In this document: in pieces, positions 1 through 64,000 of the stretch
Layout: every line of letters begins with the position of its first letter
Position numbering within the stretch: position 1 is the first letter of the stretch
IMG/VR virus record: IMGVR_UViG_3300045988_077137
Origin: a virus
Reading direction: 5' to 3' (one strand)
Length of the DNA stretch: 64,000 nucleotides
Translations under genes and position numbers: made by a program
The notes under the pieces: generated by a model
Database searches by the model: none
The model's input: only the letters and a program-made list of their open reading frames with translations
Told to the model about the DNA's origin: nothing

Positions 1-89
1 ATTTTTTTGTTCATCAGTTAATTGTACCATACTACTTTAATTTTTCGGATTAAAAATATTACAAAATTTCTTTTCCCTAAAATGAGTCA

Positions 90-761
90 TCAAATGCCCT
101 CTTGGATAATACGGAATTTTGAATCGATGACAATCCTCTTATTTCCTATCACCTGTTCGAACATGACATCACGCTTGAGTTGGCTCTTGAGTAAATCACC
201 AGTAGGAATGAAATCCTGAGATTGAATACCTTTCACGAAATCGATATACGAATTGAAGTTTACAGGAGTAAACGTCAGCGCAATATTATTGATAATTGCC
301 TTCGTGATATGTTTTTCGTTCTTCGGGTCTCGCTCCAAGGCTTTTCCCTCAATAGACATTCCAGGCTTTCTGGTTGAACCGCTTTCGCGCATTTCAATAC
401 ACTTGTCCCAAAAGGCTCTCGCCTCGGGAGACTCGCTCCATAACTTTCCTTTCACCCAAAATTTGTTATCGACTATTTTCCCGTCAAGCGGTTCACCAAT
501 CCAAAACCTACTTTTCAATTCTTTTGCTCGAACTGTTAGGTGGTCAAGATTGAACAAACCATGCTTGAGGAAATAGTCTATAACGAACCCATTGGGCTCC
601 ATTGAGTCACCCTGATAATCTTTGCTGTCGTCACTCGCGATTCCCTCAAATATCATATTCTCGTAGCGACGGTCATCACCACGAGGATACTCGGCAGCGT
701 CAGACTTCATGAAGTCTATCGGCAACCAGAAGTTAAAATCATTTGGGGTCTGCTTCTTCAT
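90..761 (-). CDS. Putative prohead (capsid maturation) protease
   Basis: 223-aa ORF, last in the portal/MuF/Nudix/protease string. FEGIASDDSKDYQGDSM and GMSIEGKAL resemble conserved regions of HK97/U35-type prohead proteases. TAACTTTG -7 box (minus strand) at 785-792. Confidence 0.5.
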   Translation of the reverse strand: MKKQTPNDFNFWLPIDFMKSDAAEYPRGDDRRYENMIFEGIASDDSKDYQGDSMEPNGFVIDYFLKHGLFNLDHLTVRAKELKSRFWIGEPLDGKIVDNKFWVKGKLWSESPEARAFWDKCIEMRESGSTRKPGMSIEGKALERDPKNEKHITKAIINNIALTFTPVNFNSYIDFVKGIQSQDFIPTGDLLKSQLKRDVMFEQVIGNKRIVIDSKFRIIQEGI

Positions 762-801
762 ACTTCCACTTTATAAATTTGTGACAAAGTTACAAATCAT
801 T

Positions 802-2112
802 TTAGAAAGTTACAAATATCGGGTCTCCAACATAATCGGTTCCACGCTCATTCGCTGCCATAAATTCTTCTTGAGGAGTCCGGACTTTCATGGGTCCAGT
901 CATCAATGAATATTTCATTTCCTCGAGAATACGCATCATGTCGTTGTCGTCACCCGTAAACACTATCTCAACCTCTGTTAAGCGGTTGGTCGACGGGTCT
1001 TCACGGTAACGAGTGTCATGAATAATTAGAGGCTTCACAAATTTGAGATGACCGTTTGTCCCAACTGTTACTTCCTCCGCTCCACTGATACCTTTCATGA
1101 TGGTTTCAACACACTTCATCGGGTCTCGTACAGGTACGGAAACTTTTCGTTTATCCCCGTCCATAGATTCCGGTTCAAGCGGTTTCACGGCTTCAATGTC
1201 CAAAGCCTTTTTCAAAATTGATGTAAATCCCGGAACGAATACTTCGGGGGTGATACGTCCTTCCGATAAGGCTTTCATCAGCGGTTTGGCTTCCTCTATC
1301 TGATGTGGCTTCATCAGCATGTCAAGAACTATCTCTCCTTGGTCGAAAATAAACGGCTTCAAAGGAATCTGTCCCAAGTCAATGAATTCAGCGAAACAAT
1401 GTTCCGACGCATCAACTGTTACAGGCTGCAAGCAATCCACCCAAACTTGGAAATACTTAATATGCGCATCCTCTGTCTTGTGCTCTCCAAGGTACACAAT
1501 TCCCCTCCCCTCAATTGGGTCGAGATTTGTCTCCTCTTTAAGTTCCCGAAGCGCAGCCGTCTCAAAGTCCTCTCCTGGGTCAACATGACCTCCAGGGATA
1601 CATACCTTACCAGTAGGAACAAAGTTCTCAACACGATGTAAAACGAGGACTCTACCATCCTTATCAAAAGCAACCACATCAGCATACTTTGTCGGCTCGC
1701 CTGTGATTGACTTCACGATGTCGAAATACACCTGTTTAGACAGTTTGCCACCACGATAAGCCTCTTCAGCCTGTTCGAGAGCGTCAATACCTTTACAGAT
1801 GTCACCAACGTCGGGGTCGTTACGGTATGCCTCGAGCGATTTCAATATCTTGTTTCTTTCATTCACGGCTGACGACACTTCCTTCTGGTGCTCCTTTAGA
1901 AATCCTCTGTACTTTTCAAATACTTCGGATTTCTTCTCCTCAGGTAAACCATCCACACCGTCAATGACAGACTTCTGAATTGAAAACTTGTCAGACAATT
2001 CCTGACCCAAAGTTTCAAGGTTCGCCAACTGACCTTTCAACTTCCGATAGTCCTCAACCTTTTCTTGGGTTGACTGAATTCCTAAAAATTTCTTCAAGTT
2101 CATAATTATCAT
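802..2112 (-). CDS. Nudix hydrolase domain protein within the head module
   Basis: 436 aa. Canonical Nudix box GGHVDPGEDFETAALRELKEETN (GX5EX7REUXEEXGU) encoded at 1525-1593. The N-terminus looks coiled-coil-like. Confidence 0.8.
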   Translation of the reverse strand: MIIMNLKKFLGIQSTQEKVEDYRKLKGQLANLETLGQELSDKFSIQKSVIDGVDGLPEEKKSEVFEKYRGFLKEHQKEVSSAVNERNKILKSLEAYRNDPDVGDICKGIDALEQAEEAYRGGKLSKQVYFDIVKSITGEPTKYADVVAFDKDGRVLVLHRVENFVPTGKVCIPGGHVDPGEDFETAALRELKEETNLDPIEGRGIVYLGEHKTEDAHIKYFQVWVDCLQPVTVDASEHCFAEFIDLGQIPLKPFIFDQGEIVLDMLMKPHQIEEAKPLMKALSEGRITPEVFVPGFTSILKKALDIEAVKPLEPESMDGDKRKVSVPVRDPMKCVETIMKGISGAEEVTVGTNGHLKFVKPLIIHDTRYREDPSTNRLTEVEIVFTGDDNDMMRILEEMKYSLMTGPMKVRTPQEEFMAANERGTDYVGDPIFVTF

Positions 2113-2115
2113 CTT

Positions 2116-3063
2116 TTAGACTGTATATTCTTTATTTCCAATTGTTATCTTCGCTCGACTCTTCCGTTCGACCTTTCTCTCATAATTCTTAGGAGGCTCG
2201 AACTGATGTGTGTCAGGGTTCCATACATATCCCTTCGGAACATAACGCAAGTCGCACCGACAGAACGGGTGAACAGGGTGTATCGTCGCTTTCCAATCTT
2301 TCGACTTCACACCATAGTTCGTACCGTTTGCCATGAGTTCCGAAAGCCTGAACACCCGTGGCTGGCTCCCGATACCCCCTGTTAGGTATAGTCGTATGCA
2401 ATGGCGACAGGCTCCAGGGAAGACATCAAAGTAAACCAACGGGTCGGGGTCTTCTTCCATCATGATTTCGGCTCTTCCGAGATTGTATATATCTTGACTT
2501 TCCGTCTCAACGATACGTCCCCAATCCCGCTGCCAATCATTCATCTGGTTAGCGAGGTTTGAAGTAATCTTCTTGACGGAACGCTTCTCGAACGTGCCTT
2601 CGAGCATCTCCTTCCGTAAAGTCGCATCAGCCTTTGCCTGCTCTTGAGCCTGTAAGTAACTGAGTTCCTCTGCGGAAATTGATGCTCGGACATCGTTCTT
2701 GATGCGGTCGGCAAATCCTTTGATATGAGTATAAGTTTTGTTAGCGGCAACCTTGTAGAACGCCATTTCCCTCGCTGTGGGCTCAAATAAGCCCATTTTA
2801 GACAGAAACGCAGTAAACTCGGAGTAAGTCATCTGAGCGGTGGCTTTCGTCCCAACAGCAGCCGAAACACGACCAAAAAGAAAGGCTTGATAATGGGAAG
2901 GGAATTTAGGAATCAGTTTCACTAAGTCAACCCCTTTCTTCTTCAGGAGCGCAAGGTCTTCAGTTGTTAGGTAGTCTTTCCCCAACACCTGTACAACCAT
3001 CTTCACTACTGCGAGGTCGATGTTTGTCAAAATCTTCTTTATTTCATCTTCCGTGAATAACAT
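2116..3063 (-). CDS. Minor head protein, Mu F / SPP1 gp7-like
   Basis: 315 aa. The C-terminal FPGACRHC...HPVHPFCRCDLRYVP matches the Cys/His signature of Phage_Mu_F-type head morphogenesis proteins. Lies directly downstream of the portal candidate. Confidence 0.75.
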   Translation of the reverse strand: MLFTEDEIKKILTNIDLAVVKMVVQVLGKDYLTTEDLALLKKKGVDLVKLIPKFPSHYQAFLFGRVSAAVGTKATAQMTYSEFTAFLSKMGLFEPTAREMAFYKVAANKTYTHIKGFADRIKNDVRASISAEELSYLQAQEQAKADATLRKEMLEGTFEKRSVKKITSNLANQMNDWQRDWGRIVETESQDIYNLGRAEIMMEEDPDPLVYFDVFPGACRHCIRLYLTGGIGSQPRVFRLSELMANGTNYGVKSKDWKATIHPVHPFCRCDLRYVPKGYVWNPDTHQFEPPKNYERKVERKSRAKITIGNKEYTV

Positions 3064-3223
3064 TATCTTTTCTTCTTTTGTATTTCAACCATAGTTTCAA
3101 CAACGTCTCCGAACAGTTTAACAGCGTTGAACGCATTCTTCCCTTTGCCCTCGTATTCCTTTTGAACCTTTGGATATCTCATCGGGTCGACGTGATGATG
3201 AATTCGGGGTGATGCTGGTGCTT

Positions 3224-4972
3224 TCATTTTCTTATTCCTAATTGTGAATCAATGAACTCCAAAGCCTTTCCGAGAATAGGGTTCTCCATAGACTTTTCAA
3301 CCATCATCGCCTGTATAGCCTCTTCCGCTGTTTTAGGTGAGTCGTTCCCTTCTTCGCCATCGACGATTTCGTTCATACCCTCACCACCCATCATTTTGTT
3401 GCTCTGAGCCGACTGATACACCGTGTTAAGGATAGTGTCCTTATTCGGGTCGAACTTTCTGCCTGAATACTTTTCGAACATATCCTCAAGCGATACAAAG
3501 CCAGCCTCAGACTTCTTCTTATCCAGTTCAACCTGTGCTGCCTCGTCCTCAATTTCAATACCTGTAAACACGAGTTCCAAGCGGTCGTCAATTTCACTGA
3601 TGATATACTTATTCAGGATATTCTGATAGAACACTAACAGCGGAGTCAGACCTTTCTGTTTAGAGTGGTCAAGACGTTCCTTCTGTCCTTCCTGTCCAAA
3701 TATACGGGCAGCGTCCTGGAATTGAAAGCCCAACTCCGATGGGTCCATACGGTACACGGCACACGCAATCACCAATAGGAATTTAATCCATTCAGTGAAC
3801 TCCATGTCTCGGTTCGTCTGCTGTAAATCAATCCACTCAAGGTCTATCCCCTGAATGACGGGTATCTTGTGAGAATTGTACACGGTACTCATCGTCTGTT
3901 TCCAATCCTGACGAAACTCGTTCAGGGTTCCTTGGTCGACGTTTCCGTTCTTCACATTGATAAAGCCTTTCGGCTGACTACCTTGTTTGAAGAAGTTACC
4001 ATTGTACTGCATTCCCCACAAAATCCATGTCACGATTTCAATCAGCGTTTCCAACTCCGAACAGCCGTATCCATTACGCAACACGTTGGTCGTCTTGTTA
4101 CGGATACCATAACCCAACTCCCACGGATAGAAAACTACATACTCATCTGATACAGGGTGGCGGATAATCTGCCCATCCCATACCATAGCATAGCGAGGCA
4201 AATAACCATGCCAGCGGAAGTTCTCGAACATCTGTCTGTATCGTGGGTCGTTTGTGTCTAACTGTCGTATCAGGGCAGCGTCAACAGCACGATACTTCTT
4301 GAGGTTCATGTTCCTTGCACGAACGAGTTCAAATGTCATCTGGTCAAGCACAAGGGAGTCCCTCAATACTTTACGGGTAAACTCTTGAAAGTTGTCCTCG
4401 CATTCCCATTTGTCATTCTCGCCACCGTCTTCAAGGAAACGAACTATGTAATCGACAATCTTCTTGTCCTTTGCCGACAGCTCCTTTTCATCGGAACCCT
4501 CTGACCCTGGACTTCGTTTGTAGCGAATTTGGTATCCTGGTTTCTGGTCGTCAACGCTGTACTTCAGAAAGTTCTGAACCTGTTCGATACGTGTGTTGAT
4601 GATAGCCTTAATGATAAAGATATCGCCCATTCGGTTCAGAGTTCCAAATGCTATACCGTTGTTCGGGTCGCGATATCCCTTACCATTGAAGCCTATCTCC
4701 GACGGGTTCCAAAGGATTGATTTAATTTCCGGCTGGGGTGCTCTCCTGCTGTTCTTTTGTTGCTCAGCGATAAACGCTTGTGCCTTCATCACCTCTTCAA
4801 AATTCTCTGAATTTAGGGACTTCTGAAGACGGTTCCTCAACGCTATCGGAGCAGCCTGAGCCATGATTTGGAGTTCCTGAAGAGACAGTCCATCAAGACC
4901 GTCTATGGGAGCCTGATTATTGGCTCCCACTGAACTCCTGTTTTTTGATGAACGGTTCTTCTTACTTCCCAT
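3224..4972 (-). CDS. Putative portal protein
   Basis: 582-aa ORF immediately upstream of the MuF-like gene. Size and position are typical of portals. No motif-level proof. Confidence 0.55.
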   Translation of the reverse strand: MGSKKNRSSKNRSSVGANNQAPIDGLDGLSLQELQIMAQAAPIALRNRLQKSLNSENFEEVMKAQAFIAEQQKNSRRAPQPEIKSILWNPSEIGFNGKGYRDPNNGIAFGTLNRMGDIFIIKAIINTRIEQVQNFLKYSVDDQKPGYQIRYKRSPGSEGSDEKELSAKDKKIVDYIVRFLEDGGENDKWECEDNFQEFTRKVLRDSLVLDQMTFELVRARNMNLKKYRAVDAALIRQLDTNDPRYRQMFENFRWHGYLPRYAMVWDGQIIRHPVSDEYVVFYPWELGYGIRNKTTNVLRNGYGCSELETLIEIVTWILWGMQYNGNFFKQGSQPKGFINVKNGNVDQGTLNEFRQDWKQTMSTVYNSHKIPVIQGIDLEWIDLQQTNRDMEFTEWIKFLLVIACAVYRMDPSELGFQFQDAARIFGQEGQKERLDHSKQKGLTPLLVFYQNILNKYIISEIDDRLELVFTGIEIEDEAAQVELDKKKSEAGFVSLEDMFEKYSGRKFDPNKDTILNTVYQSAQSNKMMGGEGMNEIVDGEEGNDSPKTAEEAIQAMMVEKSMENPILGKALEFIDSQLGIRK

Positions 4973-4974
4973 AA

Positions 4975-5670
4975 TTAAATAGTTCCAGGAGTGACGAATG
5001 TTTTGGCTTCATAGGTACGACCACCGTAAATGAAACGGATAGTGAACCAAGTTACCATTTCCGGACGCAAAATACCCAAGTCTTTCACGATTTCAAACAT
5101 CAGTGAATTGGAAGCCTTTGCGGTCAGTGTTTTCTTGTCTTCGCTCAACGTACCCAAGTCGGCAGAATTTCCACGGAACTCAAGTTGTCTTTCGTCGGCA
5201 AATACCTGTACTTGATACTCTGATGTTTCCTGTTCATCAGCGTCAGCAGCGATTTTCTTGAACTTCGCAACCAACCAAGGCAGCGATGCCTTAGAAGCAG
5301 CGTAATCGTACTGGTCTGTATATGATTTGGGAACCACAGCATAATAGGTCGCCTCGTTAAAAGCCACACCCAGTTGCAACCCGAAGATTGTACCTACTTC
5401 AGCAGAAACGCCACTTGTGAAGTCAGCAGACTCATCAATGATGAGTTCATTACCCTCGTAGCATTCTACTTTACATTCACAGGTCTTAGCAGCATTCAGC
5501 ATCATCGGGATAGTTACTTCGTCTCCCATTTTGAAATTCAGACCAGCCTGTACCAGACCATGATAATTTTTACCAATGAGTCCGGTCACCATGAAGTTGT
5601 TGATAGTTGCTAACCCATCGGTCTCAACCGTAACAGCCTCCGCACCTTTCGAATAAACATATTTCTTCAT
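4975..5670 (-). CDS. Hypothetical protein
   Basis: 231-aa ORF with a TAAATTTG -7 box at 5711-5718 upstream. No motif recognised. Confidence 0.5.
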   Translation of the reverse strand: MKKYVYSKGAEAVTVETDGLATINNFMVTGLIGKNYHGLVQAGLNFKMGDEVTIPMMLNAAKTCECKVECYEGNELIIDESADFTSGVSAEVGTIFGLQLGVAFNEATYYAVVPKSYTDQYDYAASKASLPWLVAKFKKIAADADEQETSEYQVQVFADERQLEFRGNSADLGTLSEDKKTLTAKASNSLMFEIVKDLGILRPEMVTWFTIRFIYGGRTYEAKTFVTPGTI

Positions 5671-5752
5671 TTCCTTTTATGTTTTAATTCTTACCAATTA
5701 TTTAACGATACAAATTTACAAATAAAAATACCGAGATTAAAGAAGGATATCT

Positions 5753-7186
5753 TTAAGTCGTCAATTTCTTCTTCAGAGCTTCCTTGTACTTTTTCGTCGC
5801 CTCGACAAGTTGTTCATTCAGTTCATCGTATCTTTGACGTTTATCCCCACCCGATGGAACCTTTCCAAAGTTATCAACTTCTGATTTTGCTGAAATGTAC
5901 TTCTTATATTCAGGCATGTTCATGTATCCTGGAACTTTTGATTGTAAGTCAGACAGTTTCCCGCTCTCCTTACTTCCCTCTTTTGAGGTCTCTTTACCAC
6001 GACTTTCCAATTCTCCCTTAACTTTCATTATAGAGTAAAGCAACTCCGCTCTTTGAGACTTCTTGATGGCTTCAAAGTTCTTATTTAAATCGTTCACAAG
6101 TCCTTTCTCCATCTTCTTGAGATTGTCGGTAGGGATATTCTTAATGTTTGACCACTTTTCATCAACCCCCTGTCGAACTTTCTCTGACAGGTATTTCTTC
6201 AAATTGACCTTTCCGCTGTTAGGGACGTCCTCAAACTTGACACGAGTGTATGACTCTTTCACCTCTTCCGAAGTTTCTTCCTTCTGACGTTGGTCGTACA
6301 ATTTGTCTTCAGCCTCGTCTAATTTCTTATACTCAGCCTCATACTCGTCTTTCAACCGTGATGTCTCCGCATCGTATTTGTTAGTCTTCTCCTTCAAAGT
6401 GTTCCACAGTTCTTTGCGCTTTTTAGCAGCATCCGGATGGTCGCTTTCGTACAGTTTGTCAATCTCACTTCGAATTTCATCAGCCTCTTTGTCATACTTC
6501 TGACGAGCCTCTTCACGCTTACTGTCATACTTCTTTGAGGCTTCTTTCTTCTTTTGCTGAACCTGATAAATAGGGTCGGAAGCCTTGTCCGTTTTCTTTT
6601 CACCTCTTGATTCCTCTTTCTTGGGTTCTGACTTGGCTTCCTCTTGCGGTTCTTCGCCTTTCAATTTGGCGACCTCGTCTTTCGCCTGTTTCAGGCGTTC
6701 TTCGTACTTCTCCTTCCCGTCCCGCTTGATTAAGCGTTCTTCATTATCTTGCAAATAAGCCAATTTCTTACGAGCCTCACGCAAATCCTCTTTCTGGACT
6801 TCGTTTATCTTCTTACTTGTTTCCTTCACTTCCGCAGCATTACGTTTCTCTTCGTTTGCTTTAACACCTGAATGTATCTTTTCAGCCTGTCTTTTTGCCA
6901 ACTCTAAATTATTCTTCTTTTCTATAAGAACCATAATTTCTTCCTGGGGAAGTTTCAACTTGCCTTCGTTGATAGCAGCGATAACCTTATCGACAGCCTC
7001 AAGTTCCTTTGCAGGGTCTTTTTCGTTAGAGGAAGACTTCTCAGGCTTCTCTTCCTCTTTCTTTTCGGAACCGTACTTTTGCCCCACGCGATGTTTGCGT
7101 CTATTCTCAGAAGTATCAGCGTATATGCCTGAACGAGATTTTTCTAATCTTTCATTCAAAATTGATTTTTCTATTAGTGTCGTCAT
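5753..7186 (-). CDS. Lys/Glu-rich coiled-coil protein (scaffold or internal protein is only a guess)
   Basis: 477 aa with extreme K/E content. The N-terminal GIYADTSENRRKHRVGQKYG motif is shared with neighbouring ORFs. TATATTTG -7 box at 7213-7220. Confidence 0.55.
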   Translation of the reverse strand: MTTLIEKSILNERLEKSRSGIYADTSENRRKHRVGQKYGSEKKEEEKPEKSSSNEKDPAKELEAVDKVIAAINEGKLKLPQEEIMVLIEKKNNLELAKRQAEKIHSGVKANEEKRNAAEVKETSKKINEVQKEDLREARKKLAYLQDNEERLIKRDGKEKYEERLKQAKDEVAKLKGEEPQEEAKSEPKKEESRGEKKTDKASDPIYQVQQKKKEASKKYDSKREEARQKYDKEADEIRSEIDKLYESDHPDAAKKRKELWNTLKEKTNKYDAETSRLKDEYEAEYKKLDEAEDKLYDQRQKEETSEEVKESYTRVKFEDVPNSGKVNLKKYLSEKVRQGVDEKWSNIKNIPTDNLKKMEKGLVNDLNKNFEAIKKSQRAELLYSIMKVKGELESRGKETSKEGSKESGKLSDLQSKVPGYMNMPEYKKYISAKSEVDNFGKVPSGGDKRQRYDELNEQLVEATKKYKEALKKKLTT

Positions 7187-7268
7187 ATTCCTTACAGTTA
7201 AATTTGATTACGCAAATATATTACGTTATCTTGAATAATCAAAGAGTTTCCCGAAGAAAACTCCTAAA

Positions 7269-7511
7269 TTATTCCCAGGACTCAGGAAGAAGCGACTCTT
7301 TCCCGAGTTCTTTAGCACGCTTTTTAATCCACCGTCTCGCAGCGGCAGGGTCTTTCGCCCGACCAACACTACGAATGGCGTCTTTCAAATCCTGAGCATT
7401 ACGAATAGGGAAAGAGCCATCTTTCATGGCTTCTCCATCTTTCGCCAATTCACGTCTTTCCTTTTCCGGAAAATCGTGTTTATTCAATGATTTCTCAAGC
7501 AGCGTTTCCAT
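7269..7511 (-). CDS. Small conserved phage head-module protein (DGSFPI motif)
   Basis: 80 aa. DGSFPIRNAQDLKDAIRSVGRAKDPAAARRWIKKRAKELG is a motif I recognise from small proteins or domains in many phage head gene clusters. Confidence 0.55.
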   Translation of the reverse strand: METLLEKSLNKHDFPEKERRELAKDGEAMKDGSFPIRNAQDLKDAIRSVGRAKDPAAARRWIKKRAKELGKESLLPESWE

Positions 7512-8014
7512 TATTCAGTAGGAATTTGGTTCTTGTACGGCTGACCCACACGTCCCAGACGCTGATTGTCAGGGGTATCAGCATAAACACCTGTTCCCAA
7601 CGACTTCATGATGTCGCCCTCTGTTTCACCGTTCAACGATTTCAGGAACTCCAATGTAGGAGAATAAGCCTGTCCAACACGGTTCAGGCGACGATTTTCA
7701 GGGGTATCACGATATACACCTTCCAAACCTTTCATGACAGTTCCGTCAGCAGCCGTTTCCCACTCAACCTGTTTAGGACGATAGAAGCGAATGACGTCTT
7801 TACCCTCTTCATCAGCGCATACGGCTTTCTGAAGATACATTACGTCAGCCACGAAAACCTCTTTCTCCTCGGCTGTAAGTTCGTTGGCACGACTCTTCAT
7901 GATTCCTTCCTTGTAATAGGAAGCCACCTCATCGGGTGTGAATACCTCGTATCCATTGTTACGAGCAGTTTCCTCAAACAACTGGAGGGAAACTTTCTTT
8001 CCTTTATTTTCCAT
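7511..8014 (-). CDS. Hypothetical protein with two NRRLxRVGQxY motifs
   Basis: 167 aa. Carries GVYRDTPENRRLNRVGQAY (7664-7720) and GVYADTPDNQRLGRVGQPY (7535-7591). TAACTTTG -7 box at 8046-8053. Confidence 0.55.
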   Translation of the reverse strand: MENKGKKVSLQLFEETARNNGYEVFTPDEVASYYKEGIMKSRANELTAEEKEVFVADVMYLQKAVCADEEGKDVIRFYRPKQVEWETAADGTVMKGLEGVYRDTPENRRLNRVGQAYSPTLEFLKSLNGETEGDIMKSLGTGVYADTPDNQRLGRVGQPYKNQIPTE

Positions 8015-8100
8015 ACGACTTGTAAAATTGAAAATTCTTTGTGAGCAAAGTTATTCATAAAATTTTAATATGGTAGGAGTGAGTTCAACGGTATGGCTCT

Positions 8101-8144
8101 AAAATAAAAACGGGCAGTGAGAAGATTCACATCCTCTCATGCCC
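8101..8144 (-). terminator. Candidate intrinsic terminator (minus strand)
   Basis: Imperfect stem GGGCATGAGA / TCTCACTGCCC, followed on the minus strand by GTTTTTATTTT. Confidence 0.4.
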
Positions 8145-8583
8145 CAGATTTCTGTCAAATACTTAAAACCTAAACTTTTCTTTAATGAACAAAAAGAATC
8201 TTCTTCAAAAACTTCTTAGATGTCAAACAAACAATGTAAATCAAATCAAACTTTAGACGATGTTCGATTAGGCGAACCAGACCGAACACAAATATAACGC
8301 TATCAATGCACAAAAGTTTTTCTCATTTACATTTCTCCTAACAACATCGGCTGCGACAGCAGCCTCTCAGGGCGAAGTCCATCGAAGATGGCGAAGCCTG
8401 TAAATTCCGAACGCAGTGAGGTGTGTTTTCGACGTGAAAATGACTTCTTAAAATTTCCGTTCGGGACTCTAACTTGTATTTCTATTGAAACTTCTATTGT
8501 ACTCATATATTGATACACAAATTTTCGAGTCCGTGAGTCTTCCCTATTTTATGGGGATTCTTCTCCCACAAATTTTGTTTTAT

Positions 8584-8667
8584 AAAAAGGGGTTTGAGCG
8601 CAATAAAAACAGGGGTCTAAGGGGTTATAAAAAGGGGTTTGAGCGCAATAAAAAGGGGTTTGAGCGC
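8584..8667. repeat. Iterons of a putative replication origin
   Basis: Three exact copies of AAAAAGGGGTTTGAGCGC at 8584-8601, 8629-8646 and 8650-8667. Degenerate copies lie near 8605-8626 and 8680-8700. The block is in the divergent intergenic region just upstream of the Rep-like gene. Confidence 0.7.
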
Positions 8668-8814
8668 GTCGACAAATTTATAAACAGGCTTTTAAGCGCA
8701 GTTAATTTACAGTCTTAATTCGAAGCCAAGCCTGTTTTTAAAGGGGTTGATATGACTTTACCCTGTTTATAATTTTTCCCGTTATATTTGTGTGGAAATT
8801 AAACATTATACGAT

Positions 8815-9627
8815 ATGAAAAGAAATAAAGGAATCATTCAATCGAACTTGGCGACCTTTGGCGTTTATAAGTTCACATCTTGGCAAATGAACTGTTTGGT
8901 TCATCTTGTCGAACAGTTGCAACCTGCTATGTCCCGTGATGTTGACTGGCTGAACGCTGACTTGAAAGTTTTTCAAGAAACTCTTCCCCTGGATAAGAAC
9001 GGTAATCTTCTCATTCCTATACAAATGAATGAAATTGATAAACACCACCATGGCTCTATCGTTCTCAACGAAATAAAGAAGATGTTCAAACAGACGATTA
9101 AATACAACTTTACCAATGAACAGGGTAAATTGGTTCGGAGGGAGTGTTATCTTATCTCTACGATGGATATTGACGAGGATGACAACATCGTACTGGGGAT
9201 GCCTGTTACAAGTTTACGTTGGCTTCTATATTATGGTAAGGGAATAGGAGGAACAATCTACGACAAGAAGTCTGTCGTGTCAATGAATGGCGTCTATGCC
9301 AAGCGTATTTTTATGATGTTGAGTCGTTGGAAGGACAAGCGTGTCTTTTCTATGAAAATATCCGAACTTATGGATGAACTTCAGACTCCGGAATATAGTG
9401 TCCAGGATTTTGAGCGGTTCGTTCTTAAGACCGCTTTCCGGGAAATGATTAACAACCTTAACTCGGTTCTTCAGTTCAAATACTCCCTTTCCTATACGGG
9501 AACAAAGGTCGGGAAAGGAAAACGAGGATTCGATACTGTCACGTTTAAAGTGTATGATAAACTTTCTGAGGCTCAAATGGAAGAGTTCCTAACAGACTCA
9601 TGGAGCAACAGAATAAATGCTATCTAA
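8815..9627 (+). CDS. Replication initiator, Rep_3 (plasmid RepB-type)-like
   Basis: 270 aa. The C-terminal half (GVYAKRIFMMLSRWKDKRVFSMKISELMDELQTPEYSVQDFERFVLKTAFREMINN...DTVTFKVY) follows the Rep_3 pattern (S.ya.RlYelL...i.leeLr..L....Y..f.dF.r.Vl..a..EIn...l.F.i). Iterons lie upstream, and a TATATTTG -7 box is at 8783-8790. Confidence 0.65.
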   Translation: MKRNKGIIQSNLATFGVYKFTSWQMNCLVHLVEQLQPAMSRDVDWLNADLKVFQETLPLDKNGNLLIPIQMNEIDKHHHGSIVLNEIKKMFKQTIKYNFTNEQGKLVRRECYLISTMDIDEDDNIVLGMPVTSLRWLLYYGKGIGGTIYDKKSVVSMNGVYAKRIFMMLSRWKDKRVFSMKISELMDELQTPEYSVQDFERFVLKTAFREMINNLNSVLQFKYSLSYTGTKVGKGKRGFDTVTFKVYDKLSEAQMEEFLTDSWSNRINAI

Positions 9628-10168
9628 TATGGGCAAAGAAGAAACTTTAACAGTGCTGAATCTTCAGGCGGAATGCGACCGTTTGAATAAGAAGATTCTC
9701 TTTCTTGAGAAGGAGAACCGTGAACAGCGCAAAGAGTTGTCCGACTATGCCAAGCGAGAAGAACAACTGTTAGGAGAGATTGAAACGCTCGAATCGGAAC
9801 TTCGTGAGATTACCCGTGAACAGCGTCCTAAATATACACCCACGCAACCTGTGGAATCTGTAGAGGATTTTCTTCATCCAAAAGTAGATACTGGAACTGG
9901 GCTGAACCGAGTGGGCAAGAAAGGCTTCGAAGAAAAGTGGGAAGACTTCATGTATGCTTATACAGATGAAATCTTCATTGAGGCTGACCAGCCTGATGTT
10001 CTTTTCTATCGTGACAGTGCCGATAATTGCTTTGTCACCCCAACGGGGAACACTCGGTTGCCTTTCCCTATTCTACAAGAAGACCTCGACCGCTATAATA
10101 TCCTAAAAGTTCGACCATTGACTTGCGAGGAAATGGAGGAAGTGTGCAAAGAGTTCGATTTAACTTAA
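9617..10168 (+). CDS. Coiled-coil hypothetical protein
   Basis: 183 aa with an N-terminal heptad-like region. Contains a partial GLNRVGKKG motif (9896-9925). Confidence 0.5.
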   Translation: MLSNMGKEETLTVLNLQAECDRLNKKILFLEKENREQRKELSDYAKREEQLLGEIETLESELREITREQRPKYTPTQPVESVEDFLHPKVDTGTGLNRVGKKGFEEKWEDFMYAYTDEIFIEADQPDVLFYRDSADNCFVTPTGNTRLPFPILQEDLDRYNILKVRPLTCEEMEEVCKEFDLT

Positions 10169-10180
10169 ATTTCAATTACA

Positions 10181-10444
10181 ATGGTACAAATGAAGCCTTT
10201 TCATTACCTGTACGTCATCATCGGTATGTTGGTGGCTGCGTTCTTTGGAATCTCACTTGATATGGGTATCACGTGTATGATTCCGGTCTCATTCGTTGTC
10301 ATTGGGTTGTTCGCTTACCAGAACATGAAGAAAAATCTTCCTGTCGGACAGGCTATCCTCAACGGAGGTCTTCCACCACTGATAGGCGGTCTTCTCATTT
10401 GGCTATGCTTTCTACTTGGTAACTGGTTCAATGTAGGTGGCTGA
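10181..10444 (+). CDS. Small multi-pass membrane protein (holin-like, speculative)
   Basis: 87 aa with about three hydrophobic segments. First gene of a tightly overlapping three-gene string. Confidence 0.5.
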   Translation: MVQMKPFHYLYVIIGMLVAAFFGISLDMGITCMIPVSFVVIGLFAYQNMKKNLPVGQAILNGGLPPLIGGLLIWLCFLLGNWFNVGG

Positions 10445-10749
10445 TGAAGAAACTGATATTCCTTTTCTTGACATTGCTGATTGTAGGCTGTGCGACAACT
10501 CGGAAGACTGTGTTCTTCGAAAGAGTGACTCCACAGCCTCTTTCAGTAATTGACAGCCTGAACACCGTTCACGGCTTGAGCGTCCCTACGAATTTAGATT
10601 CGTGGGGAAAGACGTACTTCATCGGGAGCGATTCCGTGATGACCACTGTGTATGTCCTTACTGAAAAGAAGGGTAAAGTTCTGTATATCTTTTCAGTCAC
10701 ACAAACGGCTGGAAAGGATAATGTTCTATTCAAATTTAGGCAAGAATGA
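10444..10749 (+). CDS. Lipoprotein
   Basis: 101 aa. MKKLIFLFLTLLIVGC is a signal peptide plus lipobox Cys. The start overlaps the previous stop (ATGA). Confidence 0.6.
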   Translation: MKKLIFLFLTLLIVGCATTRKTVFFERVTPQPLSVIDSLNTVHGLSVPTNLDSWGKTYFIGSDSVMTTVYVLTEKKGKVLYIFSVTQTAGKDNVLFKFRQE

Positions 10750-11327
10750 TAACGAAAGGACTTGGATTTATTGAGAGTGGCGTCAATCCGAATGATGCCA
10801 CTTATGCTGCTCCGAAGATTGAACTTCCGAAGCGGTATGAACTGCGGGAACAACTTCGTGTCTATGACCAAGGCAGTAAAGGAAGTTGCGTGTCCTGTAC
10901 AGTTGCGGAAATGTACAACTTCTATTGCAAATCGAAAGGTCGTGAACCGTCTATCGGCTTTGAATACCTGTACGACCAGCGTTCTGACAAGACTATTGAC
11001 GGAATGATGCCTCGTGAGGCTTTCGAAATTTTGAAAGGTGAACACCGTGTCGAAGTATTCGCCCGTATTGGCTCTCTGGACGCTCTCAAAAAGAGTGTTC
11101 TTACCAATGGGGCAGCACTTATAGCGATGAATGTATTTTCGTATAATGACGACTTTTGGAACGGTGATGAGTTCATGGGTGGTCACGCAGTAGCGGTTGT
11201 TGGCTATGACGAAACAGGTCTCATCATCAAAAACTCCTGGGGAACATCGTTTGGTCGGGGTGGTTACACTACTCTTCCATACAGTCAGTTCAACAAAGTT
11301 CGTGAGGCTTGGACACTTCTGTCTTAA
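10746..11327 (+). CDS. Papain-like cysteine peptidase (C1 family)
   Basis: 193 aa. Catalytic-region motifs are QGSKGSCVSC (Cys), GGHAVAVVGYD (His) and IKNSWGTSFGRGGY (Asn-Ser-Trp-Gly). Confidence 0.8.
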   Translation: MITKGLGFIESGVNPNDATYAAPKIELPKRYELREQLRVYDQGSKGSCVSCTVAEMYNFYCKSKGREPSIGFEYLYDQRSDKTIDGMMPREAFEILKGEHRVEVFARIGSLDALKKSVLTNGAALIAMNVFSYNDDFWNGDEFMGGHAVAVVGYDETGLIIKNSWGTSFGRGGYTTLPYSQFNKVREAWTLLS

Positions 11328-11349
11328 ACCTGTTTCCTCCCTAATCATT

Positions 11350-11385
11350 GAGCACTTCCTCTGGGAGTGCTCTTTGTTTTTCTTC
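11350..11385. terminator. Hairpin terminator between convergent units
   Basis: GAGCACT-9 nt-AGTGCTC (11350-11372) followed by TTTGTTTTTCTT on the plus strand. Confidence 0.6.
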
Positions 11386-11390
11386 GAAAA

Positions 11391-11831
11391 TCAAGAAGCA
11401 GTCTCCCTGTCGCCAGCCTTTAAGTTGGTAGTTGCGTCACCCTTGGAAACATCGTTCACTCTATATCCTGGGTCAGGACTCCAAATTTCTCGAAATTCTT
11501 CTCCACCGCCTAACATAGCACGATACTGCATAGGGGTTCCGGTTGGTGTAGAATTTGAGTTGAATGCGAAATAAGTATTCTCAAACGAACCACTACTCTT
11601 ATACGTGATAGTATATTGAACACCAGCCTGACTTAACGATACCGAAGCGGTTTTTCCGGAAGTCGTTTGAGTATAGGAAACAGTTCCCGACCGTCTATTA
11701 CTTTGATTTGCCGCAGCAGTAATAGAAGAACCATCCGTGTTCTTGCTGAACCCTGTTCCACTAATTGTTGCGCTCCACGATACATTTTCCTGGGTTGATG
11801 TTTCGACTCCGTTTACTCGTGGAAAGAATGG
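11391..11831 (-). other. Start-less alternative C-terminal cassette paralogous to residues ~91 onward of the 12411-13238 gene
   Basis: The frame is open for 146 codons (checked triplet by triplet) with stop TGA at 11391-11393. A TAA lies 5 codons upstream of the inverted repeat, and the only ATGs are near the 3' end. It begins VNGVETSTQENVSWSATISGTGF...SGTVSYTQTTSGKTASVSLSQAG, which parallels the expressed gene. Confidence 0.7.
11782..11815. repeat. Left copy of the perfect 34-bp inverted repeat
   Basis: ACATTTTCCTGGGTTGATGTTTCGACTCCGTTTA is the reverse complement of 12682-12715. Confidence 0.95.
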
Positions 11832-11905
11832 TTAAAGGAATTTTCTGGCGAAAATCAATCGCAAAGCCACTGCGTCCACGTTATACATATATAAATTGAG
11901 AAGTC

Positions 11906-12358
11906 ATGAACAAAGAAGAGAAAAGAAACAAGCAACTTCTCGATATCCTCGAGAAGGACTTCGAGGAACTCTCCCCAGGAGAACTCCAAGTCATTCGTAA
12001 CGAAACTCGGAAGATATACGGTATCGAGGGGAAGATAGGAACAGGCATAATCCTGAATTCCTACTTGAATATGAAGCGAAAGTTCATTACCGAACTTGAA
12101 CAGGTTTTGGTATGCCCGAAAATGGCTGTTAAGGACTTCGGACCATTCGCTGGGCGGCAGGTTGTTACCAGCAAGATACCCGTTCCCACGTTTGACGGTC
12201 TTAACGGGGAGCCTGCAGGCATTTTCTATATTGATGGATACACTTATCTCCCCGTCCTATCTGTATCGTATTTAGACGACCAAACAGAGGTGATTTGCCT
12301 ATCTCCGGAAGGCTCGTTTTGTAGGATAACGACAAAGGATTTTGATTTCGAGATATAA
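11906..12358 (+). CDS. Hypothetical protein (inside the putative invertible segment)
   Basis: 150-aa ORF with no recombinase motifs. Confidence 0.5.
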   Translation: MNKEEKRNKQLLDILEKDFEELSPGELQVIRNETRKIYGIEGKIGTGIILNSYLNMKRKFITELEQVLVCPKMAVKDFGPFAGRQVVTSKIPVPTFDGLNGEPAGIFYIDGYTYLPVLSVSYLDDQTEVICLSPEGSFCRITTKDFDFEI

Positions 12359-12410
12359 ACCGCTAAATTTGCGGTGAAATTTCATTTAGTTATAACTAAT
12401 TTTAAGAATT

Positions 12411-13238
12411 ATGAAGAAAGATTTTATTACAGCAACTCCGGACTCCGGAGGAAGTGGTAGCACAACTGTGACTGTCGCAGCGTCTGCTAACCAGACAGAA
12501 TCCACACGCAGTACGAGCCTTTCAGTCGCTGGTGGCGGGATGACACGTACTGTTGGCGCAAGTCAGGCTGCGGGAGTAGTAACTTGGAACTATTACTTCT
12601 CCGTGACTCCGACATCGCTCAGTTTCGTCGCTGGTGGTGAAACGAAATCCGTTACCGTAACTTCCTACCGAAAGAAAGTTATAAACGGAGTCGAAACATC
12701 AACCCAGGAAAATGTGAATTGGACACCGACTGTTTCGGGTACAGGCTTCTCAGTAAGCGGTTCGAATGTTACGGCAGCAACAAACAGTGCGACGACGACG
12801 CGAAGCGGAACTGCCACCTATACGCAGACTGGTAGTGGAAAGACCCAAGCAGTCTCCCTGTCGCAAGCGGCAGCCAGTGTAACGTATAAGTATCGAATCG
12901 AACCAACCTTAATTACAGTTTCAAACACTACCTATGGCTCTGTCACAAAAACTGTAACAATGTATAAAGAAACCTATATCAATGGAGTAAAACAAAGTGA
13001 AGAGCCTATTCCTTATTCTTTGCTCAAGCAAAATAGCGGATATTCCCCTGTATCTTCTGCCACATATACCAATTCTTGGGGAGGAACTTGGACGATTGAA
13101 AAATCTGGAAATTCTTTAAAGGTAACGACAATTTCAGGAGGAAGCAATTCTTCTGGTGGAATCACTGGGGTAAAGTTAATGCCTGGAACCAGTTATGCTG
13201 GGGCAATAAATACCGATTTAAATTTGGGTCGTCCATAA
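12411..13238 (+). CDS. BACON/Ig-like repeat surface protein, intact paralog (P0)
   Basis: 275 aa. MKKDFITATPDSGGSGSTTVTVAASANQTESTRSTSLSVAGGGMTRTVGASQAAG resembles the C-terminal half of Bacteroidetes BACON domains, and a second similar repeat follows. TAAATTTG -7 box at 12364-12371. Confidence 0.7.
   Translation: MKKDFITATPDSGGSGSTTVTVAASANQTESTRSTSLSVAGGGMTRTVGASQAAGVVTWNYYFSVTPTSLSFVAGGETKSVTVTSYRKKVINGVETSTQENVNWTPTVSGTGFSVSGSNVTAATNSATTTRSGTATYTQTGSGKTQAVSLSQAAASVTYKYRIEPTLITVSNTTYGSVTKTVTMYKETYINGVKQSEEPIPYSLLKQNSGYSPVSSATYTNSWGGTWTIEKSGNSLKVTTISGGSNSSGGITGVKLMPGTSYAGAINTDLNLGRP
12682..12715. repeat. Right copy of the perfect 34-bp inverted repeat
   Basis: TAAACGGAGTCGAAACATCAACCCAGGAAAATGT lies inside the gene, in the same codon phase as the left copy. 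Confidence 0.95.
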
Positions 13239-13250
13239 TTTCAAATAAAA

Positions 13251-13275
13251 AGAGCGGAGTTTTCAGCTCCGCTCT
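13251..13275. terminator. Bidirectional hairpin terminator
   Basis: AGAGCGGAG-7 nt-CTCCGCTCT between convergent genes, with an A-run before it. Confidence 0.6.
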
Positions 13276-13325
13276 TCCCTGTCGTCAAACAATAAATCAA
13301 AATATGAAAACACAACAAAGAGAAT

Positions 13326-13601
13326 TCATTTTCCTCTGATGATAGTAGTATAACGGTCATAGATGGCATCCCAGTTCTTTTCGACAAGTTTGCATTTCTG
13401 TGTGAAAGACTTATCGTTGAAAGTGTTGATGTTTTGAAAGACTCCGGCTTTCAGTTCCGGATGCCACATCTTTAGGAAGATACCCTGTTCACTGATGAAG
13501 CCTATTTCCTCACCCTTGTAAACTAACTGTGCATATTCTGACGTGGGCATTCCGGCTCCACCCTTTACCGTTACTCGATTTATTTCAATAGGTGCTATCA
13601 T
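13326..13601 (-). CDS. Hypothetical protein
   Basis: 91-aa ORF. Weakly resembles the next ORF (YKGEEIGFI versus YQGERIGSV). Confidence 0.5.
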   Translation of the reverse strand: MIAPIEINRVTVKGGAGMPTSEYAQLVYKGEEIGFISEQGIFLKMWHPELKAGVFQNINTFNDKSFTQKCKLVEKNWDAIYDRYTTIIRGK

Positions 13602-13888
13602 GATTCCTTTTCTTTAAGTTGTGATTTGATTCGAAGATTGTAGTTATCCCATATCCATTGAGCGTGTTCCTTGACCCAGTTTACTGCATACCTGTGGTCT
13701 TGGGGTTCTTTTAGTCTCAAATAAACAGGTTTGGGGTCGCATATCAGTAATATACGAGTGTTCCCCTCAACCGAGCCTATACGTTCGCCCTGATAGTAAA
13801 TTGACGAGGTTTGAACGTCACCACCCGCACGTGCCAACTTTGACGGCTTCGGGTTCTTCTTTGATGTGAATTTTATCTTCTTTGCCAT
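13598..13888 (-). CDS. Hypothetical protein
   Basis: 96-aa ORF with a 4-nt overlap with the downstream ORF. Confidence 0.5.
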   Translation of the reverse strand: MAKKIKFTSKKNPKPSKLARAGGDVQTSSIYYQGERIGSVEGNTRILLICDPKPVYLRLKEPQDHRYAVNWVKEHAQWIWDNYNLRIKSQLKEKES

Positions 13889-13900
13889 AGTCCTAACTTA

Positions 13901-14203
13901 TTAATCGATGTACGATAAATATCTTTTGCAATCAGATTTAAGAACTTTCTTATTCAAACAGTATGTTCCATTGTAACGGTTCAACGGGAGTAGCCCACCA
14001 GATGCTATCTTGAAGTCGAGGTCAGATAGAGGCTCGTTGAATGTTCCGTTGACAACGCAGTAAAGTTCAGGATTGCAACAGTCATCAGATGTAGCATTAC
14101 GAACTTGGTATCTTTGATTACAGATAAACATAACATTTGATTCGTCATTGCATACTGTTAAGTAGTATTCTTTTCCGTCTAATTTTGAAATAACCTTTTT
14201 CAT
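13901..14203 (-). CDS. Hypothetical Cys-rich protein
   Basis: 100-aa ORF directly downstream of promoter cassette A. Confidence 0.5.
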   Translation of the reverse strand: MKKVISKLDGKEYYLTVCNDESNVMFICNQRYQVRNATSDDCCNPELYCVVNGTFNEPLSDLDFKIASGGLLPLNRYNGTYCLNKKVLKSDCKRYLSYID

Positions 14204-14220
14204 ATTTCTTGGTGTTTTAA

Positions 14221-14300
14221 GTTTGACAGTACAAAGATAATGGGAAGAAATGAGATTACAAAGAAAATCCCGGAATTTCTTCCGGGATTCTCAAAGATTT
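14221..14300 (-). promoter_or_regulatory. Promoter cassette copy A
   Basis: Minus-strand TATCTTTG -7 box (14232-14239), with a TTTG 19 nt upstream. Palindrome TCCCGGAATTTCTTCCGGGA. Lies 29 nt from ATG 14203. Confidence 0.65.
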
Positions 14301-14314
14301 AACAGAATATCATA

Positions 14315-14828
14315 CTATTTGGACATTCTAACAGCCAATGTTCCGTTGAAGTATAGTTCAACTTTCATAGTTTGTGGTTCATTTGGAAGTTCGTTTTTCC
14401 AATTTTCAAGGATGTTAGGAATCCAAACAAGACCATCCTTTGAAAAGGTATCATCTCCTAAGGATTCTCCAATACCAAACTCATCAAAATACTTTGCCGT
14501 GACGCTTGTAATTACGGAGAATGGATTGAATACCTTTAATTCGAAATGAGTGTCCTGCCATTGAAGAGGGATAACAAATATCCCGTTCTCAACTTTGTAA
14601 CCAGAATTGGCGGAGTCTTCAAAATTACACAGGTTGGATAAGATGTGGTAAACGAAAGCAGGGTCTTGGATAGCAGTTACGGCTCTACTCAGACCCCCCC
14701 CCCTGTGGCGGAGAAATTGATGGTTGTAGAACGTTCTTTTGCAAGAAGATTAGGGTCAGCAACGGCACTTACTGAAGCCGTACCCCCCCCCCAGACTCGG
14801 GAGTGATAGTAAGAAAATCTTTCTTCAT
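14315..14828 (-). CDS. BACON-like family paralog P1, reading frame broken at two G10 runs
   Basis: ATG at 14828 opens MKKDFLTITPES. Adding one G in each run gives GGGGTASVSAVADPNLLAKERSTTINFSATGGGGLSRAVTAIQDPAF... through to TAG at 14315-14317. The 3' frame is open for 144 codons (14318-14749) with no ATG in its first 127 codons. Confidence 0.7.
14694..14703. repeat. C10/G10 homopolymer (second tract of P1)
   Basis: Counted directly. As written the frame reads GTC TGA right after the tract. Confidence 0.95.
14783..14792. repeat. C10/G10 homopolymer (first tract of P1)
   Basis: Counted directly. As written the frame reads GTA CGG CTT CAG TAA after the tract. Confidence 0.95.
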
Positions 14829-14955
14829 AATTTTACTTTTAATGATTGAAACGAAATTATTTATGCTATTGACGTCAATTATAGCCGATTTAGGAAGTTA
14901 TAAGTATGCCCCGAACAAATTGTCCGGAGCACACCTTTGATTGCCGTGTAGAGCC

Positions 14956-16227
14956 TTATAAGATGACCGCAAGGCTTGATACCACGTCATCGAAGTAATC
15001 CATTTGTGTGATACTTGCTTTATCACCGAAATACTTCTTGAGTTTCTGAGCCACATACGCACCAGCCGGAATCATCATGATGGGCGAAGTGATGCGTTCA
15101 GGGTAACGAACGACACACGTATATTCACGACCCTCCTCTTCGTTGACCGTATAGGAAACAAGGAAGTGAGGAGTAGCGAGGTCGGCTGGCTTCATACTCT
15201 GGTCAAGAATGTGAGCCGTCGCTAATTTCTCACCGTTCAAGAAAGACAGGTACTCCCAATAGAGAGGCTCAATCTCACAATTCCCTTTGATGAACTTCTG
15301 AGCCAACGCCATAAGATATTTCACGGCATCTTTGTTGCTCAGTCCTACCGGAATGATGAACTCGTTGATGTACAAGAACGGTTCTTCACGCTTGTCATTT
15401 CTGTCGAGCGGATATACTGCACAGGCTATACGAGCCAGACCAAGTTCCTTCGGGTCAGTATCGTCTTTCACGACACGATATCCCGGAATAGGACAGTCGA
15501 TGAATTCACGGGTGTCCTCAGGATTGTCCGGACTGTCAAGTTCACCGACTGCGCTCAATACCTGTTCACCACGAACCAGAGCCGGAACCCAAGCGGTGCG
15601 GTCTTCGTTCTCATCGCTGATGCGAGCCCAAATCATTTTCTCCTCAGGAAGTTTTTCCTCGGAGTCAGGCTGAAACAGGTTTCCTTCCGGAGTCTTGACG
15701 TACTGTTCAATCTCCTTGTCGGTCATACCCTGTGGGTCAAGTTCATGAACCAGAGTGATTCCTAACAGTTCCCAGCCCATACCGTCCTTTTCCTTATTCA
15801 TGGCTGCTTTGAAATCGCCAATCAGATTGTCGGTGAGAAGTGCTGGTGCGGGCAAAAGGTAGGATTTTTGAATGATGCGTCGGCTGAACGCTCCAACCTT
15901 TCCGAACTTGCCTTCGTAGATGTAAATCTTTTTCCCTTCAAGAGACTGAGGCTCATAAGCCTGTGCGCTCTTATTGGTAAGTTTCTTCGAACGGCAAGTC
16001 TCGCATTCAGCATCACAAGCAGTTGAGGTGAAGCAATAGTTTGGATACTTGCCGGAGGTTGATACTGCATGAAGCGGTGTGCCCTTTACTTTACCAACTT
16101 CAAGATACGATAGACAGAGGTCGTACATCGTGTCAGCATCGATTTCTTCGGTTATACTAACAGGCATTTTGAATTCTTGAATCTTTCCGTCAGAGTCGGA
16201 ATAGATGAAATTATAAACTACTTTCAT
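14956..16227 (-). CDS. Hypothetical protein
   Basis: 423-aa ORF with no motif recognised. Confidence 0.6.
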   Translation of the reverse strand: MKVVYNFIYSDSDGKIQEFKMPVSITEEIDADTMYDLCLSYLEVGKVKGTPLHAVSTSGKYPNYCFTSTACDAECETCRSKKLTNKSAQAYEPQSLEGKKIYIYEGKFGKVGAFSRRIIQKSYLLPAPALLTDNLIGDFKAAMNKEKDGMGWELLGITLVHELDPQGMTDKEIEQYVKTPEGNLFQPDSEEKLPEEKMIWARISDENEDRTAWVPALVRGEQVLSAVGELDSPDNPEDTREFIDCPIPGYRVVKDDTDPKELGLARIACAVYPLDRNDKREEPFLYINEFIIPVGLSNKDAVKYLMALAQKFIKGNCEIEPLYWEYLSFLNGEKLATAHILDQSMKPADLATPHFLVSYTVNEEEGREYTCVVRYPERITSPIMMIPAGAYVAQKLKKYFGDKASITQMDYFDDVVSSLAVIL

Positions 16228-16248
16228 AAGTCTGAATTATTTAGGTGA

Positions 16249-16650
16249 TTAAATTTGAATTGTGTAAACGGGTGTATCGAACATCGATATCTTTCCCGGA
16301 ACCAACTTCTTCTGTTTTGCATCAGGAGCCTGAAACATTACAGGGGTTGCGTGGTGTTCCGGCACATGCTTGAAACGTTCGAAGTACAGTTCAATCGCAT
16401 TCAGAACGGTGATGGCGGATACCTGTGCCATCTCGGCTTCTTCTTTTGTTCCGTATAAGGAGGAGTAAAGCCTTTCGCCTGTAACTAATAGAATGGAGAA
16501 GCGAAACTTCCCCTTGGGGTTCGTAAGAGCGTTCACTTCGCTCACCTCTTTAATGTTCTCAACTCGGTAGGCTTTCTGAACCTCTACGAGTGATTCCTTT
16601 GAAGGACTGTCCTGTGGGGGAGTAATCCATGATTTGATGAATATCAACAT
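16249..16650 (-). CDS. Hypothetical protein
   Basis: 133-aa ORF. Confidence 0.5.
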   Translation of the reverse strand: MLIFIKSWITPPQDSPSKESLVEVQKAYRVENIKEVSEVNALTNPKGKFRFSILLVTGERLYSSLYGTKEEAEMAQVSAITVLNAIELYFERFKHVPEHHATPVMFQAPDAKQKKLVPGKISMFDTPVYTIQI

Positions 16651-16685
16651 ATCTTTCGATTTAAAATGAATGTACTGAATAAACG

Positions 16686-17042
16686 CTATTCGACTGGACT
16701 TCCATTGGAAATCTCATAAATCGCTCCGTCCACCTGTTTGTAACAGTCAAGATTCTCAGTTACCTGTACCAACGGACACGGCTTATCATTGAAACAAATG
16801 GATTTTGTTGACCAATCCGCAAGGTTTCGAATGAAAATGTAGGCGACCATATCCTTTGAAACATACCACTGAATCTTACAGGTAAACTCTTCAAAGTGAC
16901 GGAAGAAGTGATACCACGTAACGATGTTCCAGAACAGTTCCTCAAGCCCAGCGTCTTTAAAAGACACGTATTGAGCAGCAAAGAGGAGGTGGCTGTAATA
17001 CCACCTCAGGAACCATCCTAATTTATTCCTCTTCTTTATCAT
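16686..17042 (-). CDS. Hypothetical protein
   Basis: 118-aa ORF, rich in aromatic residues. Confidence 0.45.
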   Translation of the reverse strand: MIKKRNKLGWFLRWYYSHLLFAAQYVSFKDAGLEELFWNIVTWYHFFRHFEEFTCKIQWYVSKDMVAYIFIRNLADWSTKSICFNDKPCPLVQVTENLDCYKQVDGAIYEISNGSPVE

Positions 17043-17655
17043 GTTTCAGTGCCTCCTTTAAGTTAGGTTTCAGCGTCGCACGGATATTTTCGATAGTGTC
17101 ACACAGATTCGAAGCAGGTTTCTTTGCGTCATCACGCTTTTCATTCCAGTCGGCTGTTATAACATCCATATAGATGAGATATGCTTCGGGGAATTCGTTC
17201 TTCAGACGCTCCGGAGTGAAACGGGTTGTTTCCATCATACACTTCAGACGCTTCTCCATGAAGTAACGGTCTCGCTCAAGAAGGAGATGTTCCTTGATTT
17301 GCTGAACAATAGGGTTATCCTCAGGAAGTTTCTTTGCGATATCTTCAACCTTTTCGTCAGCAATAGGAAGTTCCTGAGTGAACTTGAGGTGAATGTAAAA
17401 ACCTCTACTTCCCCAATCTTCAGGAAAGAACGTCTTCGGGAGGTTGTAAGATGACAGCGATGGTTCATTACAACGAATGAAGAACTTCTTATGTGCCTTG
17501 AAACACTTCAGTACATCGTCCGGAGTTTTTCCGATAATGTACTTTTCGAACAGTTCATTCAACTTCGCCAGTGACGAGTCCATCTGTTCTTTGTAGTTGA
17601 GGTTTGCCAGCCGTGTGGCAACCGTCATACGGGTGTCTTTGTCAATAATTGCCAT
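17023..17655 (-). CDS. Hypothetical protein
   Basis: 210-aa ORF. Confidence 0.55.
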   Translation of the reverse strand: MAIIDKDTRMTVATRLANLNYKEQMDSSLAKLNELFEKYIIGKTPDDVLKCFKAHKKFFIRCNEPSLSSYNLPKTFFPEDWGSRGFYIHLKFTQELPIADEKVEDIAKKLPEDNPIVQQIKEHLLLERDRYFMEKRLKCMMETTRFTPERLKNEFPEAYLIYMDVITADWNEKRDDAKKPASNLCDTIENIRATLKPNLKEALKHDKEEE

Positions 17656-17660
17656 GTCTA

Positions 17661-18419
17661 TTACTTTTTAGGGTTCATTCGAATAATCTTTTCTTTCGGT
17701 TGAGGAGCCTGTTCTGGCTCGTGAGGTACTTCCCACAGCATAGGCACGTATGTGAACTGCTCCTGTGGTTCAGGGTTCGATTCCGTAAGGAATACAACTT
17801 TGTCGGTTGCTTCGCTCTCTGTAAGGTTCTGTAAGGGATTATCGTCCTTATCCTTTACAACTTCACCATCCGACAGGCGAATGACCTTAAATAGAGGCTC
17901 AGGGAGTTCCATGTTGGTGAACTCTGTAACGTCAAGATAATCACACCCGAAGTTCTCAGCCGTCTTGAGGTCGCTGTCGCTGAACTGTCCTTCCAGACCA
18001 GAGGCATCCCCTATCATTAGACAGTCTTCTTTGGAGATTGTGATACCTGTATTGTGAGTGAATTCAGCCAGCATGTCCTCAAGCATTCCCGGATTGGGTT
18101 TACGTTTCGGATGCTTCTTGTCATTGTAGGGACAGAACTGTCCGGCAACAAGCGTATTCAAACCGATGTACGATTGAAGGCACGCAATGACGTAGATGAA
18201 TTTCGGTTGGAACATAGCGGGATGAACGTGTCCCAGTTCAATTCCACCCTGATTAGATACGATGAGAACAGCCTGTGGATGAAGTTTCTTGAGTTGCGCA
18301 AAAACCTCCATTTTCAGTTCCATGTCCCAGACTCCTTCCGGAAAGGTTTTCCCGGAGACGGTATCAATAAGCGTACCGTCCATGTCGATGAAGATGACTT
18401 TCTTCTTTGTAATGTCCAT
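17661..18419 (-). CDS. HAD-IIIA family phosphatase (PNK 3'-phosphatase / GmhB-like)
   Basis: 252 aa with motifs FIDMDGTLID, VSNQGG, RKPNPGM and IGDASG...D. Confidence 0.7.
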   Translation of the reverse strand: MDITKKKVIFIDMDGTLIDTVSGKTFPEGVWDMELKMEVFAQLKKLHPQAVLIVSNQGGIELGHVHPAMFQPKFIYVIACLQSYIGLNTLVAGQFCPYNDKKHPKRKPNPGMLEDMLAEFTHNTGITISKEDCLMIGDASGLEGQFSDSDLKTAENFGCDYLDVTEFTNMELPEPLFKVIRLSDGEVVKDKDDNPLQNLTESEATDKVVFLTESNPEPQEQFTYVPMLWEVPHEPEQAPQPKEKIIRMNPKK

Positions 18420-18472
18420 AATTTGTTCTTTTAAAATGTTTGATAATTATACGTGGAATCCGAGGAGTTCGA

Positions 18473-18715
18473 TTAGAACTCCACGAATATTAATCTTTCT
18501 TTTCTTCCTGGCTCTGTTACCCACATATGGGTTGAACCGAAGCCGTAAACGAAACAGGAATTGAAGGAGGCAGGGAAACGCTCCTGTATGAGTTTCATGC
18601 ACGCACGGAGTTCGTTTTCGTTTTCACAAGATGTGATAGCGTTTAGGATTTCAGCGAAGATTTCAACTGAACGGCTACTCGTGTTTAATAATACTGATTC
18701 AACTGTTGCTTTCAT
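18473..18715 (-). CDS. Hypothetical protein
   Basis: 80-aa ORF downstream of promoter cassette B. Confidence 0.5.
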   Translation of the reverse strand: MKATVESVLLNTSSRSVEIFAEILNAITSCENENELRACMKLIQERFPASFNSCFVYGFGSTHMWVTEPGRKERLIFVEF

Positions 18716-18730
18716 GACTTTATTGTTTTA

Positions 18731-18815
18731 ATTGATTGACGCAACAAAGGTAGTGGATAAATTCGAATATCCAAAGAAAATCCCCGAATTTCTTCGGGGA
18801 AGTTCTAAGAATTTT
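18731..18815 (-). promoter_or_regulatory. Promoter cassette copy B
   Basis: -7 box TACCTTTG (18745-18752). Palindrome TCCCCGAATTTCTTCGGGGA. Confidence 0.65.
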
Positions 18816-18821
18816 ATTTGG

Positions 18822-19488
18822 CTATGTAAAGTCGAACTCTGCCACGCATACAAACTGACCTTGGTACCGTGGGTCGCCAAGATAAAATCTGACGTATTGA
18901 AGAACGTGATACTCATAAGAAAACTTCTTCGCATTAGACATCCTCAAATAATGAGCCGTAAAGTTTGGAATTCCTGGGTCTTCAGCGTCACTCTGAACAA
19001 TATCAAAATATTGCTTCGTTCCTGCTCCAGGTCTATCCTTGTAAACAGTTTCCATAAAAACACCATTGTTCCACGGCTCTGGCCATACGTTTTCGAAGGA
19101 ATCAGCAAGTAGAAGAGCACCTCTCGTTACCCAATATGTATCAGAACTTTCAGATACCGAAGGGAGTTGAGCGTTCATTTTTACGGAAAGATACCTGATT
19201 CCAGGTTCATAACCATTATCGTTCTGAAGTGAAGTCGTTGAGAACCCTACTGCATTGAACGAAAGCGTCACACTTCCGTTCCAATTGTCAGCAAGTGAAG
19301 TAAGACCCACGACAGGCATAAGCGGTATGCCATCTTGATTAACGGTTATCGCTCGGGATACCCCCCAGCGGAGAAGTTCAGCGTCGTCGAACGAGACTGA
19401 AGTGTTGAATTGGGGTCAGCAACCACGTTCACTTGGGTCGTACCCCCCCCCCAGTATCAGGGGAAACAGTAATGAAATCCTTTTTCAT
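18822..19488 (-). CDS. BACON-like family paralog P2, reading frame broken at a G10 and a G6 run
   Basis: ATG at 19488 opens MKKDFITVSPDT. Adding one G in each run gives GGGGTTQVNVVADPNSTLQSRSTTLNFSAGGVSRAITVNQDGIPL, which joins the listed ORF MPVVGLTSLADNW... (18822-19319). Confidence 0.7.
19361..19366. repeat. C6/G6 homopolymer (second tract of P2)
   Basis: Counted directly. As written the frame reads GGG GGG TAT CCC GAG CGA TAA. Confidence 0.95.
19443..19452. repeat. C10/G10 homopolymer (first tract of P2)
   Basis: Counted directly. As written the frame reads GTA CGA CCC AAG TGA. Confidence 0.95.
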
Positions 19489-19575
19489 TGTCTTGAAATT
19501 TTAATTGTTACTAAATACCTCAACGGCTGCGCAACCGCTGATGTTTATTCACTGTCACGTGACTGATATAATACG

Positions 19576-19878
19576 TTATTTCTTCCGTCGATGAGTTTTT
19601 CGAGCCTTGCTTTTCTTCCTGTCCTTGCGGATTTGCTTCTCGCTCCTGCCATGTCTCGAACCACCCTTTCCAAACCGTACAGGCTCGCACCATTCAATGT
19701 TAGGAATCTCAGGTCGTGAATGAATAGTGTACACCCTTTCTTCAAATTGAGGAATATCAGTAGGTGAGTAATCCTTGTCAAGTTCTACAATCTCAACATT
19801 TGCTTCCTCAGTCATTCTAAGAACTTCTGGAGGAAGTGCCTTTGTTCCGGCTCCGATGATACCTATCTTATTCATCAA
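19576..19878 (-). CDS. Hypothetical protein with a basic C-terminal tail
   Basis: 100-aa ORF. Confidence 0.5.
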   Translation of the reverse strand: MMNKIGIIGAGTKALPPEVLRMTEEANVEIVELDKDYSPTDIPQFEERVYTIHSRPEIPNIEWCEPVRFGKGGSRHGRSEKQIRKDRKKSKARKTHRRKK

Positions 19879-20372
19879 TACCTCTTCTCTTCTCCAATAA
19901 TTAACATGACCCCATTCTTCATTGAATCAACAATAAGATATCCTCCCTTAATTTGGTCAGCACCTTTAAGGTACGACAGCACCAAACCTCTCTCAAGTGC
20001 GAGCGAGCGAACCTTTTCAGATATTTTCAGGGGAATTGTATTATCTTGACTATTGACAATCGTTATGAGAACCGCAACACCTCCATCTCGGTCATAGCCT
20101 GTAATTGAATAAGCTGTGCCATCTTTAAGATGAGCATCTGAACAGTATAAAATCTGTCCAGCGTATTCAGAAGTTCGAGGTTCAAGACCTTCCTTTTGAG
20201 CAAGTTCATTGATTGACACTTGTAAATCCTTTGGATGAATAGCATTCAATCTGTTCTGATACTCGGTGATAGAACTCACCGACAGTTCTATGAGTGTGTC
20301 ATGACTGACACGTGTGCCGCACCCTGTAAGTAGGAGTGCAAACACGGCTGTAATAATCATCAATCTTTTCAT
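19875..20372 (-). CDS. Lipoprotein
   Basis: 165 aa. MKRLMIITAVFALLLTGC is a signal peptide plus lipobox. Confidence 0.6.
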   Translation of the reverse strand: MKRLMIITAVFALLLTGCGTRVSHDTLIELSVSSITEYQNRLNAIHPKDLQVSINELAQKEGLEPRTSEYAGQILYCSDAHLKDGTAYSITGYDRDGGVAVLITIVNSQDNTIPLKISEKVRSLALERGLVLSYLKGADQIKGGYLIVDSMKNGVMLIIGEEKRY

Positions 20373-20746
20373 ATCCGATATATTTCTTCGTTCAACATTT
20401 TTCTATCAAAGGGGTTGGCGTCAATCTTGACATTCTGCCTGTCAAACTGTCGTAGGAAAGCAGAAATCTCCCTGATACTTCTTTGGTCGAGGTCAACGAA
20501 TTTAATGTAGTCCGTCTTCCCACCCTGTAAGGATACGACAGCCCATGAGCCTGAATGGTGATGAACGTCAACGGAAACATCGATGTTCCCCAGGAGTTGT
20601 CTGATACGTTCAGCACGAACCTCAGCCTCTGAGGTCGCACACTTCTGGCGGTGGATTAACCCTTTCAAGTCCCGTTCCAACGCTTCCATTCTTTGAAAGT
20701 CTTCCTTGAATAAGTATAGGAACAGTTTCCTCAATAGTTTCTTCAT
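20369..20746 (-). CDS. Hypothetical protein
   Basis: 125-aa ORF with a 4-nt overlap on both sides. Confidence 0.5.
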   Translation of the reverse strand: MKKLLRKLFLYLFKEDFQRMEALERDLKGLIHRQKCATSEAEVRAERIRQLLGNIDVSVDVHHHSGSWAVVSLQGGKTDYIKFVDLDQRSIREISAFLRQFDRQNVKIDANPFDRKMLNEEIYRI

Positions 20747-21504
20747 GATTCTTTCTTGGTTTTATTGTTTACACCGTACCCAAACAGGGCATAATCACAT
20801 TTACAGGGGTCTAACGGATAGACATTGCGGCAATTCGTAGTAAGTTCAAGCACTGTATTCATGCTATCGCCTTTGCCCGTTATGAGACCCAATTGACGAC
20901 CAACGGTTGCGACGTGAGTGTCAAGCGGAATGAGTAGGGACGACTGGGGAATGAAACTCCAGATACCTAAATCCACAGGACTGTTTCGACGGCACATCCA
21001 TCGTAGGAACATATTCAACCGCTTACAGGCAGACTTCGAATCCTGGGAGATACCTTTCACTCCAGGGAACAGGCTTATCAGCGCATCGAGATAATCTGTG
21101 GCTCCCATCGTACGAGTATAGTTCTTAGACAGAGCCTCTTCCATATCTTCGTTGTTATCATAAATCTCCTTGAGCGCACGACACAGGTCAGCGAAGTCCT
21201 TCTCCTTGAAGAAACGGTACAGAGGTTCCTCCGAGTCAATGTACTTTCGCCAACCCATGTTCTTGATATACATATAGGGAGTCAGACGTTCCATCTCCTT
21301 ACATAGTTTCTCACAGGTAGAAAGAATAGCTTTCCTGTTCCCATACGCTAACCAAGCAGCGATGAAGCCTACTATTTCCTGAGAACACTTGTATCCGAAC
21401 CGTCTGGGGAACTGTACAGGGTCGTCAGTAATGAATTCAGGCTTCTCGTACTGCTCAGCCAGTTTCATGACCTGATGTCTTAATTTGTCGCTGATTGCTA
21501 TCAT
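20743..21504 (-). CDS. TIGR02757/DUF2400-like protein
   Basis: 253 aa. PEFITDDPVQFPRRF and FIAAWLAYGNRK resemble that Bacteroidota-common family. This is from memory only. Confidence 0.4.
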   Translation of the reverse strand: MIAISDKLRHQVMKLAEQYEKPEFITDDPVQFPRRFGYKCSQEIVGFIAAWLAYGNRKAILSTCEKLCKEMERLTPYMYIKNMGWRKYIDSEEPLYRFFKEKDFADLCRALKEIYDNNEDMEEALSKNYTRTMGATDYLDALISLFPGVKGISQDSKSACKRLNMFLRWMCRRNSPVDLGIWSFIPQSSLLIPLDTHVATVGRQLGLITGKGDSMNTVLELTTNCRNVYPLDPCKCDYALFGYGVNNKTKKES

Positions 21505-21950
21505 ACCTTGTTAGTTTCTTCGATTTTACACAGGAACGTGGCGGTCTTGAACTCGTCACCGTCCATAAAGTATTCAGCCATTTCATCAAGAACGTCCTTA
21601 TAGGAAGTTATCTTGAAGTCCGCTGCCTTCTGAGGAGTCATCTTTTCGAAGACCTTTGCCCAATCACGACGGAGAACCCACGTGTCGCTCTTCTCATTCT
21701 GTACTATCACACGAGCCTCTGACTCAGGAATCCTTCTGAATCCTATCAGCCAACCCTCACGAAACGTGTACTGTCGTTTGTCAGTCCCGAATACCACATT
21801 GGCATGAGCACCGTACTTCACCATTTTCTTGGTATCAATAACACCGAACCAACGGTGAATGAAGTCCACGTGAACAAAGGTATCCATCGGACCATTCTTG
21901 TACTTGATTTCAGGAGATACATACTCCAACTGCTTTACATTTCTATCCAT
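21501..21950 (-). CDS. Hypothetical protein
   Basis: 149-aa ORF. Confidence 0.5.
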   Translation of the reverse strand: MDRNVKQLEYVSPEIKYKNGPMDTFVHVDFIHRWFGVIDTKKMVKYGAHANVVFGTDKRQYTFREGWLIGFRRIPESEARVIVQNEKSDTWVLRRDWAKVFEKMTPQKAADFKITSYKDVLDEMAEYFMDGDEFKTATFLCKIEETNKV

Positions 21951-21962
21951 AACTATCTATAT

Positions 21963-22376
21963 TTAATTGGTTTCGTACTCAGCCAAAGCCTTGAGGCACT
22001 CTTCGTGAGCCTCGAGACAGGAAGCGTCCATGATATATTCCATGTTTTCGTACTCCGGACATTCTCGAGTTGCTATACCTGTTACATCAACGTAAAGTGT
22101 CCCGTCTTCATCACATTCGACAATGAACCATCCGTTATTATACATAACATAACCATCCTCGTAGATAGTTTGAATGAGTGTACGTCCGTCTTTCATTGTA
22201 GAGGAAGCCAATTCATAGGGTTCTGTGATTGTACCCTGTTCGGCTTGATTGATACGAGCCATAGCCACGAGGCAAACCTTTGCTAACTGTCGACGGTCTT
22301 TGATGTTATCAACATAGCGGTGAGTCCCTACTGGCTTGCTGAAGTCTAAATTTTTGTAGTATCTTGAACCTTTCAT
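21963..22376 (-). CDS. Hypothetical protein
   Basis: 137-aa ORF downstream of promoter cassette C. Confidence 0.5.
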   Translation of the reverse strand: MKGSRYYKNLDFSKPVGTHRYVDNIKDRRQLAKVCLVAMARINQAEQGTITEPYELASSTMKDGRTLIQTIYEDGYVMYNNGWFIVECDEDGTLYVDVTGIATRECPEYENMEYIMDASCLEAHEECLKALAEYETN

Positions 22377-22390
22377 GACGTAACTTGTTT

Positions 22391-22475
22391 GATTTGACTG
22401 AGCAAATATACGTCCATTTATCGAATATCCAAGGAGTTCATCCGGAAAATCTTCATTATTTCTTCCGATTTTTCC
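22391..22475 (-). promoter_or_regulatory. Promoter cassette copy C
   Basis: -7 box TATATTTG (22403-22410). Confidence 0.6.
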
Positions 22476-22635
22476 TCAATTCGGCTCTGCGTTCTCTCCT
22501 ACGAGCCTTCCCGTCCTGAAATTTTAGGGAAGATGAGCCTGTTATTCTGTACACCTTGGATTGAGTCTTACTGATTACGTGTTCACAGAATCCCGACAGG
22601 GTGACTGTGCTATCCTTATCCATTCTTGCGTTCAT
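22456..22635 (-). CDS. Possible small basic protein (59 aa)
   Basis: ATG at 22635 and TAA at 22456-22458. Below the ORF-track cutoff, and the C-terminus runs into cassette C. Confidence 0.3.
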   Translation of the reverse strand: MNARMDKDSTVTLSGFCEHVISKTQSKVYRITGSSSLKFQDGKARRRERRAELRKNRKK

Positions 22636-22734
22636 ATTAGACGATTTAAGCGATTATAACTATACGGGGAATAAAATGTACCAGCCAACAGGGGTAAATC
22701 TCGTAGAGCGACCGCCAGTGGCTTCTATGAATAA

Positions 22735-22769
22735 GGAAAGAGGCAACCCGTTACAGGCAACCTCTTTCC
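22735..22769 (-). terminator. Hairpin downstream of the HU gene
   Basis: GGAAAGAGG-17 nt-CCTCTTTCC. Confidence 0.45.
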
Positions 22770-22805
22770 AATCATGACTAAAACAAAAATCACATCCTCA
22801 CGGAC

Positions 22806-23099
22806 TTATTTCTTTTTACCTTTCTTCGGTTCAACAACTACTTTCACGGTCTTAGAAGCCTTGAAAGCAAGTGTGTGAGACTCGGGAACGTTCATAGGTT
22901 TCTGAGTCAACGGGTTCGTGCCTGTTTTAGCAGGGTTGACTTTCTGTTTGAACTTTCCGAAAGGTAGGCTGATTTCGTCACCGTCCTCAACACAGGTCTT
23001 GACAATCACCGGATTCAGTGCGTCGATTACTTTCTCGGTGTCTCTCTGGCTCATACCAGCCTCTTTGGCAACTGCTGCCACGAATTCTGACTTTCTCAT
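22806..23099 (-). CDS. hup: HU/IHF-family DNA-binding protein
   Basis: 97 aa. MRKSEFVAAVAKEAGMSQRDTEKVIDAL...FGKFKQKVNPAKTGTNPLTQKPMNVPESHTLAFKASK shows the typical HU fold signature. Confidence 0.9.
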   Translation of the reverse strand: MRKSEFVAAVAKEAGMSQRDTEKVIDALNPVIVKTCVEDGDEISLPFGKFKQKVNPAKTGTNPLTQKPMNVPESHTLAFKASKTVKVVVEPKKGKKK

Positions 23100-23202
23100 T
23101 TCTTTTTAAAATTTAGTGAATTAAAATGTTTCTATTTCAAACGTGTTATAATAACGTCGTTTTTCGGTTGATAGTTTTTATCATTCCCTTTGGATTCCCG
23201 GA

Positions 23203-23736
23203 TTATCGGCAATCCTGATTGAATACAGCGGATAAATTCTTACCGTTTGCGCCCACCATTCCAAGAAAGCGATATGCGAGATTGATTAGGAACGCTCGGT
23301 CTTTGTTGCGCTGATACGCTATCTTCTTACGAATGACAGACATCACCTTTGCGAACTTGATTCCGCTGTCGAGTGTAACATACTCGTGACTGAACTCACT
23401 CACCACCCATACATTGATGATAACGTCTCCCCACTGAAAGAGATACGGCTTATGCTTCCATGTCACTTTGTCCATACGACGTTCAGCGTTGGAAAGATAA
23501 TCCTCCTGCTCCTTCATCTGATACATCGATTGTTTCTGAGAGTCCGACAGTAACTTGAAGATACTCTGTTCCTGTTCGGGTGTACATTTGACTTCCATGT
23601 CGATGTCGTGGGGTTCAGCCGTTTCCATACCCAACTCGTGAAGAGCGAGTGAACCTACGATTAGGAAGTCCATACCGTGTGCGTCAAGCACTGATTTACG
23701 AAAGCCGTCCAAGGCTGTTTTAATTCTTGTTTCCAT
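23203..23736 (-). CDS. Hypothetical protein (possible nucleotidyltransferase fold)
   Basis: 177 aa. FLIVGSLALHELG...PHDIDMEV resembles the GS...DxD motif of minimal nucleotidyltransferases. Confidence 0.35.
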   Translation of the reverse strand: METRIKTALDGFRKSVLDAHGMDFLIVGSLALHELGMETAEPHDIDMEVKCTPEQEQSIFKLLSDSQKQSMYQMKEQEDYLSNAERRMDKVTWKHKPYLFQWGDVIINVWVVSEFSHEYVTLDSGIKFAKVMSVIRKKIAYQRNKDRAFLINLAYRFLGMVGANGKNLSAVFNQDCR

Positions 23737-23785
23737 ACGAAATTATTTGTTGATGTTAAAGATACGTGATTTCTCCGGAGTCAGG

Positions 23786-24352
23786 TTACAGTCCTCGAGA
23801 CTGAATTATCGCTTTAAGACGACCACTATAACCTTTCTTCTCCGCATAAACTCTGTCTAAATAGGCGAAATATTCGTCCTTTGTGAGCCGTCGGGCAAAT
23901 GTACTCTGCCATATAGCATAGTCGGCTATACACTCCCGCCACGAGTTGAAACGGGCATGACCTAACATGGTTCCGACAGCCAAAGTGGGACGGCTTCCGG
24001 GAACTTTCATTCCCAGACAGTTATGTCCCTCTACAAACAGTTTAGAAGTGAAGCCTCCGGACTCCTCAATACATTGCGCCATGACGATGTCCGGATGGTC
24101 AATCCTCAACTTGAAGATATAATCATACACCTCGTCAAAGAGCGTTTCAGGTACAGGCTCCGCAGCCTGTTCTTCAGCGTACTCGCAGCCAAACGCTGGC
24201 TGAGATGGTACGGGTTCTGTCGCATCACACGACCGTATCACAAGAATGATTAGAATTGACAGCAAAAGAACCGCAAGTCCACGCCACATTCTTTTGAGAT
24301 ACTTCTGTTTAGGCAGATTTCCGCCTGGATAGATTGTTTTTGTTTCCAGCAT
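23786..24352 (-). CDS. GH73 N-acetylglucosaminidase-type endolysin with N-terminal membrane anchor
   Basis: 188 aa. AQCIEESGGFTSKLFVEGHNCLGMK is a glucosaminidase (FlgJ/GH73) motif. The N-terminal segment WRGLAVLLLSILIILVI is hydrophobic. Confidence 0.7.
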   Translation of the reverse strand: MLETKTIYPGGNLPKQKYLKRMWRGLAVLLLSILIILVIRSCDATEPVPSQPAFGCEYAEEQAAEPVPETLFDEVYDYIFKLRIDHPDIVMAQCIEESGGFTSKLFVEGHNCLGMKVPGSRPTLAVGTMLGHARFNSWRECIADYAIWQSTFARRLTKDEYFAYLDRVYAEKKGYSGRLKAIIQSRGL

Positions 24353-24368
24353 AACTTCTCATTTTGGT

Positions 24369-24545
24369 TTATAATAATAGAAAAACTCCTATCATGAGAA
24401 GACCTAATAGACAGCCGAGCATGGCAGAACCCAGTAGTATTAGGAAGCCGAAAAGTATCGCCCTCTTTTCACTCCACCTGTAATACGAACGACACGCTCG
24501 ACAGGCTGCTTCATTCACGCACATACATTTCCGACATCTTCTCAT
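24369..24545 (-). CDS. Small Cys-rich membrane protein (58 aa, holin-like guess)
   Basis: ATG at 24545 overlaps the upstream stop (ATGA). Has a C-terminal TM segment ILFGFLILLGSAMLGCLLGLLMIGVFLLL. Lies immediately upstream of the GH73 gene. Confidence 0.45.
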   Translation of the reverse strand: MRRCRKCMCVNEAACRACRSYYRWSEKRAILFGFLILLGSAMLGCLLGLLMIGVFLLL

Positions 24546-25012
24546 GATGGTATTCTTTTTATAGTGTGACCATATTCACCCCAGATTGTCTCGAGAACTT
24601 TCAGAGCGAACTGTTCTTGTAATTTCTTCTCTTTCTCAATATCCGTTGACAGCCTGTACTGCTCACGATGTTGTTCATTCCATCCAAGCGTGTCAGCAAA
24701 GACCTTGAACGCTGGTTCGGTGAAATAGGAACAGACACTCACATGACGACCAAACCTTGTATCGTCAGCCACTATAATCTCCCAACAGTATTTGTCAGAC
24801 ACACGTTGATACTCAGCAGCGTCGCCAAGTGAACCGCTTCCCAATTTCGGGAGGACGTGTATTTGACGAGTATGTCCGGGAGTGAACACTTCCTGAAGTT
24901 TTAACAGGTAGTTTCCCGATGACTTAACAGGCGAGTCAAATTGCTCAATCGCCTTTTGAATGTTTCTCCATGTTCTGTAACACAGACCGTTCATATTCAC
25001 CATCATAATCAA
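24542..25012 (-). CDS. Hypothetical protein
   Basis: 156-aa ORF. Confidence 0.5.
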   Translation of the reverse strand: MIMMVNMNGLCYRTWRNIQKAIEQFDSPVKSSGNYLLKLQEVFTPGHTRQIHVLPKLGSGSLGDAAEYQRVSDKYCWEIIVADDTRFGRHVSVCSYFTEPAFKVFADTLGWNEQHREQYRLSTDIEKEKKLQEQFALKVLETIWGEYGHTIKRIPS

Positions 25013-25024
25013 TTTTCCTTTCTA

Positions 25025-25516
25025 TTAATCGAGTTCGTTTACAACTAAATCCTCAGGGTCGAATAAGGACGGATATTCATCCATACCCTGTTTGACATCA
25101 AACGTGAAGTCCAACTCATACGTCTCATCGATGACACAGAACTGCTGAGCGATTTCACTCCACCTGATGACATTCTTCGGCAACCACGCCACTCCCAATT
25201 CTTTATTCATCACTCGCCAAGCCTTATCCGTACAGTGAGTGACGGCAGCGGTACGCATACGTCCTTCGTGTAGGAAGCGCACAAGACCGCTTCGGAACGT
25301 GTACCTGCGCATATAAGGTCTTTCGGGTGGAAGTTGTGGGGTGATAGGAGCCTCTTTTGGCGTCTCTACGACCGTTTCAGTAGGAAGGTCTGATAAGTGT
25401 CCGCGAAGGGATACATTGCCTCCCTCAAGAAACTCTATTGAGTCGTAGATTACTTGTTTGACAGTGCCGTCACTGAACGTAACGGTCACTGGCTTATTAT
25501 TCCGATTGATTTCCAT
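25025..25516 (-). CDS. Hypothetical protein
   Basis: 163-aa ORF. Confidence 0.5.
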   Translation of the reverse strand: MEINRNNKPVTVTFSDGTVKQVIYDSIEFLEGGNVSLRGHLSDLPTETVVETPKEAPITPQLPPERPYMRRYTFRSGLVRFLHEGRMRTAAVTHCTDKAWRVMNKELGVAWLPKNVIRWSEIAQQFCVIDETYELDFTFDVKQGMDEYPSLFDPEDLVVNELD

Positions 25517-25520
25517 ACTA

Positions 25521-25730
25521 TTAAATCCTCCCTGTTGCTAATCTATATTCAAGTGAATTGTGAGCCCATGAAGAAGGAACTTCTTCCCCAGCTTTTATTA
25601 CGAGAGTACTTGATTCTGAACGACCGAGACCTGTACGTTCAGTTTCAGAAACTGACTTATACAATTCGAAGTGATTACCCGCACCTTTGCGCCACTTATA
25701 ATTCCGATAAACTGTTTTAATTGCTTTCAT
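25521..25730 (-). CDS. Hypothetical protein (start moved to the Met downstream of cassette D)
   Basis: The listed 146-aa ORF runs through a complete promoter cassette. ATG at 25730 (MKAIKTVY...) lies 30 nt below the -7 box, as in other copies. Confidence 0.4.
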   Translation of the reverse strand: MKAIKTVYRNYKWRKGAGNHFELYKSVSETERTGLGRSESSTLVIKAGEEVPSSWAHNSLEYRLATGRI

Positions 25731-25748
25731 AACTGAATGATTTAAATT

Positions 25749-25825
25749 GTTTGACGGAACAAATATAGTGGTATTAATTGACACTCCAAAGAGTTTCCCG
25801 ATATTTTCCTCAAATTTTTCCGAAA
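25749..25825 (-). promoter_or_regulatory. Promoter cassette copy D
   Basis: -7 box TATATTTG (25760-25767). Confidence 0.55.
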
Positions 25826-25979
25826 CAGGCTGCTGGGGTCGGCTTATAATCTCTCTTATCTTTATAGTTTCTACATCTGTAATATCGTATCCTGTCCCGA
25901 CAGTAACCGTTATAGGCACAGGTCTCACAAAGAGCCACTTTGCCCGCACGATTCTTACCATATAGGGAGTCGTCTTCCA

Positions 25980-26180
25980 TTACTTCTTCGCCTGTCTAAG
26001 ATAAATACTTTCTCCCTGCGGGAGTTTTCCATTCTCTCTGATATACTTGTCTCGATACTTCATACAAAGGTCGCTGCGACAAGCAGAGACAGACCCTTCC
26101 CAGCAACACGGGTAACAAGACGGGTTCTTCTGACGCAAGCGTATTTCATACCCATCCTCTTTGGTAATTAGTTTGCCCAT
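25980..26180 (-). CDS. Small Cys-rich protein
   Basis: 66-aa ORF with several Cys pairs. Confidence 0.5.
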   Translation of the reverse strand: MGKLITKEDGYEIRLRQKNPSCYPCCWEGSVSACRSDLCMKYRDKYIRENGKLPQGESIYLRQAKK

Positions 26181-26282
26181 GATATATTGGATTAATTATT
26201 CACGATGTCTATATTCGAAATAACGTAGTGCTCCCAGTATCAGAAGCACTACGAATGTCAGGATTTCCTTCATGACTGAGCC

Positions 26283-26951
26283 TTATTTAGTTCCCAGAGC
26301 CTTGTTAGCACGCTCGATTTTACGCTTGAGGGAAGCGATACGGTGGCGGATAGCCTTGGCGTCTTCCTTTGACAGTTTAGCGAACTCCTCAGCATTAGCA
26401 ACCAAAGCCTCTTTCTCAGCAAGTTCAGCGGAGTAGGTAGAGAGGCGAGCCTCAGCGTCACCAACACGGGGAGCAGACTTCTTTTCGCCCTCTACAGAGG
26501 CTTTCTTTTCCTGTTTGGGAGCCTTGTCAGCCTTTTCCTTCTTATTGGCTTTAGAGGCTTCTTTGACTTCCTCTTCGCTCTTTAACGGCTGGGCTGGCTT
26601 GATGAGTTCCTTGGTATTCTTTTCGATTTCAGCCTGACGACGACGTTCTTCACGTTCTTTCTTTTCTTCTTCACGGTGACGAGCCTCAATAGCAGCATCG
26701 CGGAGGTCAGTATAAAGGATGTAGAAGCGTCCATAAGCGTCGAACAGTTCTTTCTTGCTGTTGGCTTCGGTGTACTCCTGAGGTGAAAACAGGCTGTTAA
26801 GACCTTTGATAGCAGCACAGATGTCATTGATAGCAGCGACCATGTTAGGTTTGCTGATGTACTTCATTGCCTTCTTTTCGTTAAGCATATCTTCGTTAAT
26901 TACGAAAGAGGTTACATTCTCGGAAGCGATGTTGTTTACAGTTGTCTTCAT
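26283..26951 (-). CDS. Lys/Glu-rich hypothetical protein
   Basis: The listed ORF starts at 26978 inside the conserved TGTCAAA part of the cassette. ATG at 26951 (MKTTVNN) fits the pattern of the other cassette-driven genes. Confidence 0.55.
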   Translation of the reverse strand: MKTTVNNIASENVTSFVINEDMLNEKKAMKYISKPNMVAAINDICAAIKGLNSLFSPQEYTEANSKKELFDAYGRFYILYTDLRDAAIEARHREEEKKEREERRRQAEIEKNTKELIKPAQPLKSEEEVKEASKANKKEKADKAPKQEKKASVEGEKKSAPRVGDAEARLSTYSAELAEKEALVANAEEFAKLSKEDAKAIRHRIASLKRKIERANKALGTK

Positions 26952-26988
26952 AATTCTAATTTTTAATTTGTTTGACATTGTTGATTTA

Positions 26989-27059
26989 ATTTGACATTAC
27001 AAAGATAGTGCTTTCTATTGAATCAGCAAAGAAATTATCCGGAAATCTTCAAAGAATTT
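26989..27059 (-). promoter_or_regulatory. Promoter cassette copy E
   Basis: -7 box TATCTTTG (27000-27007), with a TTTG 19 nt upstream. Confidence 0.65.
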
Positions 27060-27371
27060 TCAAGATTTTTCTGGTTTCGTCGGTTTAGTCCATTGTAGAG
27101 TCTCCTGTTTGAACTGAGCATTATAGCGAACTTCCCTGAACGGATGTCCTTTTGCCAGTAGTTCAATGGTCTCCTCAAGGAACTTCTTCGGAATACCTAT
27201 ATGAGTGTCATCAATAGGAGTGACCACACGCTTCGGCAGCCACCTCCCAAAGTAATACTCTTTTCCTTCCCAGCACACAGGGTGTCCGGGGTTCTTAACT
27301 ATCCAGAACGTCACACGATACTGAACAGCCTTTTCGGTCTCACCGATTTTCTCAACTGTTAGTGTTCTCAT
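27060..27371 (-). CDS. Hypothetical protein
   Basis: 103-aa ORF. Confidence 0.5.
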   Translation of the reverse strand: MRTLTVEKIGETEKAVQYRVTFWIVKNPGHPVCWEGKEYYFGRWLPKRVVTPIDDTHIGIPKKFLEETIELLAKGHPFREVRYNAQFKQETLQWTKPTKPEKS

Positions 27372-27606
27372 CCCTTATTCCATTTAAGAATACGTATCCA
27401 ACCTTGCTTGGCTTGTAAGCCATTTGAGCGTGTGGACGCTCACCTATCCATCCACCGATAGTGGTAAGGACTTGCCAATCAGAACTCCACACGCTTCCGT
27501 CATTCATTTCTTCGAGTTTATTGAATATCTTAATACAGTCCTCAGCATTCTTTCTGTGCTCCTCTACCTGTAATTGCTTCTGGAGCCTGTCGTATATCTT
27601 TCCCAT
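27352..27606 (-). CDS. Hypothetical protein
   Basis: 84-aa ORF. Confidence 0.5.
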   Translation of the reverse strand: MGKIYDRLQKQLQVEEHRKNAEDCIKIFNKLEEMNDGSVWSSDWQVLTTIGGWIGERPHAQMAYKPSKVGYVFLNGIRDENTNS

Positions 27607-27630
27607 ATTTCTTATTATTGATTTGTACTG

Positions 27631-27828
27631 TTATCCCCATATCACATAGTTCAGGAAACGAACCACACCGTCCCACCACTCAAGGAATATCTTCATTCCC
27701 CACAGGAATAGGAAGACGAACACGGCTATCCAAAACCGCTGCCACCATACCCTGTACTTCTTTACTAACTTCTTTCTTCCGAAGCGTCCCCAGAAGAACT
27801 CAAATACTGTCCAAATTATTCTTTCCAT
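27631..27828 (-). CDS. Small Trp-rich membrane protein
   Basis: 65-aa ORF with a central hydrophobic segment. Confidence 0.45.
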   Translation of the reverse strand: MERIIWTVFEFFWGRFGRKKLVKKYRVWWQRFWIAVFVFLFLWGMKIFLEWWDGVVRFLNYVIWG

Positions 27829-27834
27829 GATGCC

Positions 27835-28122
27835 TTATAGTGTTATATTGTTTTCAACGGCTGCAACAGCCAATATCCATGATTGCTTGTCACTGATGAA
27901 CGCAACTTTCTTCCCGTAGGGGTTCATCGTCTTGTCGACTGTTTCGGCTATCTTAGCAGCGAAGCCATCTGTCGCCTGTACTTTACTGATGAACTGTCCG
28001 AGAGTATTGAAAGCGATGTCGAAATAGGAGTTGTTATTCCAGCGGTCAGTTCCCGCCATATCCTTGATTTCATTCGCTAACTTCTGAGCCTGTTTATACT
28101 GTTCTGAACCTTTCTGTAACAT
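27835..28122 (-). CDS. Hypothetical protein (start trimmed)
   Basis: The listed start at 28158 lies inside the -7 box of cassette F. The next ATG at 28122 (MLQKGSEQ) is 34 nt below the box. Confidence 0.5.
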   Translation of the reverse strand: MLQKGSEQYKQAQKLANEIKDMAGTDRWNNNSYFDIAFNTLGQFISKVQATDGFAAKIAETVDKTMNPYGKKVAFISDKQSWILAVAAVENNITL

Positions 28123-28145
28123 AGTTTGTTTCCTCCTTTGATTTA

Positions 28146-28222
28146 ATTGACTGAGCAAATGTACTGGGTTCTATCGACATATCAAAGAAATCCCGGAAGA
28201 AATTCCGGGATATCCTCAAGAT
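28146..28222 (-). promoter_or_regulatory. Promoter cassette copy F
   Basis: -7 box TACATTTG (28156-28163). Palindrome TCCCGGAAGAAATTCCGGGA. Confidence 0.65.
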
Positions 28223-29002
28223 TTATTTCTTTACCTGTTTAAGATTGGCTATATAGCGAGCGTGAAGGCATTGTATATTATAGCCACCAGCCAGGATACA
28301 ACTCGTTTTGAAGATGTATCGAGCGTCTTCAGTACGTATCACCCACTCGCCTACATAGTTTCCCTGCTGACCTCTAAAAGAGATGAGGTCGAACGATTGT
28401 ATCTTGTCTTTGATAGGAGTGAGTTTCTTCTCTACCTGTAATTTCAGTTTCGCAGTAGCCTGTTCGATTGTGAGCCGTACCTCTTGGTCACGCTTTGCGT
28501 AGAACTTCTCACGAGACTCGCAGTAGAAGTGAATGCTCAGAACTCCTGAAGCCTGTATTTCCTTATTACGAATGTATTCCGGCTGGCGGTCGTAACGTAC
28601 TCCAGGAGTGTGTACTATTTCGTCCTCATGAGTGTAACCGCATAGACTGTAATAGGTACGACGGACAGCGGTTTGGTAGATGTGATTGAGTGAGCGAGGG
28701 AAGGACTCTTCATTCTTTTCGAGTTGTTTCGTAGCCTCAGCCACAGCGTCCTCGCGAGATTGATGTTGGCTTACATATTCGCCTGACAGGATTTTCTCGT
28801 ACAGGTTTTTATAAGAAGCATAATCACGAATGACTCTTGAGATATTGTTAGCGTACCATTTAGAAGACTGACAGGTTCTTTTCGCTTCCTCGTTACGTTC
28901 CCAACCCTGTTCCCAGAACTTTTCGATAGAGGCTTGGAGTTCGTCAAGTGTCACTTGAGCCGTGGCGAGAACCTCTTGTTGGATTTGACTAATTGTTTTC
29001 AT
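28223..29002 (-). CDS. Hypothetical protein (start trimmed)
   Basis: The listed start at 29044 is upstream of the -7 box. ATG at 29002 (MKTISQ) is 30 nt below it. Confidence 0.55.
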   Translation of the reverse strand: MKTISQIQQEVLATAQVTLDELQASIEKFWEQGWERNEEAKRTCQSSKWYANNISRVIRDYASYKNLYEKILSGEYVSQHQSREDAVAEATKQLEKNEESFPRSLNHIYQTAVRRTYYSLCGYTHEDEIVHTPGVRYDRQPEYIRNKEIQASGVLSIHFYCESREKFYAKRDQEVRLTIEQATAKLKLQVEKKLTPIKDKIQSFDLISFRGQQGNYVGEWVIRTEDARYIFKTSCILAGGYNIQCLHARYIANLKQVKK

Positions 29003-29020
29003 ACTGTTTACTTCTTTATT

Positions 29021-29098
29021 GATTGACAGTACAAATATAGTCATTCCGAATGACTCAGCAATGAACCATCCGGAATTTTCTTGAGAAATTCTTCGATT
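29021..29098 (-). promoter_or_regulatory. Promoter cassette copy G
   Basis: -7 box TATATTTG (29032-29039). Confidence 0.6.
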
Positions 29099-29105
29099 AT
29101 TCTTC

Positions 29106-29576
29106 TTAGAAGTTGTATGAGATGTCCATCAGCACACGACCTGTTTCCTTTCCATCTCTTACTTCGAGGCTGAACGGGTTGACTGAACAGCGGAGTTCGT
29201 TTACAGGATTCTGAAGAGCAGCCTGTACCGCTTCACAAATCTTTTCGGCTTTGCTATCGAGACGGCTTTCGTTCTTACCAGCACCACGTGAAGTATAGCC
29301 ACGGAACTGAATGAACTTGAACTTTCCGTCAGACATGAGGTGAAGACTGAGGCGACCACGATGAGAGGCTTTCTCTTTGTCAGGACGGTTCATAGTGAAC
29401 GAGTCGATTGTCAGGTGTAACTTCGCTAATACAGGTTCCAAGTCATTGATGATTTGTTGAGCGACGGCTCCATTAGAAGCAAACTCCTGTAACATACGAT
29501 TGAGGTTCATCATCTCTTTTTCTATTTCTGAACTGTACTGTTTGAAGTTTTCGTTAAAATCTTGTGACGTTTTCAT
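29106..29576 (-). CDS. Hypothetical protein (start trimmed)
   Basis: ATG at 29576 (MKTSQDF). The listed ATG at 29603 falls in the conserved ATGTCAAA cassette motif. Confidence 0.5.
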   Translation of the reverse strand: MKTSQDFNENFKQYSSEIEKEMMNLNRMLQEFASNGAVAQQIINDLEPVLAKLHLTIDSFTMNRPDKEKASHRGRLSLHLMSDGKFKFIQFRGYTSRGAGKNESRLDSKAEKICEAVQAALQNPVNELRCSVNPFSLEVRDGKETGRVLMDISYNF

Positions 29577-29610
29577 ATCCTTATTTGTTTTAATATTTGA
29601 CATTTGATTT

Positions 29611-29690
29611 ACTTTGATGTTACAAAGGTAGTGGATTCTGATGAGTCTTCAAAGAAATTATCCAACTTTCTTCAGATTTTCCTCAGATTT
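29611..29690 (-). promoter_or_regulatory. Promoter cassette copy H
   Basis: -7 box TACCTTTG (29623-29630). Confidence 0.6.
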
Positions 29691-29699
29691 AACTTTTCG

Positions 29700-30330
29700 A
29701 AACAGTCATTTCGCCCATAACTCGCTGTGGGGTGACCATGTTAGGGTGATGACAACTCCCCATGACGGACGCTGTTACTTCTGTACCGAATTTCCCGGAG
29801 TAGATGCAACCAATTATCCGTGTCTTGGTGGAGAGGTTTTTAGGATGATTTAAAGGCTATTTTCGACGCCAGCGTGTCAGTCTCGTGATAACGGATAGTG
29901 AGGCATACGATATCGTCCCAAATAACTCCCACGGAGTCCTTGGTGTGGGGTAGGAACAGTCATCGGACACGGTTCTTCGGGGTTGAGTCGCGCAGGATTC
30001 TGGCGCAGGAGAGTGTTGCAGTCCGGATTCGAAATACCCTGAACCTCCATTGACCAACCCAGCCTCAACCCAAACCACCCCATACCCCTCACCTCCTACA
30101 CCCACCATACTCCATACACCATATAGACCTATATAGGGAGGCTCTATCCCCATCAGTGATTATCACCCTCTATTCTTTTATTTGGTAGGTACGGGACATC
30201 ACCAAAGTCATCACCTCTCATATACCTATCTAATAGAGGCTAAAGATTATGAGGCTCAGCATTATACCATGTTGATGGTGGACGTCCCTGTTCGAGACGT
30301 CCAGAGGGATGTAACAAGCCACCACCCGTG
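29700..30330. other. GC-rich region with no convincing ORF (candidate structured RNA or foreign fragment)
   Basis: No convincing ORF on either strand. Composition is locally atypical: 35 G+C in 29941-30000 against 19 in 29521-29580. A strand-asymmetric C-run block lies at 30054-30107. Confidence 0.4.
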
Positions 30331-30396
30331 ACTCATCACATCCCTCCACACATAATCCAGAACCCGATGTCGAATATCGAACACCGCTCCCTGAAT

Positions 30397-30723
30397 CTAT
30401 CGAGTCGACTGACTATCCTTCCGCATCATACTGTACTCCCGCCTCAACTGCTCCAACGTCCCTGTATTATATCGAATAGTTTCAATCAACCTCTGCACAT
30501 CTTCATACCGTTCATCAGCCAACGCCTCACGACGAGCCGTTTCGAGCACACCAAGATACGAGCACAGCACAGGTATCTCAGCCTCTAATATCTTCTGATA
30601 CAATATGGATTGATTTCCGTACACGTAATCAATTTTCTTACTGAGCAACGTGTATCCCCATACCGACAGCACAATGACAGCCGTCAGCAGTACGCACAAT
30701 ATAATGAGAAGCACTATCATCAC
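30397..30723 (-). CDS. Membrane-anchored hypothetical protein
   Basis: 108 aa. The N-terminal MMIVLLIILCVLLTAVIVLSVWGY is a TM segment. Confidence 0.55.
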   Translation of the reverse strand: MMIVLLIILCVLLTAVIVLSVWGYTLLSKKIDYVYGNQSILYQKILEAEIPVLCSYLGVLETARREALADERYEDVQRLIETIRYNTGTLEQLRREYSMMRKDSQSTR

Positions 30724-31262
30724 TCACCTCCTAATACAAACCAATCCTTTGCAAACATATCAACCCAGTCCGGAACGTAGTTCGTTGCACCGTTACCATC
30801 CCCAGCCTGTTCTACCAACAAACATTGTGAACGGTAACTGATACTTCCCACGCCAAACGCATTCAGCAAGTTCTTTGCATGCTGGGGAAGCGACTGCATC
30901 TTAGGAACAACCTCAGCCGGAATGTCACTGTCGATTTGCTTTACCACGAAACAGGTAGTTATCCACCCCTTACGAGCAACACACTTACCAGCCTCCAGAG
31001 CCTGTAATGCCTCACCGAAGGACATATTCTGACCCGTGTAATTAGGATTCATCACATCTTCTGACGTGATACCCAACATCTCCATTCGCTCCCAAAGTTT
31101 ACGGCTATACTCTTCCATAGCCACTTGCTGCCCACCCATGACAGCCATCATCTTCTCTGAGAGTTCTACTCCGTTAGGATTTTTGAGGAAGTTGCTTAAC
31201 TTCCCAATCCGTTCATTCAGTTCATTATACTCCTGAATGAGTCTTACTTTAAATGCTTCCAT
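30720..31262 (-). CDS. Fusion of a crAss001_48-like N-terminal helix domain and a DUF2829 (Tad2-like) domain
   Basis: 180 aa. The N-terminus MEAFKVRLIQEYNELNERIGKLSNFL is a coiled helix. MSFGEALQALEAGKCVARKGW...VPDWVDMFAKDWFVL matches the DUF2829 pattern (FGEAl.alk.Gk.vaR.gW ... W.ps..D.la.DW). Confidence 0.55.
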   Translation of the reverse strand: MEAFKVRLIQEYNELNERIGKLSNFLKNPNGVELSEKMMAVMGGQQVAMEEYSRKLWERMEMLGITSEDVMNPNYTGQNMSFGEALQALEAGKCVARKGWITTCFVVKQIDSDIPAEVVPKMQSLPQHAKNLLNAFGVGSISYRSQCLLVEQAGDGNGATNYVPDWVDMFAKDWFVLGGE

Positions 31263-31265
31263 AAT

Positions 31266-31679
31266 CTACTTTATAAAATCTTGATTGTTATCTAACCATT
31301 GCTGAATGGTGTCCACCAATTCCTTTGTCTCCTTTCCATTGAGCCACACCCGTGTGACCATGATGCTATGCTCATAGATGTTATACGACAGCCGTATAGA
31401 ACCGTTCTCAATTGAATGTCCGTTCACATTGAAACGGATATCAACCTCGCTCAATTCTTCAAGACATTCGTGGAAGTCCATAGCCTGTGATGGTGTGAGT
31501 TCAATAGCCTCATCAGGCTCGTACAGGCTCCAGCCCACAACCAATGAACATTCAACATTCTTCGCCTCAAGTTCTTCTTTGAGTTGAGCAGGGTTCAGTC
31601 TTCCCTCGAACCCCAACAGGGTTTTCGTCAGCACTATGCCTCTGAAATTCTTGTACATTACATGGATATTCCTTCTCAT
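31266..31679 (-). CDS. Hypothetical protein
   Basis: 137-aa ORF. Confidence 0.5.
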   Translation of the reverse strand: MRRNIHVMYKNFRGIVLTKTLLGFEGRLNPAQLKEELEAKNVECSLVVGWSLYEPDEAIELTPSQAMDFHECLEELSEVDIRFNVNGHSIENGSIRLSYNIYEHSIMVTRVWLNGKETKELVDTIQQWLDNNQDFIK

Positions 31680-31885
31680 ATTTCCTTTCCGAATTGTTTA
31701 AGTTCTTCAATTATTCTATCCCGATGTTCCTGCTTGATATCACGGGTTCTTCCTATCCGTTCCGATTTCAGTATTTCAAGCCTACCATCCTCGTGAACCT
31801 TTGCTGTGGTCTTTACTGCGATATCGTTACCGTAACCAAAGTCCACACCAATGATGATGTCATTGTTCTGAGCGAAGTGTATCAT
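31676..31885 (-). CDS. Hypothetical protein
   Basis: 69-aa ORF with 4-nt overlaps. Confidence 0.45.
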   Translation of the reverse strand: MIHFAQNNDIIIGVDFGYGNDIAVKTTAKVHEDGRLEILKSERIGRTRDIKQEHRDRIIEELKQFGKEI

Positions 31886-32064
31886 GGTATTATTCCCAAG
31901 TTAGGTTCATTCTCGTGTTCCTTGATATACGCTTGACATTCTTCGAGCGTTCCATAGAAGCGATAATATTCGTCAGGCGAACAGCCTATCGAAGTATCTA
32001 TTACTGCATGAGTCTTTTCCTTTTCCATGACCTTTACTTTGTTTGGGTTGAACCACTTATCCAC
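31882..32064 (-). CDS. Hypothetical protein
   Basis: 60-aa ORF. Confidence 0.4.
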   Translation of the reverse strand: MDKWFNPNKVKVMEKEKTHAVIDTSIGCSPDEYYRFYGTLEECQAYIKEHENEPNLGIIP

Positions 32065-32184
32065 CAGTCTGGGATATAATCATAACTATTCATAATCTTC
32101 TTTCGTTTTTAATTTAGGGAATGAGACGTCTAACAGTCGTTCTAAGAAACTTTCCTATCCTGTGCTGACATCTCATTCGGTTTA

Positions 32185-32538
32185 CTAATTACTTTCGCTT
32201 ACAGAAAGCAAGAACACCTTATCAAAGTTCTTGATGACTGACATTGACGTGACGTCGCTGTCCACCATAACTTTACCGTTTTTGATTTCCTTTACTGTAT
32301 AGAGAGTCCCGTACACGTTCTTCACTGTCTTGAACCTGTCACCAACCCTCAACTCTTCCAACTTGGCTTCTTTATACTCTGTGCCATCGCCAAGACACAG
32401 AACTTCCTGGTCTTTGCTGTTTACCCGTACACAGTGAGGACAGGCATGACAGGCTGAACTCCCTATCTTGCAGCCTCCGTGAATGTTGCAGTCAGGCTGT
32501 AACTGGTTCCCTTCGAACCAAAACTTCATCTTTAACAT
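32185..32538 (-). CDS. Hypothetical Cys/His-rich protein
   Basis: 117-aa ORF. The CNIHGGCKIGSSACHACPHC cluster may bind metal. Confidence 0.5.
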   Translation of the reverse strand: MLKMKFWFEGNQLQPDCNIHGGCKIGSSACHACPHCVRVNSKDQEVLCLGDGTEYKEAKLEELRVGDRFKTVKNVYGTLYTVKEIKNGKVMVDSDVTSMSVIKNFDKVFLLSVSESN

Positions 32539-32539
32539 A

Positions 32540-32782
32540 TTACCAACATCTTTTAAAATTACTCAATTTCTTACCACATCTCGCGCACTTTTCATAATAT
32601 CCCGTAACATAGTGTCCTCCCTTGCGAGACTTCCCTCCTTTACGGTTCAGAATGTTCTGTTTACCACGCCAGCGTTCTTCTATGACCGTTACAGGTTGAT
32701 GACCGAACCAATCACACAGGGTCTGTCGCCATTTCCTGATTAGGGATTTTTGAATCTTCTTCCACTTCTTCATACGTTGCAT
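32540..32782 (-). CDS. Small basic protein with a C-terminal CxxC
   Basis: 80-aa ORF. Overlaps the upstream ORF by about 70 nt, so the start is uncertain. Confidence 0.4.
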   Translation of the reverse strand: MQRMKKWKKIQKSLIRKWRQTLCDWFGHQPVTVIEERWRGKQNILNRKGGKSRKGGHYVTGYYEKCARCGKKLSNFKRCW

Positions 32783-33068
32783 TGAACCGTTTCTCTGACA
32801 TTATAAATAACTCTCCCGTCTCGTCCGTGAACACCATATCCCCACGAGATACGGACTTCGTACCGCTGTCGCCTATGGCTTCGACATAACACTCTTCACG
32901 GTTCGTGAACTGTTGGTCAATATGGTAGTCGTTGGCTTTCAACTTCTCTACCACTTCGCTGAATGTATCATCGCTCAACTGAACGATGTCAAACATTCCT
33001 GAAACTTTCGCTTTAAACTTCTTTTTCATTCTTTTCTGGTTTTTGATGTTTAAAATACTTTTCGCCAA
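32712..33068 (-). CDS. Hypothetical protein
   Basis: 118-aa ORF. The internal Met (MKKKFKAK) may be the true start. Confidence 0.5.
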   Translation of the reverse strand: MAKSILNIKNQKRMKKKFKAKVSGMFDIVQLSDDTFSEVVEKLKANDYHIDQQFTNREECYVEAIGDSGTKSVSRGDMVFTDETGELFIMSEKRFNATYEEVEEDSKIPNQEMATDPV

Positions 33069-33303
33069 ATACCTTGTTTATCCCGCCACCAACCATGAAG
33101 CCACCTGCACACAATAGGAACACTCCCAATTCGTTTAAATTTGTCTTGATGTACCCGTTGGTCACGACGTCCCAAATAAGACAGAAGCACACCACTAAAC
33201 CGATAATGGCTCCTATAATTACGGACAGCAGCAAGGCAAACGATTTACTGCTGTCCAATGTCCCTGACTTAACAAGAGACCTGAAATAACTTGTCATTCT
33301 CAT
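33013..33303 (-). CDS. Two-TM membrane protein downstream of the sigma factor
   Basis: 96 aa with hydrophobic segments FALLLSVIIGAIIGLVVCFCLIW and LGVFLLCAGGFMVGGGI. Confidence 0.5.
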   Translation of the reverse strand: MRMTSYFRSLVKSGTLDSSKSFALLLSVIIGAIIGLVVCFCLIWDVVTNGYIKTNLNELGVFLLCAGGFMVGGGINKVFGEKYFKHQKPEKNEKEV

Positions 33304-33333
33304 ACCTGTATAGCGTTATGACGAACTCCTCTT

Positions 33334-33945
33334 TTATTTGTGAAGGACGTCATCGTATGCCTGCAACTCTATAAGTTCAATGAGGTCTCGCTTCGCTCTA
33401 TGCATAGCGTTCTTGACCTGTTGAAGAGTGAACCCCAGTTCATCAGCCATTTCTTCGTAGGTGAAGTCATCAAAGAACCGCATCTGAATAACCCGTCTTG
33501 ATGTCGACGGCATCTTCTGCATAACGCTCTTTACATATTCTATTCGCTGATTGAACGACAGGGATTCTTCAGGTGTACGGCTGTCGTCTATTACTTGTAA
33601 CGTAGGTCGGTCATCCTCGGTATCGTCGAACCCCTCATCAATGCTGACGATATTCACTCGGTTCTTCTTACGACAATAGTCTATCGCACAGTTCCTACCG
33701 ATACGGACTAACCACGCACTCAATTGATAGTCTGGTTGGAAGCGTTCCAACCGCTCAAAAGCCTTTTCGAATGTTTCCATTACGATGTCGGCTGTTAAAT
33801 CTTTGTCATTGATAATCTCACCAATCTGTATAGTGAGGATAACATTGTACTTCTTGAATATCGTTGTAAAGGCATCCTGGTCGCCACATAAGGCTCTTTG
33901 AACCAGACCGAAGTCCTTCTCGCGATGTGATGTTTTCTTTCTCAT
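33334..33945 (-). CDS. ECF-type sigma-70 family RNA polymerase sigma factor
   Basis: 203 aa. Region 2 is DIVMETFEKAFERLERFQPDYQLSAWLVRIGRNCAIDYCRKK. Region 4 is RRVIQMRFFDDFTYEEMADELGFTLQQVKNAMHRAKRDL. Confidence 0.85.
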   Translation of the reverse strand: MRKKTSHREKDFGLVQRALCGDQDAFTTIFKKYNVILTIQIGEIINDKDLTADIVMETFEKAFERLERFQPDYQLSAWLVRIGRNCAIDYCRKKNRVNIVSIDEGFDDTEDDRPTLQVIDDSRTPEESLSFNQRIEYVKSVMQKMPSTSRRVIQMRFFDDFTYEEMADELGFTLQQVKNAMHRAKRDLIELIELQAYDDVLHK

Positions 33946-33947
33946 GA

Positions 33948-34490
33948 TTACACCTGTTTCATCACATTCGTGAAAAATACGAATGTCGGGTATGGGCTTC
34001 CCGAATTAGCAATAATACGATGTTTCACGAACCCATTTTCTAACAGAAACTTCGCAAGACTCTTAGAGGCTTCTATATATCCGTAATTGATATCATGCGC
34101 AAGCCGTCTATCCGCCTGAAATGCTTTCTCGAATGTGTCCTGTCTATAGACCTGATGCCTCAATTCAATTTGTTGCGGAGGACAATTATGCCCAGCAATT
34201 ATTCCGGCACCAAGAAAATCCTCAACTGGACAGAACGGTAAACGATACAGTTCCGTTGGAATCATTCCTGGTATAGTGATAGCACTATCCCCGTGCCAAG
34301 CCGTGTCATGAACTTTTTTCACGAATGGCTCGATGGTTTCCTTCATGACCTTGTAATCGTCATAGAGTCCTCTACGACCATCTTCCCAGCCTTCCTTATA
34401 AACAGGCTCCAACGCTTTAACACTAAACAATAGACGGAACGCCATCTTCATACGTTCCCACACACTTCTGTTTCTTGGTTCATCTTTCAT
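33948..34490 (-). CDS. Hypothetical protein
   Basis: 180-aa ORF. Confidence 0.5.
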   Translation of the reverse strand: MKDEPRNRSVWERMKMAFRLLFSVKALEPVYKEGWEDGRRGLYDDYKVMKETIEPFVKKVHDTAWHGDSAITIPGMIPTELYRLPFCPVEDFLGAGIIAGHNCPPQQIELRHQVYRQDTFEKAFQADRRLAHDINYGYIEASKSLAKFLLENGFVKHRIIANSGSPYPTFVFFTNVMKQV

Positions 34491-34534
34491 ATCTACGAAA
34501 TTATTTGTGAGGGAGCGTGAACTCCCTCTGGTTA

Positions 34535-34849
34535 TTAGTTATCATTTCCAAACAGTTGTCGCTCAACTTTAAAGCCTCTCTTCCAAGTCTTATTCTGTCG
34601 ACCGCATACTTGATTATACGTTTCCCGGAAGAACAGGGTTAAATCATCATCCTTGACATCTTCCTTACAGAACCCGTCAAACCATGCCCAGATGTTAGGA
34701 CGGTACTCAATACCAATCTCTATTTTCATAAAGTCAGGATTAGGAACTTTATCGGTTTCCCAACGTCTGATAGTCGGGTCCCACTTGTTTACTTCGAACC
34801 GTAAACCTTTACTCTCAGCAGCCTGTTTTAATTCTATTAAAGTCTTCAT
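34535..34849 (-). CDS. Hypothetical protein (start trimmed)
   Basis: ATG at 34849 (MKTLIELK) is 31 nt below the -7 box. The listed start at 34882 lies inside the box. Confidence 0.5.
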   Translation of the reverse strand: MKTLIELKQAAESKGLRFEVNKWDPTIRRWETDKVPNPDFMKIEIGIEYRPNIWAWFDGFCKEDVKDDDLTLFFRETYNQVCGRQNKTWKRGFKVERQLFGNDN

Positions 34850-34867
34850 ATTATTCCGTTGATTTAT

Positions 34868-34950
34868 TGTTTGACGCAACAAAGTTAGTCATTCTTTTGA
34901 TATATCCAATGATTTATCCGGAATATTCTTAGATTTTCCTAAAGATTTTA
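34868..34950 (-). promoter_or_regulatory. Promoter cassette copy I
   Basis: -7 box TAACTTTG (34880-34887). A plus-strand TACCTTTG box at 34958-34965 for dps lies next to it. Confidence 0.6.
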
Positions 34951-35010
34951 TTCTTTGTACCTTTGTAATCGTTATATAACTGTTTATAAAATCTTTAATA
35001 TTAAAGGAAA

Positions 35011-35496
35011 ATGATTAAGACTGGTTTAACTGAAGAGGAACTCGAACGTAGTGCCCTCTTGCTGAATGGTTTACTTGCTGACCACTTCACGCTTATGCTG
35101 AAGACTTGGCAGTTTCATTGGAATGTCGTAGGAGACTCGTTTGGTTCCTATCACGAGGCTATGCTGAAACTCTACGAAGAAGAAATTGAACGTGTTGATG
35201 ATGTTGCTGAACGTGTCCGTGCTCTTGGCAAACGTCCGCTGGGTTCTATGGAAGCAATGTTACAGAACAACCACATCAAGGAATTCGGTATGAGCGAAGC
35301 TGTTCCACAGGCTCTTGACATGTGGAAAATCATTCGTGACGACTGGGATAAGTTGATACGCTCTATCAGAGACATTCACAAACAAATCCCCGAGAATGAC
35401 CTTGCTACTCTTAACTTCCTTGAGGACATGATTGAAAGCATGGAAAAGGAAGCGTGGATAGTGCGTTCTTACAATGTTACTCCGACAGGTATTTAG
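35011..35496 (+). CDS. dps: Dps-family ferritin-like DNA-protection protein
   Basis: 161 aa. LNGLLADHFTLMLKTWQFHWNVVGDSFGSYHEAMLKLYEEEIERVDDVAERVRALG is a Dps signature. Confidence 0.85.
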   Translation: MIKTGLTEEELERSALLLNGLLADHFTLMLKTWQFHWNVVGDSFGSYHEAMLKLYEEEIERVDDVAERVRALGKRPLGSMEAMLQNNHIKEFGMSEAVPQALDMWKIIRDDWDKLIRSIRDIHKQIPENDLATLNFLEDMIESMEKEAWIVRSYNVTPTGI

Positions 35497-35522
35497 AAGC
35501 CTGTACACAGGTAAACAAAACA

Positions 35523-35544
35523 GGGTGAGTCTTTCGGCTCACCC
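35523..35544. terminator. Bidirectional hairpin terminator
   Basis: GGGTGAG..TTTC..CTCACCC followed by TTTCTTTTT, between the convergent dps and P3. Confidence 0.65.
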
Positions 35545-35551
35545 TTTCTTT

Positions 35552-36099
35552 TTACGAATATCGAACTGTTCCTGATACTCTCAATGTATCTCCCGGAGAT
35601 ATTGTTATAGTTGAAAATCTAACTTCTTGCTGAAAAGTGAATGTTCCCTTGACTAAAGTTTGTCCATTTAGCGTGATGTCAATACTTTCATTCTTTCCAG
35701 ATGAAATAATTAGGTTGCATTTGTTTGTCGTGAACGTCCGACTCCCTGTCCATTGAACTTCCCCAGATATCTGTTCAGTATTTTTCTCGCCTGAATTCAT
35801 TGGATACAGCCTTTCACACAAACTGATATATTCGCTTTCGTTGTTTGTATTTATCAGCCTTAAATAAAGTCTTGACGTTACCTGTTCATAAAGCAAATTG
35901 TTAAACTGAATAGAACCTGTTTTAGACGCTGTAAAACGTCCTTGAGCCTGACTAACTTCAATGGTTCTTGTCATCCCCCCCCCCCCGAAATGGTTATCGT
36001 GGTAGAGCGAGCATCACCATAATTGGCTCCTGCCTGAACGGTCACTTCCTGTGACCTCCCCCCAGAGTCTGGGGTGATTGTCAAAAAGTCTTTTTGCAT
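35552..36099 (-). CDS. BACON-like family paralog P3, reading frame broken at a G12 run
   Basis: ATG at 36099 opens MQKDFLTITPDSGGRSQEVTVQAGANYGDARSTTITIS, followed by G12. As written the frame reads GGA TGA. One extra G joins it to the listed ORF MTRTIEVSQAQGRF... (35552-35974). Confidence 0.7.
35975..35986. repeat. C12/G12 homopolymer in P3
   Basis: Counted directly. A further in-frame G6 lies at 36058-36063. Confidence 0.95.
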
Positions 36100-36129
36100 A
36101 ATCTTTGAAATTAAATTGTTAAACGAAAT

Positions 36130-36471
36130 TTATTTATGATTGCTTCGAAGCCTTATGTATTTCCACCACGCATAGTGTTTACGGGTCTTGAGATAGTCAG
36201 GGTTCTCATCATTATTGTGAGCCTCTTCCTCAAGACTGATATCGTGATATGCGCAGTTCTGTTTCTTGTGGAACAGCCTGATGAGTAGGTACTCAACCCC
36301 ATACCACAGGTAGAAGAACACCCAGAGCATCTCCTTCATTTGAGCCGTGTGTATCGACTCGTGCGTGATTGTTGACTCCGGTAACTGTTTACGCTTGGTA
36401 AACAGTATTCCGAAGAAGTTCAACGTATGATAATTCCCAAACGGGAACCATGTGTTATAAACTATTTTCAT
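36130..36471 (-). CDS. Hydrophobic protein with an HExxH motif
   Basis: 113 aa. THESIHTAQ suggests a possible Zn-peptidase-like site, followed by a hydrophobic stretch. Confidence 0.35.
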   Translation of the reverse strand: MKIVYNTWFPFGNYHTLNFFGILFTKRKQLPESTITHESIHTAQMKEMLWVFFYLWYGVEYLLIRLFHKKQNCAYHDISLEEEAHNNDENPDYLKTRKHYAWWKYIRLRSNHK

Positions 36472-37943
36472 TCTTGATTTCTTTTCTTCTTTGCTTCGCG
36501 ACGTGCTTTCCGTCTTTCACGTCTCGCTGCGGCTTCTGCTTCCGCTTTGTTTACATTTACCTCACCCTCTTCTTTTTGTGCCTTGTGACGAGCAATAGAC
36601 TCTCCTATCGCACCCTTTACACGCATATTCTTCTTCTGCTTGTAATGCTTGTTAAGATTGTAGTCTATTTCAAACTCACCTTTCGGCTCTTCGGGTTCAT
36701 CTGGTTCCGGAGCCAGTACCACGCCATTCTCCTTGAGGCTCATATCCTTGTCGTCAGGTGTAACAGGGTTGGCACGGTTGTCTTCCTGTGCCTTCGCTGC
36801 CTTCATTGACTTCAATCGTAGGAGCATATTCTTACGAGTTGTTTCGGCTGTGGTTTGCTTCTCAGGTTCCTTCTCATCAATGATTTCCGTGATAGGGGTA
36901 AACTCCTGAACGAACTCTTTAGAGGAACGCTCTATCTGGTCCCAGTCGTATTGTTTAATCAGTGCTGACGGCAACTGTACCTGTTCACCGTCCATCAAGT
37001 TTCCATTGAACCCGTTGAACTTCGCATACCATGAAGACGCCAACTGTGATATCAACACGGTTGGATTCAACCCTACCTTTGCAGCCGTCAAACCCACTAC
37101 CAACGCATTGATAGACATCTGCTTCATGACCGTCATTACGTTGGTCTCAGCGTGAAGTGTGGCGTTGATATCAATACGACCATCAACGGTCATCTTGATT
37201 TCGTTCCCCTTAACTTCCTTTCGAGCCTGTTCAATGATACGGAGTATGAGGTTACAGTAATCGACGTTACTTCCCCCTGCTGCCCTGTTCTTGATTTCAA
37301 CCTCTACCAACATTTGATTAAGGACTTCAAGACGACCTGTTTCTGTTGCTATACGAAAGTCCTTATTCTGTAACACGTACTCGGCTCGACGTCTGGTAAT
37401 CAAGTCTCGGTTCTCAACATAGAACTTCTTCAGTTCTTCCTCCGGAACCTTAATCTTGTATTCCTTCGCCATAACCTTGGCGACATCGGTAACGGTATAA
37501 AACTTCCCAAAGAGTTCCATTATCGTGCCTGTATAGTCGACAATGTTACGAGGCTTCCGGGAACGGACTCCCATGGCTTTATTCAGTTCCAACACGGCTC
37601 GTTGGTAGGCTCGGTCTAACTGTAAGTATTGAAGACGCTTGGCGTTGGCTGAACGAACAGCCGTAATGTCCCCACCGTGCGTCTTGACAACTGCCCCCAC
37701 ATTCACCGTCTGCTGGAAGTCTATATTGATTGTTTTCTCTTCCTCTGTACCCTCGTTTAGCACGAGGTCGAAATATCTTTTAGGAGACAGGTCTCGTTCC
37801 TCTTTTGCCCATTCAGCAGCGACAAACAAGTCCTTCACCTCGTCCGATGCTTCCGTAATGTAATCAGGAGCCGTTCTCATAATACGGTCAACGTCGGCTT
37901 CCGTAATTACACGTTTCGGGATGGGTTGTTTCTTTTCTGCCAT
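36468..37943 (-). CDS. Hypothetical protein with a basic C-terminal tail
   Basis: About 491 aa from ATG 37943 (MAEKKQP). The listed upstream start at 37982 lies in the hairpin GTGGC...GCCAC. Confidence 0.55.
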   Translation of the reverse strand: MAEKKQPIPKRVITEADVDRIMRTAPDYITEASDEVKDLFVAAEWAKEERDLSPKRYFDLVLNEGTEEEKTINIDFQQTVNVGAVVKTHGGDITAVRSANAKRLQYLQLDRAYQRAVLELNKAMGVRSRKPRNIVDYTGTIMELFGKFYTVTDVAKVMAKEYKIKVPEEELKKFYVENRDLITRRRAEYVLQNKDFRIATETGRLEVLNQMLVEVEIKNRAAGGSNVDYCNLILRIIEQARKEVKGNEIKMTVDGRIDINATLHAETNVMTVMKQMSINALVVGLTAAKVGLNPTVLISQLASSWYAKFNGFNGNLMDGEQVQLPSALIKQYDWDQIERSSKEFVQEFTPITEIIDEKEPEKQTTAETTRKNMLLRLKSMKAAKAQEDNRANPVTPDDKDMSLKENGVVLAPEPDEPEEPKGEFEIDYNLNKHYKQKKNMRVKGAIGESIARHKAQKEEGEVNVNKAEAEAAARRERRKARREAKKKRNQE

Positions 37944-38001
37944 TATCTTCCTAAATATGAAAGTGGCTGGGTGCCCCGCCACTCTTGATTGTTACTGAAT
38001 G

Positions 38002-38526
38002 TTACTTCTTTTTCGACTTCGCTGCCTTAGCAGGAGTCTTCGGTTGTTCCTCTTCCTTAGGAGCCTCTGCTTTTGGTTTCGCTGGTTCTTTCTTCGGAGC
38101 GGTCATTACGACAACCCCTGTGAACTTGGTTTTCGTAGCGGAAACAGTTTCAGAAGACGGTGCTTCTTCATCGCCCACACCATTACCAACCTCAATAGCA
38201 GCCTCAGGACTTTCAGCACGAACCAAAATGAAGAACGGTTCTTTCACCACTTTACCCTTGTCGTTCTCGCTGAGAAGTTCAATCTTAACTTTGTAGAACG
38301 GGTCTTCATCAGCACAGCCGTCTGTCTTTTCAACACGCTGTATCTTTGACGGTTGAATCTTAGGAATAGAGAAGTCCTCTCCCTTGAATTGTTTGTTCAT
38401 GAACTCCGTCACACGAGCCTCGGCTTCGGTGTAACTTTCAACTTGGAACAACCACAGTTCCTTGACGGTCTTATACGCATTGCGCTCGGTGACTGTCAAC
38501 CGTTTTGTTCTTACTTCGAAAAACAT
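38002..38526 (-). CDS. DUF4494-like protein with a Lys/Pro/Ala-rich tail
   Basis: 174 aa. The N-terminus FFEVRTKRLTVTERNAYKTVKELWLFQVESYTEAEARVTEFM resembles Bacteroidota DUF4494 (from memory). The tail is KKEPAKPKAEAPKEEEQPKTPAKAAKSKKK. Confidence 0.4.
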   Translation of the reverse strand: MFFEVRTKRLTVTERNAYKTVKELWLFQVESYTEAEARVTEFMNKQFKGEDFSIPKIQPSKIQRVEKTDGCADEDPFYKVKIELLSENDKGKVVKEPFFILVRAESPEAAIEVGNGVGDEEAPSSETVSATKTKFTGVVVMTAPKKEPAKPKAEAPKEEEQPKTPAKAAKSKKK

Positions 38527-38545
38527 AATCGTCTCTATTTAATGA

Positions 38546-38770
38546 TTAATAATCGTCATCCTCGTTCTTGTTTCGCGAGAACAGCGTGATGTCTTTAATA
38601 TCAACGTACCACCACTCGGTTCGGGTTGCACATTTGAACCTGTCGGGGAATTCGGCTCGTTTCGGATATGTATCCAGTACGACGCACAAAGTGTTTTCTT
38701 TGAATTGATGACCGCTGTTATTATGGCGGATGCGTACAATGTCCCCTCTTCGGATTTGTTTCTGACTCAT
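38546..38770 (-). CDS. Small hypothetical protein downstream of GroEL
   Basis: 74-aa ORF that does not look like GroES. Confidence 0.45.
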   Translation of the reverse strand: MSQKQIRRGDIVRIRHNNSGHQFKENTLCVVLDTYPKRAEFPDRFKCATRTEWWYVDIKDITLFSRNKNEDDDY

Positions 38771-38775
38771 AGTAT

Positions 38776-40395
38776 CTACTTTTTATTTGGTTCATTATTT
38801 GCGGACATAGCACAAGACGTATTCAGGAACTGAATAGCGACTGAAACAGAGTTTTCCAGGGACACTCTTGACACTTTCGCAGGGTCAATGATTCCTGCCT
38901 CAAACATATCTTCTATCTTCTCAGTAACAGGGTTGAAGCCTTTCCACCACATCGGGTCGTCGTTGTTTGTCAGGTCAACTTCAATACGGGTTGCGTTCAC
39001 AGCAGCATTCTCACACAACTGATTGAACGGAGCCATCAACGCTTGAGCAACTACATTCCAACCGATAATGAAGTCAGGATGTTCTTCATGAAGTGAAGGC
39101 ATATTGCGTAGGTGGTCTGACGCTCTCAACTGAACCGTACCGCCTCCGGGAACGTATCCCTCTTCCAACGCTGCCCGAGTTGCGGCAATAGCATCGTCAA
39201 CACGGTCTTTTCTTTCCTTCATCTCTACCTCACTGTCCGCACCTACATAAACGACGGCTGCTCCCCCTGTAAGTTTCGAAATACGTTCACGATACTTCTC
39301 TTGGTCGTAAGAGTTCGTATTCTCCTCCATTAGATGTTTAATAGCCTCTACTCTGGTATTTATATCGGCTTCCGTACCAACGCCTCCTACGAGGATTGTA
39401 CGATTAGTAGAAACGACTGTACGTTCACACTCGCCCAGCCAGTCTGTACCGAGTTGGTCAAGCGGACGTCCAAACTCATCGCCTACCACCTTTGCGCCTA
39501 CCTTAACAGCCAAGTCCTCTATCATGTCCTTCTGGATTTGACCATATCCGGGAGCCTTTACGAAACAGGCTTTCAACCCGTTCTGCTGCTGAATGTTTGT
39601 CACGAGGAACTTGATAACGTCATTAGACGCATTAGGAGCAACGATAAGAACGCTGCGTTTCGCTGAATAAACTGTCTGAATGATAGGAAGGATTTCCTGG
39701 GGATAGTTGATGTTCTGTCCGAAGATGAGAATATACGGCTTATCAAGCACGCATTCCATACGCTCTGGGTCTGTAACGAAGTACGGGTTCACCAAGCCTT
39801 TCTCCCACTGAAAACCTGTGGTCACTTCGACTGTGGTTTCATTTCCCTTGCTGCTTTCCTCAACCGTAATCACTCCGTCGTTTCCTACCTTTCCGATAGC
39901 CTCCGAAATGATACAACCAACCTCCACATCACCGTTTGCGCTGATAGTGGCAATCTGATTTACACGGTCGAACTCGGTCTCACCAATTTCCTTCGCCATC
40001 GCTTTAATGAACGAAACGGCTTCCGAACGAGCAGCCTCCATTCCTTCTTTGAAACGCTGTGGATTCTTGACATTAGGAAGAACATTCATTCCCTCTTTGA
40101 TGAGCGCACGGGTGAGGATTGTGGCTGTGGTCGTACCGTCACCAGCCTCGTCACAGGTCTTTGCCGCAACGGTCTTAACAAGCGTTGCTCCCATACGTTT
40201 CATTGGGTCGTCGGTATCGTACGCACGGGCAACTGTTACACCATCTTTCGTGATGTGAGGAATGCCATACCCTTTGTCAATGATTACTGAATGTCCCTTC
40301 GGACCGAGAGTAGAAGATACTGCATTAGCGAGTTCATCAATTCCTTCGAAAAGAGCCTCTTGAGCAGATTTGTTGAATAAAATCTTTACATTCAT
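38776..40395 (-). CDS. groL: Chaperonin GroEL (Cpn60)
   Basis: 539 aa. LGPKGHSVIIDK, AKTCDEAGDGTTTATILTRAL and VGADSEVEMKERKDRVDDA are classic Cpn60 motifs. Confidence 0.95.
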   Translation of the reverse strand: MNVKILFNKSAQEALFEGIDELANAVSSTLGPKGHSVIIDKGYGIPHITKDGVTVARAYDTDDPMKRMGATLVKTVAAKTCDEAGDGTTTATILTRALIKEGMNVLPNVKNPQRFKEGMEAARSEAVSFIKAMAKEIGETEFDRVNQIATISANGDVEVGCIISEAIGKVGNDGVITVEESSKGNETTVEVTTGFQWEKGLVNPYFVTDPERMECVLDKPYILIFGQNINYPQEILPIIQTVYSAKRSVLIVAPNASNDVIKFLVTNIQQQNGLKACFVKAPGYGQIQKDMIEDLAVKVGAKVVGDEFGRPLDQLGTDWLGECERTVVSTNRTILVGGVGTEADINTRVEAIKHLMEENTNSYDQEKYRERISKLTGGAAVVYVGADSEVEMKERKDRVDDAIAATRAALEEGYVPGGGTVQLRASDHLRNMPSLHEEHPDFIIGWNVVAQALMAPFNQLCENAAVNATRIEVDLTNNDDPMWWKGFNPVTEKIEDMFEAGIIDPAKVSRVSLENSVSVAIQFLNTSCAMSANNEPNKK

Positions 40396-40414
40396 ATTTA
40401 TTACACTTAATCGA

Positions 40415-40463
40415 TTTTTATTTAAAAACGCCCAGTCCCGGAGTCAGGTTCCGAAGACTGGGC
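40415..40463 (-). terminator. Intrinsic terminator after the GIY-YIG gene
   Basis: GCCCAGTC-18 nt-GACTGGGC, followed on the minus strand by GTTTTTAAATAAAAAT. Confidence 0.6.
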
Positions 40464-40474
40464 AATTTCTTGAT

Positions 40475-41266
40475 TTATTTCTTCGTATGCCTCGCTTTTA
40501 TATGTTTATTTATCATGTTCCAACAAATTAACTTTCCGCAAACAGGGCACACTTCTTTCCTTTCGACTTTCTTCCCCTTGTTCCAAGCAGCGATTCCTTT
40601 GCGGTTTTCAGAAACTTTCTTCTTCTGTTCATCAGACATCGGAACCCCTTTGTTCCATGATTCTTGTCCTTTCTTAAATTGAGTCGTTTTAATACGTTCT
40701 TTTGTTTCAATAGGAAGTTTATCCATGCCCTGTTTTGTTCTTTCAATATGTTCTAAACACTCTTCCTCAGTCATTTCTTCATATCGCTTTTTCTGAAGTT
40801 CTGACATTCGTTTTCTATTTTCAGGCTTTCTGGCTTCTTCGTGGGCACGACGGGTTCTATTAATCTTTTCTTCAGGATGTCTTTCGTACAAATCCTTCAT
40901 CATTTCTTTCATGAGGTTTCTAATAACCTTAGATTTATGTACCCCAGCAACACCATCGCCACCTTCCGTTAAATTATACCCATTTAAATAGGTATCGAAA
41001 TGAGAAATCCAAAACCGTTCTCGATTAAAAAGCCATTTAGCCAGTCTATCCCGATTTGAATACTGTTTACTTTCTAAAACTTCTATTTTAAAAGCATCTT
41101 CACCATATTTATAAATATCTTCATGAAGACCAGTTCCTTTCGTTTTAGACTGTGCTAAATGCTTTTTCCATCTATTCAGATACCCTCTAATAGTTATTCC
41201 AACATATTGTTTCCCTGTAATTAAACAGGTTATAAGATAAACTTCTCCTAAAACTTTTTCTTTCAT
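40475..41266 (-). CDS. Free-standing GIY-YIG homing endonuclease (I-TevI-like, NUMOD3 repeats)
   Basis: 263 aa. EVYLITCLITGKQYVGIT...RWKKH...GYNLTEGGDG, plus a C-terminal SWNKGVPMSDEQKKKVSENRKGIAAWNKGKK. TATATTTG box at 41293-41300. Confidence 0.85.
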   Translation of the reverse strand: MKEKVLGEVYLITCLITGKQYVGITIRGYLNRWKKHLAQSKTKGTGLHEDIYKYGEDAFKIEVLESKQYSNRDRLAKWLFNRERFWISHFDTYLNGYNLTEGGDGVAGVHKSKVIRNLMKEMMKDLYERHPEEKINRTRRAHEEARKPENRKRMSELQKKRYEEMTEEECLEHIERTKQGMDKLPIETKERIKTTQFKKGQESWNKGVPMSDEQKKKVSENRKGIAAWNKGKKVERKEVCPVCGKLICWNMINKHIKARHTKK

Positions 41267-41306
41267 ATTCGCACCATTTTAATTGATGGATACAAATATA
41301 ACGTAT

Positions 41307-43655
41307 TTACTTTTTCAATCCTCTCATCTCCTCCAAGGAACACGTACCTCCGGCACAGGCTGTCGCAATTTCACTGCCAGCCTGTTTAAGCGGTTCTTCC
41401 CATACGATGTTGTCGTAGGAAACAGGCTTCATTCGACAGATGGCTTGCCACTTGTGGTATGCGTTTACGTGCTTCAAACAGTACGATGTCTTCTGACGGT
41501 CGCTTTCCATATACTTGTCGGCAAATGAATTGAAGCGACGCACCCAATCCAACCGTCTTTCAACACGTCGTTTCAGGTAGTCAATGACACAGTTCACGTC
41601 TGAGAAACAGATACCGTCAATGTCAACAAGGAAACGTCCGTCCTTAATATTCTCAACAACGAAGTCGGCTATCTGTTTGTCGTTGATTGTAAGCAACTGT
41701 GGAGCCAACCCCATCGCTGCGTTACAGGCTTCCCAAACATCTTTGAACACGTCATTCGCATCAACGATAAGACCGCTCGACAGAATTGCTCCTGCTCCGT
41801 AGCGTTCCGCCAACTCAACCTCGTCAAGAACTTCGGTGTACGGTGCTTGAGGATAGTCCAAATCACCGAATGATGATAACAGGCTGATACCACCAAACTG
41901 GTCACGATGTTCCCACAGGAACTCCCGTACTTCATCCCATTCATCTGGGCGAACTGTACAGGTATTTGACACGTTCATTCGAAGTTTCGGATTGTCAAGT
42001 GTAGAAGGATGAGTCAGGTTCGTACCGTACTCAATCCAGTTCTGTTTCGTTAAGAGAACATATTTCAGGAATTCGATTGCTGTCAGGTTCTGTTTCAACA
42101 ACGCTCCTTCGGGAAGTGTAACAGGGAAGGCGATAACCTTTTCACGGTCAGGAGCCCAAACGCTCGCTTCTACCATATCCGGATTGACACGTTCCCACTC
42201 TTGAACAGCCTGTTCAGTATCCGCAGCCTGAATGTGACGAATGTAGTGACGAGCGTGTCCGGCAGTTATTCCTGACAAGGTTCCAAGGAGTTGTGAACTG
42301 TTCCCAGACGGCTTCACAACTGTACACCGTGCAGCCTCGTTGATACCTATCATTCGTGCAATCTTCTTGTTGGTCTCTACAACGATTTGAGCACCACGCT
42401 TCTGTACTTCTGGGTCGAACAGGATAGCAGGGTTCTCACAGAGACCCGTAATGCCCACACCAATAAGAGCGTCCCGCTCCGCTATCAACTGTGACCATTT
42501 CTCAAGCACACGGAAATTCGTGTAACCAGCCTGCAACGTACAGATAGTAGAGGCTGCTTCACAGGCAGCATAGAAATCCTCAACTGTCTTTACCTTACCA
42601 CCATTGATTTCCGCAAGATTACAGAATCCCCAACCCGTATGATAATCACCGTTCTCGTCTTTGATTTGCGGGAACATACCTACCTCTCCACAGGGGTTGA
42701 ATACAAACCACGGAGAGTCGATGAATACAAATCCTGGCTCCCCATACAACTTGGTATTCTCGTAAATACTGTCAAACACTTCCTTCGGTGTATCAGGTAG
42801 GATGGCTGCTGAATTGTTACTCCGGCACAGTTCCGGCATCGTTGCTATCCAGTTACCTGTTTTGCACGCAGCCATTTCAGCATCGTCAGCGTCAAAGATA
42901 CTTATCATCGCTGAACGACGCACACCCCCTGTCACCACGCTGTTCGCACAGATACAGATTAGATAGTGGAGTTCAAACGGTCTCAATTTCCGTCCTTTGA
43001 TACGGGTAATGATGTGGTGACACTTCTCTATCGCCTGACGCAACGGTTCGGGTCCAGGAGCCTTAAATCCCCCTCTGATGTATGCACCTTTCGGGCGGAT
43101 TGCTGAATAGTCAAACTCGATGTCCGCACCACCATAATAGTAAGCGGTCATCATCTTACCAACAGCCTCTGCCCATCCCTCAATCGTATCAGGTATCACG
43201 AATTTCTCAGCCTGTTTTGAATTATCAAATCCTTTGGGTACAGGAAGTCTATCCGTGTGAACGTGCTGAACGCTGTAACCTGTCCCAGCACCACAGAGTA
43301 ACAGATACATGATTTCCTCGAATACCCGTACACGGTCAACGTAGGTAGAAGAACAGTTATAGAAGCGAGCGTGCTTCTCTAACATCAATTCTCCACCATA
43401 CTGTAACGCACGCTGGGCTCCCAATACACGTTGCTCGGAATACAGGCTGTATGCGTGAGCAAACATCTTACTGAACTCAGCCTCGTCTTCAGGCTTCACC
43501 ATACCGGAATAGCGTTTCAAGTGCATATCCATTACTCTGTTCACGGCTTCCTGCCATGTTTCCTTTTTCCCATCATGGGTTTGGGAATACTTGCTCAAAA
43601 ACACGTACTCCCCGACCACTGGTCGACTGTCCTTTTCAATCATGTTTCTCTTCAA
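41307..43655 (-). CDS. nrdJ: Ribonucleotide reductase, probably class II (B12-dependent)
   Basis: 782 aa. Active-site FNPCGEV, plus LLCGAGTGYSV and a C-terminal CAGGTC redox pair. No NrdB-like gene lies nearby. The class assignment is an inference. Confidence 0.7.
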   Translation of the reverse strand: MKRNMIEKDSRPVVGEYVFLSKYSQTHDGKKETWQEAVNRVMDMHLKRYSGMVKPEDEAEFSKMFAHAYSLYSEQRVLGAQRALQYGGELMLEKHARFYNCSSTYVDRVRVFEEIMYLLLCGAGTGYSVQHVHTDRLPVPKGFDNSKQAEKFVIPDTIEGWAEAVGKMMTAYYYGGADIEFDYSAIRPKGAYIRGGFKAPGPEPLRQAIEKCHHIITRIKGRKLRPFELHYLICICANSVVTGGVRRSAMISIFDADDAEMAACKTGNWIATMPELCRSNNSAAILPDTPKEVFDSIYENTKLYGEPGFVFIDSPWFVFNPCGEVGMFPQIKDENGDYHTGWGFCNLAEINGGKVKTVEDFYAACEAASTICTLQAGYTNFRVLEKWSQLIAERDALIGVGITGLCENPAILFDPEVQKRGAQIVVETNKKIARMIGINEAARCTVVKPSGNSSQLLGTLSGITAGHARHYIRHIQAADTEQAVQEWERVNPDMVEASVWAPDREKVIAFPVTLPEGALLKQNLTAIEFLKYVLLTKQNWIEYGTNLTHPSTLDNPKLRMNVSNTCTVRPDEWDEVREFLWEHRDQFGGISLLSSFGDLDYPQAPYTEVLDEVELAERYGAGAILSSGLIVDANDVFKDVWEACNAAMGLAPQLLTINDKQIADFVVENIKDGRFLVDIDGICFSDVNCVIDYLKRRVERRLDWVRRFNSFADKYMESDRQKTSYCLKHVNAYHKWQAICRMKPVSYDNIVWEEPLKQAGSEIATACAGGTCSLEEMRGLKK

Positions 43656-44085
43656 TTTTCTTGGTTCTCTTTTTACGAACTGTTTTGGGCTTCGGTGCGG
43701 GTTCTTCCTTGCGTTCTGCTATAATGCAGCACGGCATCGACGAACCCAGCGTCAAAGCGAGCACGTCAGGGGTTCCCAACGCTTTGTCTTTCGCTCTGGC
43801 TTCCGAAACAATAGACGCAAATATACTACTTTCTACTTCAAGATACAAGGGTTGAGGTCGGTACGTGTTCTCATTCCCGGATTCCTGCTTCGCCATTTCA
43901 ATGCGAACCCGTTCAGCCTGAAAATGAGTTTCAAGAATTTCTTTCGTAGGTAGAAATCCTGCGAAAGCCTTAATCTTCTTGCACGCCAACAGGCAGACTT
44001 TCACTGACTGTTTACCACCCTCGTACACTTGATGAGGAACCATCAGATACAGGTCGATTGGGGTCTGTTTCTTTACTTCTTCCAT
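43636..44085 (-). CDS. Hypothetical protein
   Basis: 149-aa ORF with a basic tail. Confidence 0.5.
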   Translation of the reverse strand: MEEVKKQTPIDLYLMVPHQVYEGGKQSVKVCLLACKKIKAFAGFLPTKEILETHFQAERVRIEMAKQESGNENTYRPQPLYLEVESSIFASIVSEARAKDKALGTPDVLALTLGSSMPCCIIAERKEEPAPKPKTVRKKRTKKIEEKHD

Positions 44086-44097
44086 AATTCAAATTAT

Positions 44098-45552
44098 TTA
44101 ACAATATATTAAACTCTTTCTCGCACGTGTTATAGCCACGAATTGGAGACACTTTTCAGCATATAAAGCCAGTTCAGTTGTCGCATACTTACTTGGTAGG
44201 AGTTCCGGCTGAAGAAAGAATATTCTGTCCGCTTCCAGTCCCTTACTTTTGTGAATTGTCGACAGCGTGATACCACGACTGGCGTTCTCTACAAATATAT
44301 CGTAAATCCGGGAGCGCACGGTTTCCAAATCACCGAAATATTCGTACAGGCTCAACAAAACATTCACTTTCTCATTCAACTTGTCGTATGCCTCACACTT
44401 GGTTGGACTCTTAACTCCCTTCTTCTGCAACTTGCTTATCATGTTCTCAAGAACCTGTTCAAGTCCCCATACGTCCTCGACGCTGTCTATGAGCGATACA
44501 AGTTCATCACCGAATTCCTTCCCAAGAATTGTACACTTCTTCCCCTGTCGTAACAGGGTGATGAAAGCGTCAACCAACGGAGCGTTATTCCGACACAGAA
44601 TAAAGTCGCCTTCCTGAGCGTCCTTAAATGTACCGTCCCCAACGAACCCTTTAACCGCTCCAGGAGCAGCCACTATACCATCGGGGAACACTTTACAGGC
44701 TTCGGCAACTATATCCTGAGCGCAACGATATGTCATTGACAAAGGCAGCGTCACTGTATTAGGAGCGTTCTTGATAGCCTGTAACGAGTCAAGATTACTC
44801 CCCATGAATGAATAGATTGATTGCTTTTCATCCCCTACTGCTATCAGGCGACCTCGTGGGGTCTTGCACATCTTCACGACCTCAAACTGTAATGGGCTGA
44901 TATCCTGACACTCGTCAAGCATAACGACATTGTACTGTTTGAAGTCATCCCGATGAACGTATTGAGTCGCATAGTATAACATATCAGTGAAGTCCATAGG
45001 TAGTTTTCCCGACCCACCTTTTAGGAAGTAATTATCAGCAATCTTTTTATTGAGCATACGGAGTTCTATTGCTCTCTTAGCGAGATTTTCGTCAGCCTCC
45101 TCACCGTACCTCTCCCCCAGTGATATTATTGCCTCTACATCGTCTTGTACGAGGTTGAAGCGCATGAGGTCGTAGAGCCTGCATATCTTCATTATCATTC
45201 CCGGAATACGCTTCGAGTGAACCCCTTTGAAGTTCATCTTCTCTTTTGCCAGATTGAAGTTCTTTGAATCCGACAGTGCAAAATTCAGGCTGAACGCTTT
45301 ACACAGACTTGACAACGCACACGAATGTAGGGTGGAAGCCTTTACGGTTCTTGGGAGTCGCTGACCCAACTCCTCTGCGATTGACTTATTGAACGCCAAG
45401 AATATTGAACTCTTTATAGGAGGAGTTATCTCCGCTAACTTACAGAGAGTAAATGTCTTTCCACTCCCTGCCGTTGCACTGACAAAAATGTTCCTGTTCG
45501 TACTTTGGTATTCGTCAACTATCGCTTGTTTATACTCATCTAATTTCGCCAT
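44098..45552 (-). CDS. UvrD/Rep/PcrA-type SF1 DNA helicase
   Basis: 484 aa. Walker A is SATAGSGKTF. Also VVMLDECQD, TIHKSKGLEADRIF and VAITRARKSL. Confidence 0.9.
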   Translation of the reverse strand: MAKLDEYKQAIVDEYQSTNRNIFVSATAGSGKTFTLCKLAEITPPIKSSIFLAFNKSIAEELGQRLPRTVKASTLHSCALSSLCKAFSLNFALSDSKNFNLAKEKMNFKGVHSKRIPGMIMKICRLYDLMRFNLVQDDVEAIISLGERYGEEADENLAKRAIELRMLNKKIADNYFLKGGSGKLPMDFTDMLYYATQYVHRDDFKQYNVVMLDECQDISPLQFEVVKMCKTPRGRLIAVGDEKQSIYSFMGSNLDSLQAIKNAPNTVTLPLSMTYRCAQDIVAEACKVFPDGIVAAPGAVKGFVGDGTFKDAQEGDFILCRNNAPLVDAFITLLRQGKKCTILGKEFGDELVSLIDSVEDVWGLEQVLENMISKLQKKGVKSPTKCEAYDKLNEKVNVLLSLYEYFGDLETVRSRIYDIFVENASRGITLSTIHKSKGLEADRIFFLQPELLPSKYATTELALYAEKCLQFVAITRARKSLIYC

Positions 45553-45555
45553 ATA

Positions 45556-46269
45556 CTAAATCTTTTCTACTTTATAATCGATGTCCAATTGCCCATTATA
45601 ATACGGCTCAAACAGGTATGTTCCATTAACCCGTTCAAACAACTCCTCTTCATTTGCGTAGAAGCAATCGCCTATAATGTTCACGTCTCCACCCACTTGG
45701 TTCAACTCCTCAAATTTTTCAGTCTTTTCCGGAAACACACAGTCAGAACCATCATGATGAAACCAACTGAACCCCTCAAGCGGTCTATCCTGAACGTAAC
45801 TGTCTTGCGTCTTATAATTCGCCAGAGCGTCCGCACAGGCATTACCGTAAACCAACGGGTCGGACAGGTCTTTCCCGTGTCCATTGATGTGTGATATACC
45901 GAACACCATCTTTCGACGGCTTTCAATTTCTTTCAGGATTTCTTTCCAAAGTTCAGGATTTTTAACTCCCCACCACCCGTTGGCTCGCCATTGTGAAAGT
46001 AGGGACTTCTTGAAAGCATTCACCACGAACTCGCTGTCGGCTACGACATGAACCTTTGTATAGACGTCTGGGTCTATCATCTGTATCGCTGCCAGCAACG
46101 CTTTCATCTCCATACGGGAGGTCGTCGTGTTCCAGAAGCCTCTTCTCAGGTGTATCTCCTGATTTCCATAAGGAATGTACACCCCGAACCCACCTAATTT
46201 TCGGTCGCTCTTTGCGTTACAACTTCCGTCGGTGAATATTGTTATGTTAATCCTCTCTTTTGGAACCAT
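45556..46269 (-). CDS. rnhA: Ribonuclease HI
   Basis: IFTDGSC, TSRMEMKALLAAIQ, VVADSEFV and GNACADALA carry the DEDD residues. The listed start at 46278 is a TTG. ATG at 46269 follows the upstream stop by 1 nt. Confidence 0.85.
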   Translation of the reverse strand: MVPKERINITIFTDGSCNAKSDRKLGGFGVYIPYGNQEIHLRRGFWNTTTSRMEMKALLAAIQMIDPDVYTKVHVVADSEFVVNAFKKSLLSQWRANGWWGVKNPELWKEILKEIESRRKMVFGISHINGHGKDLSDPLVYGNACADALANYKTQDSYVQDRPLEGFSWFHHDGSDCVFPEKTEKFEELNQVGGDVNIIGDCFYANEEELFERVNGTYLFEPYYNGQLDIDYKVEKI

Positions 46270-46270
46270 A

Positions 46271-46441
46271 TCACTCAACCTTTCTTATCTTTAAGCCGTG
46301 TATGGTTTGCCACCCCTGTAACCGGAGAACATCCTCAACTTTGTCTTCACTGACAGCCATAACGAATTCTGCCTGTTTCTTGATTTGTCCTTTACGTTCT
46401 TTCGTACCGAAGAACTTTGCTTTGAATTGAATTTTGTCCAT
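46271..46441 (-). CDS. Possible small protein (56 aa)
   Basis: ATG at 46441 (MDKIQFKAKFFGTKERKGQIKK...), with stop TGA at 46271-46273 abutting the rnhA ATG. Fills an otherwise empty 220-bp gap. Confidence 0.4.
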   Translation of the reverse strand: MDKIQFKAKFFGTKERKGQIKKQAEFVMAVSEDKVEDVLRLQGWQTIHGLKIRKVE

Positions 46442-46498
46442 TGTTATCACTAAATTATTTGATAATTACATAACGGCTCCCGATGGCTCGAGTTTCCG

Positions 46499-48157
46499 TC
46501 ATTTCAGATGTTTCTGTAAGAATTTCCTTGCCAACAGTTCGTTCTCGCTTTGCCCCCTGTTCACCACCCCTGTTATAAGGCTCTTATCCTTAACAGTTTC
46601 TCTCATTTCAACGTCTATCGTGTCGGGTGATAATAGGTAGGTGATATTTATACTATTCTTTTGTCCCATTCGCTCAAGACGACTGTTCGTTTGTTCCAGG
46701 TCGGTTGACTTATCAGGCAGTTCAATATAGAATAGATTCGAGCAGTTGTCCTGAAGACCGTCTGTCCCTGTACCAGCCGACTGAATGTTCGCAAAGAGTA
46801 ACCGATGTTTCCTCTGGGAAAACTCGTTCACGATTTGTTGCTTCTTATCAGCCGAGACTCCACCCTGTATTATCGGAGCCTTAAAGTATTTCGCCAGTTC
46901 CTGGAGCGGTTCACGGTGCACACCGAAGACCACCAACTGTTCGTCTTCATTCGCCTCTAACCAATCCTTGATGTATGATTGCATGAACGGCAACTTCCCT
47001 TTCACCGACAGGGATTTCAACGTGTTAATCATTACAAGGTGAGGAGCGTTCACGGCATTGTTTGCCTTCTCGATATCTATCTTCTCGAGATACGCTAACA
47101 GGTCTGACTCGGCTCGCCTGTACTCTTTGAGGTTCACAATAGGAACGTCAACTGTTTGCTCTACCAGCGGTGGGAGTTCCTCAAGAACGTCCCTCTTATT
47201 CCGTCGTATGTAACCGCCCATTCGTAACAGTTCATGAAGTTCCTCGAGGTTACTGAACCCACTGTCGTCGAACCCGTATGCGGTTTGCTTCCCGTTGCAG
47301 TATCGAAACTTGAACTCCAGCGTATCACCGAAGATGTCATCGAACCGTCTAATTATCTTGAACGGCTGTATAAGGTCGGCTGGCTTATTCTGAGTCAGCG
47401 TACCTGTCAATCCCCATACGTGTTCTATTCGCTTGGTTATCTTCTTCGCCATCTTTGTGCGAAGAGCCTTTTCCGACTTCAAGAAGTGTATCTCGTCCAA
47501 GGCACAGGCTCCCCAATACTTCTTGAGTAGTTCCTTGAACTTCGCTGTCGGCTTCTCCATGTTACGTTCCCCAAGCACATCGTAATTGATAATCACGACA
47601 TCGCTATCCCATACGGCAGGGTCGAACTTTCGTTTCCTTTCGATTACACCTACTTTTCGGTCAGGCATCCACTTCGCCCATTCCTTCTTCCAATTGTACT
47701 TCACGGACGCTGGGGTAACTATCAGAGCCGGAAACGCTCCGAGTAGTTCAATGATGATAATCGTCTGGGCTGTCTTACCCAACCCACAGTCATCTCCATT
47801 GATACAGTTCCCGTGATTAATCATATAGGCAACCCCCTCGCACTGATAAGGACGGGGAATTCGCTTCATTCCTATCTCTTTACAGGCTTGCTCAACTTCC
47901 TCGACTGTTATCACCTCTTCGGGTTCCTCATAATCAATCACACGACGAGAGGGAACGTAGTTCATTCCCTCCTTGAATCCGTTCTCCTCAAGCCACTTCT
48001 TCAACGGATTCACCGTGACAAGTGAAAACGGAATGTACCACTCCCTGTTTTGGGGATTGTATCCCGCACCAGCGAACTTCTTTACGGAAGTCACCAGCGA
48101 AGCATCGTAGGAAAAGCCAATGTACCACCAATCATGGTCTCTATACCAATATCTCAT
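46499..48157 (-). CDS. SNF2-family helicase (possible HARP-like annealing helicase)
   Basis: DDCGLGKTAQTI (motif I) and LDEIHFLKS (DExH), with a C-terminal helicase domain. The start is taken at ATG 48157 (MRYWYRDHDWW), because the listed extension overlaps the endonuclease gene. Confidence 0.85.
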   Translation of the reverse strand: MRYWYRDHDWWYIGFSYDASLVTSVKKFAGAGYNPQNREWYIPFSLVTVNPLKKWLEENGFKEGMNYVPSRRVIDYEEPEEVITVEEVEQACKEIGMKRIPRPYQCEGVAYMINHGNCINGDDCGLGKTAQTIIIIELLGAFPALIVTPASVKYNWKKEWAKWMPDRKVGVIERKRKFDPAVWDSDVVIINYDVLGERNMEKPTAKFKELLKKYWGACALDEIHFLKSEKALRTKMAKKITKRIEHVWGLTGTLTQNKPADLIQPFKIIRRFDDIFGDTLEFKFRYCNGKQTAYGFDDSGFSNLEELHELLRMGGYIRRNKRDVLEELPPLVEQTVDVPIVNLKEYRRAESDLLAYLEKIDIEKANNAVNAPHLVMINTLKSLSVKGKLPFMQSYIKDWLEANEDEQLVVFGVHREPLQELAKYFKAPIIQGGVSADKKQQIVNEFSQRKHRLLFANIQSAGTGTDGLQDNCSNLFYIELPDKSTDLEQTNSRLERMGQKNSINITYLLSPDTIDVEMRETVKDKSLITGVVNRGQSENELLARKFLQKHLK

Positions 48158-48899
48158 AACGATTCCTCCTTTTCGCTTCAGACATTTTCTTTCTTGTTTC
48201 CTCGGAATGTTTCTTTCCAAAGAAATGATTTTTCTCTCCTTTATGTGATTCTGAAAGTTTCTTTTTCCATTCATCTGAAAACTCTTTCCGCTTCACCCCT
48301 TTCTTAGATTCACTAATTTTTCTACGATGTTCTTTCGAAAGAGTTTCCCCACGAAATGCTCCAATATGACCAGAATTTGCTTTAGAAATCTTTTGTTTAG
48401 CTTCTTCTGAAAGATGTTTACCTTTCATTGAAGGAAGCCTTCCTTTATTTGATTCGGATATTTTTCTCCTTGATTCTTCAGAATGTTTGTGTCCCCAATA
48501 TTTAGCAAAGTGAATCTTTGCAGCCTCCCTTGCTTTTGCACGACGTTCTTCTGTCCATACAGTTCCAACCGCTCCATCCCCACCATCCGTTGAATTGTAT
48601 CCAAATTCTTTAGTTTGAAGCCTTTTAATTAGACGCTCCTCAATGTAACAAAGTTTTGCTTTCAGAGCCTGTCTATTGGGTGCCGATACCTGAATAATTT
48701 CCTCAATCGTAAAGTTCTCAACACCGTACTTCCTCATGGCTGAATAAAGCCTGTAAGGAACTCCACGTTTCGCAGCCTGTTTATGTTCTTTGAATCGTTT
48801 CTCAATCGACTTCACTGTCTGACCAATGTAAAGTTTCCCATTAGCCAGACAGCATATGCAATAAATATGTCCTATTCCATCACAATATCTCATTTTCAA
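48141..48899 (-). CDS. Free-standing GIY-YIG homing endonuclease with five NUMOD3-like repeats
   Basis: 252 aa. HIYCICCLANGKLYIGQT...RFKEHK...GYNSTDGGDG, then repeats such as HSEESRRKISESNKG. Confidence 0.9.
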   Translation of the reverse strand: MKMRYCDGIGHIYCICCLANGKLYIGQTVKSIEKRFKEHKQAAKRGVPYRLYSAMRKYGVENFTIEEIIQVSAPNRQALKAKLCYIEERLIKRLQTKEFGYNSTDGGDGAVGTVWTEERRAKAREAAKIHFAKYWGHKHSEESRRKISESNKGRLPSMKGKHLSEEAKQKISKANSGHIGAFRGETLSKEHRRKISESKKGVKRKEFSDEWKKKLSESHKGEKNHFFGKKHSEETRKKMSEAKRRNRYEILV

Positions 48900-50850
48900 A
48901 ATCTTCTCTCGTTACGATACGAAGTCCTCTTTGTTTAGCGGTCTTCATCTTAGAAGAAGTTGAGTTGATGTCGGCTACCACAAGAACTGTGCATTCTTTG
49001 GTCACACCGTTCAACACCACGTGTCCCCGAGCCTGAAGAGCCTTTTCGAGTTCTTTATTCCGGAACCCTGTCATGCAGACAAACATTTGTTCAACTCCGT
49101 CAGGAGTCTCAACCTTTGGCGACTGTACATAAGTAATAACGACTCTTCTGTCTTTTCCCCTCGAAAGATACGTTTTTAGACCTTTTACGAACGTCAAAGC
49201 AAGCACCTCACCTATTCCCGGAATAAGTTCACATTCGTGCTTTAGAGTGACCGCAGACTCCGCAGTGAGCGCATAACTATTTGGGTCACGCAGCCTCTCA
49301 ACCGTTTCCCCGTTCAAACCGTCTAAGATTTTCTGACAGGTCGCCTCAGCAATCTTTCCGTCAAATACATTTATGGCTGTTAGGTAACGAGCCAACGGTA
49401 CTCCGGCAAGAACCTTTTCAATCTGACTTGAAACGGTCTTCCCCTTTGACTTCCCTAACAGGTTCTGGAACTCCGCAACGTGTGACTCAAGAATTGTGTC
49501 TATCGTCTTATAGCCGTGTCCATACAAACGACGTATCGTAGGCTCTTCAAACTGTTCGCAACCCATCGTGCGGAAGAAATACACCATACCAGAGATTACT
49601 CTTTCCTTGCACGACTCATTTGAGCATACAAGGTCAACGTGCGTTTCGTTCCATTTAAGCGGTTCACCACAGGACGGACAGATAACAAGGTCATCCATCA
49701 TATCGGTGTACGCATTCTCGTTGTACTCAATCGTCTTCAAGTGTTTAGGGATAACGTCTCCTCCACGTGTTACTTCGATGAACGCTCCCTCACAGATATG
49801 CTGGTCAATCAGGTAGGCTGCATTATACGCTGTGGCTCGGGATACGGTTGCTCCGTTAATCTCAACGGGTTCGATGATGATTACAGGGTTCAGAACACCT
49901 GTCTTCCCTATTCCCTTTTCTATACTGATAACCTTTGTCTGGTACACGTCACACCACTCTTCCTTCTTGAACGCAATAGCATAGGCGGGATTTCCGTTAG
50001 GAAGCCGTCCCAGTTGTTCACGGACGCTTTCTTCATCGACTTCTATCACCACGCCATCAATCTTGTATTCAGCATCAAACCTGTCATGAAGTTCCTCATC
50101 AAGCAACAGGTTCATTTCCTCATCGTCGAGTTCCATTATCTCTTCAATCAAGAAACTGACATACGGAGTAACATTATGGAACGTTCTTTTCAATTCTTCG
50201 AGAACGCTTGACTTGTCGCCTGTAAGGTCAGAGCCATAACGCACGAAGTCCACGTTTGCCATGAAGCGGTTGTTCCAGCCGTCCGGAGAGTTGAATATTC
50301 CGGCAACCATATTACGAGCGTTCTTATAGGCGAAGTCGGCTTGGTTGTCCTTGAGGTGGGCAAAGGTCTTCTTCTTCATGATAGCCTCGCCCCACGTGTG
50401 CATAAGGTGTGGTTCCGGATGCTCGCCCTCGCCATTGAACATACGGTCGAAGTGTTTCGTTGACAACTGCCCTTCTACACCATCACCACGAGTCCACGCT
50501 CTCTTATCGTCTTCATCAACGACAAGGCTTATTCCGTCAAATTTAGGAGTGGCGACAATCTCCTTACAACCTGCAGCAAACATCTTCTGTAACCATTTGC
50601 GGAAGTCCTTGATTGTCTTGATTTTTTCGAGGCTGTACATAGGGACAGGCAACGGCTCCATACGGTCGGTGGCTTCCTCTACGATACCTTTCTTGAAGAA
50701 CTCGTCCTCCGGACTGTTTACTCTCAGAGTTTCAACCATATGGTCGTAATCAACATCTGATATTTGAGGATTGCCCTCACGATAAGCCTTATTGAGAGCC
50801 ACCAACTCGGCTCTCAGGCTGTTAATCTTTTCTTGACTTAATTTTGCCAT
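48880..50850 (-). CDS. ligA: NAD-dependent DNA ligase
   Basis: 656 aa. Adenylation motif EYKIDGV, Zn finger CPSCGEPLKWNETHVDLVCSNESC, HhH region, and a C-terminal BRCT-like FVCMTGFRNKELE. Confidence 0.9.
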   Translation of the reverse strand: MAKLSQEKINSLRAELVALNKAYREGNPQISDVDYDHMVETLRVNSPEDEFFKKGIVEEATDRMEPLPVPMYSLEKIKTIKDFRKWLQKMFAAGCKEIVATPKFDGISLVVDEDDKRAWTRGDGVEGQLSTKHFDRMFNGEGEHPEPHLMHTWGEAIMKKKTFAHLKDNQADFAYKNARNMVAGIFNSPDGWNNRFMANVDFVRYGSDLTGDKSSVLEELKRTFHNVTPYVSFLIEEIMELDDEEMNLLLDEELHDRFDAEYKIDGVVIEVDEESVREQLGRLPNGNPAYAIAFKKEEWCDVYQTKVISIEKGIGKTGVLNPVIIIEPVEINGATVSRATAYNAAYLIDQHICEGAFIEVTRGGDVIPKHLKTIEYNENAYTDMMDDLVICPSCGEPLKWNETHVDLVCSNESCKERVISGMVYFFRTMGCEQFEEPTIRRLYGHGYKTIDTILESHVAEFQNLLGKSKGKTVSSQIEKVLAGVPLARYLTAINVFDGKIAEATCQKILDGLNGETVERLRDPNSYALTAESAVTLKHECELIPGIGEVLALTFVKGLKTYLSRGKDRRVVITYVQSPKVETPDGVEQMFVCMTGFRNKELEKALQARGHVVLNGVTKECTVLVVADINSTSSKMKTAKQRGLRIVTREDFENEIL

Positions 50851-50857
50851 AACGAAA

Positions 50858-51097
50858 TTATTTATTTTTGGTGCAATTCGTAATTGTGGTGACTGTACGA
50901 TTCCCCGATTTAAATGTGGAAACCATATACAGAAGATTTTCTTCTTCCTCGTCCCATACCCAATACAATGATGAATGATTGTTATACTTCATCAAATCTC
51001 TACCAGTTCTTCTCGCGATACGAGCAGCCTCTCTTGCTGATGTTGTTTCAACTGTGAAAGTATCACCTCCGTTGTATTGAATATTGAACTTTTTCAT
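50858..51097 (-). CDS. Hypothetical protein
   Basis: 79-aa ORF downstream of cassette J. Confidence 0.5.
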   Translation of the reverse strand: MKKFNIQYNGGDTFTVETTSAREAARIARRTGRDLMKYNNHSSLYWVWDEEEENLLYMVSTFKSGNRTVTTITNCTKNK

Positions 51098-51107
51098 AAC
51101 CTTTGAT

Positions 51108-51195
51108 TTTTAATGACACTACAAAGGTAATGGATTCTCATGAGATTCCAAAGAGTTTTCCCCGAAAATCTTCAAAAGGCTGAAGAAATTTCTAC
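51108..51195 (-). promoter_or_regulatory. Promoter cassette copy J
   Basis: -7 box TACCTTTG (51122-51129). Confidence 0.6.
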
Positions 51196-51236
51196 AATCT
51201 CCCCAGCCTTTTAACGCTTAACGTCCAATTTTCGGT

Positions 51237-51851
51237 TTAATCTTCCATCATATTGTGGTAAAGTTCGAGTCGGATTTTAGCATATGCTGCTTCGGTGTTG
51301 GCGAAGGCACGCTGGTTGTTCACCCCTTTATCATTATATATTTCCGACTCGACTACCTTTGCCACCTGTTCAATCCATTTCGTATTCGTATAGGAAGACA
51401 ACTTCTTGCCACGGAACGTAAAGCAGTCAAATTTCGAATTTCGGTCTTCATGTAAGTTCGTCAACAACTGTCTTATCTTCTTCGCTGTCCCTTCCTTATC
51501 CGAGATGTGGTTCTCCTCGCGAACCCTCTTAATAATACGGCACACCCTTTCAACCGCAAGGTCGAACGCCATATTCGTGACCGTCTTGATACGCATCTGC
51601 GTCTCGGGGACAAGTCCCTCGGATATGTTACTGAGTTGAATGTTTTGATTCCTCGTCTCAGCCAACAGTTCTTTGAAAGTTTCCCGCTGTGCGCTCATTG
51701 TGTCGTTAATGACTTTCATGAACCAACGGAAGAAAGTTACCCACATCAGTGCTGACAGCACCAAAAAGAATCCGGCTGTAATAGCCATCATTCCGAAATC
51801 TCCAATGCTCTTTCCTGTCTCGATAGCAGGATTAATCATGTCTGTACCCAT
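51237..51851 (-). CDS. Membrane-anchored hypothetical protein
   Basis: 204 aa with an N-terminal TM region FGMMAITAGFFLVLSALMWVTFF. TATCTTTG box at 51904-51911. Confidence 0.55.
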   Translation of the reverse strand: MGTDMINPAIETGKSIGDFGMMAITAGFFLVLSALMWVTFFRWFMKVINDTMSAQRETFKELLAETRNQNIQLSNISEGLVPETQMRIKTVTNMAFDLAVERVCRIIKRVREENHISDKEGTAKKIRQLLTNLHEDRNSKFDCFTFRGKKLSSYTNTKWIEQVAKVVESEIYNDKGVNNQRAFANTEAAYAKIRLELYHNMMED

Positions 51852-51931
51852 CGTTATTCCTTGATTTTGTTAAAGTTTTCACTCGTTGTTATCTTTATTG
51901 GTACAAAGATAATAATTCAAAATGAAAGTCT

Positions 51932-52270
51932 CTAACCTTGGTTCAAGGACACTTTGGTAATCCAGAAGTAATTATCCGTTCCAAACTTGAAATCCTCTTT
52001 GTGAACTGACTGAATTCGCTCACGAAGCCTCTGTTCCGTCATTCCACTGGCGAAGTTATGCCCGATGTTTGCGAGTAGCGGTGTAACCTCTTGAGCGTCC
52101 CGCACCTCATTGTAGCGACATTCACGTGTCTTCAACCGTACTTCCGGAGCAACGTAGGCTCGGAACTCACCCATGATTTCTACCACGAGTATATTACAGT
52201 CACAATTCATTACAAGTCCCCGACAAGCGTCAAGGAACTCTTTCTTAGCAGCGTTATTTTCCATAACCAA
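51932..52270 (-). CDS. Hypothetical protein, paralog of 53297-53617
   Basis: 112 aa. Shares LVMNC.C.IL......GE.R......V.LKTRECRYNEVRDAQ....L..N.GHNFA.GMTEQ.L.ER.QS.HKEDFKFGTDNY.WIT with the transposon-borne copy. Confidence 0.6.
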   Translation of the reverse strand: MVMENNAAKKEFLDACRGLVMNCDCNILVVEIMGEFRAYVAPEVRLKTRECRYNEVRDAQEVTPLLANIGHNFASGMTEQRLRERIQSVHKEDFKFGTDNYFWITKVSLNQG

Positions 52271-52598
52271 TCATTTTTTCTATTGCATTCTTCTTTCGTT
52301 GTTCTTTCTCATCAGCAGCACCACGCTTCAGTTCCCTGTCAAACCGCTGGCGCAGTATCTCCTTCTTTTTGTCGTCAGGCAGTCCCTTAAAGACGCCAAC
52401 GCTAAACTCTGGTATAGTGCTCTCAACCTCTACGAAAACCATCTGTTCGCGACAGTTAGAACACTCATACGGCTTCCCCACGATAGTAGGAACCATCTTC
52501 TTGAGTTCTTTACTGTATTTCATCACGTATTTTCCCGGAGTAAACGCCACGCCATGAAGTTCACAGGCTTCATTCGGGCAGCACAATACATATTTCAT
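52254..52598 (-). CDS. Zinc-ribbon-like hypothetical protein
   Basis: 114 aa with CCPNEAC...CSNC Cys pairs. Confidence 0.5.
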   Translation of the reverse strand: MKYVLCCPNEACELHGVAFTPGKYVMKYSKELKKMVPTIVGKPYECSNCREQMVFVEVESTIPEFSVGVFKGLPDDKKKEILRQRFDRELKRGAADEKEQRKKNAIEKMIGYGK

Positions 52599-53092
52599 AG
52601 ATAATGTCTCCTTCCATATTCAGCGATTAATAAACTGTCAGTCAAGTTGTCATCGGCTTTCGTGCAGTTCTCCGTCCGACGTAAATCCTGTCGAGGGAAC
52701 AACCGCTTCGCTGCAAGCACTGACATCACTTTCTTGTCGGGGTTCGGCTTGATGCCCTCGTACATTTCTTTCTGCCACTTCTTAGGAGTCACCAGCACAA
52801 TCCTCAAACCACACATGATGAACCCCATACGGAGCGCATAACATACTCCCCCGAAAGTAAACGTAGCACCCGCAGCGGAACGTGGTAGAGCGTGAACATC
52901 CTCTATCACGACAACCGTGTTATTGATGTCACACTCTTCCGATATCTGAATAATCAATTCTGACAGTTCATGCAGGTCAAGTTCCTTCCCTACCTTTGGC
53001 ATCGGATAGTGCTTGATACCTGTACTTTTCATCACCGTGATGAACCCCTGTTTTCCTGGGTCTACTCCGATAACTGTTTGTTTCTTTTCCAT
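52595..53092 (-). CDS. ruvC: RuvC-like Holliday junction resolvase
   Basis: 165 aa. VIGVDPGKQG, VVVIEDV and KADDNLTDSLLIAEY place the RNase H-fold acidic residues as in RuvC. Confidence 0.7.
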   Translation of the reverse strand: MEKKQTVIGVDPGKQGFITVMKSTGIKHYPMPKVGKELDLHELSELIIQISEECDINNTVVVIEDVHALPRSAAGATFTFGGVCYALRMGFIMCGLRIVLVTPKKWQKEMYEGIKPNPDKKVMSVLAAKRLFPRQDLRRTENCTKADDNLTDSLLIAEYGRRHYL

Positions 53093-53096
53093 ACTA

Positions 53097-53104
53097 TTCT
53101 ATAT
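53097..53104. repeat. Target-site duplication, left copy (TTCTATAT)
   Basis: Identical 8-mer in direct orientation, immediately outside both terminal repeats. Confidence 0.8.
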
Positions 53105-53191
53105 GGTACTGATATACATATCTACACTGGAAAATCTTAGAAAGGCTGGAGTCGGGAAATCCCCGAACCAGTCTTTTCTATTTTATTAACG
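53105..53191. repeat. Left 87-bp terminal inverted repeat
   Basis: Exact reverse complement of 56573-56659, checked base by base. The flanking bases mismatch on both sides. Confidence 0.95.
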
Positions 53192-53296
53192 GTTAATCTC
53201 TACGTTCTACTCAATCATAATCAATTCCTAAGACATCATACAGACTGCCCGACTTTTACGTTGTTAAATCAGTATTAATCATTAAAATTACTGGAT

Positions 53297-53617
53297 ATGA
53301 AATTAGATGAAAACATTTTGAAGACCTGCCAAGGACTTGTAATGAACTGTCATTGTAAGATTTTAATCCTTGATGTATTAGGTGAACATCGTGTATTCCT
53401 TGTGAATGACGTACACCTTAAAACTCGTGAATGTCGTTATAACGAAGTTCGTGATGCGCAGGACATCACTACTCTCGTATTGAATGTCGGTCACAATTTT
53501 GCTAATGGCATGACCGAGCAGACCTTACTTGAACGCACTCAATCTATCCACAAGGAGGATTTCAAGTTTGGAACGGACAATTATATGTGGATTACGCGTA
53601 TGGATTTAAATCGTTGA
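53297..53617 (+). CDS. Cargo ORF, paralog of phage gene 51932-52270
   Basis: 106 aa, roughly two-thirds identical by eye to the resident copy. Confidence 0.6.
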   Translation: MKLDENILKTCQGLVMNCHCKILILDVLGEHRVFLVNDVHLKTRECRYNEVRDAQDITTLVLNVGHNFANGMTEQTLLERTQSIHKEDFKFGTDNYMWITRMDLNR

Positions 53618-53621
53618 GAAT

Positions 53622-53804
53622 ATGAAGCAATCCGATGAAAAGCCAACAGTTGAAAAATGTAAAACAGAACTTGAGGAAATTGCAAAAGAAATGGGGCTTC
53701 CTATTGAAGACCCCAAAGTACCAGTTGAATGGTGTAAACGTGGTGGGTGGTATGATGATGAAGTCGCAGAAAAATTGATTACCCCTTTGTATTTCAGGAA
53801 ATAA
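53622..53804 (+). CDS. Cargo small hypothetical protein
   Basis: 60-aa ORF. Confidence 0.4.
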   Translation: MKQSDEKPTVEKCKTELEEIAKEMGLPIEDPKVPVEWCKRGGWYDDEVAEKLITPLYFRK

Positions 53805-54038
53805 TCAATATTCTATTTGAATAGAATTATCTTCATATTTAATCATATCATCATCAGTGCCAAGTTCAACATCTGAAAGATTTAAAACAACTCGCTTTTT
53901 ATCTTTCTGGGTAGCATCTATTAATTCGCAATTGACATCTGTTACCTTGTAAATTTTAGATGGGCATACTTTTAATTTGACGTATGTCCCTCCCGTAATT
54001 TGTTCTTTCATAATTATTTCCCTATTAGTCTTGTTCAA
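53805..54038 (-). CDS. Cargo small hypothetical protein
   Basis: 77-aa ORF. Confidence 0.4.
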   Translation of the reverse strand: MNKTNREIIMKEQITGGTYVKLKVCPSKIYKVTDVNCELIDATQKDKKRVVLNLSDVELGTDDDMIKYEDNSIQIEY

Positions 54039-54302
54039 ATATAGGGAATTTACTACTTTTGCGCAAGCCTTTCGAGGTTAAACATTGTTGGAAAATAAAG
54101 GAAAGTGCCTTAATACTCGAAGAATCGCCAATTCAATAAAAGTACAAACGAGGCACAGAGGGCAACCTATATCAAGTGGGCTGCTCATCTGTGTGTTTGT
54201 ACAAGCGTTTGGCGATGCTTTCGAGTTTACACAGGTGGCAGTCCACTTTCTTTATTATATAACGTTCTCATAGACTGTCGGGAACTCGAAAAATTCGCCA
54301 TT

Positions 54303-54827
54303 ATGAAAAAGTATTTCGTTCTACCAATTATTGTAGCAGTTTTAGCTATCGGATTGCAATCGTGTTCTAAGCCAAATCCTGAATCTATGTCTGAAATCGT
54401 ACTTGAAACTATTAGTATCTATAAATCCGGTGGAGATTACTTAGGTTACATTGAAAGCCTTGAAAAGAAATATAAATGTGTTGATTATAAGGATTCCTTA
54501 AAGTTGGAAATTTCTTCAGACACAAAGATTGTTCGTAAAATGTTCACATCAGAAGATGAAAAGGTTAAAGTTCGGTTGACAGGAACAGAAGACAGTGATT
54601 GGCGTGACTTGGAGTTCATAATTTATCCTCTTACTGAAACATCTGAAAGTTATTCTGTGGACAAATGCTACAAGGAAATCAAGGAAAAGGCTAAGGAACA
54701 CAATGTCTTCTATTATTCCCTGTATCTTTATAGATACGAAGTGCCTAATTCTGTTGGAAAAATCAAGGTAGATGATGTGGAAACTCCTTTTTTCAAAGGA
54801 CTTAGATTTTATAACAAAAAACAATAG
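54303..54827 (+). CDS. Cargo lipoprotein
   Basis: 174 aa. MKKYFVLPIIVAVLAIGLQSC is a signal peptide plus lipobox. Hairpin AGCCGGA-6 nt-TCCGGCT plus a T-run lies downstream (54877-54905). Confidence 0.6.
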   Translation: MKKYFVLPIIVAVLAIGLQSCSKPNPESMSEIVLETISIYKSGGDYLGYIESLEKKYKCVDYKDSLKLEISSDTKIVRKMFTSEDEKVKVRLTGTEDSDWRDLEFIIYPLTETSESYSVDKCYKEIKEKAKEHNVFYYSLYLYRYEVPNSVGKIKVDDVETPFFKGLRFYNKKQ

Positions 54828-54834
54828 TACCGTT

Positions 54835-55206
54835 TTATTGCTTTAGCATCCTGTTAAAACTATTCAAATCAGCCGGACTAAGTTCCGGCTTTTTTATTAG
54901 TCCGTTTTTAGAGTCTATAAGCAATGGCAATGCCTCTGCGAGTAACATCTTAAAGCCTCGTTTGGTTTTCGCTTTAGACGATTTGTAGAGGTGATTTATT
55001 ACGGTAAACTTGTAACCTTTACCGAGCCAGTCCCAAGTGAATACATATTGTTGTGGAATGTTCTCAATAGACAGGTCATTGAAATATGTATCAATAATAA
55101 GTTGTACACCCTCTGTCCTTATGGCTACTGCTTCATCGAACATTTCAATATAGGGGACAATGATTGTTCCAAGTTTAAATTCTGTTGATTCTTTTCTTCT
55201 TTTCAT
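54835..55206 (-). CDS. Cargo hypothetical protein abutting the transposase gene
   Basis: 123 aa. ATG at 55206 is 1 nt after the transposase stop. Confidence 0.5.
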   Translation of the reverse strand: MKRRKESTEFKLGTIIVPYIEMFDEAVAIRTEGVQLIIDTYFNDLSIENIPQQYVFTWDWLGKGYKFTVINHLYKSSKAKTKRGFKMLLAEALPLLIDSKNGLIKKPELSPADLNSFNRMLKQ

Positions 55207-55207
55207 C

Positions 55208-56155
55208 TTAAGCCGCTGATTTTCTGATTTGCTTGTATGTATAACGTGTGTCAGCGCAGCAGAGGAAGCAGTTAAATCGGTCTGAATTGCTGATGTCCCT
55301 CAGATTGTACCTATACACGAACTCATCAACGTATTTCTGTAAATACTTTTTAAGCAGAGTTCTGTATGTCCCTTTGACCATACGCTTGAAATGCGTCCAA
55401 GCACCTTCAATTCTATTAGTCGTTATGCTGTCATAACTATATAGTTTCTTACTGTGGTCTACATAGTAACGTTCATAGCTTTTTCCGATTTGATTGTAGG
55501 CATCGTTTTCATCTGTGTAAATAATAGCGTTGGGATGTACAAATTCTCTGATAAATGCAGAAAGGGTGTTGGCTTTGGTGTCAGGTGTTACCCGTGCATT
55601 CATCAGATTTTCCCGTTGTATCATTCCAACGACAGGTGCTTTATCCTTATGTGAACGTCCCTGTGAATGAGGCACTTTCTTGTCCCAATGACGATTACCG
55701 TTTCTTCCACCAACAAGGGTTTCGTCTATTTCAACAGCTTCTTCTAAGAAGTTCTCATTGGCGAGACGCATTGCGTGACGTATTTTATGCAACATATACC
55801 ATGCTGTCTTTTGCGTGACTTCTATATCGCTTGCAAGTTGGTAGGAGGAAAGACCTGTTTTGTGATTGGTTACGAGCCAAATGGCAATAAACCATTTACG
55901 TAAACTAATTTTTGTCTTTTCAAACATGGTTCCAGTACGGACGGTAAAGTTCTTACCTGTATTCTTGCAGCGATATTTACCGCTTTTCAATTTGTAGACC
56001 TTTGAAATTTTGTCAAATGGCGAAACGGGTTTGCCGTGCCAATTTATAGCTTCAAGATGTTTGATACAGGCTTCTTCCGTAGGAAATAATTCGTAAAGAG
56101 CCATGATTGATTTAGCATTAAGTTTGAATGGGTCTTTCATAAGGCTGTCCTCCAA
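55208..56155 (-). CDS. IS1595-family (ISXO2-like) DDE transposase
   Basis: 315 aa with an N-terminal Zn-finger/HTH region. VEIDETLVGG, IIYTDENDAY, SITTNRIEGAWTHFKRMVKGTYR and YVDEFVYRYN are typical of IS1595 transposases. Confidence 0.9.
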   Translation of the reverse strand: MEDSLMKDPFKLNAKSIMALYELFPTEEACIKHLEAINWHGKPVSPFDKISKVYKLKSGKYRCKNTGKNFTVRTGTMFEKTKISLRKWFIAIWLVTNHKTGLSSYQLASDIEVTQKTAWYMLHKIRHAMRLANENFLEEAVEIDETLVGGRNGNRHWDKKVPHSQGRSHKDKAPVVGMIQRENLMNARVTPDTKANTLSAFIREFVHPNAIIYTDENDAYNQIGKSYERYYVDHSKKLYSYDSITTNRIEGAWTHFKRMVKGTYRTLLKKYLQKYVDEFVYRYNLRDISNSDRFNCFLCCADTRYTYKQIRKSAA

Positions 56156-56572
56156 ATTTTAATGATGTTACAATTTACAAAAATTGATTGATTCAACAAT
56201 GAGTTCACGGAGAAAATCTTGATAGAAATCTGATAACCTCCTGTGCATATAACGAAAAAGTTGAGGACGGAGTAACTCAATTTACGGTTAAATGATGTGA
56301 AGATGATGGAGGAAAGATACGTTATACAATAAAATAGCCTCTCCGTGGTGTGGAAAGGCTATCAAACTAAATTATTTGCTTAATTCAATATTCATATTCG
56401 AATATTTGAAACTTTGAAATCATTTCAAGAAGTTCGTTTGCTTCTTCTATTGATAGTTCTTCAAACATTTTCGGCACCTCCTTTCACACCGTGAAGATAC
56501 GAAGAATAACCAAGAAGAGCAAATAACAAAATAGAGCCTTTCTTAACGATTGGCTCTATTCTATTTGGAAAA

Positions 56573-56659
56573 CGTTAATAAAATAGAAAAGACTGGTTCG
56601 GGGATTTCCCGACTCCAGCCTTTCTAAGATTTTCCAGTGTAGATATGTATATCAGTACC
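56573..56659. repeat. Right 87-bp terminal inverted repeat
   Basis: Supplies the last 11 sense codons plus the stop of the rad50-like ORF, and a terminator-like hairpin. Confidence 0.95.
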
Positions 56660-58657
56660 TTCTATATAACTGTAACCGTTTTCCTTCACGACGGTGAGAG
56701 TGGTTACACCAGCACGAATATTCATGACGTGACTGATTACATATACAGGATGATGAACGTCGCTCATTGATTCAAGTAGAAGAGCCAAGCCCAACGGGTC
56801 TGTGCCCTCAAGAACCTCATCAATCATTAGGAAGTGAAGTCCTCCCCATTGGTTCGTTCCGTTAATCATTTCCTGAAATGCTTGTATCAGAGCCATTTCA
56901 ATTCTTGCTCTCTCGCCTCCGCTAAACGACCAGAATGATTTATATTCGCCCTCGCCATTGATGACTGATACAGTTATCTCCTCCTTGATTTTCCCTTTCG
57001 CATTTCGCTTGAACCCGTCTATTGATAGGCGAAGTTCTGACCGCTGCTTTTGTAAGGACATATTCGCGAAGTTCTGAATTATCCGTAACTGCTCACAGGC
57101 GAGGCTCATCTTGAATTCCTTGAAACGCAATCCCCACTGTACCATGTCTGATACCTGTTTCTCGCACTCTCCGTATTCCTTGTTTGCCTTTTCGAGTTTC
57201 TTTTTCGTCAGGGCAACAAGACCTTCCAGTTCGGCTTCTTTGGTTTCCATTTCAGCCTGTTCAGCCTTTTCAAGTTGTTCAACCAACTGTTCGCTCTCAC
57301 TGTTACAACGTGATTGAATCCCTTCTTGATGCTTGATATCTTCTTGGTAGGAGGATATCATTTGGTTGCTTCGGGTTATCTCCCCACGGATTTTTGTTAT
57401 CTCTGCTTGAACCTCACGAATGGCTCTGACTGTACCCTGTTCCTGAACACGTATCTTCATGAACTTGTCGTCGTACTTTTTCACTCGTTCCTCAAATGAG
57501 TTAAGTTCTTCCAACGCTGTTTTCGCAAGGTTTTCCTGGGTCTCGGCTTCCTTCTTCTGGCTTTCAATTTTCTTCCGAGTGGTAGGAACATCAACCGTTT
57601 CATCTGATGTCACGAACTCCGTTCCACACTTCGGACACTTTACAGTCCCTTTCAGGATAGCCGTGAGGCGGTTGGCTTCGGCAGTGTACTGTGAGGACAG
57701 TTCCTGTGCTGCTTTACGCTTCTTCCTCGCTGCCTCTACCTTTGTATCAGTCGAAGAACGTTCTTTCGTTAGAGAGTCATATTGAGCCTTATAGTCAATC
57801 GCTTCTAATCCCTCTAACTTCTTAGAGGCTTCAGTGACTTTCTTCTGGTTGTCCTTGATACTCTGTTCAGCCAACTTGATAGCCGTCCGGGAATTCTCAA
57901 TCTTCTTTTCCGCTCCGTCGTACTCCTGTATGACAGCGTCAATTCGTTCGTTTATACGCTCTATAAGTGATTGTCGTTCCTCCTCAAGATTACGTTCTCG
58001 CTCCTCAGCCAACTGTGTCTCATAGACACCCAATTCACCCTCTATCTTTTGAACCTTTCCCAAGGCAACAGCCTTCTTTTCTTCCAACGGCTTAATCTTC
58101 TCTTTGATTACGCTGTCAGAGTCGTCTAACTGTTCAGCCTTAATGAAGCGATTTATCAACGACAGTTTGTCGGAGTTGGATGACGAAACGAATGACTTGA
58201 AATTCTCTTTGTTAAGGATATAGAAACTCTTCAGGTCTTCCGAGGATATACCTATCCAATTCAAGATGTAAGCGTTCCCGTCATTGACGGTTGCTACCTG
58301 TACCGAACCCTCTTCCTCATTAATCATGAGTTCCAATGACGCTGAACCTTTCTGTCTCAGGGTTCTATGTATATTCAGCGTTTCTTTCCGTATCGGGCAG
58401 TAGATGTCAAGCCAGATGTCCGCCTCTTCTTCACCCCACAAGATTAAGTCCCTGTCAAGTGTTTGTTTCTTGAGCGAGTTAGCAAGGATTGCATACGCAA
58501 TCCCTGCTTCCATCGTACTCTTCCCTGCTCCGTTCGTTTCCTTTGACTCTATCTCCGTCAGGTTCTTTCCCTTGATTAAGACAGGCTCATTCACGAACTT
58601 ATGCTTCAGTTCCTTGAATGACAGGAAATTCTTCAAACGCAAATAGGTGAGTTCCAT
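56624..58657 (-). CDS. sbcC: Rad50/SbcC-like recombination ATPase (T4 gp46-like)
   Basis: 677 aa. Walker A NGAGKST, a long coiled coil with a CPKCG zinc hook, signature SGGERARIE, and Walker B LMIDEV. Confidence 0.9.
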   Translation of the reverse strand: MELTYLRLKNFLSFKELKHKFVNEPVLIKGKNLTEIESKETNGAGKSTMEAGIAYAILANSLKKQTLDRDLILWGEEEADIWLDIYCPIRKETLNIHRTLRQKGSASLELMINEEEGSVQVATVNDGNAYILNWIGISSEDLKSFYILNKENFKSFVSSSNSDKLSLINRFIKAEQLDDSDSVIKEKIKPLEEKKAVALGKVQKIEGELGVYETQLAEERERNLEEERQSLIERINERIDAVIQEYDGAEKKIENSRTAIKLAEQSIKDNQKKVTEASKKLEGLEAIDYKAQYDSLTKERSSTDTKVEAARKKRKAAQELSSQYTAEANRLTAILKGTVKCPKCGTEFVTSDETVDVPTTRKKIESQKKEAETQENLAKTALEELNSFEERVKKYDDKFMKIRVQEQGTVRAIREVQAEITKIRGEITRSNQMISSYQEDIKHQEGIQSRCNSESEQLVEQLEKAEQAEMETKEAELEGLVALTKKKLEKANKEYGECEKQVSDMVQWGLRFKEFKMSLACEQLRIIQNFANMSLQKQRSELRLSIDGFKRNAKGKIKEEITVSVINGEGEYKSFWSFSGGERARIEMALIQAFQEMINGTNQWGGLHFLMIDEVLEGTDPLGLALLLESMSDVHHPVYVISHVMNIRAGVTTLTVVKENGYSYIEGTDIHIYTGKS
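56660..56667. repeat. Target-site duplication, right copy (TTCTATAT)
   Basis: Same as 53097-53104. Confidence 0.8.
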
Positions 58658-58658
58658 A

Positions 58659-59621
58659 CTAAATTGTTTTCATGATTTGTTCTTCGATTTCTTCCGCAAG
58701 GTCAATGTCGCTTGAGATTATCTCACGAGCCTTTTCTTGACCCTGTGCCAGCGTCTTTCCTTTGTACTTAAAGAACGAGCCAGCCTTTTCAATGATTCCC
58801 CGTTCAACTCCTACGAGTAACAGTTCCGAAGCCTTATCAATTCCCTCACCGAAGCGAATGTCGAACTCGGCTTTCCTGAACGGAGGTGCAACCTTATTCT
58901 TCTCAACTTTCACCTTGATGTGGTTAGCGGTTTCTTCGCCACGGTCTCCAACTGTACCTGACTTCGCAATGTCCAACACCTGTGAAGAGTAGAAGCCAAG
59001 AGCCTTTCCTCCCGGAGTCGTCTTCGGTGAACCATACACCACACCAATCTTGTCACGATATTGATTGATGAAGATGACCAACTGTTGGTTCAGTTTAATG
59101 TCACCAATCAATCCGGGAAGCCACGTAGCCATAAGCCGAGCCAGCACACCCATCTTAGCATCGCCCACATCGGCTTCCAAATAACATTTAGGGAACATTG
59201 CCGCCACCGAGTCCATCACGATTGCTCCGATTGCTTTCGACTTAACAGCCTCTCTCATGATTTCGAAACATTCTTCCGCAACTCCTGGTTGGCACAGAAT
59301 AAACATCTCCGGAGATATGTTTACCCCCAGTGCTTCTACATAATCCATGTCAATTGCGTTTTCACGGTCTATGTAGAGAACCGCTTTGCCTGTCTGTTCC
59401 TGTATGTTCTTACAGGCTGTCAGAGCCAACGTAGTCTTTCCCGAAGACTCGTAGCCACGCAATTCAATGATACGACCCATCGCATAACCGCCACCAAGTG
59501 CCAAGTCGAGCGACAGGCTTCCTGACGATACGAACTCTACTCCTTGAGTATTGTTTCCCGCCACAACTTCTTTGCCGAACTTCTTTTGTAGGGAGTTCAC
59601 CAAATCTTCTACTCCTGCCAT
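58659..59621 (-). CDS. recA: RecA-family recombinase
   Basis: 320 aa. LSLDLALGGGYAMGRIIELRGYESSGKTTLAL, with L1/L2-like regions. Confidence 0.9.
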   Translation of the reverse strand: MAGVEDLVNSLQKKFGKEVVAGNNTQGVEFVSSGSLSLDLALGGGYAMGRIIELRGYESSGKTTLALTACKNIQEQTGKAVLYIDRENAIDMDYVEALGVNISPEMFILCQPGVAEECFEIMREAVKSKAIGAIVMDSVAAMFPKCYLEADVGDAKMGVLARLMATWLPGLIGDIKLNQQLVIFINQYRDKIGVVYGSPKTTPGGKALGFYSSQVLDIAKSGTVGDRGEETANHIKVKVEKNKVAPPFRKAEFDIRFGEGIDKASELLLVGVERGIIEKAGSFFKYKGKTLAQGQEKAREIISSDIDLAEEIEEQIMKTI

Positions 59622-60643
59622 TGCATTACTTCTTTTAATAGTTTATATCCTTCATCATATTCGTAGCCTTTTTCATCGCAAAATGCTTTGAACTTTTCGG
59701 CTATATCTGTTCCGGACAGTTCCTGAACCACTTCGGCTTCCTCAGCCTCCGTGACTTCAACGTCCGTGTACTTTGCTTTCACTGAGATACCGTGTTCGGT
59801 GAAGACTTTTTTGTTGACAGCCTTAACAGCCTGTTGGTCTCCCACAAGCGTTATCCGAACGTTGACGCCATCTGTGTTCGTTTTAGCGAGTTTTAATATC
59901 TCTTCCTTTGAAGTCTTAAGGACATCAACTTTTATTTCCTTATACGGAACGAATTGAGCCTTTACGAACTCGAAGGACGTATCGCTGTACAATACCGTAA
60001 ATCCCTTCTCCTCATCTTCCCCGAAGTTATTCTGACGGGTACTCGGTAGGTGAAACACGTTGGCTCCTGGTTGTTGAGCGTCATGATAGTGCCCCAGCAT
60101 GACCTTTCCGTACTTTGAGAACAGTTTCAACGGAATTTTGTTATTCACGACCTTCCCGTCATTGTTGATAGAACCCTGTACGGCTGTATGGCTGAACAGG
60201 ATTGATGTCTTACTTTTTGGAGTAGGTAGTTCAGCGAACTTCTCTAACCATACGTCTTGTGCGTAGAATGGCAAGAAGTGACATTCAACCCCTTTCAGGT
60301 CTATACAGGTAGGAATCTCATACAGGTTGAATCCTGGATGGTACTTATACGCTGTCAAGAAACTTTCGTCTGACTCATAGTCAGTCTTATCATGATTTCC
60401 GGGAATACAGAGCAACGTGATACCATGTTCATGATACAGTTCTATCATCTCTGTTAGACAAGTGAGAAGTTCTTGTCGTTGGCTTAATCGTGAGTCGAAG
60501 ATATCCCCAAGCCATATTACAGTATCAACCCCCTGTTCCTGAGCCAACGCAATTTCCTGTTCGGCTATATCCAACAGTTCAAGCGCATTCGCCTCTTGAA
60601 GATGTTTATCTGTACTTATTATTGCGATAGGTTCTTTCCTCAT
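59609..60643 (-). CDS. sbcD: Mre11/SbcD-like nuclease (T4 gp47-like)
   Basis: 344 aa. Phosphoesterase motifs STDKH, GDIFD, GNHD, SHTAV and GHYH. Confidence 0.85.
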   Translation of the reverse strand: MRKEPIAIISTDKHLQEANALELLDIAEQEIALAQEQGVDTVIWLGDIFDSRLSQRQELLTCLTEMIELYHEHGITLLCIPGNHDKTDYESDESFLTAYKYHPGFNLYEIPTCIDLKGVECHFLPFYAQDVWLEKFAELPTPKSKTSILFSHTAVQGSINNDGKVVNNKIPLKLFSKYGKVMLGHYHDAQQPGANVFHLPSTRQNNFGEDEEKGFTVLYSDTSFEFVKAQFVPYKEIKVDVLKTSKEEILKLAKTNTDGVNVRITLVGDQQAVKAVNKKVFTEHGISVKAKYTDVEVTEAEEAEVVQELSGTDIAEKFKAFCDEKGYEYDEGYKLLKEVMQWQE

Positions 60644-60649
60644 TGTCGA

Positions 60650-60690
60650 AATTATTTAAAATGAAAGTCCAAGTGTATAACGCTTGGACT
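60650..60690 (-). terminator. Intrinsic terminator
   Basis: AGTCCAAG-9 nt-CTTGGACT, followed on the minus strand by TTCATTTTAAATAATTT. Confidence 0.55.
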
Positions 60691-60711
60691 CTCACTCTGA
60701 TTACTCATTGT

Positions 60712-62151
60712 TTACTTCTTTTTGTTGCGCATAGCACGGATACGGTCTATCGCACTTTGACCAGATGAACTACCAGCGTCCGAAGCAGGTCTTACTCCTG
60801 GAGTAGGAGCGGGAGTTTCATCTTCAGGTTCGGGGTCGGGTTCATCACCACCGTCATTGTCCCCAGCGTACTCTTCACCACCATCGGAATCACCGTCATC
60901 AGAACCATCCCATCCGGGAACGTGTTCAATATCGTATCCGAGGTCTTCGTGTTTCAGAGCCAACTGATAAGCTTCTTCCAATTCAGCACCCTCGAGGTCG
61001 AGTTCCTCGTATCCTTCACCGTACTGGCGAATGAACTCTTCGTTCACAACTTTCAGTTTCTCTTCGGGTGTGGGTTCGGCTTTCTTCTTTGTAACAGCCT
61101 TTTTCGCTGGAGCCTTTGCCGCAGGGGTTGCTTTCTTAGCAGCCGGAGCCGCAGGTGCTGCAGGCTTCTGTTCCTCTTCACTCGGACCGAAAGGTAGGTC
61201 ATCCGCACCAGACGGTTTTTCGCCTGTCTTCTCTTCAATCATGTTCTGGAGTTCCTCTACCATGTCAAGGAAGTCATCCTGAGCAAAGATTTTGTAAGAA
61301 TTGGCGTCATCGAAGCGTTTCAAACCATCAAGTGCATAGTCGAAGTCACGTTTGCCGTAACAGTCAACATACAACTTCTGAAGACTGGGCAGTCCCTCAA
61401 GTTCCTCAAGAACCTTGTCGGAAACAGCGTTCTTTTCAAAGTAGTCTTCCCATGTCTGTCCTACTTTCAACGGTAACGACTTGAGCGTTTCAACTGTCTT
61501 GTTATTCTCGTCCTTACCACGACTCCACTGAATAGGGAAGCCAGTTGACGGGTCGCTGAACATATCTATCGCAGCCGTGTCGTTCTGAGCACACAGGTCG
61601 GCAGACTCTTTATTCAGTGCTTCCATCTGTTTCGGTTTCAGGCTGTCACGGTAAATCTTTCCTTCGATGAAAGCATAATACACGTATTCCAATTGAGGAC
61701 GAATTCCCGGAACCCACGTACCGTTCTTTCCACCCATACGATAACCCGTAATCGGGTTCAGGAAGCGAGCACGTTCTTCTTTGTCCTGGAACTGTTCAGC
61801 CTGTTCGTAGACACGCTTGATGTACTCTTCGATGATGTCGTACGGATAACCACCGTGAAGCGTCGCCAAGAAGATTTTCTTGTTTGAAATTTTCTTCCCG
61901 ATAACTTTTCCTTCCTTGTCCTTTTCGTCGACTTCACACTTGAGCATCGCTGTCAGCATAGGCACGTAGGGAGAGTCTCCTGGTTCGTGTGCCGGAAGAA
62001 CACGTTTCACGGTGATACCGTCTCTTTGTTTCCAGAACTGAGCATACTCGCCTTTACCACCAAAATACGTGTCATACTGCTTTGTTTGCTGTACCGTCTC
62101 ACTAACAGTTGAGAGCGGTGCTGCCTTCCATTTACTTCTGTCTAATGGCAT
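60712..62151 (-). CDS. Replication-module protein of unknown function (an SSB-like role is only a guess)
   Basis: 479 aa. The C-terminal third is low complexity: an AKP-rich run (PAAPAAPAAKKATPAAKAPAKKAVTKKK) and an acidic run (DGSDDGDSDGGEEYAGDNDGGDEPDPEPEDE). Confidence 0.5.
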   Translation of the reverse strand: MPLDRSKWKAAPLSTVSETVQQTKQYDTYFGGKGEYAQFWKQRDGITVKRVLPAHEPGDSPYVPMLTAMLKCEVDEKDKEGKVIGKKISNKKIFLATLHGGYPYDIIEEYIKRVYEQAEQFQDKEERARFLNPITGYRMGGKNGTWVPGIRPQLEYVYYAFIEGKIYRDSLKPKQMEALNKESADLCAQNDTAAIDMFSDPSTGFPIQWSRGKDENNKTVETLKSLPLKVGQTWEDYFEKNAVSDKVLEELEGLPSLQKLYVDCYGKRDFDYALDGLKRFDDANSYKIFAQDDFLDMVEELQNMIEEKTGEKPSGADDLPFGPSEEEQKPAAPAAPAAKKATPAAKAPAKKAVTKKKAEPTPEEKLKVVNEEFIRQYGEGYEELDLEGAELEEAYQLALKHEDLGYDIEHVPGWDGSDDGDSDGGEEYAGDNDGGDEPDPEPEDETPAPTPGVRPASDAGSSSGQSAIDRIRAMRNKKK

Positions 62152-62178
62152 AATACTAAATTTTTAAAATGTTGATAA

Positions 62179-62505
62179 TTATCTGTTTTCCTTCACTATT
62201 CGTGTAACGTCTTCGAGAAACTTCTGTTCGTAACTCTTAATAGATTCCATCAGTTCGATGATGTCCTCAGCCTCTTGTCCGGCACACTTGTTGGCGATTA
62301 ACTGCAATGCTCTCGGGAGCGTACAACCATAAGCCATGTCGTCCATTTTACCATTAGGATGGCGAGGACTGTTAGACTTCTTTAATTGGTAAACGTCATA
62401 ACTTGATGCGTGACTTTCAACTGGTTTCAGGTAGAATCCGTCTGTGACTTTAATGTAACCTTTGAACTCTTCTACTGCGCTGGATTGAACTGTTTTCTTT
62501 GCCAT
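62179..62505 (-). CDS. Hypothetical protein
   Basis: 108-aa ORF downstream of cassette K. Confidence 0.5.
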   Translation of the reverse strand: MAKKTVQSSAVEEFKGYIKVTDGFYLKPVESHASSYDVYQLKKSNSPRHPNGKMDDMAYGCTLPRALQLIANKCAGQEAEDIIELMESIKSYEQKFLEDVTRIVKENR

Positions 62506-62534
62506 AATTCTAATTATTTGAATGTTTAACTTAA

Positions 62535-62604
62535 ATTTGATGATACAAAGGTAATGGAATCATTCGAATTATCAAAGAAGTTCCCCGAAAATTCTTCGAA
62601 AAAT
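62535..62604 (-). promoter_or_regulatory. Promoter cassette copy K
   Basis: -7 box TACCTTTG (62546-62553). Confidence 0.6.
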
Positions 62605-63153
62605 TTATTTGAACCCTGCTTTCTTGATGAAGAAACTGTTTACTTTACCCTCTACCAATTCCCCGAGGAACTCCGTTGGGGTGACAGGTTTGAGGAGGTT
62701 GTTCAGTTTCTTAGACTTGTCCTGAACCGCCCACTGAAGTGCGTCAAGGACGCTGAAATTCTTCTGAGCGTCAATATACGCAATACAGAGATTCTGATAG
62801 TCTTCGTCAAGTAGGAGAGCCTCGTCAAGAGCCTTTTCCGACAACTTGATTTCCTCAACTTCCCCGTCTTCCAAAGCCAACGTGAACTTTCCGCCATTAC
62901 GGTTCGCCTCGCGACGCCATTCCTTCTTTGTCTGGGCTTCGTAAACCTCTTTCTCGAGTTTACATTCCGCGACTTTCTTTTCGGCTTCAGCACGGAGCAA
63001 CCCTACTTTGTTCAGGAGCGCACTGACTGTAACCGCTTCACCATATAAATTACTGTACTCAATAGAAGTGAGTTTATCGATGTCAACCGTGTCCTCAAAT
63101 CCATTTGTTTGTAATGTCACTGGGACATCATTGAAATGCACAAGAATGTTCAT
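62605..63153 (-). CDS. Hypothetical protein
   Basis: 182-aa ORF. Confidence 0.5.
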   Translation of the reverse strand: MNILVHFNDVPVTLQTNGFEDTVDIDKLTSIEYSNLYGEAVTVSALLNKVGLLRAEAEKKVAECKLEKEVYEAQTKKEWRREANRNGGKFTLALEDGEVEEIKLSEKALDEALLLDEDYQNLCIAYIDAQKNFSVLDALQWAVQDKSKKLNNLLKPVTPTEFLGELVEGKVNSFFIKKAGFK

Positions 63154-63180
63154 AATTTTCTTCCTTTTATCTTAGTAAAT

Positions 63181-64000
63181 TTATAACGTCAAAGTAACGA
63201 TATTCGACTCGAAACAGGCTCTCAGCGTGTTCACCTCTTTACGGTTGTCGTAGGAAAGGATACCATTGATGAGTATCAGGTTCGCTCTTCCGCACGATAA
63301 CAGGGGTTCCAACTGTTCGTATTCCTGCTGGAATATCACAATTTCGATGAACTCATAGTTCGCCTCTAATATCAGGCGACACATCGTATCCCCCTTGCGT
63401 GTCTTCTTAATCTCCATTTCAGCGATGAACCCAGCCAACACGACGTACCCGTTATTCGGCTTCACTTCCGTATCGTGACACTCCTCAAGAGTAGCATATT
63501 CGTAGGCATCAGGGAACTCCCCAGCGAACCTGTCATAGATTTTCTGGTAATCAAAGAACGCCAGTCCGGATACTTTCTTTTGTAGGAGTGCCCACCACCA
63601 AGCGTCATTGGCGTGGAAGTCGGCTCCAACTAATACAGGGTCGTCTTCCTTAACATTTCCCTTCGTTGTTCCGAGGAAGTGTACCAACAGGTCTATTCGC
63701 TCCTGAGGTTTCTTTACCCCCTCAAGACTGTCGAACGCTCCTGCCAATATCAGGTTTCTGATGATACGGCTGTTCACTGCTGAACCCTTCCATTTATGTC
63801 GGGTGATAAAGTCGTCTAACGACCAATATTGACCGTTCTCTGTACGTTCCTTTATAATTTGGGTTGCAGCCTTTTCTGCGACCTGTTTGACTCCTGTAAT
63901 TGACCAATACAAGGCTTTCTCTTTGAAGTTGATAACAACATCGGTATCCGATATATTGATATCCACAGGACGTACCGTACAGACTCCCGTCTTATTGATT
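63181..64000 (-). CDS. dnaE: DNA polymerase III alpha subunit, C-terminal part (partial, continues past the window edge)
   Basis: The frame is open to position 64000. VRPVDINISD..., a HhH-like SAVNSRIIRNLILAGAFDSL and an OB-fold-like GYVVLAGFIAEMEIKKTRKGDTMCRLILE match the DnaE C-terminus. Confidence 0.75.
   Translation of the reverse strand, partial: INKTGVCTVRPVDINISDTDVVINFKEKALYWSITGVKQVAEKAATQIIKERTENGQYWSLDDFITRHKWKGSAVNSRIIRNLILAGAFDSLEGVKKPQERIDLLVHFLGTTKGNVKEDDPVLVGADFHANDAWWWALLQKKVSGLAFFDYQKIYDRFAGEFPDAYEYATLEECHDTEVKPNNGYVVLAGFIAEMEIKKTRKGDTMCRLILEANYEFIEIVIFQQEYEQLEPLLSCGRANLILINGILSYDNRKEVNTLRACFESNIVTLTL

Follow-up and report, generated by a model that had tools for sequence, protein, structure and literature searches.

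A BACON-Domain Gene Split at a Single G Tract

Two adjacent open reading frames (ORFs) of an uncultivated virus were found to be parts of a single gene, termed P3, which is broken at one run of twelve G residues, and poly-G tracts of this kind probably represent contingency loci that vary in length by replication slippage, as in Campylobacter phages. The stretch analyzed, referred to as the window in the following, comprises 64 kb of the IMG/VR record IMGVR_UViG_3300045988_077137. The whole BACON-module gene P3 occupies positions 35552–36099 on the minus strand and is split as assembled; it encodes 182 aa with a tract of G13 and 181 aa with G10. Its ATG at position 36099 begins MQKDFLTITPDSGGRSQEVTVQAGANYGDARSTTITISGGGG and opens a frame of 42 codons (35971–36099, minus strand), ending in TCG GGG GGG GGG GGA TGA, and the called product of this ORF represents a truncated BACON module matching PF13004. 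The C-terminal domain (MTRTIEV...) is encoded by a 140-aa ORF (35552–35974, minus strand) and is predicted to form an eight-strand beta sandwich. The start codons at 36099 and 35974 are 125 nt apart and out of phase. The G12 run between them (35975–35986, minus strand), designated tract 2, is out of frame and needs the gain of one or the loss of two G residues: in an enumeration of tract lengths, +1 G resulted in 182 aa and −2 G in 181 aa, and all other changes tried yielded at most 47 aa. Tract 1 (36055–36063, minus strand) reads GGGGGG-AGG, is in frame, and is interrupted, i.e., “locked”, with its G6 part at 36058–36063. An earlier note on this DNA had described the position of the G12 run, the spacing of the two ATG codons, the in-frame G6-AGG cluster, and the rank of G12 as the longest homopolymer within the 64-kb window, and all of these details were correct. 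A frame-setting homopolymer of at least approximately 7 nt within a coding sequence was taken as the mark of a contingency locus, and the G12 run of P3, located inside the BACON domain, is a homopolymer of this type.

The suggestion of the same note that both ORFs belong to one gene broken at G12 was supported by the BACON match of the repaired protein, which spans the tract, by a residue-for-residue alignment with the intact paralog P0 (...AGGGMTRTV..SQA), and by the occurrence of more than 120 orthologues as single ORFs. At a gathering cut-off of 25 bits for the Pfam family PF13004 (BACON), the repaired P3 protein achieved 35.7 bits over residues 4–52, the match running across the tract. Scores for the repaired paralogs P1 and P2 were 27.6 and 38.3 bits, respectively, again with matches across the tracts, and the intact P0 scored 24.5 bits, just under the cut-off. 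A search with the repaired P3 sequence retrieved 211 proteins, and the best 120 of these 211 were almost all full-length single ORFs of 179–182 aa. The same protein collection also contained broken forms, namely a 65-member cluster of products of exactly 140 aa and 19 N-terminal fragments that terminate in one or the other alternative frame (...GGYDKNH, ...GGVSLELSM, ...GGGG-stop). Truncated forms of 163, 157, and 134 aa were placed within full-length clusters.

The exact G count of the P3 tract in this assembly is uncertain to ±1, since the sister assemblies show G11-T and at least G13. The window's own strain is represented by three assemblies that are otherwise identical, featuring G12-ATG (window), G11-T-ATG (L102, JGI 3300014528), and at least G13 at a contig end (L103). 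L102 is otherwise identical over 3,423 nt, and its total length and frame are as in the window. The T directly after the tract is kept in every other relative, so that the twelfth G of the P3 tract reflects either a genuine T-to-G change or a miscall behind the homopolymer. When IMG/VR was scanned with an exact pattern of the G12 version, no matches were returned.

In the G12 state, the 42-aa ORF stops at a TGA that shares bases with the ATG start codon of the 140-aa ORF (ATGA, window 35971–35974). Such a stop/start overlap is a classic termination–reinitiation arrangement, and the C-terminal domain alone might therefore still be produced. The same overlap was observed in relatives in which tract 2 is G8 or G11 followed by TATGA. 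The start Met of the 140-aa ORF is Ile in many orthologues, and the start is thus not conserved. Three gene states (fused, split, and off) are possible, as one out-of-frame phase has the ATGA overlap.

Three Paralogous Cassettes with Paired Tracts

P3 is one of three paralogous single-gene cassettes located at approximately 14.7 kb (P1), 19.4 kb (P2), and 36 kb (P3), the G runs of which fall on the same two glycine positions of the N-terminal BACON module. The P1 cassette (14315–14828, minus strand) would encode 171 aa and the P2 cassette (18822–19488, minus strand) 222 aa if both tracts in each gained one G; as written, both stop after 19 aa. Tract 1 (14783–14792) and tract 2 (14694–14703) of P1, as well as tract 1 of P2 (19443–19452), all on the minus strand, are G10 and need +1 or −2. 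Tract 2 of P2 (19361–19366, minus strand) is G6, out of frame, and needs +1, and orthologues possess G6–G10 at this site. Altogether, the five out-of-frame tracts in the window (two in P1, two in P2, and one in P3) all take a +1 correction. After restoration of the frame, P1, P2, and P3 feature a common N-terminal module of approximately 55 aa, and their C-terminal parts are unrelated. The paralog P0 (12411–13238, plus strand; 275 aa) has the same N-terminal module, is intact, and contains no homopolymer, its glycines being written in mixed codons (GGA GGA AGT GGT; GGT GGC GGG).

In the whole window, six G/C runs of at least 6 nt were detected, all of them being G on the minus strand and all located in P1, P2, or P3. 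They form three pairs, 82–89 nt apart, at homologous codons, each pair residing within the first approximately 130 nt of a small gene starting with MKKDF or MQKDF. Compared to a first-order Markov expectation for the 64 kb, C runs of at least 10 nt were strongly enriched (4 seen versus 0.025 expected), whereas T runs (8 versus 65) and A runs (1 versus 21.6) of at least 6 nt were depleted 8–20 fold. In 21 long ORFs belonging to other genes of the window (9,256 codons), GGG represented 16.7% of the Gly codons, and none of the 39 Gly-Gly pairs was encoded as GGG-GGG. The genome avoids homopolymers generally, yet long G runs are kept at exactly these glycine codons; conserved in position and opposed to both codon usage and background, the tracts show what is expected of runs maintained by selection. 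The avoidance of A/T homopolymers may reflect selection against slippage in a phage with slippage-prone replication.

Regarding the flanks of the cassettes, a bidirectional hairpin terminator (35522–35545) is common to P3 and the convergent Dps/ferritin gene, and terminator-like sequences consisting of a hairpin and a T run were read off by eye 3' of P1, P2, and P0. An upstream motif, CATAAATAA(A)TTTCGTTT, is common to P1 and P3 (window 14849–14858 and 36121–36130, minus strand), approximately 20–30 nt before the ATG, and a similar AT-rich leader (..AATTTCAA..AGATTATG) was noticed in all four paralogs. Motif and leader are statistically weak and could represent a promoter or a duplicated leader. 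The upstream 10-mer AATTTCGTTT of P1 and P3 was rejected as promoter evidence, its two matches versus 0.42 expected being weakly above chance (8 of 100 shuffles reached two).

Tract-Length Variation among Related Phages

To evaluate tract lengths among relatives, 112 related loci from IMG/VR, metagenome, and Logan/ENA/JGI assemblies were compared, representing 78 distinct gene copies. Tract lengths in these copies ranged between G5 and G14 with modes at G9 and G10, which together made up 70 of 131 tracts; G10 was out of frame in 32 of 35 cases. As assembled, 25 of the 78 gene copies were intact and 53 were broken. Among tracts of at least G7, 38 were in frame, 29 need +1, and 40 need −1, with similar proportions across three data sources. 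As relatives need +1, −1, or no correction in similar numbers, the uniform +1 observed in the window is not a rule.

Pairs of near-identical loci, i.e., those with no more than 8 mismatches in approximately 760 nt (≥99% identical) and with duplicates left out, differed in tract length in 13 out of 13 cases; for example, one pair with a single mismatch had [5,9] versus [10,10], and another had [14,9] versus [7,10]. In 57 near-identical pairs, 78 indels were located within G tracts, which account for approximately 2% of the alignment columns, and 80 elsewhere, many of the latter being tract-adjacent or originating from two divergent pairs. Genes with an identical 140-aa product possessed tract 1/tract 2 combinations of (10,7), (10,10), (7,7), (12,10), (≥12,11), and (≥10,10), and within one ENA study, tract 2 alternated between G10 and G11 on one haplotype. 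Between close genomes, the length of the tracts hence varies much faster than their flanks. Furthermore, at least nine contigs start or end inside a tract (L005, L046, L048, L056, L060, L091, L103, L109, and L112). Contig ends of this type reflect the behavior of de Bruijn assemblers when reads disagree, and within-population heterogeneity is only implied by these breaks and by the discordant assemblies. The idea, likewise put forward from the DNA letters, that the P3 tract acts as a switch is supported by the range of G5–G14 in relatives, the presence of both +1 and −1 out-of-frame states, the differences in all 13 near-identical pairs, and the contigs ending inside tracts.

Besides these length changes, some relatives displayed other alterations. 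In L006 (IMGVR_UViG_3300029581_000155), compared to L084, exactly the stretch of approximately 77 nt between tracts 1 and 2 is lost and a single G10 is left, with one mismatch elsewhere; the lost segment corresponds to window positions 35987–36057 and may have been deleted through mispairing of the two G runs or have collapsed during assembly. Besides tract changes, three IMG/VR loci, L003 (dataset 3300039328) as well as L004 and L032 (both dataset 3300045988), showed one-base indels in the A5 or T5 runs that directly follow the start codon (CAAAAGAC; GACTTTTTTGAC). These indels look like sequencing errors, and some contigs appear to be of lower homopolymer quality. Long poly-G stretches are difficult for short-read chemistry, and technical effects could underlie part of the tract-length scatter as well as the T/G difference at the tract end.

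Selection on Broken and Intact Copies

In nearly all broken copies, a full-length ORF is regained when the tracts alone are corrected. For the C-terminal domain of P3, dN/dS values (Nei-Gojobori) of 0.42, 0.43, and 0.40 were obtained for broken–broken, broken–intact, and intact–intact comparisons, respectively, so purifying selection is equal on broken and intact copies and, together with the tract-only repair, indicates that the broken state is evolutionarily transient. Relaxed selection and further downstream lesions, the features of a pseudogene, were not found in the P3 family. The tracts are kept at the same codons in lineages down to approximately 45% protein identity and in the three paralogs. 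Approximately one-third of the tracts and 25 of 78 genes being in frame, the distribution looks like neutral drift of the frame rather than selection for the ON state. In genes with two tracts, two events are needed for switching on.

The first glycine cluster of P3 had been suspected to be a switch that was later fixed, and the orthologues bear this out: at this site they have G9, G10, G12, or G14, or the point-interrupted forms GGG-AGG-GGG and GGG-GAG-GGG. Overall, the tract 1 position in orthologues is occupied by G6–G14 or by GGGAGGGGG / GGGGAGGGG. In intact orthologues, residue 14, which belongs to tract 1, is G, R, E, or M, and these variants match the single-base interruptions GGG-AGG-GGG and GGG-GAG-GGG.

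Alternative Explanations for the Broken Frames

If poly-G had been miscounted during sequencing or assembly, the true tract would be in frame (G13, G10, or G12-T) and the gene constitutively intact. It would fit this explanation that the window and its sister contig differ just at the 3' edge of the tract, G12-A versus G11-T, as is typical of a post-homopolymer miscall, that a third assembly has at least 13 G residues, that all five out-of-frame tracts in the window take the same +1, as systematic under-calling would give, and that a few related contigs (L003, L004, and L032) contain indels in A/T runs too. However, differences of 3–7 G residues between otherwise >99% identical genomes far exceed miscounts of ±1, relatives deviate from the frame in either direction whether the data come from JGI, ENA, Logan, or IMG/VR, and the long genes of the window are unbroken. 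Miscounting also leaves unexplained why the tracts occur solely, and contrary to codon usage, at a pair of homologous Gly positions in a single gene family; such an artefact, which we consider improbable, at most accounts for the exact count in the window (G12 versus G11-T), not for the phenomenon. Mutational fragility without function, in which the cassettes are dispensable morons being lost, the tracts are accidental, and the breaks represent the first step of pseudogenization, would agree with the 53 of 78 copies broken as assembled, the placement of the P genes among accessory genes, and the loss of the segment between the tracts in L006. Broken copies without further lesions and with the same dN/dS as intact ones (0.42) argue against it, as does the persistence of the tracts at the same codons to approximately 45% protein identity and in three paralogs, despite genome-wide homopolymer avoidance and the rarity of GGG, and this explanation is very improbable.

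It has also to be considered that the frame is corrected at the RNA level: some in-frame product would arise from RNA polymerase slipping on the G run, or from ribosomes slipping by −1 on GGG-GGA ahead of the TGA, and selection would keep the length (approximately G10) and not the frame. Stop codons directly after a slippery site can favor P-site slippage (shifty stops), and in the window the P3 tract is directly followed by a 0-frame stop (GGA TGA); moreover, the five window tracts all need the same shift. In the relatives, frames look random and lengths are concentrated at G9–G10 (70 of 131 tracts), with G10 out of frame in 32 of 35 cases, and RNA slippage would explain why length is seemingly better conserved than frame. 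Nevertheless, the orthologues need +1, −1, and 0 in similar numbers and possess neither a fixed shift direction nor a conserved slippery context. The stop right after the tract is not conserved, as P1 and P2 stop four codons later, short tracts (G6, G7) are out of frame too, and the change in length is directly evident at the DNA level. One fixed shift direction in orthologues, as expected for programmed recoding, was hence not found (38 tracts in frame, 29 needing +1, and 40 needing −1), and many orthologues are plain single ORFs. Recoding in place of DNA switching is accordingly rated as unlikely; RNA-level slippage on G10–12 may add leaky expression on top of DNA switching, the two not being exclusive. 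The uniform +1 in the window had suggested programmed −1 recoding or systematic under-calling as a general explanation, and both were dismissed in this capacity, because relatives need +1, −1, and 0 about equally.

Structure and Possible Role of the P Proteins

An AlphaFold2 model was calculated for the orthologue P0001 (97% identical) from a 40-sequence alignment and was all-beta with a mean pLDDT of 80.7. In this model, the tract-2 glycines 39–41 form the turn between strands 32–39 and 42–51, and one Gly more or fewer in this predicted turn should be tolerated. Residues of approximately 70–180 were modeled as an eight-strand sandwich with block-mean pLDDT values mostly between 83 and 93. A Foldseek search of the model against the PDB and BFVD revealed no neighbor at E ≤ 1e-3, the best viral match being another gut-myovirus BACON protein (1.7e-3). 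Searches of PHROGs with P0–P3 gave nothing significant, tail proteins included.

Proteins of the P family are devoid of a signal peptide, as read directly off the sequence, and their genes are placed among accessory and replication genes, not in the tail module. By analogy, the combination of a conserved N-terminal module with C-terminal domains that vary recalls the anchor-plus-specificity layout known from adhesins and decoration proteins of phages. The tracts most likely switch on and off proteins that may be of a surface-binding type, with a putative role in host interaction.

A Model for Poly-G Switching and Comparison with Known Systems

According to the model of replication slippage at poly-G contingency loci, P3 is one gene in which an N-terminal BACON module precedes a variable beta-sandwich domain and beta-turn glycines are written as a long poly-G run, and such runs are kept at the same two glycine positions in the three self-contained cassettes P1, P2, and P3. 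During replication, slipped-strand mispairing would add G residues to the runs or remove them from the runs; gain and loss of this type are established for simple-sequence contingency loci. Each tract would thereby move reversibly among the three reading frames, and the gene would flip between a full-length and a truncated product. The consensus state in this assembly is OFF for all three genes, P3 being one G short of the fused frame. Tracts may become locked by point interruptions (AGG, GAG) or by synonymous recoding, as proposed for P0. As a consequence, the phage population would be mixed for up to eight combinations of P1/P2/P3 proteins, and this mixture might serve as a bet-hedge in interactions with the host or with gut surface glycans. 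Whereas the unity of the gene, the non-random and conserved placement of the tracts, their hypervariable length, and the equal selection on the downstream domain are shown by the comparisons described above, switching within the population, its rate, its adaptive purpose, and the role of the proteins are inferred. A more far-reaching interpretation is put forward tentatively: an abundant gut myovirus, probably of Bacteroidota, might possess a combinatorial switchboard of at least three BACON cassettes gated by one or two hypermutable poly-G tracts in glycine turns, so that each burst would release virions or lysates differing in their glycan-binding accessory proteins, as a counterpart to the phase-variable capsules of the hosts.

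The closest phage parallel is provided by Campylobacter phages of the genus Fletchervirus, for which hypermutable G7–11 tracts in receptor-binding protein genes were described (Sorensen et al., Cell Rep 2021;35:109214, as cited in PMC12823448, 10.1101/2025.10.21.683753). Common to both systems are G runs (approximately 7–11 nt in Fletchervirus) inside coding phage genes, frame shifts caused by length changes, mixed phage populations (predicted for the present phage), several such genes per genome, and a host group with phase-variable surface polysaccharides. In contrast, the phage studied here belongs to another lineage and host phylum, its portal being closest to those of Bacteroides and Chryseobacterium phages, and its tracts are paired at two fixed glycine turns of a shared BACON module in paralogous small single-gene cassettes. 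Moreover, its products, known from sequence alone, are not demonstrated receptor-binding proteins and are not encoded in the tail module. The poly-G genes of Campylobacter jejuni likewise correspond to the system described here in tract type, modal length (G9–G10), three-phase ON/OFF logic, and the combination of independent loci, but here the tracts are virus-borne, replication is presumably accomplished by the phage's own machinery, and two tracts are arranged in series in one short domain. The concept of the bacterial simple-sequence contingency locus is said to go back to Moxon et al. in 1994.

For T2/T4 and other coliphages, contingency loci consisting of homopolymer repeats in ORFs were reported, with reversible frameshifts by polymerase slippage and bet-hedging (Gomez, Barrick & Waters, bioRxiv 10.1101/2025.10.21.683753). 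Frame-shifting homopolymer repeats in phage ORFs, read as bet-hedging, are thus shared with these phages; however, the repeats there are short (≥6 nt, mostly A/T) and scattered over all gene classes, whereas the present genome is depleted of such runs and features long G10–12 tracts in one gene family at homologous positions. Single (non-tandem) BACON domains were described in small gut-phage proteins encoded in replicative or head regions and not beside tail genes (de Jonge et al. 2019, PMC6949934; Pfam PF13004 / PF19190). The genomic context of these genes matches that of the P genes, and the article by de Jonge et al. (PMC6949934) contains no occurrence of frameshift or poly-G. Full-text searches on BACON, phage, homopolymer/poly-G, Bacteroides, and phase variation revealed no report of this feature, and a switch embedded in a BACON domain appears to be undescribed in the literature searched. 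New aspects are the paired tracts at fixed glycine turns of the BACON module, the multi-copy cassette family along with a locked paralog, and the gut-virome setting.

Poly-G contingency loci in phages have been shown experimentally for Campylobacter phages only, and short homopolymer repeats lately for T-even and a few other cultured phages. Our results place the same device in a widespread human-gut phage, inside BACON-domain genes. If true, the switchboard would represent the first contingency-locus system reported from the gut virome and would offer a testable role for phage BACON domains; mixed tract lengths within each sample and ON fractions shifting with the capsule state of the host are predicted. 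In practical terms, P3-type genes are systematically mis-annotated as fragments of 42 aa and 140 aa, and poly-G tracts represent break points of gut-phage assemblies.

The Phage and Its Accessory Genes

The window encodes a portal protein, helicases, an NAD-dependent ligase, a ribonucleotide reductase, and an SbcC-like protein, as well as an ECF-type sigma factor, a Dps-like ferritin, and a PNK phosphatase. Neither megablast of the 34–38 kb region nor tblastn of P3 against 50,697 GenBank phage records yielded a match, and the phage is without a close cultured or deposited relative, distant hits being obtained from the portal only. This portal shares 52% identity with the portal of an uncultured phage from human faeces and approximately 34% with those of the Bacteroides thetaiotaomicron myoviruses DAC16-23 and SJC03 and of a Chryseobacterium phage. 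At 3,422 of the 3,423 positions compared, a JGI contig of 112,459 bp (3300014528) agrees with the window. Relatives originate from human-gut metagenomes with contigs of 100–114 kb, and the JGI, ENA, Logan, and NCBI assemblies with P3 orthologues number well over 100. The phage is an uncultivated human-gut myovirus of approximately 110–112 kb, probably with a Bacteroidota host. Membership in the Crassvirales, suggested by the BACON domain, was ruled out by the portal similarity to myoviruses.

Further genes identified in the window comprise a GroEL-like chaperonin of 539 aa (38776–40395, minus strand; judged from its sequence), the ECF-type sigma factor (33334–33945, minus strand), the Dps/ferritin-like protein (35011–35496, plus strand), a DUF2400 protein (20743–21504, minus strand), and a papain-family peptidase (10746–11327, plus strand), which represent an unusual accessory set for a phage of approximately 110 kb. 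A 259-aa ORF (10569–11348, minus strand) runs antisense to the papain-like peptidase gene and is probably spurious. Just upstream of P2, a 165-aa protein (19875–20372, minus strand) with a lipoprotein-type signal peptide (MKRLMIITAVFALLLTGC...) is encoded, possibly representing a phage-encoded surface lipoprotein.

Follow-up and report, generated by a model that had tools for sequence, protein, structure and literature searches.

The window analysed here was the whole 64,000-nucleotide stretch of viral DNA. On its minus strand, a phage SbcC/Rad50-like gene (56624–58657; PHROG 77, SbcC-like, 5.4e-57) and a phage RuvC-like resolvase gene (52595–53092; PHROG 1770, 6e-23) are now separated by an element at 53105–56659. 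The element was bounded by an 87-nt perfect inverted repeat, in which 53105–53191 was the reverse complement of 56573–56659, and the bases just outside the inner or outer limits of the arms were mismatched at either side. The 8-mer TTCTATAT abutted each arm on the outside and formed the left (53097–53104) and right (56660–56667) target-site duplications. The original prediction had described this repeat and duplication exactly, and its claim that the element was AT-richer than the surrounding DNA was also correct (36.6% G+C, versus approximately 45% in the flanks).

The left terminus proper, GGTACTGATATACATATCTACACTGGAAAATC (53105–53136, plus strand), was kept in all family copies, and its nucleotides 1–26 were invariant in more than 150 ends from the viral, genome and metagenome collections. 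End conservation ceased at about nucleotides 28–32, where subfamily-specific modules started. The 32-nt terminal pattern, with up to three mismatches, occurred at two sites only in the window, which were the two ends of the element (0 expected from shuffles). In the left repeat, the terminus was followed by an inward-facing subterminal hairpin and then a T-run (53138–53187, plus strand); the right repeat (56573–56659, minus strand) had the same arrangement. The RNA fold of 53105–53200 had an energy of −25.5 kcal/mol (z = −2.9) on the plus strand, whereas the opposite strand had a z of −1.3. At the same end position in other subfamilies, at least five unrelated hairpin-plus-T-run sequences were found, and the end of the L001-type subfamily folded badly (z = 0.39). 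At the level of sequence and predicted fold, the 87-bp repeat is a composite of a transposase-type terminus of about 28–32 nt, presumably the end bound by the transposase, and an inward-facing terminator-like hairpin. The hairpin and T-run would act as an intrinsic terminator and shield the element from read-through from flanking genes.

The predicted IS1595-type transposase at 55208–56155 (minus strand) was borne out by Pfam PF12762 (DDE_Tnp_IS1595, 2.8e-38) and NCBIfam NF033547 (3.8e-58). Its true start is likely the ATG at 56140, which gives 310 aa, the length called in other contigs. Residues D144, D215, N247/E250 and K257 were invariant or near-invariant among the homologues. The five further ORFs that had been listed all exist, including o123, a 123-aa core accessory ORF (54835–55206, minus strand) that abuts the transposase stop codon. 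It was found in 29 of the 32 distinct elements, its homologues adjoined this transposase only and were all annotated as 'hypothetical', and its AlphaFold model was poor (pLDDT 58.7). The 106-aa core gene o106 (53297–53617, plus strand) was present in 30 of the 32, that is, in every full-length one. In the proposed mechanism, the DDE transposase (D144, D215, N247/E250, K257) would bind the GG-starting termini of about 28–32 nt, cut AT-rich DNA with an 8-bp stagger and join the element to the target; gap repair after joining would then produce the 8-bp duplication.

A nested arrangement, with a simple IS inside a larger unit moved by the outer repeats or with two miniature elements flanking captured DNA, is most unlikely. 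A check for a nested shorter IS had been proposed originally, and derivatives of 953 and 992 bp (L007 and L034), in which the two ends and a portion of the transposase gene remain, are compatible with such a structure. However, no inner inverted repeats flanked the transposase (those around it were chance-level matches of 14–25 nt), and the transposase occurred only with outer ends in all 32 distinct elements. Moreover, the repeat was present just twice in the window, and the duplications bordered the outer ends. Across the copies compared, the element was shown by its sequence to consist of a conserved core (transposase, o123, o106 and a leader) and exchangeable passenger slots.

Variable slot 1 held o60 (53622–53804, plus strand; 60 aa), which was common to only 3 of the 32 elements compared and had no family match, and o77/o68 (53805–54011, minus strand), for which the ATG at 54011 gives 68 aa, as called in other contigs. 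Divergent Bacteroidetes-type −7 motifs (TAnnTTTG) lay at 54036–54061. The minus-strand motif, TATATTTG at 54043–54036, was upstream of o68, and the plus-strand motif at 54054–54061, upstream of the leader and cargo, was conserved across the aligned family copies; both are putative promoters. The leader was a structured 5′ RNA of about 240 nt (54062–54302, plus strand) upstream of the slot-2 secreted-protein gene, and it was 82–89% conserved in all copies, whereas the adjoining cargo varied. Its minimum free energy was −75.7 kcal/mol (z = −4.6), and it had no Rfam match at E ≤ 1. Across 26 variants, the long hairpin was 93.8% paired and showed 22 compensatory cells, whereas slid positions reached no more than 48%; an alternative helix, formed with the segment before the ATG, was 90.3% paired, and slid positions reached no more than 52%. 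The leader may toggle between these two structures, and in one of them the region of the start codon is covered; the passenger lipoprotein would be expressed through the leader from the element's own promoter.

This slot-2 passenger was a predicted lipoprotein of 174 aa (54303–54827, plus strand), with a signal peptide followed by the cysteine in ...LQSCSK. Its sequence was exactly that of WP_178666865.1, 'hypothetical protein [Bacteroidales]', and occurred on at least 999 contigs; no match was found in Pfam, PHROG, NCBIfam or PADLOC. Slot 2 of other elements held different secreted proteins. A terminator-like hairpin and T-run followed the lipoprotein gene (54871–54896, plus strand) and accounted for a sub-threshold match to rseX. 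The variable right-hand slot (56333–56469, minus strand) contained a 26-aa ORF (56389–56469) behind AAAGGAGGTG, and then a terminator-like hairpin (56363–56333). The 246-bp segment at 56327–56572 was 100% identical in the chromosomal copy L091 and approximately 84% identical in four other loci, and had no match in the remaining loci compared.

When the element and one TTCTATAT were removed, the minus strand read ...AACGGTTACAGTTATATAGAATAGTATGGAAAAGAAA..., and this predicted 33-nt empty junction was found exactly in six viral contigs of IMG/VR. These six sibling phages aligned to the window through 53104 and again from 56660, and the 8 bp were common to both segments. Their flanks were 97–98% identical to the window, and TTCTATAT was single-copy in them. 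At the empty site, the native end of sbcC (…YIE-TAG) was followed after 1 nt by the ruvC ATG, and the insertion point was this 1-nt gap region. The native 3′ end of rad50/sbcC did not contain the 87-bp sequence; in the window, the sbcC frame now reads on for 11 codons within the right repeat (…NGYSYIE-GTDIHIYTGKS and a stop). A search for further copies of the repeat was successful, each copy having its own 8-bp duplication, and identical 8-bp duplications (91% A+T) flanked 30 of the 35 complete repeat pairs of the family. The comparison of filled and empty sites shows that the element was inserted and that an AT-rich 8-mer target became duplicated. The filled junction was not found elsewhere in IMG/VR or in the metagenome collection.

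Contigs of the family often break within the element (L003, L004, L005 and L091 start or end there), which makes it a troublesome repeat for assemblers, and the window might accordingly be pictured as phage and bacterial reads fused through the repeat, with no such molecule in nature. The likelihood of this verges on negligible. It needs two false joins precisely at both element tips, as well as the duplication of an 8-mer of which six relatives have one copy, and the length and AT-richness of the duplication match those of 29 other genuine insertions. There was no evidence against the insertion itself, which is a real, recent and well-documented event.

The recent date that had been proposed was supported. 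A chromosome fragment of Phocaeicola dorei (L091) matched the element at 100% identity along 3503 nt and then ran on into different DNA, which encoded GH28 and heparinase II/III proteins, one of them exactly WP_132140918.1 of P. dorei. The six-gene element occurred at many unrelated chromosomal sites, and gut Bacteroidales data contained its exact variant at thousands of sites. The 3.5-kb element is common, not rare, in the chromosomes of human-gut Bacteroidales, and, as an insertion sequence of the IS1595 family that carries passengers, it is of a known kind. Hence, the original description as unusual holds for the location in a phage, but not for the element itself. With high confidence, 53105–56659 is a single intact copy of an active human-gut Bacteroidales 'transporter IS' from the IS1595 family, which very recently transposed between the sbcC/rad50-like gene and ruvC of a Bacteroidales phage of about 100 kb. 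It is a clean natural example of a host transposon carried by a phage. The sequences are compatible with a last jump in either direction, from chromosome to phage or from phage to chromosome.

The insertion probably isolates ruvC and two downstream genes from transcription. The transcription derived from sbcC would end in the right repeat, and ruvC, a 114-aa gene and a resident paralogue of o106 (51932–52270, minus strand; 112 aa), which putatively shares a transcription unit with ruvC, would lose their upstream promoter. A motif scan of the left end gave no consensus promoter directed outward, and the genes near this end all point away from ruvC. No minus-strand TAnnTTTG occurred in the phage DNA of 62553–51911, the sole one there, at 54043, being inside the element. 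The count of promoter motifs in the region was at chance level (10 observed versus about 10.6 expected). The operon boundaries are weakly supported, and therefore so is the polar effect.

The gene o106 had been described as a copy of a phage gene. A phage origin stood, but local capture did not: o106 is a conserved core gene, and it was only 62–65% identical to the resident gene, so it was not a locally made copy. Its phage orthologues were syntenic, located after RecA-SbcC-RuvC-113aa, and were as divergent as 57–67% from each other. Placed within this phage gene family by a neighbour-joining tree of the 106-aa protein without support values, o106 derives from the ~100-kb phage family. Its AlphaFold model (pLDDT 85) had no PDB neighbour and matched only uncharacterised gut-phage proteins in BFVD, and searches of Pfam, PHROG, NCBIfam and PADLOC gave nothing.

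This phage family was hit repeatedly: related phages hold a further copy and two scars that consist of a solo end. The independent events number at least four: the window; L086, with o106-o123-tnp on a contig whose phage-like genes were 50–83% identical in protein to the window at 20.7–27 kb; L005, which is 97–99% identical to the window and has a 66-nt solo repeat beside a deletion of about 860 bp; and L004, a 185-nt solo end. These events, the nesting of an o106 found in all full-length elements among syntenic phage genes, and the 60% identity over about 200 aa between the common F4 (BACON) cargo and a phage ORF (window 12411–13238) could be read as signs of a phage-adapted hitchhiker. The family would then regularly shuttle between Bacteroidales hosts in ~100-kb phages and keep phage-derived genes (o106, BACON-type cargo) that aid persistence or the phage; for example, o106 could stand in for the resident paralogue silenced by the insertion, which lies upstream of that paralogue and apparently within one transcription unit with it. 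Such an adaptation is unlikely. Almost all copies found were chromosomal, in ordinary bacterial contexts, and at this site IMG/VR and the metagenome collection gave no second filled allele, against six empty ones. Two of the four phage events were decayed scars, which suggests that insertions are lost, not kept. Furthermore, structure and PADLOC searches gave no function for o106, and its tree is of a 106-aa protein without support values.

By the published definition, the IS1595 family has GG termini, 8-bp duplications and passenger-carrying members (PMC8101967, PMC3129680). The latter are a described kind, the 'transporter IS' (Siguier, Gagnevin and Chandler 2009, as cited in PMC3129680 and PMC8101967), and the comparison set was the ISPna2+ and ISNwi1+ groups of ISfinder as presented in these two papers. 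The element shared with them a DDE_Tnp_IS1595 transposase whose N-terminal region is zinc-ribbon-like, inverted repeats that begin with GG at the ends, the 8-bp target duplication, unrelated passengers within a single repeat pair and a size in the family range. It differed, by the published family descriptions and with the proviso that individual ISfinder entries may share these features, in the three-gene conserved core (transposase, o123 and phage-derived o106), the two or three exchangeable cargo slots, the conserved structured leader RNA and the repeats of about 77–90 nt that include a terminator-like module. ISApl4 (IS1016 group, IS1595 family) likewise produces A/T-rich 8-bp duplications, and it is multicopy and active in its host, but it measures 712 bp, has repeats of 14 bp and a transposase gene only, and carries cargo only as a two-copy pseudo-compound transposon (PMC12561309).

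In the IScream phages, IS30 transposases were co-opted by gut phages (PMC12823448). Both cases, known from metagenomes, associate a bacterial IS family with human-gut phages. However, the IS30 copies bracket a whole prophage and serve as integration machinery (PMC12823448), whereas here a complete transposon has inserted into the phage genome, alleles without it exist, and no sign of phage mobilisation by the element was seen. According to the survey of Leclercq and co-workers, as summarised in PMC3429520, 92% of phages were without an IS, and no transposon was known in an active phage in 2012. The present case, like those in that summary, concerns an IS that inserted into phage DNA, and the addition of 3.56 kb (about 3.6% of a ~100-kb genome) is within the packaging tolerance of 105–106% given there. 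Unlike the cases summarised there, it involves an element with passengers, an identical chromosomal copy and a phage family that was hit repeatedly.

The element occupied 53105-56659 in a tightly packed minus-strand row of phage genes, between the sbcC/rad50-like gene and ruvC. Its left arm (53105-53191) was the reverse complement of its right arm (56573-56659) over 87 bp with 0 mismatches, the neighbouring bases on both sides differed, and TTCTATAT was located immediately outside each arm, so that the perfect inverted repeat and the 8-bp target duplication of the original prediction were both recovered. The 3555 bp contained 36.6% G+C compared with ~45% in the flanks, in agreement with the predicted AT-richness, and the listed ORFs were present, i.e., the transposase (55208-56155, minus strand), the abutting 123-aa ORF, the 174-aa ORF, two small ORFs and the 106-aa ORF. 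The 32-nt tip was confined to the two element ends in the window, even at three mismatches, and no further element remnants were found elsewhere in the window.

The allele expected after removal of the element and one TTCTATAT was found in nature. Its 33-nt junction was exact in six IMG/VR phage contigs, which were 97-98% identical to the window and whose alignments ended at 53104 and restarted at 56660, with the 8-mer common to both pieces. TTCTATAT was single-copy at the empty site, and the entire 3555 bp was missing. One of the six contigs (L018) was far more divergent elsewhere and had an identical empty site. The SbcC/Rad50-like ORF of the empty allele ended in ...YIE-TAG with the RuvC ATG 1 nt downstream; in the filled allele of the window, the SbcC frame extended 11 codons into the right repeat. 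An assembly chimera was tested as the source of the filled allele and was rejected because of the exact repeat and duplication and the break-and-resume alignments of the empty siblings. The filled junction had no further occurrence in IMG/VR or the metagenome collection. The window was phage DNA, which encoded a portal protein, GroEL, ribonucleotide reductase, helicases, NAD-dependent ligase, RecA, SbcC and RuvC, and the sibling phage contigs reached 97-105 kb. The phage-encoded GroEL-type chaperonin, ribonucleotide reductase and NAD-dependent DNA ligase were on the minus strand at 38776-40395, 41307-43655 and 48880-50850, respectively, and the chaperonin was full-length (PHROG 5725 at 4.5e-145).

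All ends of the transposon family agreed over the first ~28-32 nt only. Inside this terminus the sequence was subfamily-specific, and in most types a hairpin with a downstream T-run recurred there. In the window repeat, the hairpin at 53138-53180 was followed by TCTTTTCTATTTTATT and had a folding energy of -25.5 kcal/mol (z = -2.9) on the inward-reading strand; the z value of the outward-reading strand was -1.3. Hairpins of the window type ranged from -23.5 to -27.7 kcal/mol, the type found at loci L009 and L051 had a perfect 13-bp stem followed by TTTTT, and three further types were observed besides. The stable G+C-containing hairpin and the adjacent U-run are the sequence features of an intrinsic terminator; the hairpin at 53138-53180 was missed by a simple terminator scan because its stem has an internal loop. 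The short terminus may be the part bound by the transposase, and the hairpin with its T-run would act as a terminator facing inward, insulating the element against transcription that enters from the flanks.

The predicted terminators also bear on the phage genes around the target site. Transcripts of sbcC would meet the right repeat in the terminating orientation, and the genes beside the left end face the opposite way. No Bacteroidetes -7 motif was present in minus-strand phage DNA between 62553 and 51911, the sole minus-strand motif within this interval being the element's own at 54043, and no strict TAnnTTTG match indicated an outward promoter at the left end. A sigma-70 scan was set aside as not applicable to Bacteroidetes. 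Hence, the insertion has probably deprived ruvC, the 114-aa gene and the resident 112-aa gene of transcription, which is a weak inference because TAnnTTTG occurs at chance level and its absence carries limited weight. The 3.56-kb insertion amounted to ~3.6% of the ~100-kb genome, an addition within the phage packaging tolerance quoted in PMC3429520.

The organization of the element was compared among the copies of the family. The conserved core of every full-length copy consisted of the transposase, the 123-aa ORF (o123) and the 106-aa ORF (o106), and cargo was found at variable positions around it. An optional slot outside o106 contained DUF2806 and others. Slot 1, after o106, contained a BACON-domain protein in most copies and the small ORFs o60 and o68 in the window. 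Slot 2 contained secreted proteins or lipoproteins that differed between elements; the 174-aa protein, which has a signal peptide and a lipobox, was present in the window alone out of 32 complete elements compared. The exact 174-aa lipoprotein was the RefSeq entry 'hypothetical protein [Bacteroidales]', which was found on at least 999 contigs. The only cargo recognised by Pfam was BACON, DUF6242 and DUF2806. No family match was obtained for o123, and its AlphaFold model was of low quality (pLDDT 58.7). A fourth, short variable stretch separated the transposase from the right repeat. In the window, it contained a 26-aa ORF (MFEELSIEEANELLEMISKFQIFEYEY; 56389-56469, minus strand) with the Shine-Dalgarno-like AAAGGAGGTG upstream and a terminator-like hairpin (56363-56333) downstream. 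Shine-Dalgarno-like sequences are atypical for Bacteroidetes. The surrounding 246-bp segment (56327-56572) showed 100% identity in the metagenome or genome locus L091 and ~84% identity in four other loci.

A leader RNA of ~240 nt (54062-54302, plus strand) preceded the slot-2 gene, between divergent promoter motifs (54036-54061) and the ATG of the lipoprotein gene (54303). The leader was kept in all copies, even beside differing neighbour genes, and its fold had an energy of -75.7 kcal/mol (z = -4.6). The leader had no Rfam match; over the whole element at E ≤ 1, the Rfam search returned only a sub-threshold rseX hit, which was the terminator after the lipoprotein gene. The long hairpin of the leader was 93.8% paired, compared with at most 48% when the strands were slid, and had 22 compensatory cells (26 variants, three sequence types). 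Its 3' strand was alternatively able to pair with the segment before the ATG, with 90.3% paired versus at most 52% when slid and 12 compensatory cells. The long hairpin and the pre-ATG helix were counted explicitly, and the covariation counts rest on three lineages. The helix set given by RNAalifold on the 26-sequence leader alignment differed from the single-sequence fold. The two alternative pairings, one of which covers the pre-ATG segment, suggest a translational switch, and the leader is a candidate cis-regulatory element controlling translation of the cargo.

The expectation that further copies of the repeat exist was borne out in scans with the terminal 26-mer, which matched five viral contigs or records, ten Bacteroidales genomes (Bacteroides, Phocaeicola, Paraprevotella, Alistipes and others) and more than 119 metagenome contigs. 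Among phage GenBank records, the sole megablast match was to an unannotated record of 4.2 kb that contained part of a related element, and no element match was obtained among the PLSDB plasmids. Identical 8-bp duplications were present in 30 of the 35 complete repeat pairs (953-6090 bp), with 91% A+T across 28 distinct target sites. Two elements of ~950 bp were deletion derivatives. In four otherwise full-length copies (L027 55-4379, L030, L062 and L144), the 8-mers differed between the two ends, as would be expected if copies had recombined with each other or if neighbouring DNA had been rearranged once the element was in place.

An identical copy of the element was found in chromosomal DNA. 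L091 was 100% identical to the element over 3503 nt and then continued into unrelated DNA, which encoded GH28 and heparinase II/III proteins, one of them exactly equal to a Phocaeicola dorei RefSeq protein. The same six-gene unit was located at many unrelated chromosomal sites, one of which was inside a susD gene, and a 4325-bp sister variant was located within the BREX brxC gene of locus L023. The chromosomal copies at L023 7032-15039 (brxC) and at locus L156 7485-12682 (susD-like) interrupted genes, each with its own flanks. These interruptions indicate that the transposon may switch off phage-defence and glycan-uptake genes. As judged from the sequences compared, the element is active now and its home is mainly bacterial chromosomes. 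The identical P. dorei copy and the widespread chromosomal unit further imply that a transposon common in the host was acquired, or exchanged, by the phage. The perfect repeats had originally been read as the mark of a recent event; recency was supported, and the long repeat was also family-wide, so that its perfection reflects both. Through the identical chromosomal copy, the uncultured phage is linked to a Phocaeicola/Bacteroides host. Moreover, members of the transposon family are highly abundant in the human gut and carry secreted-protein and lipoprotein genes between sites. Given this abundance, the interruption of genes and the movement of cargo, the anatomy of the family, namely its short termini, terminator modules, cargo slots and leader RNA, is important for the annotation of Bacteroidales genomes.

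In the original prediction, o106 had been described as a copy of a phage gene. Its resemblance to the phage 112-aa gene (51932-52270) held, and in the transposon it proved to be a fixed core gene of all full-length copies. Nothing significant was found for o106 in Pfam, PHROGs, NCBIfam or PADLOC; a DpdD match (E = 0.006) was disregarded. The PDB profile search returned nothing, and the best hit of the PDB fold search had an E-value of 0.076 and a TM-score of 0.35. The o106 model had a pLDDT of 85, and its BFVD homologues were uncharacterised gut-phage proteins only. The phage homologues were syntenic in the order Mre11-like, RecA, SbcC, RuvC, 113 aa and o106, and the o106 copies among those phages had 57-67% mutual identity. 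In a neighbour-joining tree, the transposon copies nested among the phage ones. From this nesting and the fixed position in the phages, o106 most likely came from the ~100-kb phage family and was then fixed in the transposon. Furthermore, the commonest slot-1 BACON cargo shared 60% identity over ~200 aa with the phage ORF at 12411-13238 (plus strand), a likeness indicating that genes other than o106 have also passed between the phage family and the transposon. This phage ORF had a BACON-type N-terminus, and a fragmentary, weaker likeness to the slot-1 cargo was seen at 35600-36120 (minus strand) of the window.

Traces of other insertions were present in related phages. In L005, a viral locus 97-99% identical to the window, a 66-nt solo repeat (within L005 1307-1534) replaced ~860 bp corresponding to window 35608-36466. 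The junction was at codon 12 of a 113-aa ORF, where a few bases were similar to the hairpin of the repeat, and the lost stretch comprised most of a 140-aa ORF and of the 113-aa ORF. This arrangement resembles a scar left by an older insertion and a subsequent deletion. The phage-like genes of two further loci, L086 and L004, showed 50-83% protein identity to those of the window, and L086 matched window 20.7-27 kb. L086 carried o106, o123 and the transposase at a different site (10956-14260), and L004 carried a 185-nt solo element end (2693-2877) beside an HU-like gene. The two loci were 93-97% identical, and the site in L004 differed from that in L086. These sequences point to at least four independent events in the phage family, the window included; two of the four had decayed, which suggests that such insertions are usually lost.

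A wider reading is that the transposon family has been in a long-standing partnership with the family of ~100-kb Bacteroidales phages. The transposon would enter these phages repeatedly, its obligatory o106 and BACON-type cargo would have been acquired from them, and the phages would carry it between host species. The inward terminators and the riboswitch-like leader would keep the surface-protein cargo self-controlled. Insertion at the present site would silence the o106-type gene of the phage, with the copy in the element substituting for it. This partnership is considered rather unlikely as a whole. If true, it would provide an example from nature of a phage that genuinely serves as the vector of a cargo transposon. 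Phages are regarded as carrying transposable elements poorly (PMC3429520). With the filled allele, the six empty siblings and the identical P. dorei copy, it becomes directly testable in which direction and how often phage-borne transposition occurs and what fitness cost it has.

The element was finally compared with known transposons. The predicted IS1595-type transposase was confirmed by Pfam PF12762 (2.8e-38; 131.7 bits against a cut-off of 27; profile positions 2-153 of 153) and NCBIfam NF033547 (3.8e-58; 196.9 bits against a cut-off of 75). When the transposase was aligned with 11 homologues (53-73% identity), D144, N247, E250 and K257 were invariant and D215 was nearly so. The acidic triad and the downstream K/R were intact, the third catalytic residue being N247 or E250. 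The zinc ribbon PF12760 had a partial Cys/His pattern and scored 23.6 bits (E = 5e-5), under the cut-off of 25.4. Within the IS1595 family, the N-terminal zinc-ribbon domain is missing solely from the IS1016 group, and GG termini and 8-bp duplications are hallmarks of the family (PMC8101967). Both tips of the element were GGTACTG..., which was invariant throughout the transposon family.

Other classes of transposon were considered as well. A composite (compound) transposon was rejected since there was a single transposase gene and the repeat was present only as the two 87-bp ends. A nested shorter IS, raised in the original prediction, was likewise rejected, as neither inner repeats nor a second IS were found. 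A Tn3-family unit transposon was rejected because the sole transposase was of IS1595 type and the duplication was 8 bp, compared with Tn3-type duplications of 5 bp and repeats of ~38 bp; no resolvase was matched in the element by Pfam or NCBIfam. The cargo was inside a single repeat pair, was moved as one unit and differed between copies with the same ends. The original 'transporter IS' denotes passenger-gene-carrying IS1595 members (PMC3129680). By its transposase, termini, duplication and passenger genes, the element is an IS1595-family transporter IS. The names given by NCBI to the transposase homologues were all the generic 'IS1595 family transposase', and the element may already have been named. 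A/T-rich 8-bp duplications like those of the element family were reported for ISApl4 (PMC12561309). The transposase family, the duplication and the concept of passenger-carrying IS elements are already known. The points that may be new are a documented transposition into a phage, a core of three genes, one of them phage-derived, the predicted terminators within the ends, and the leader RNA.
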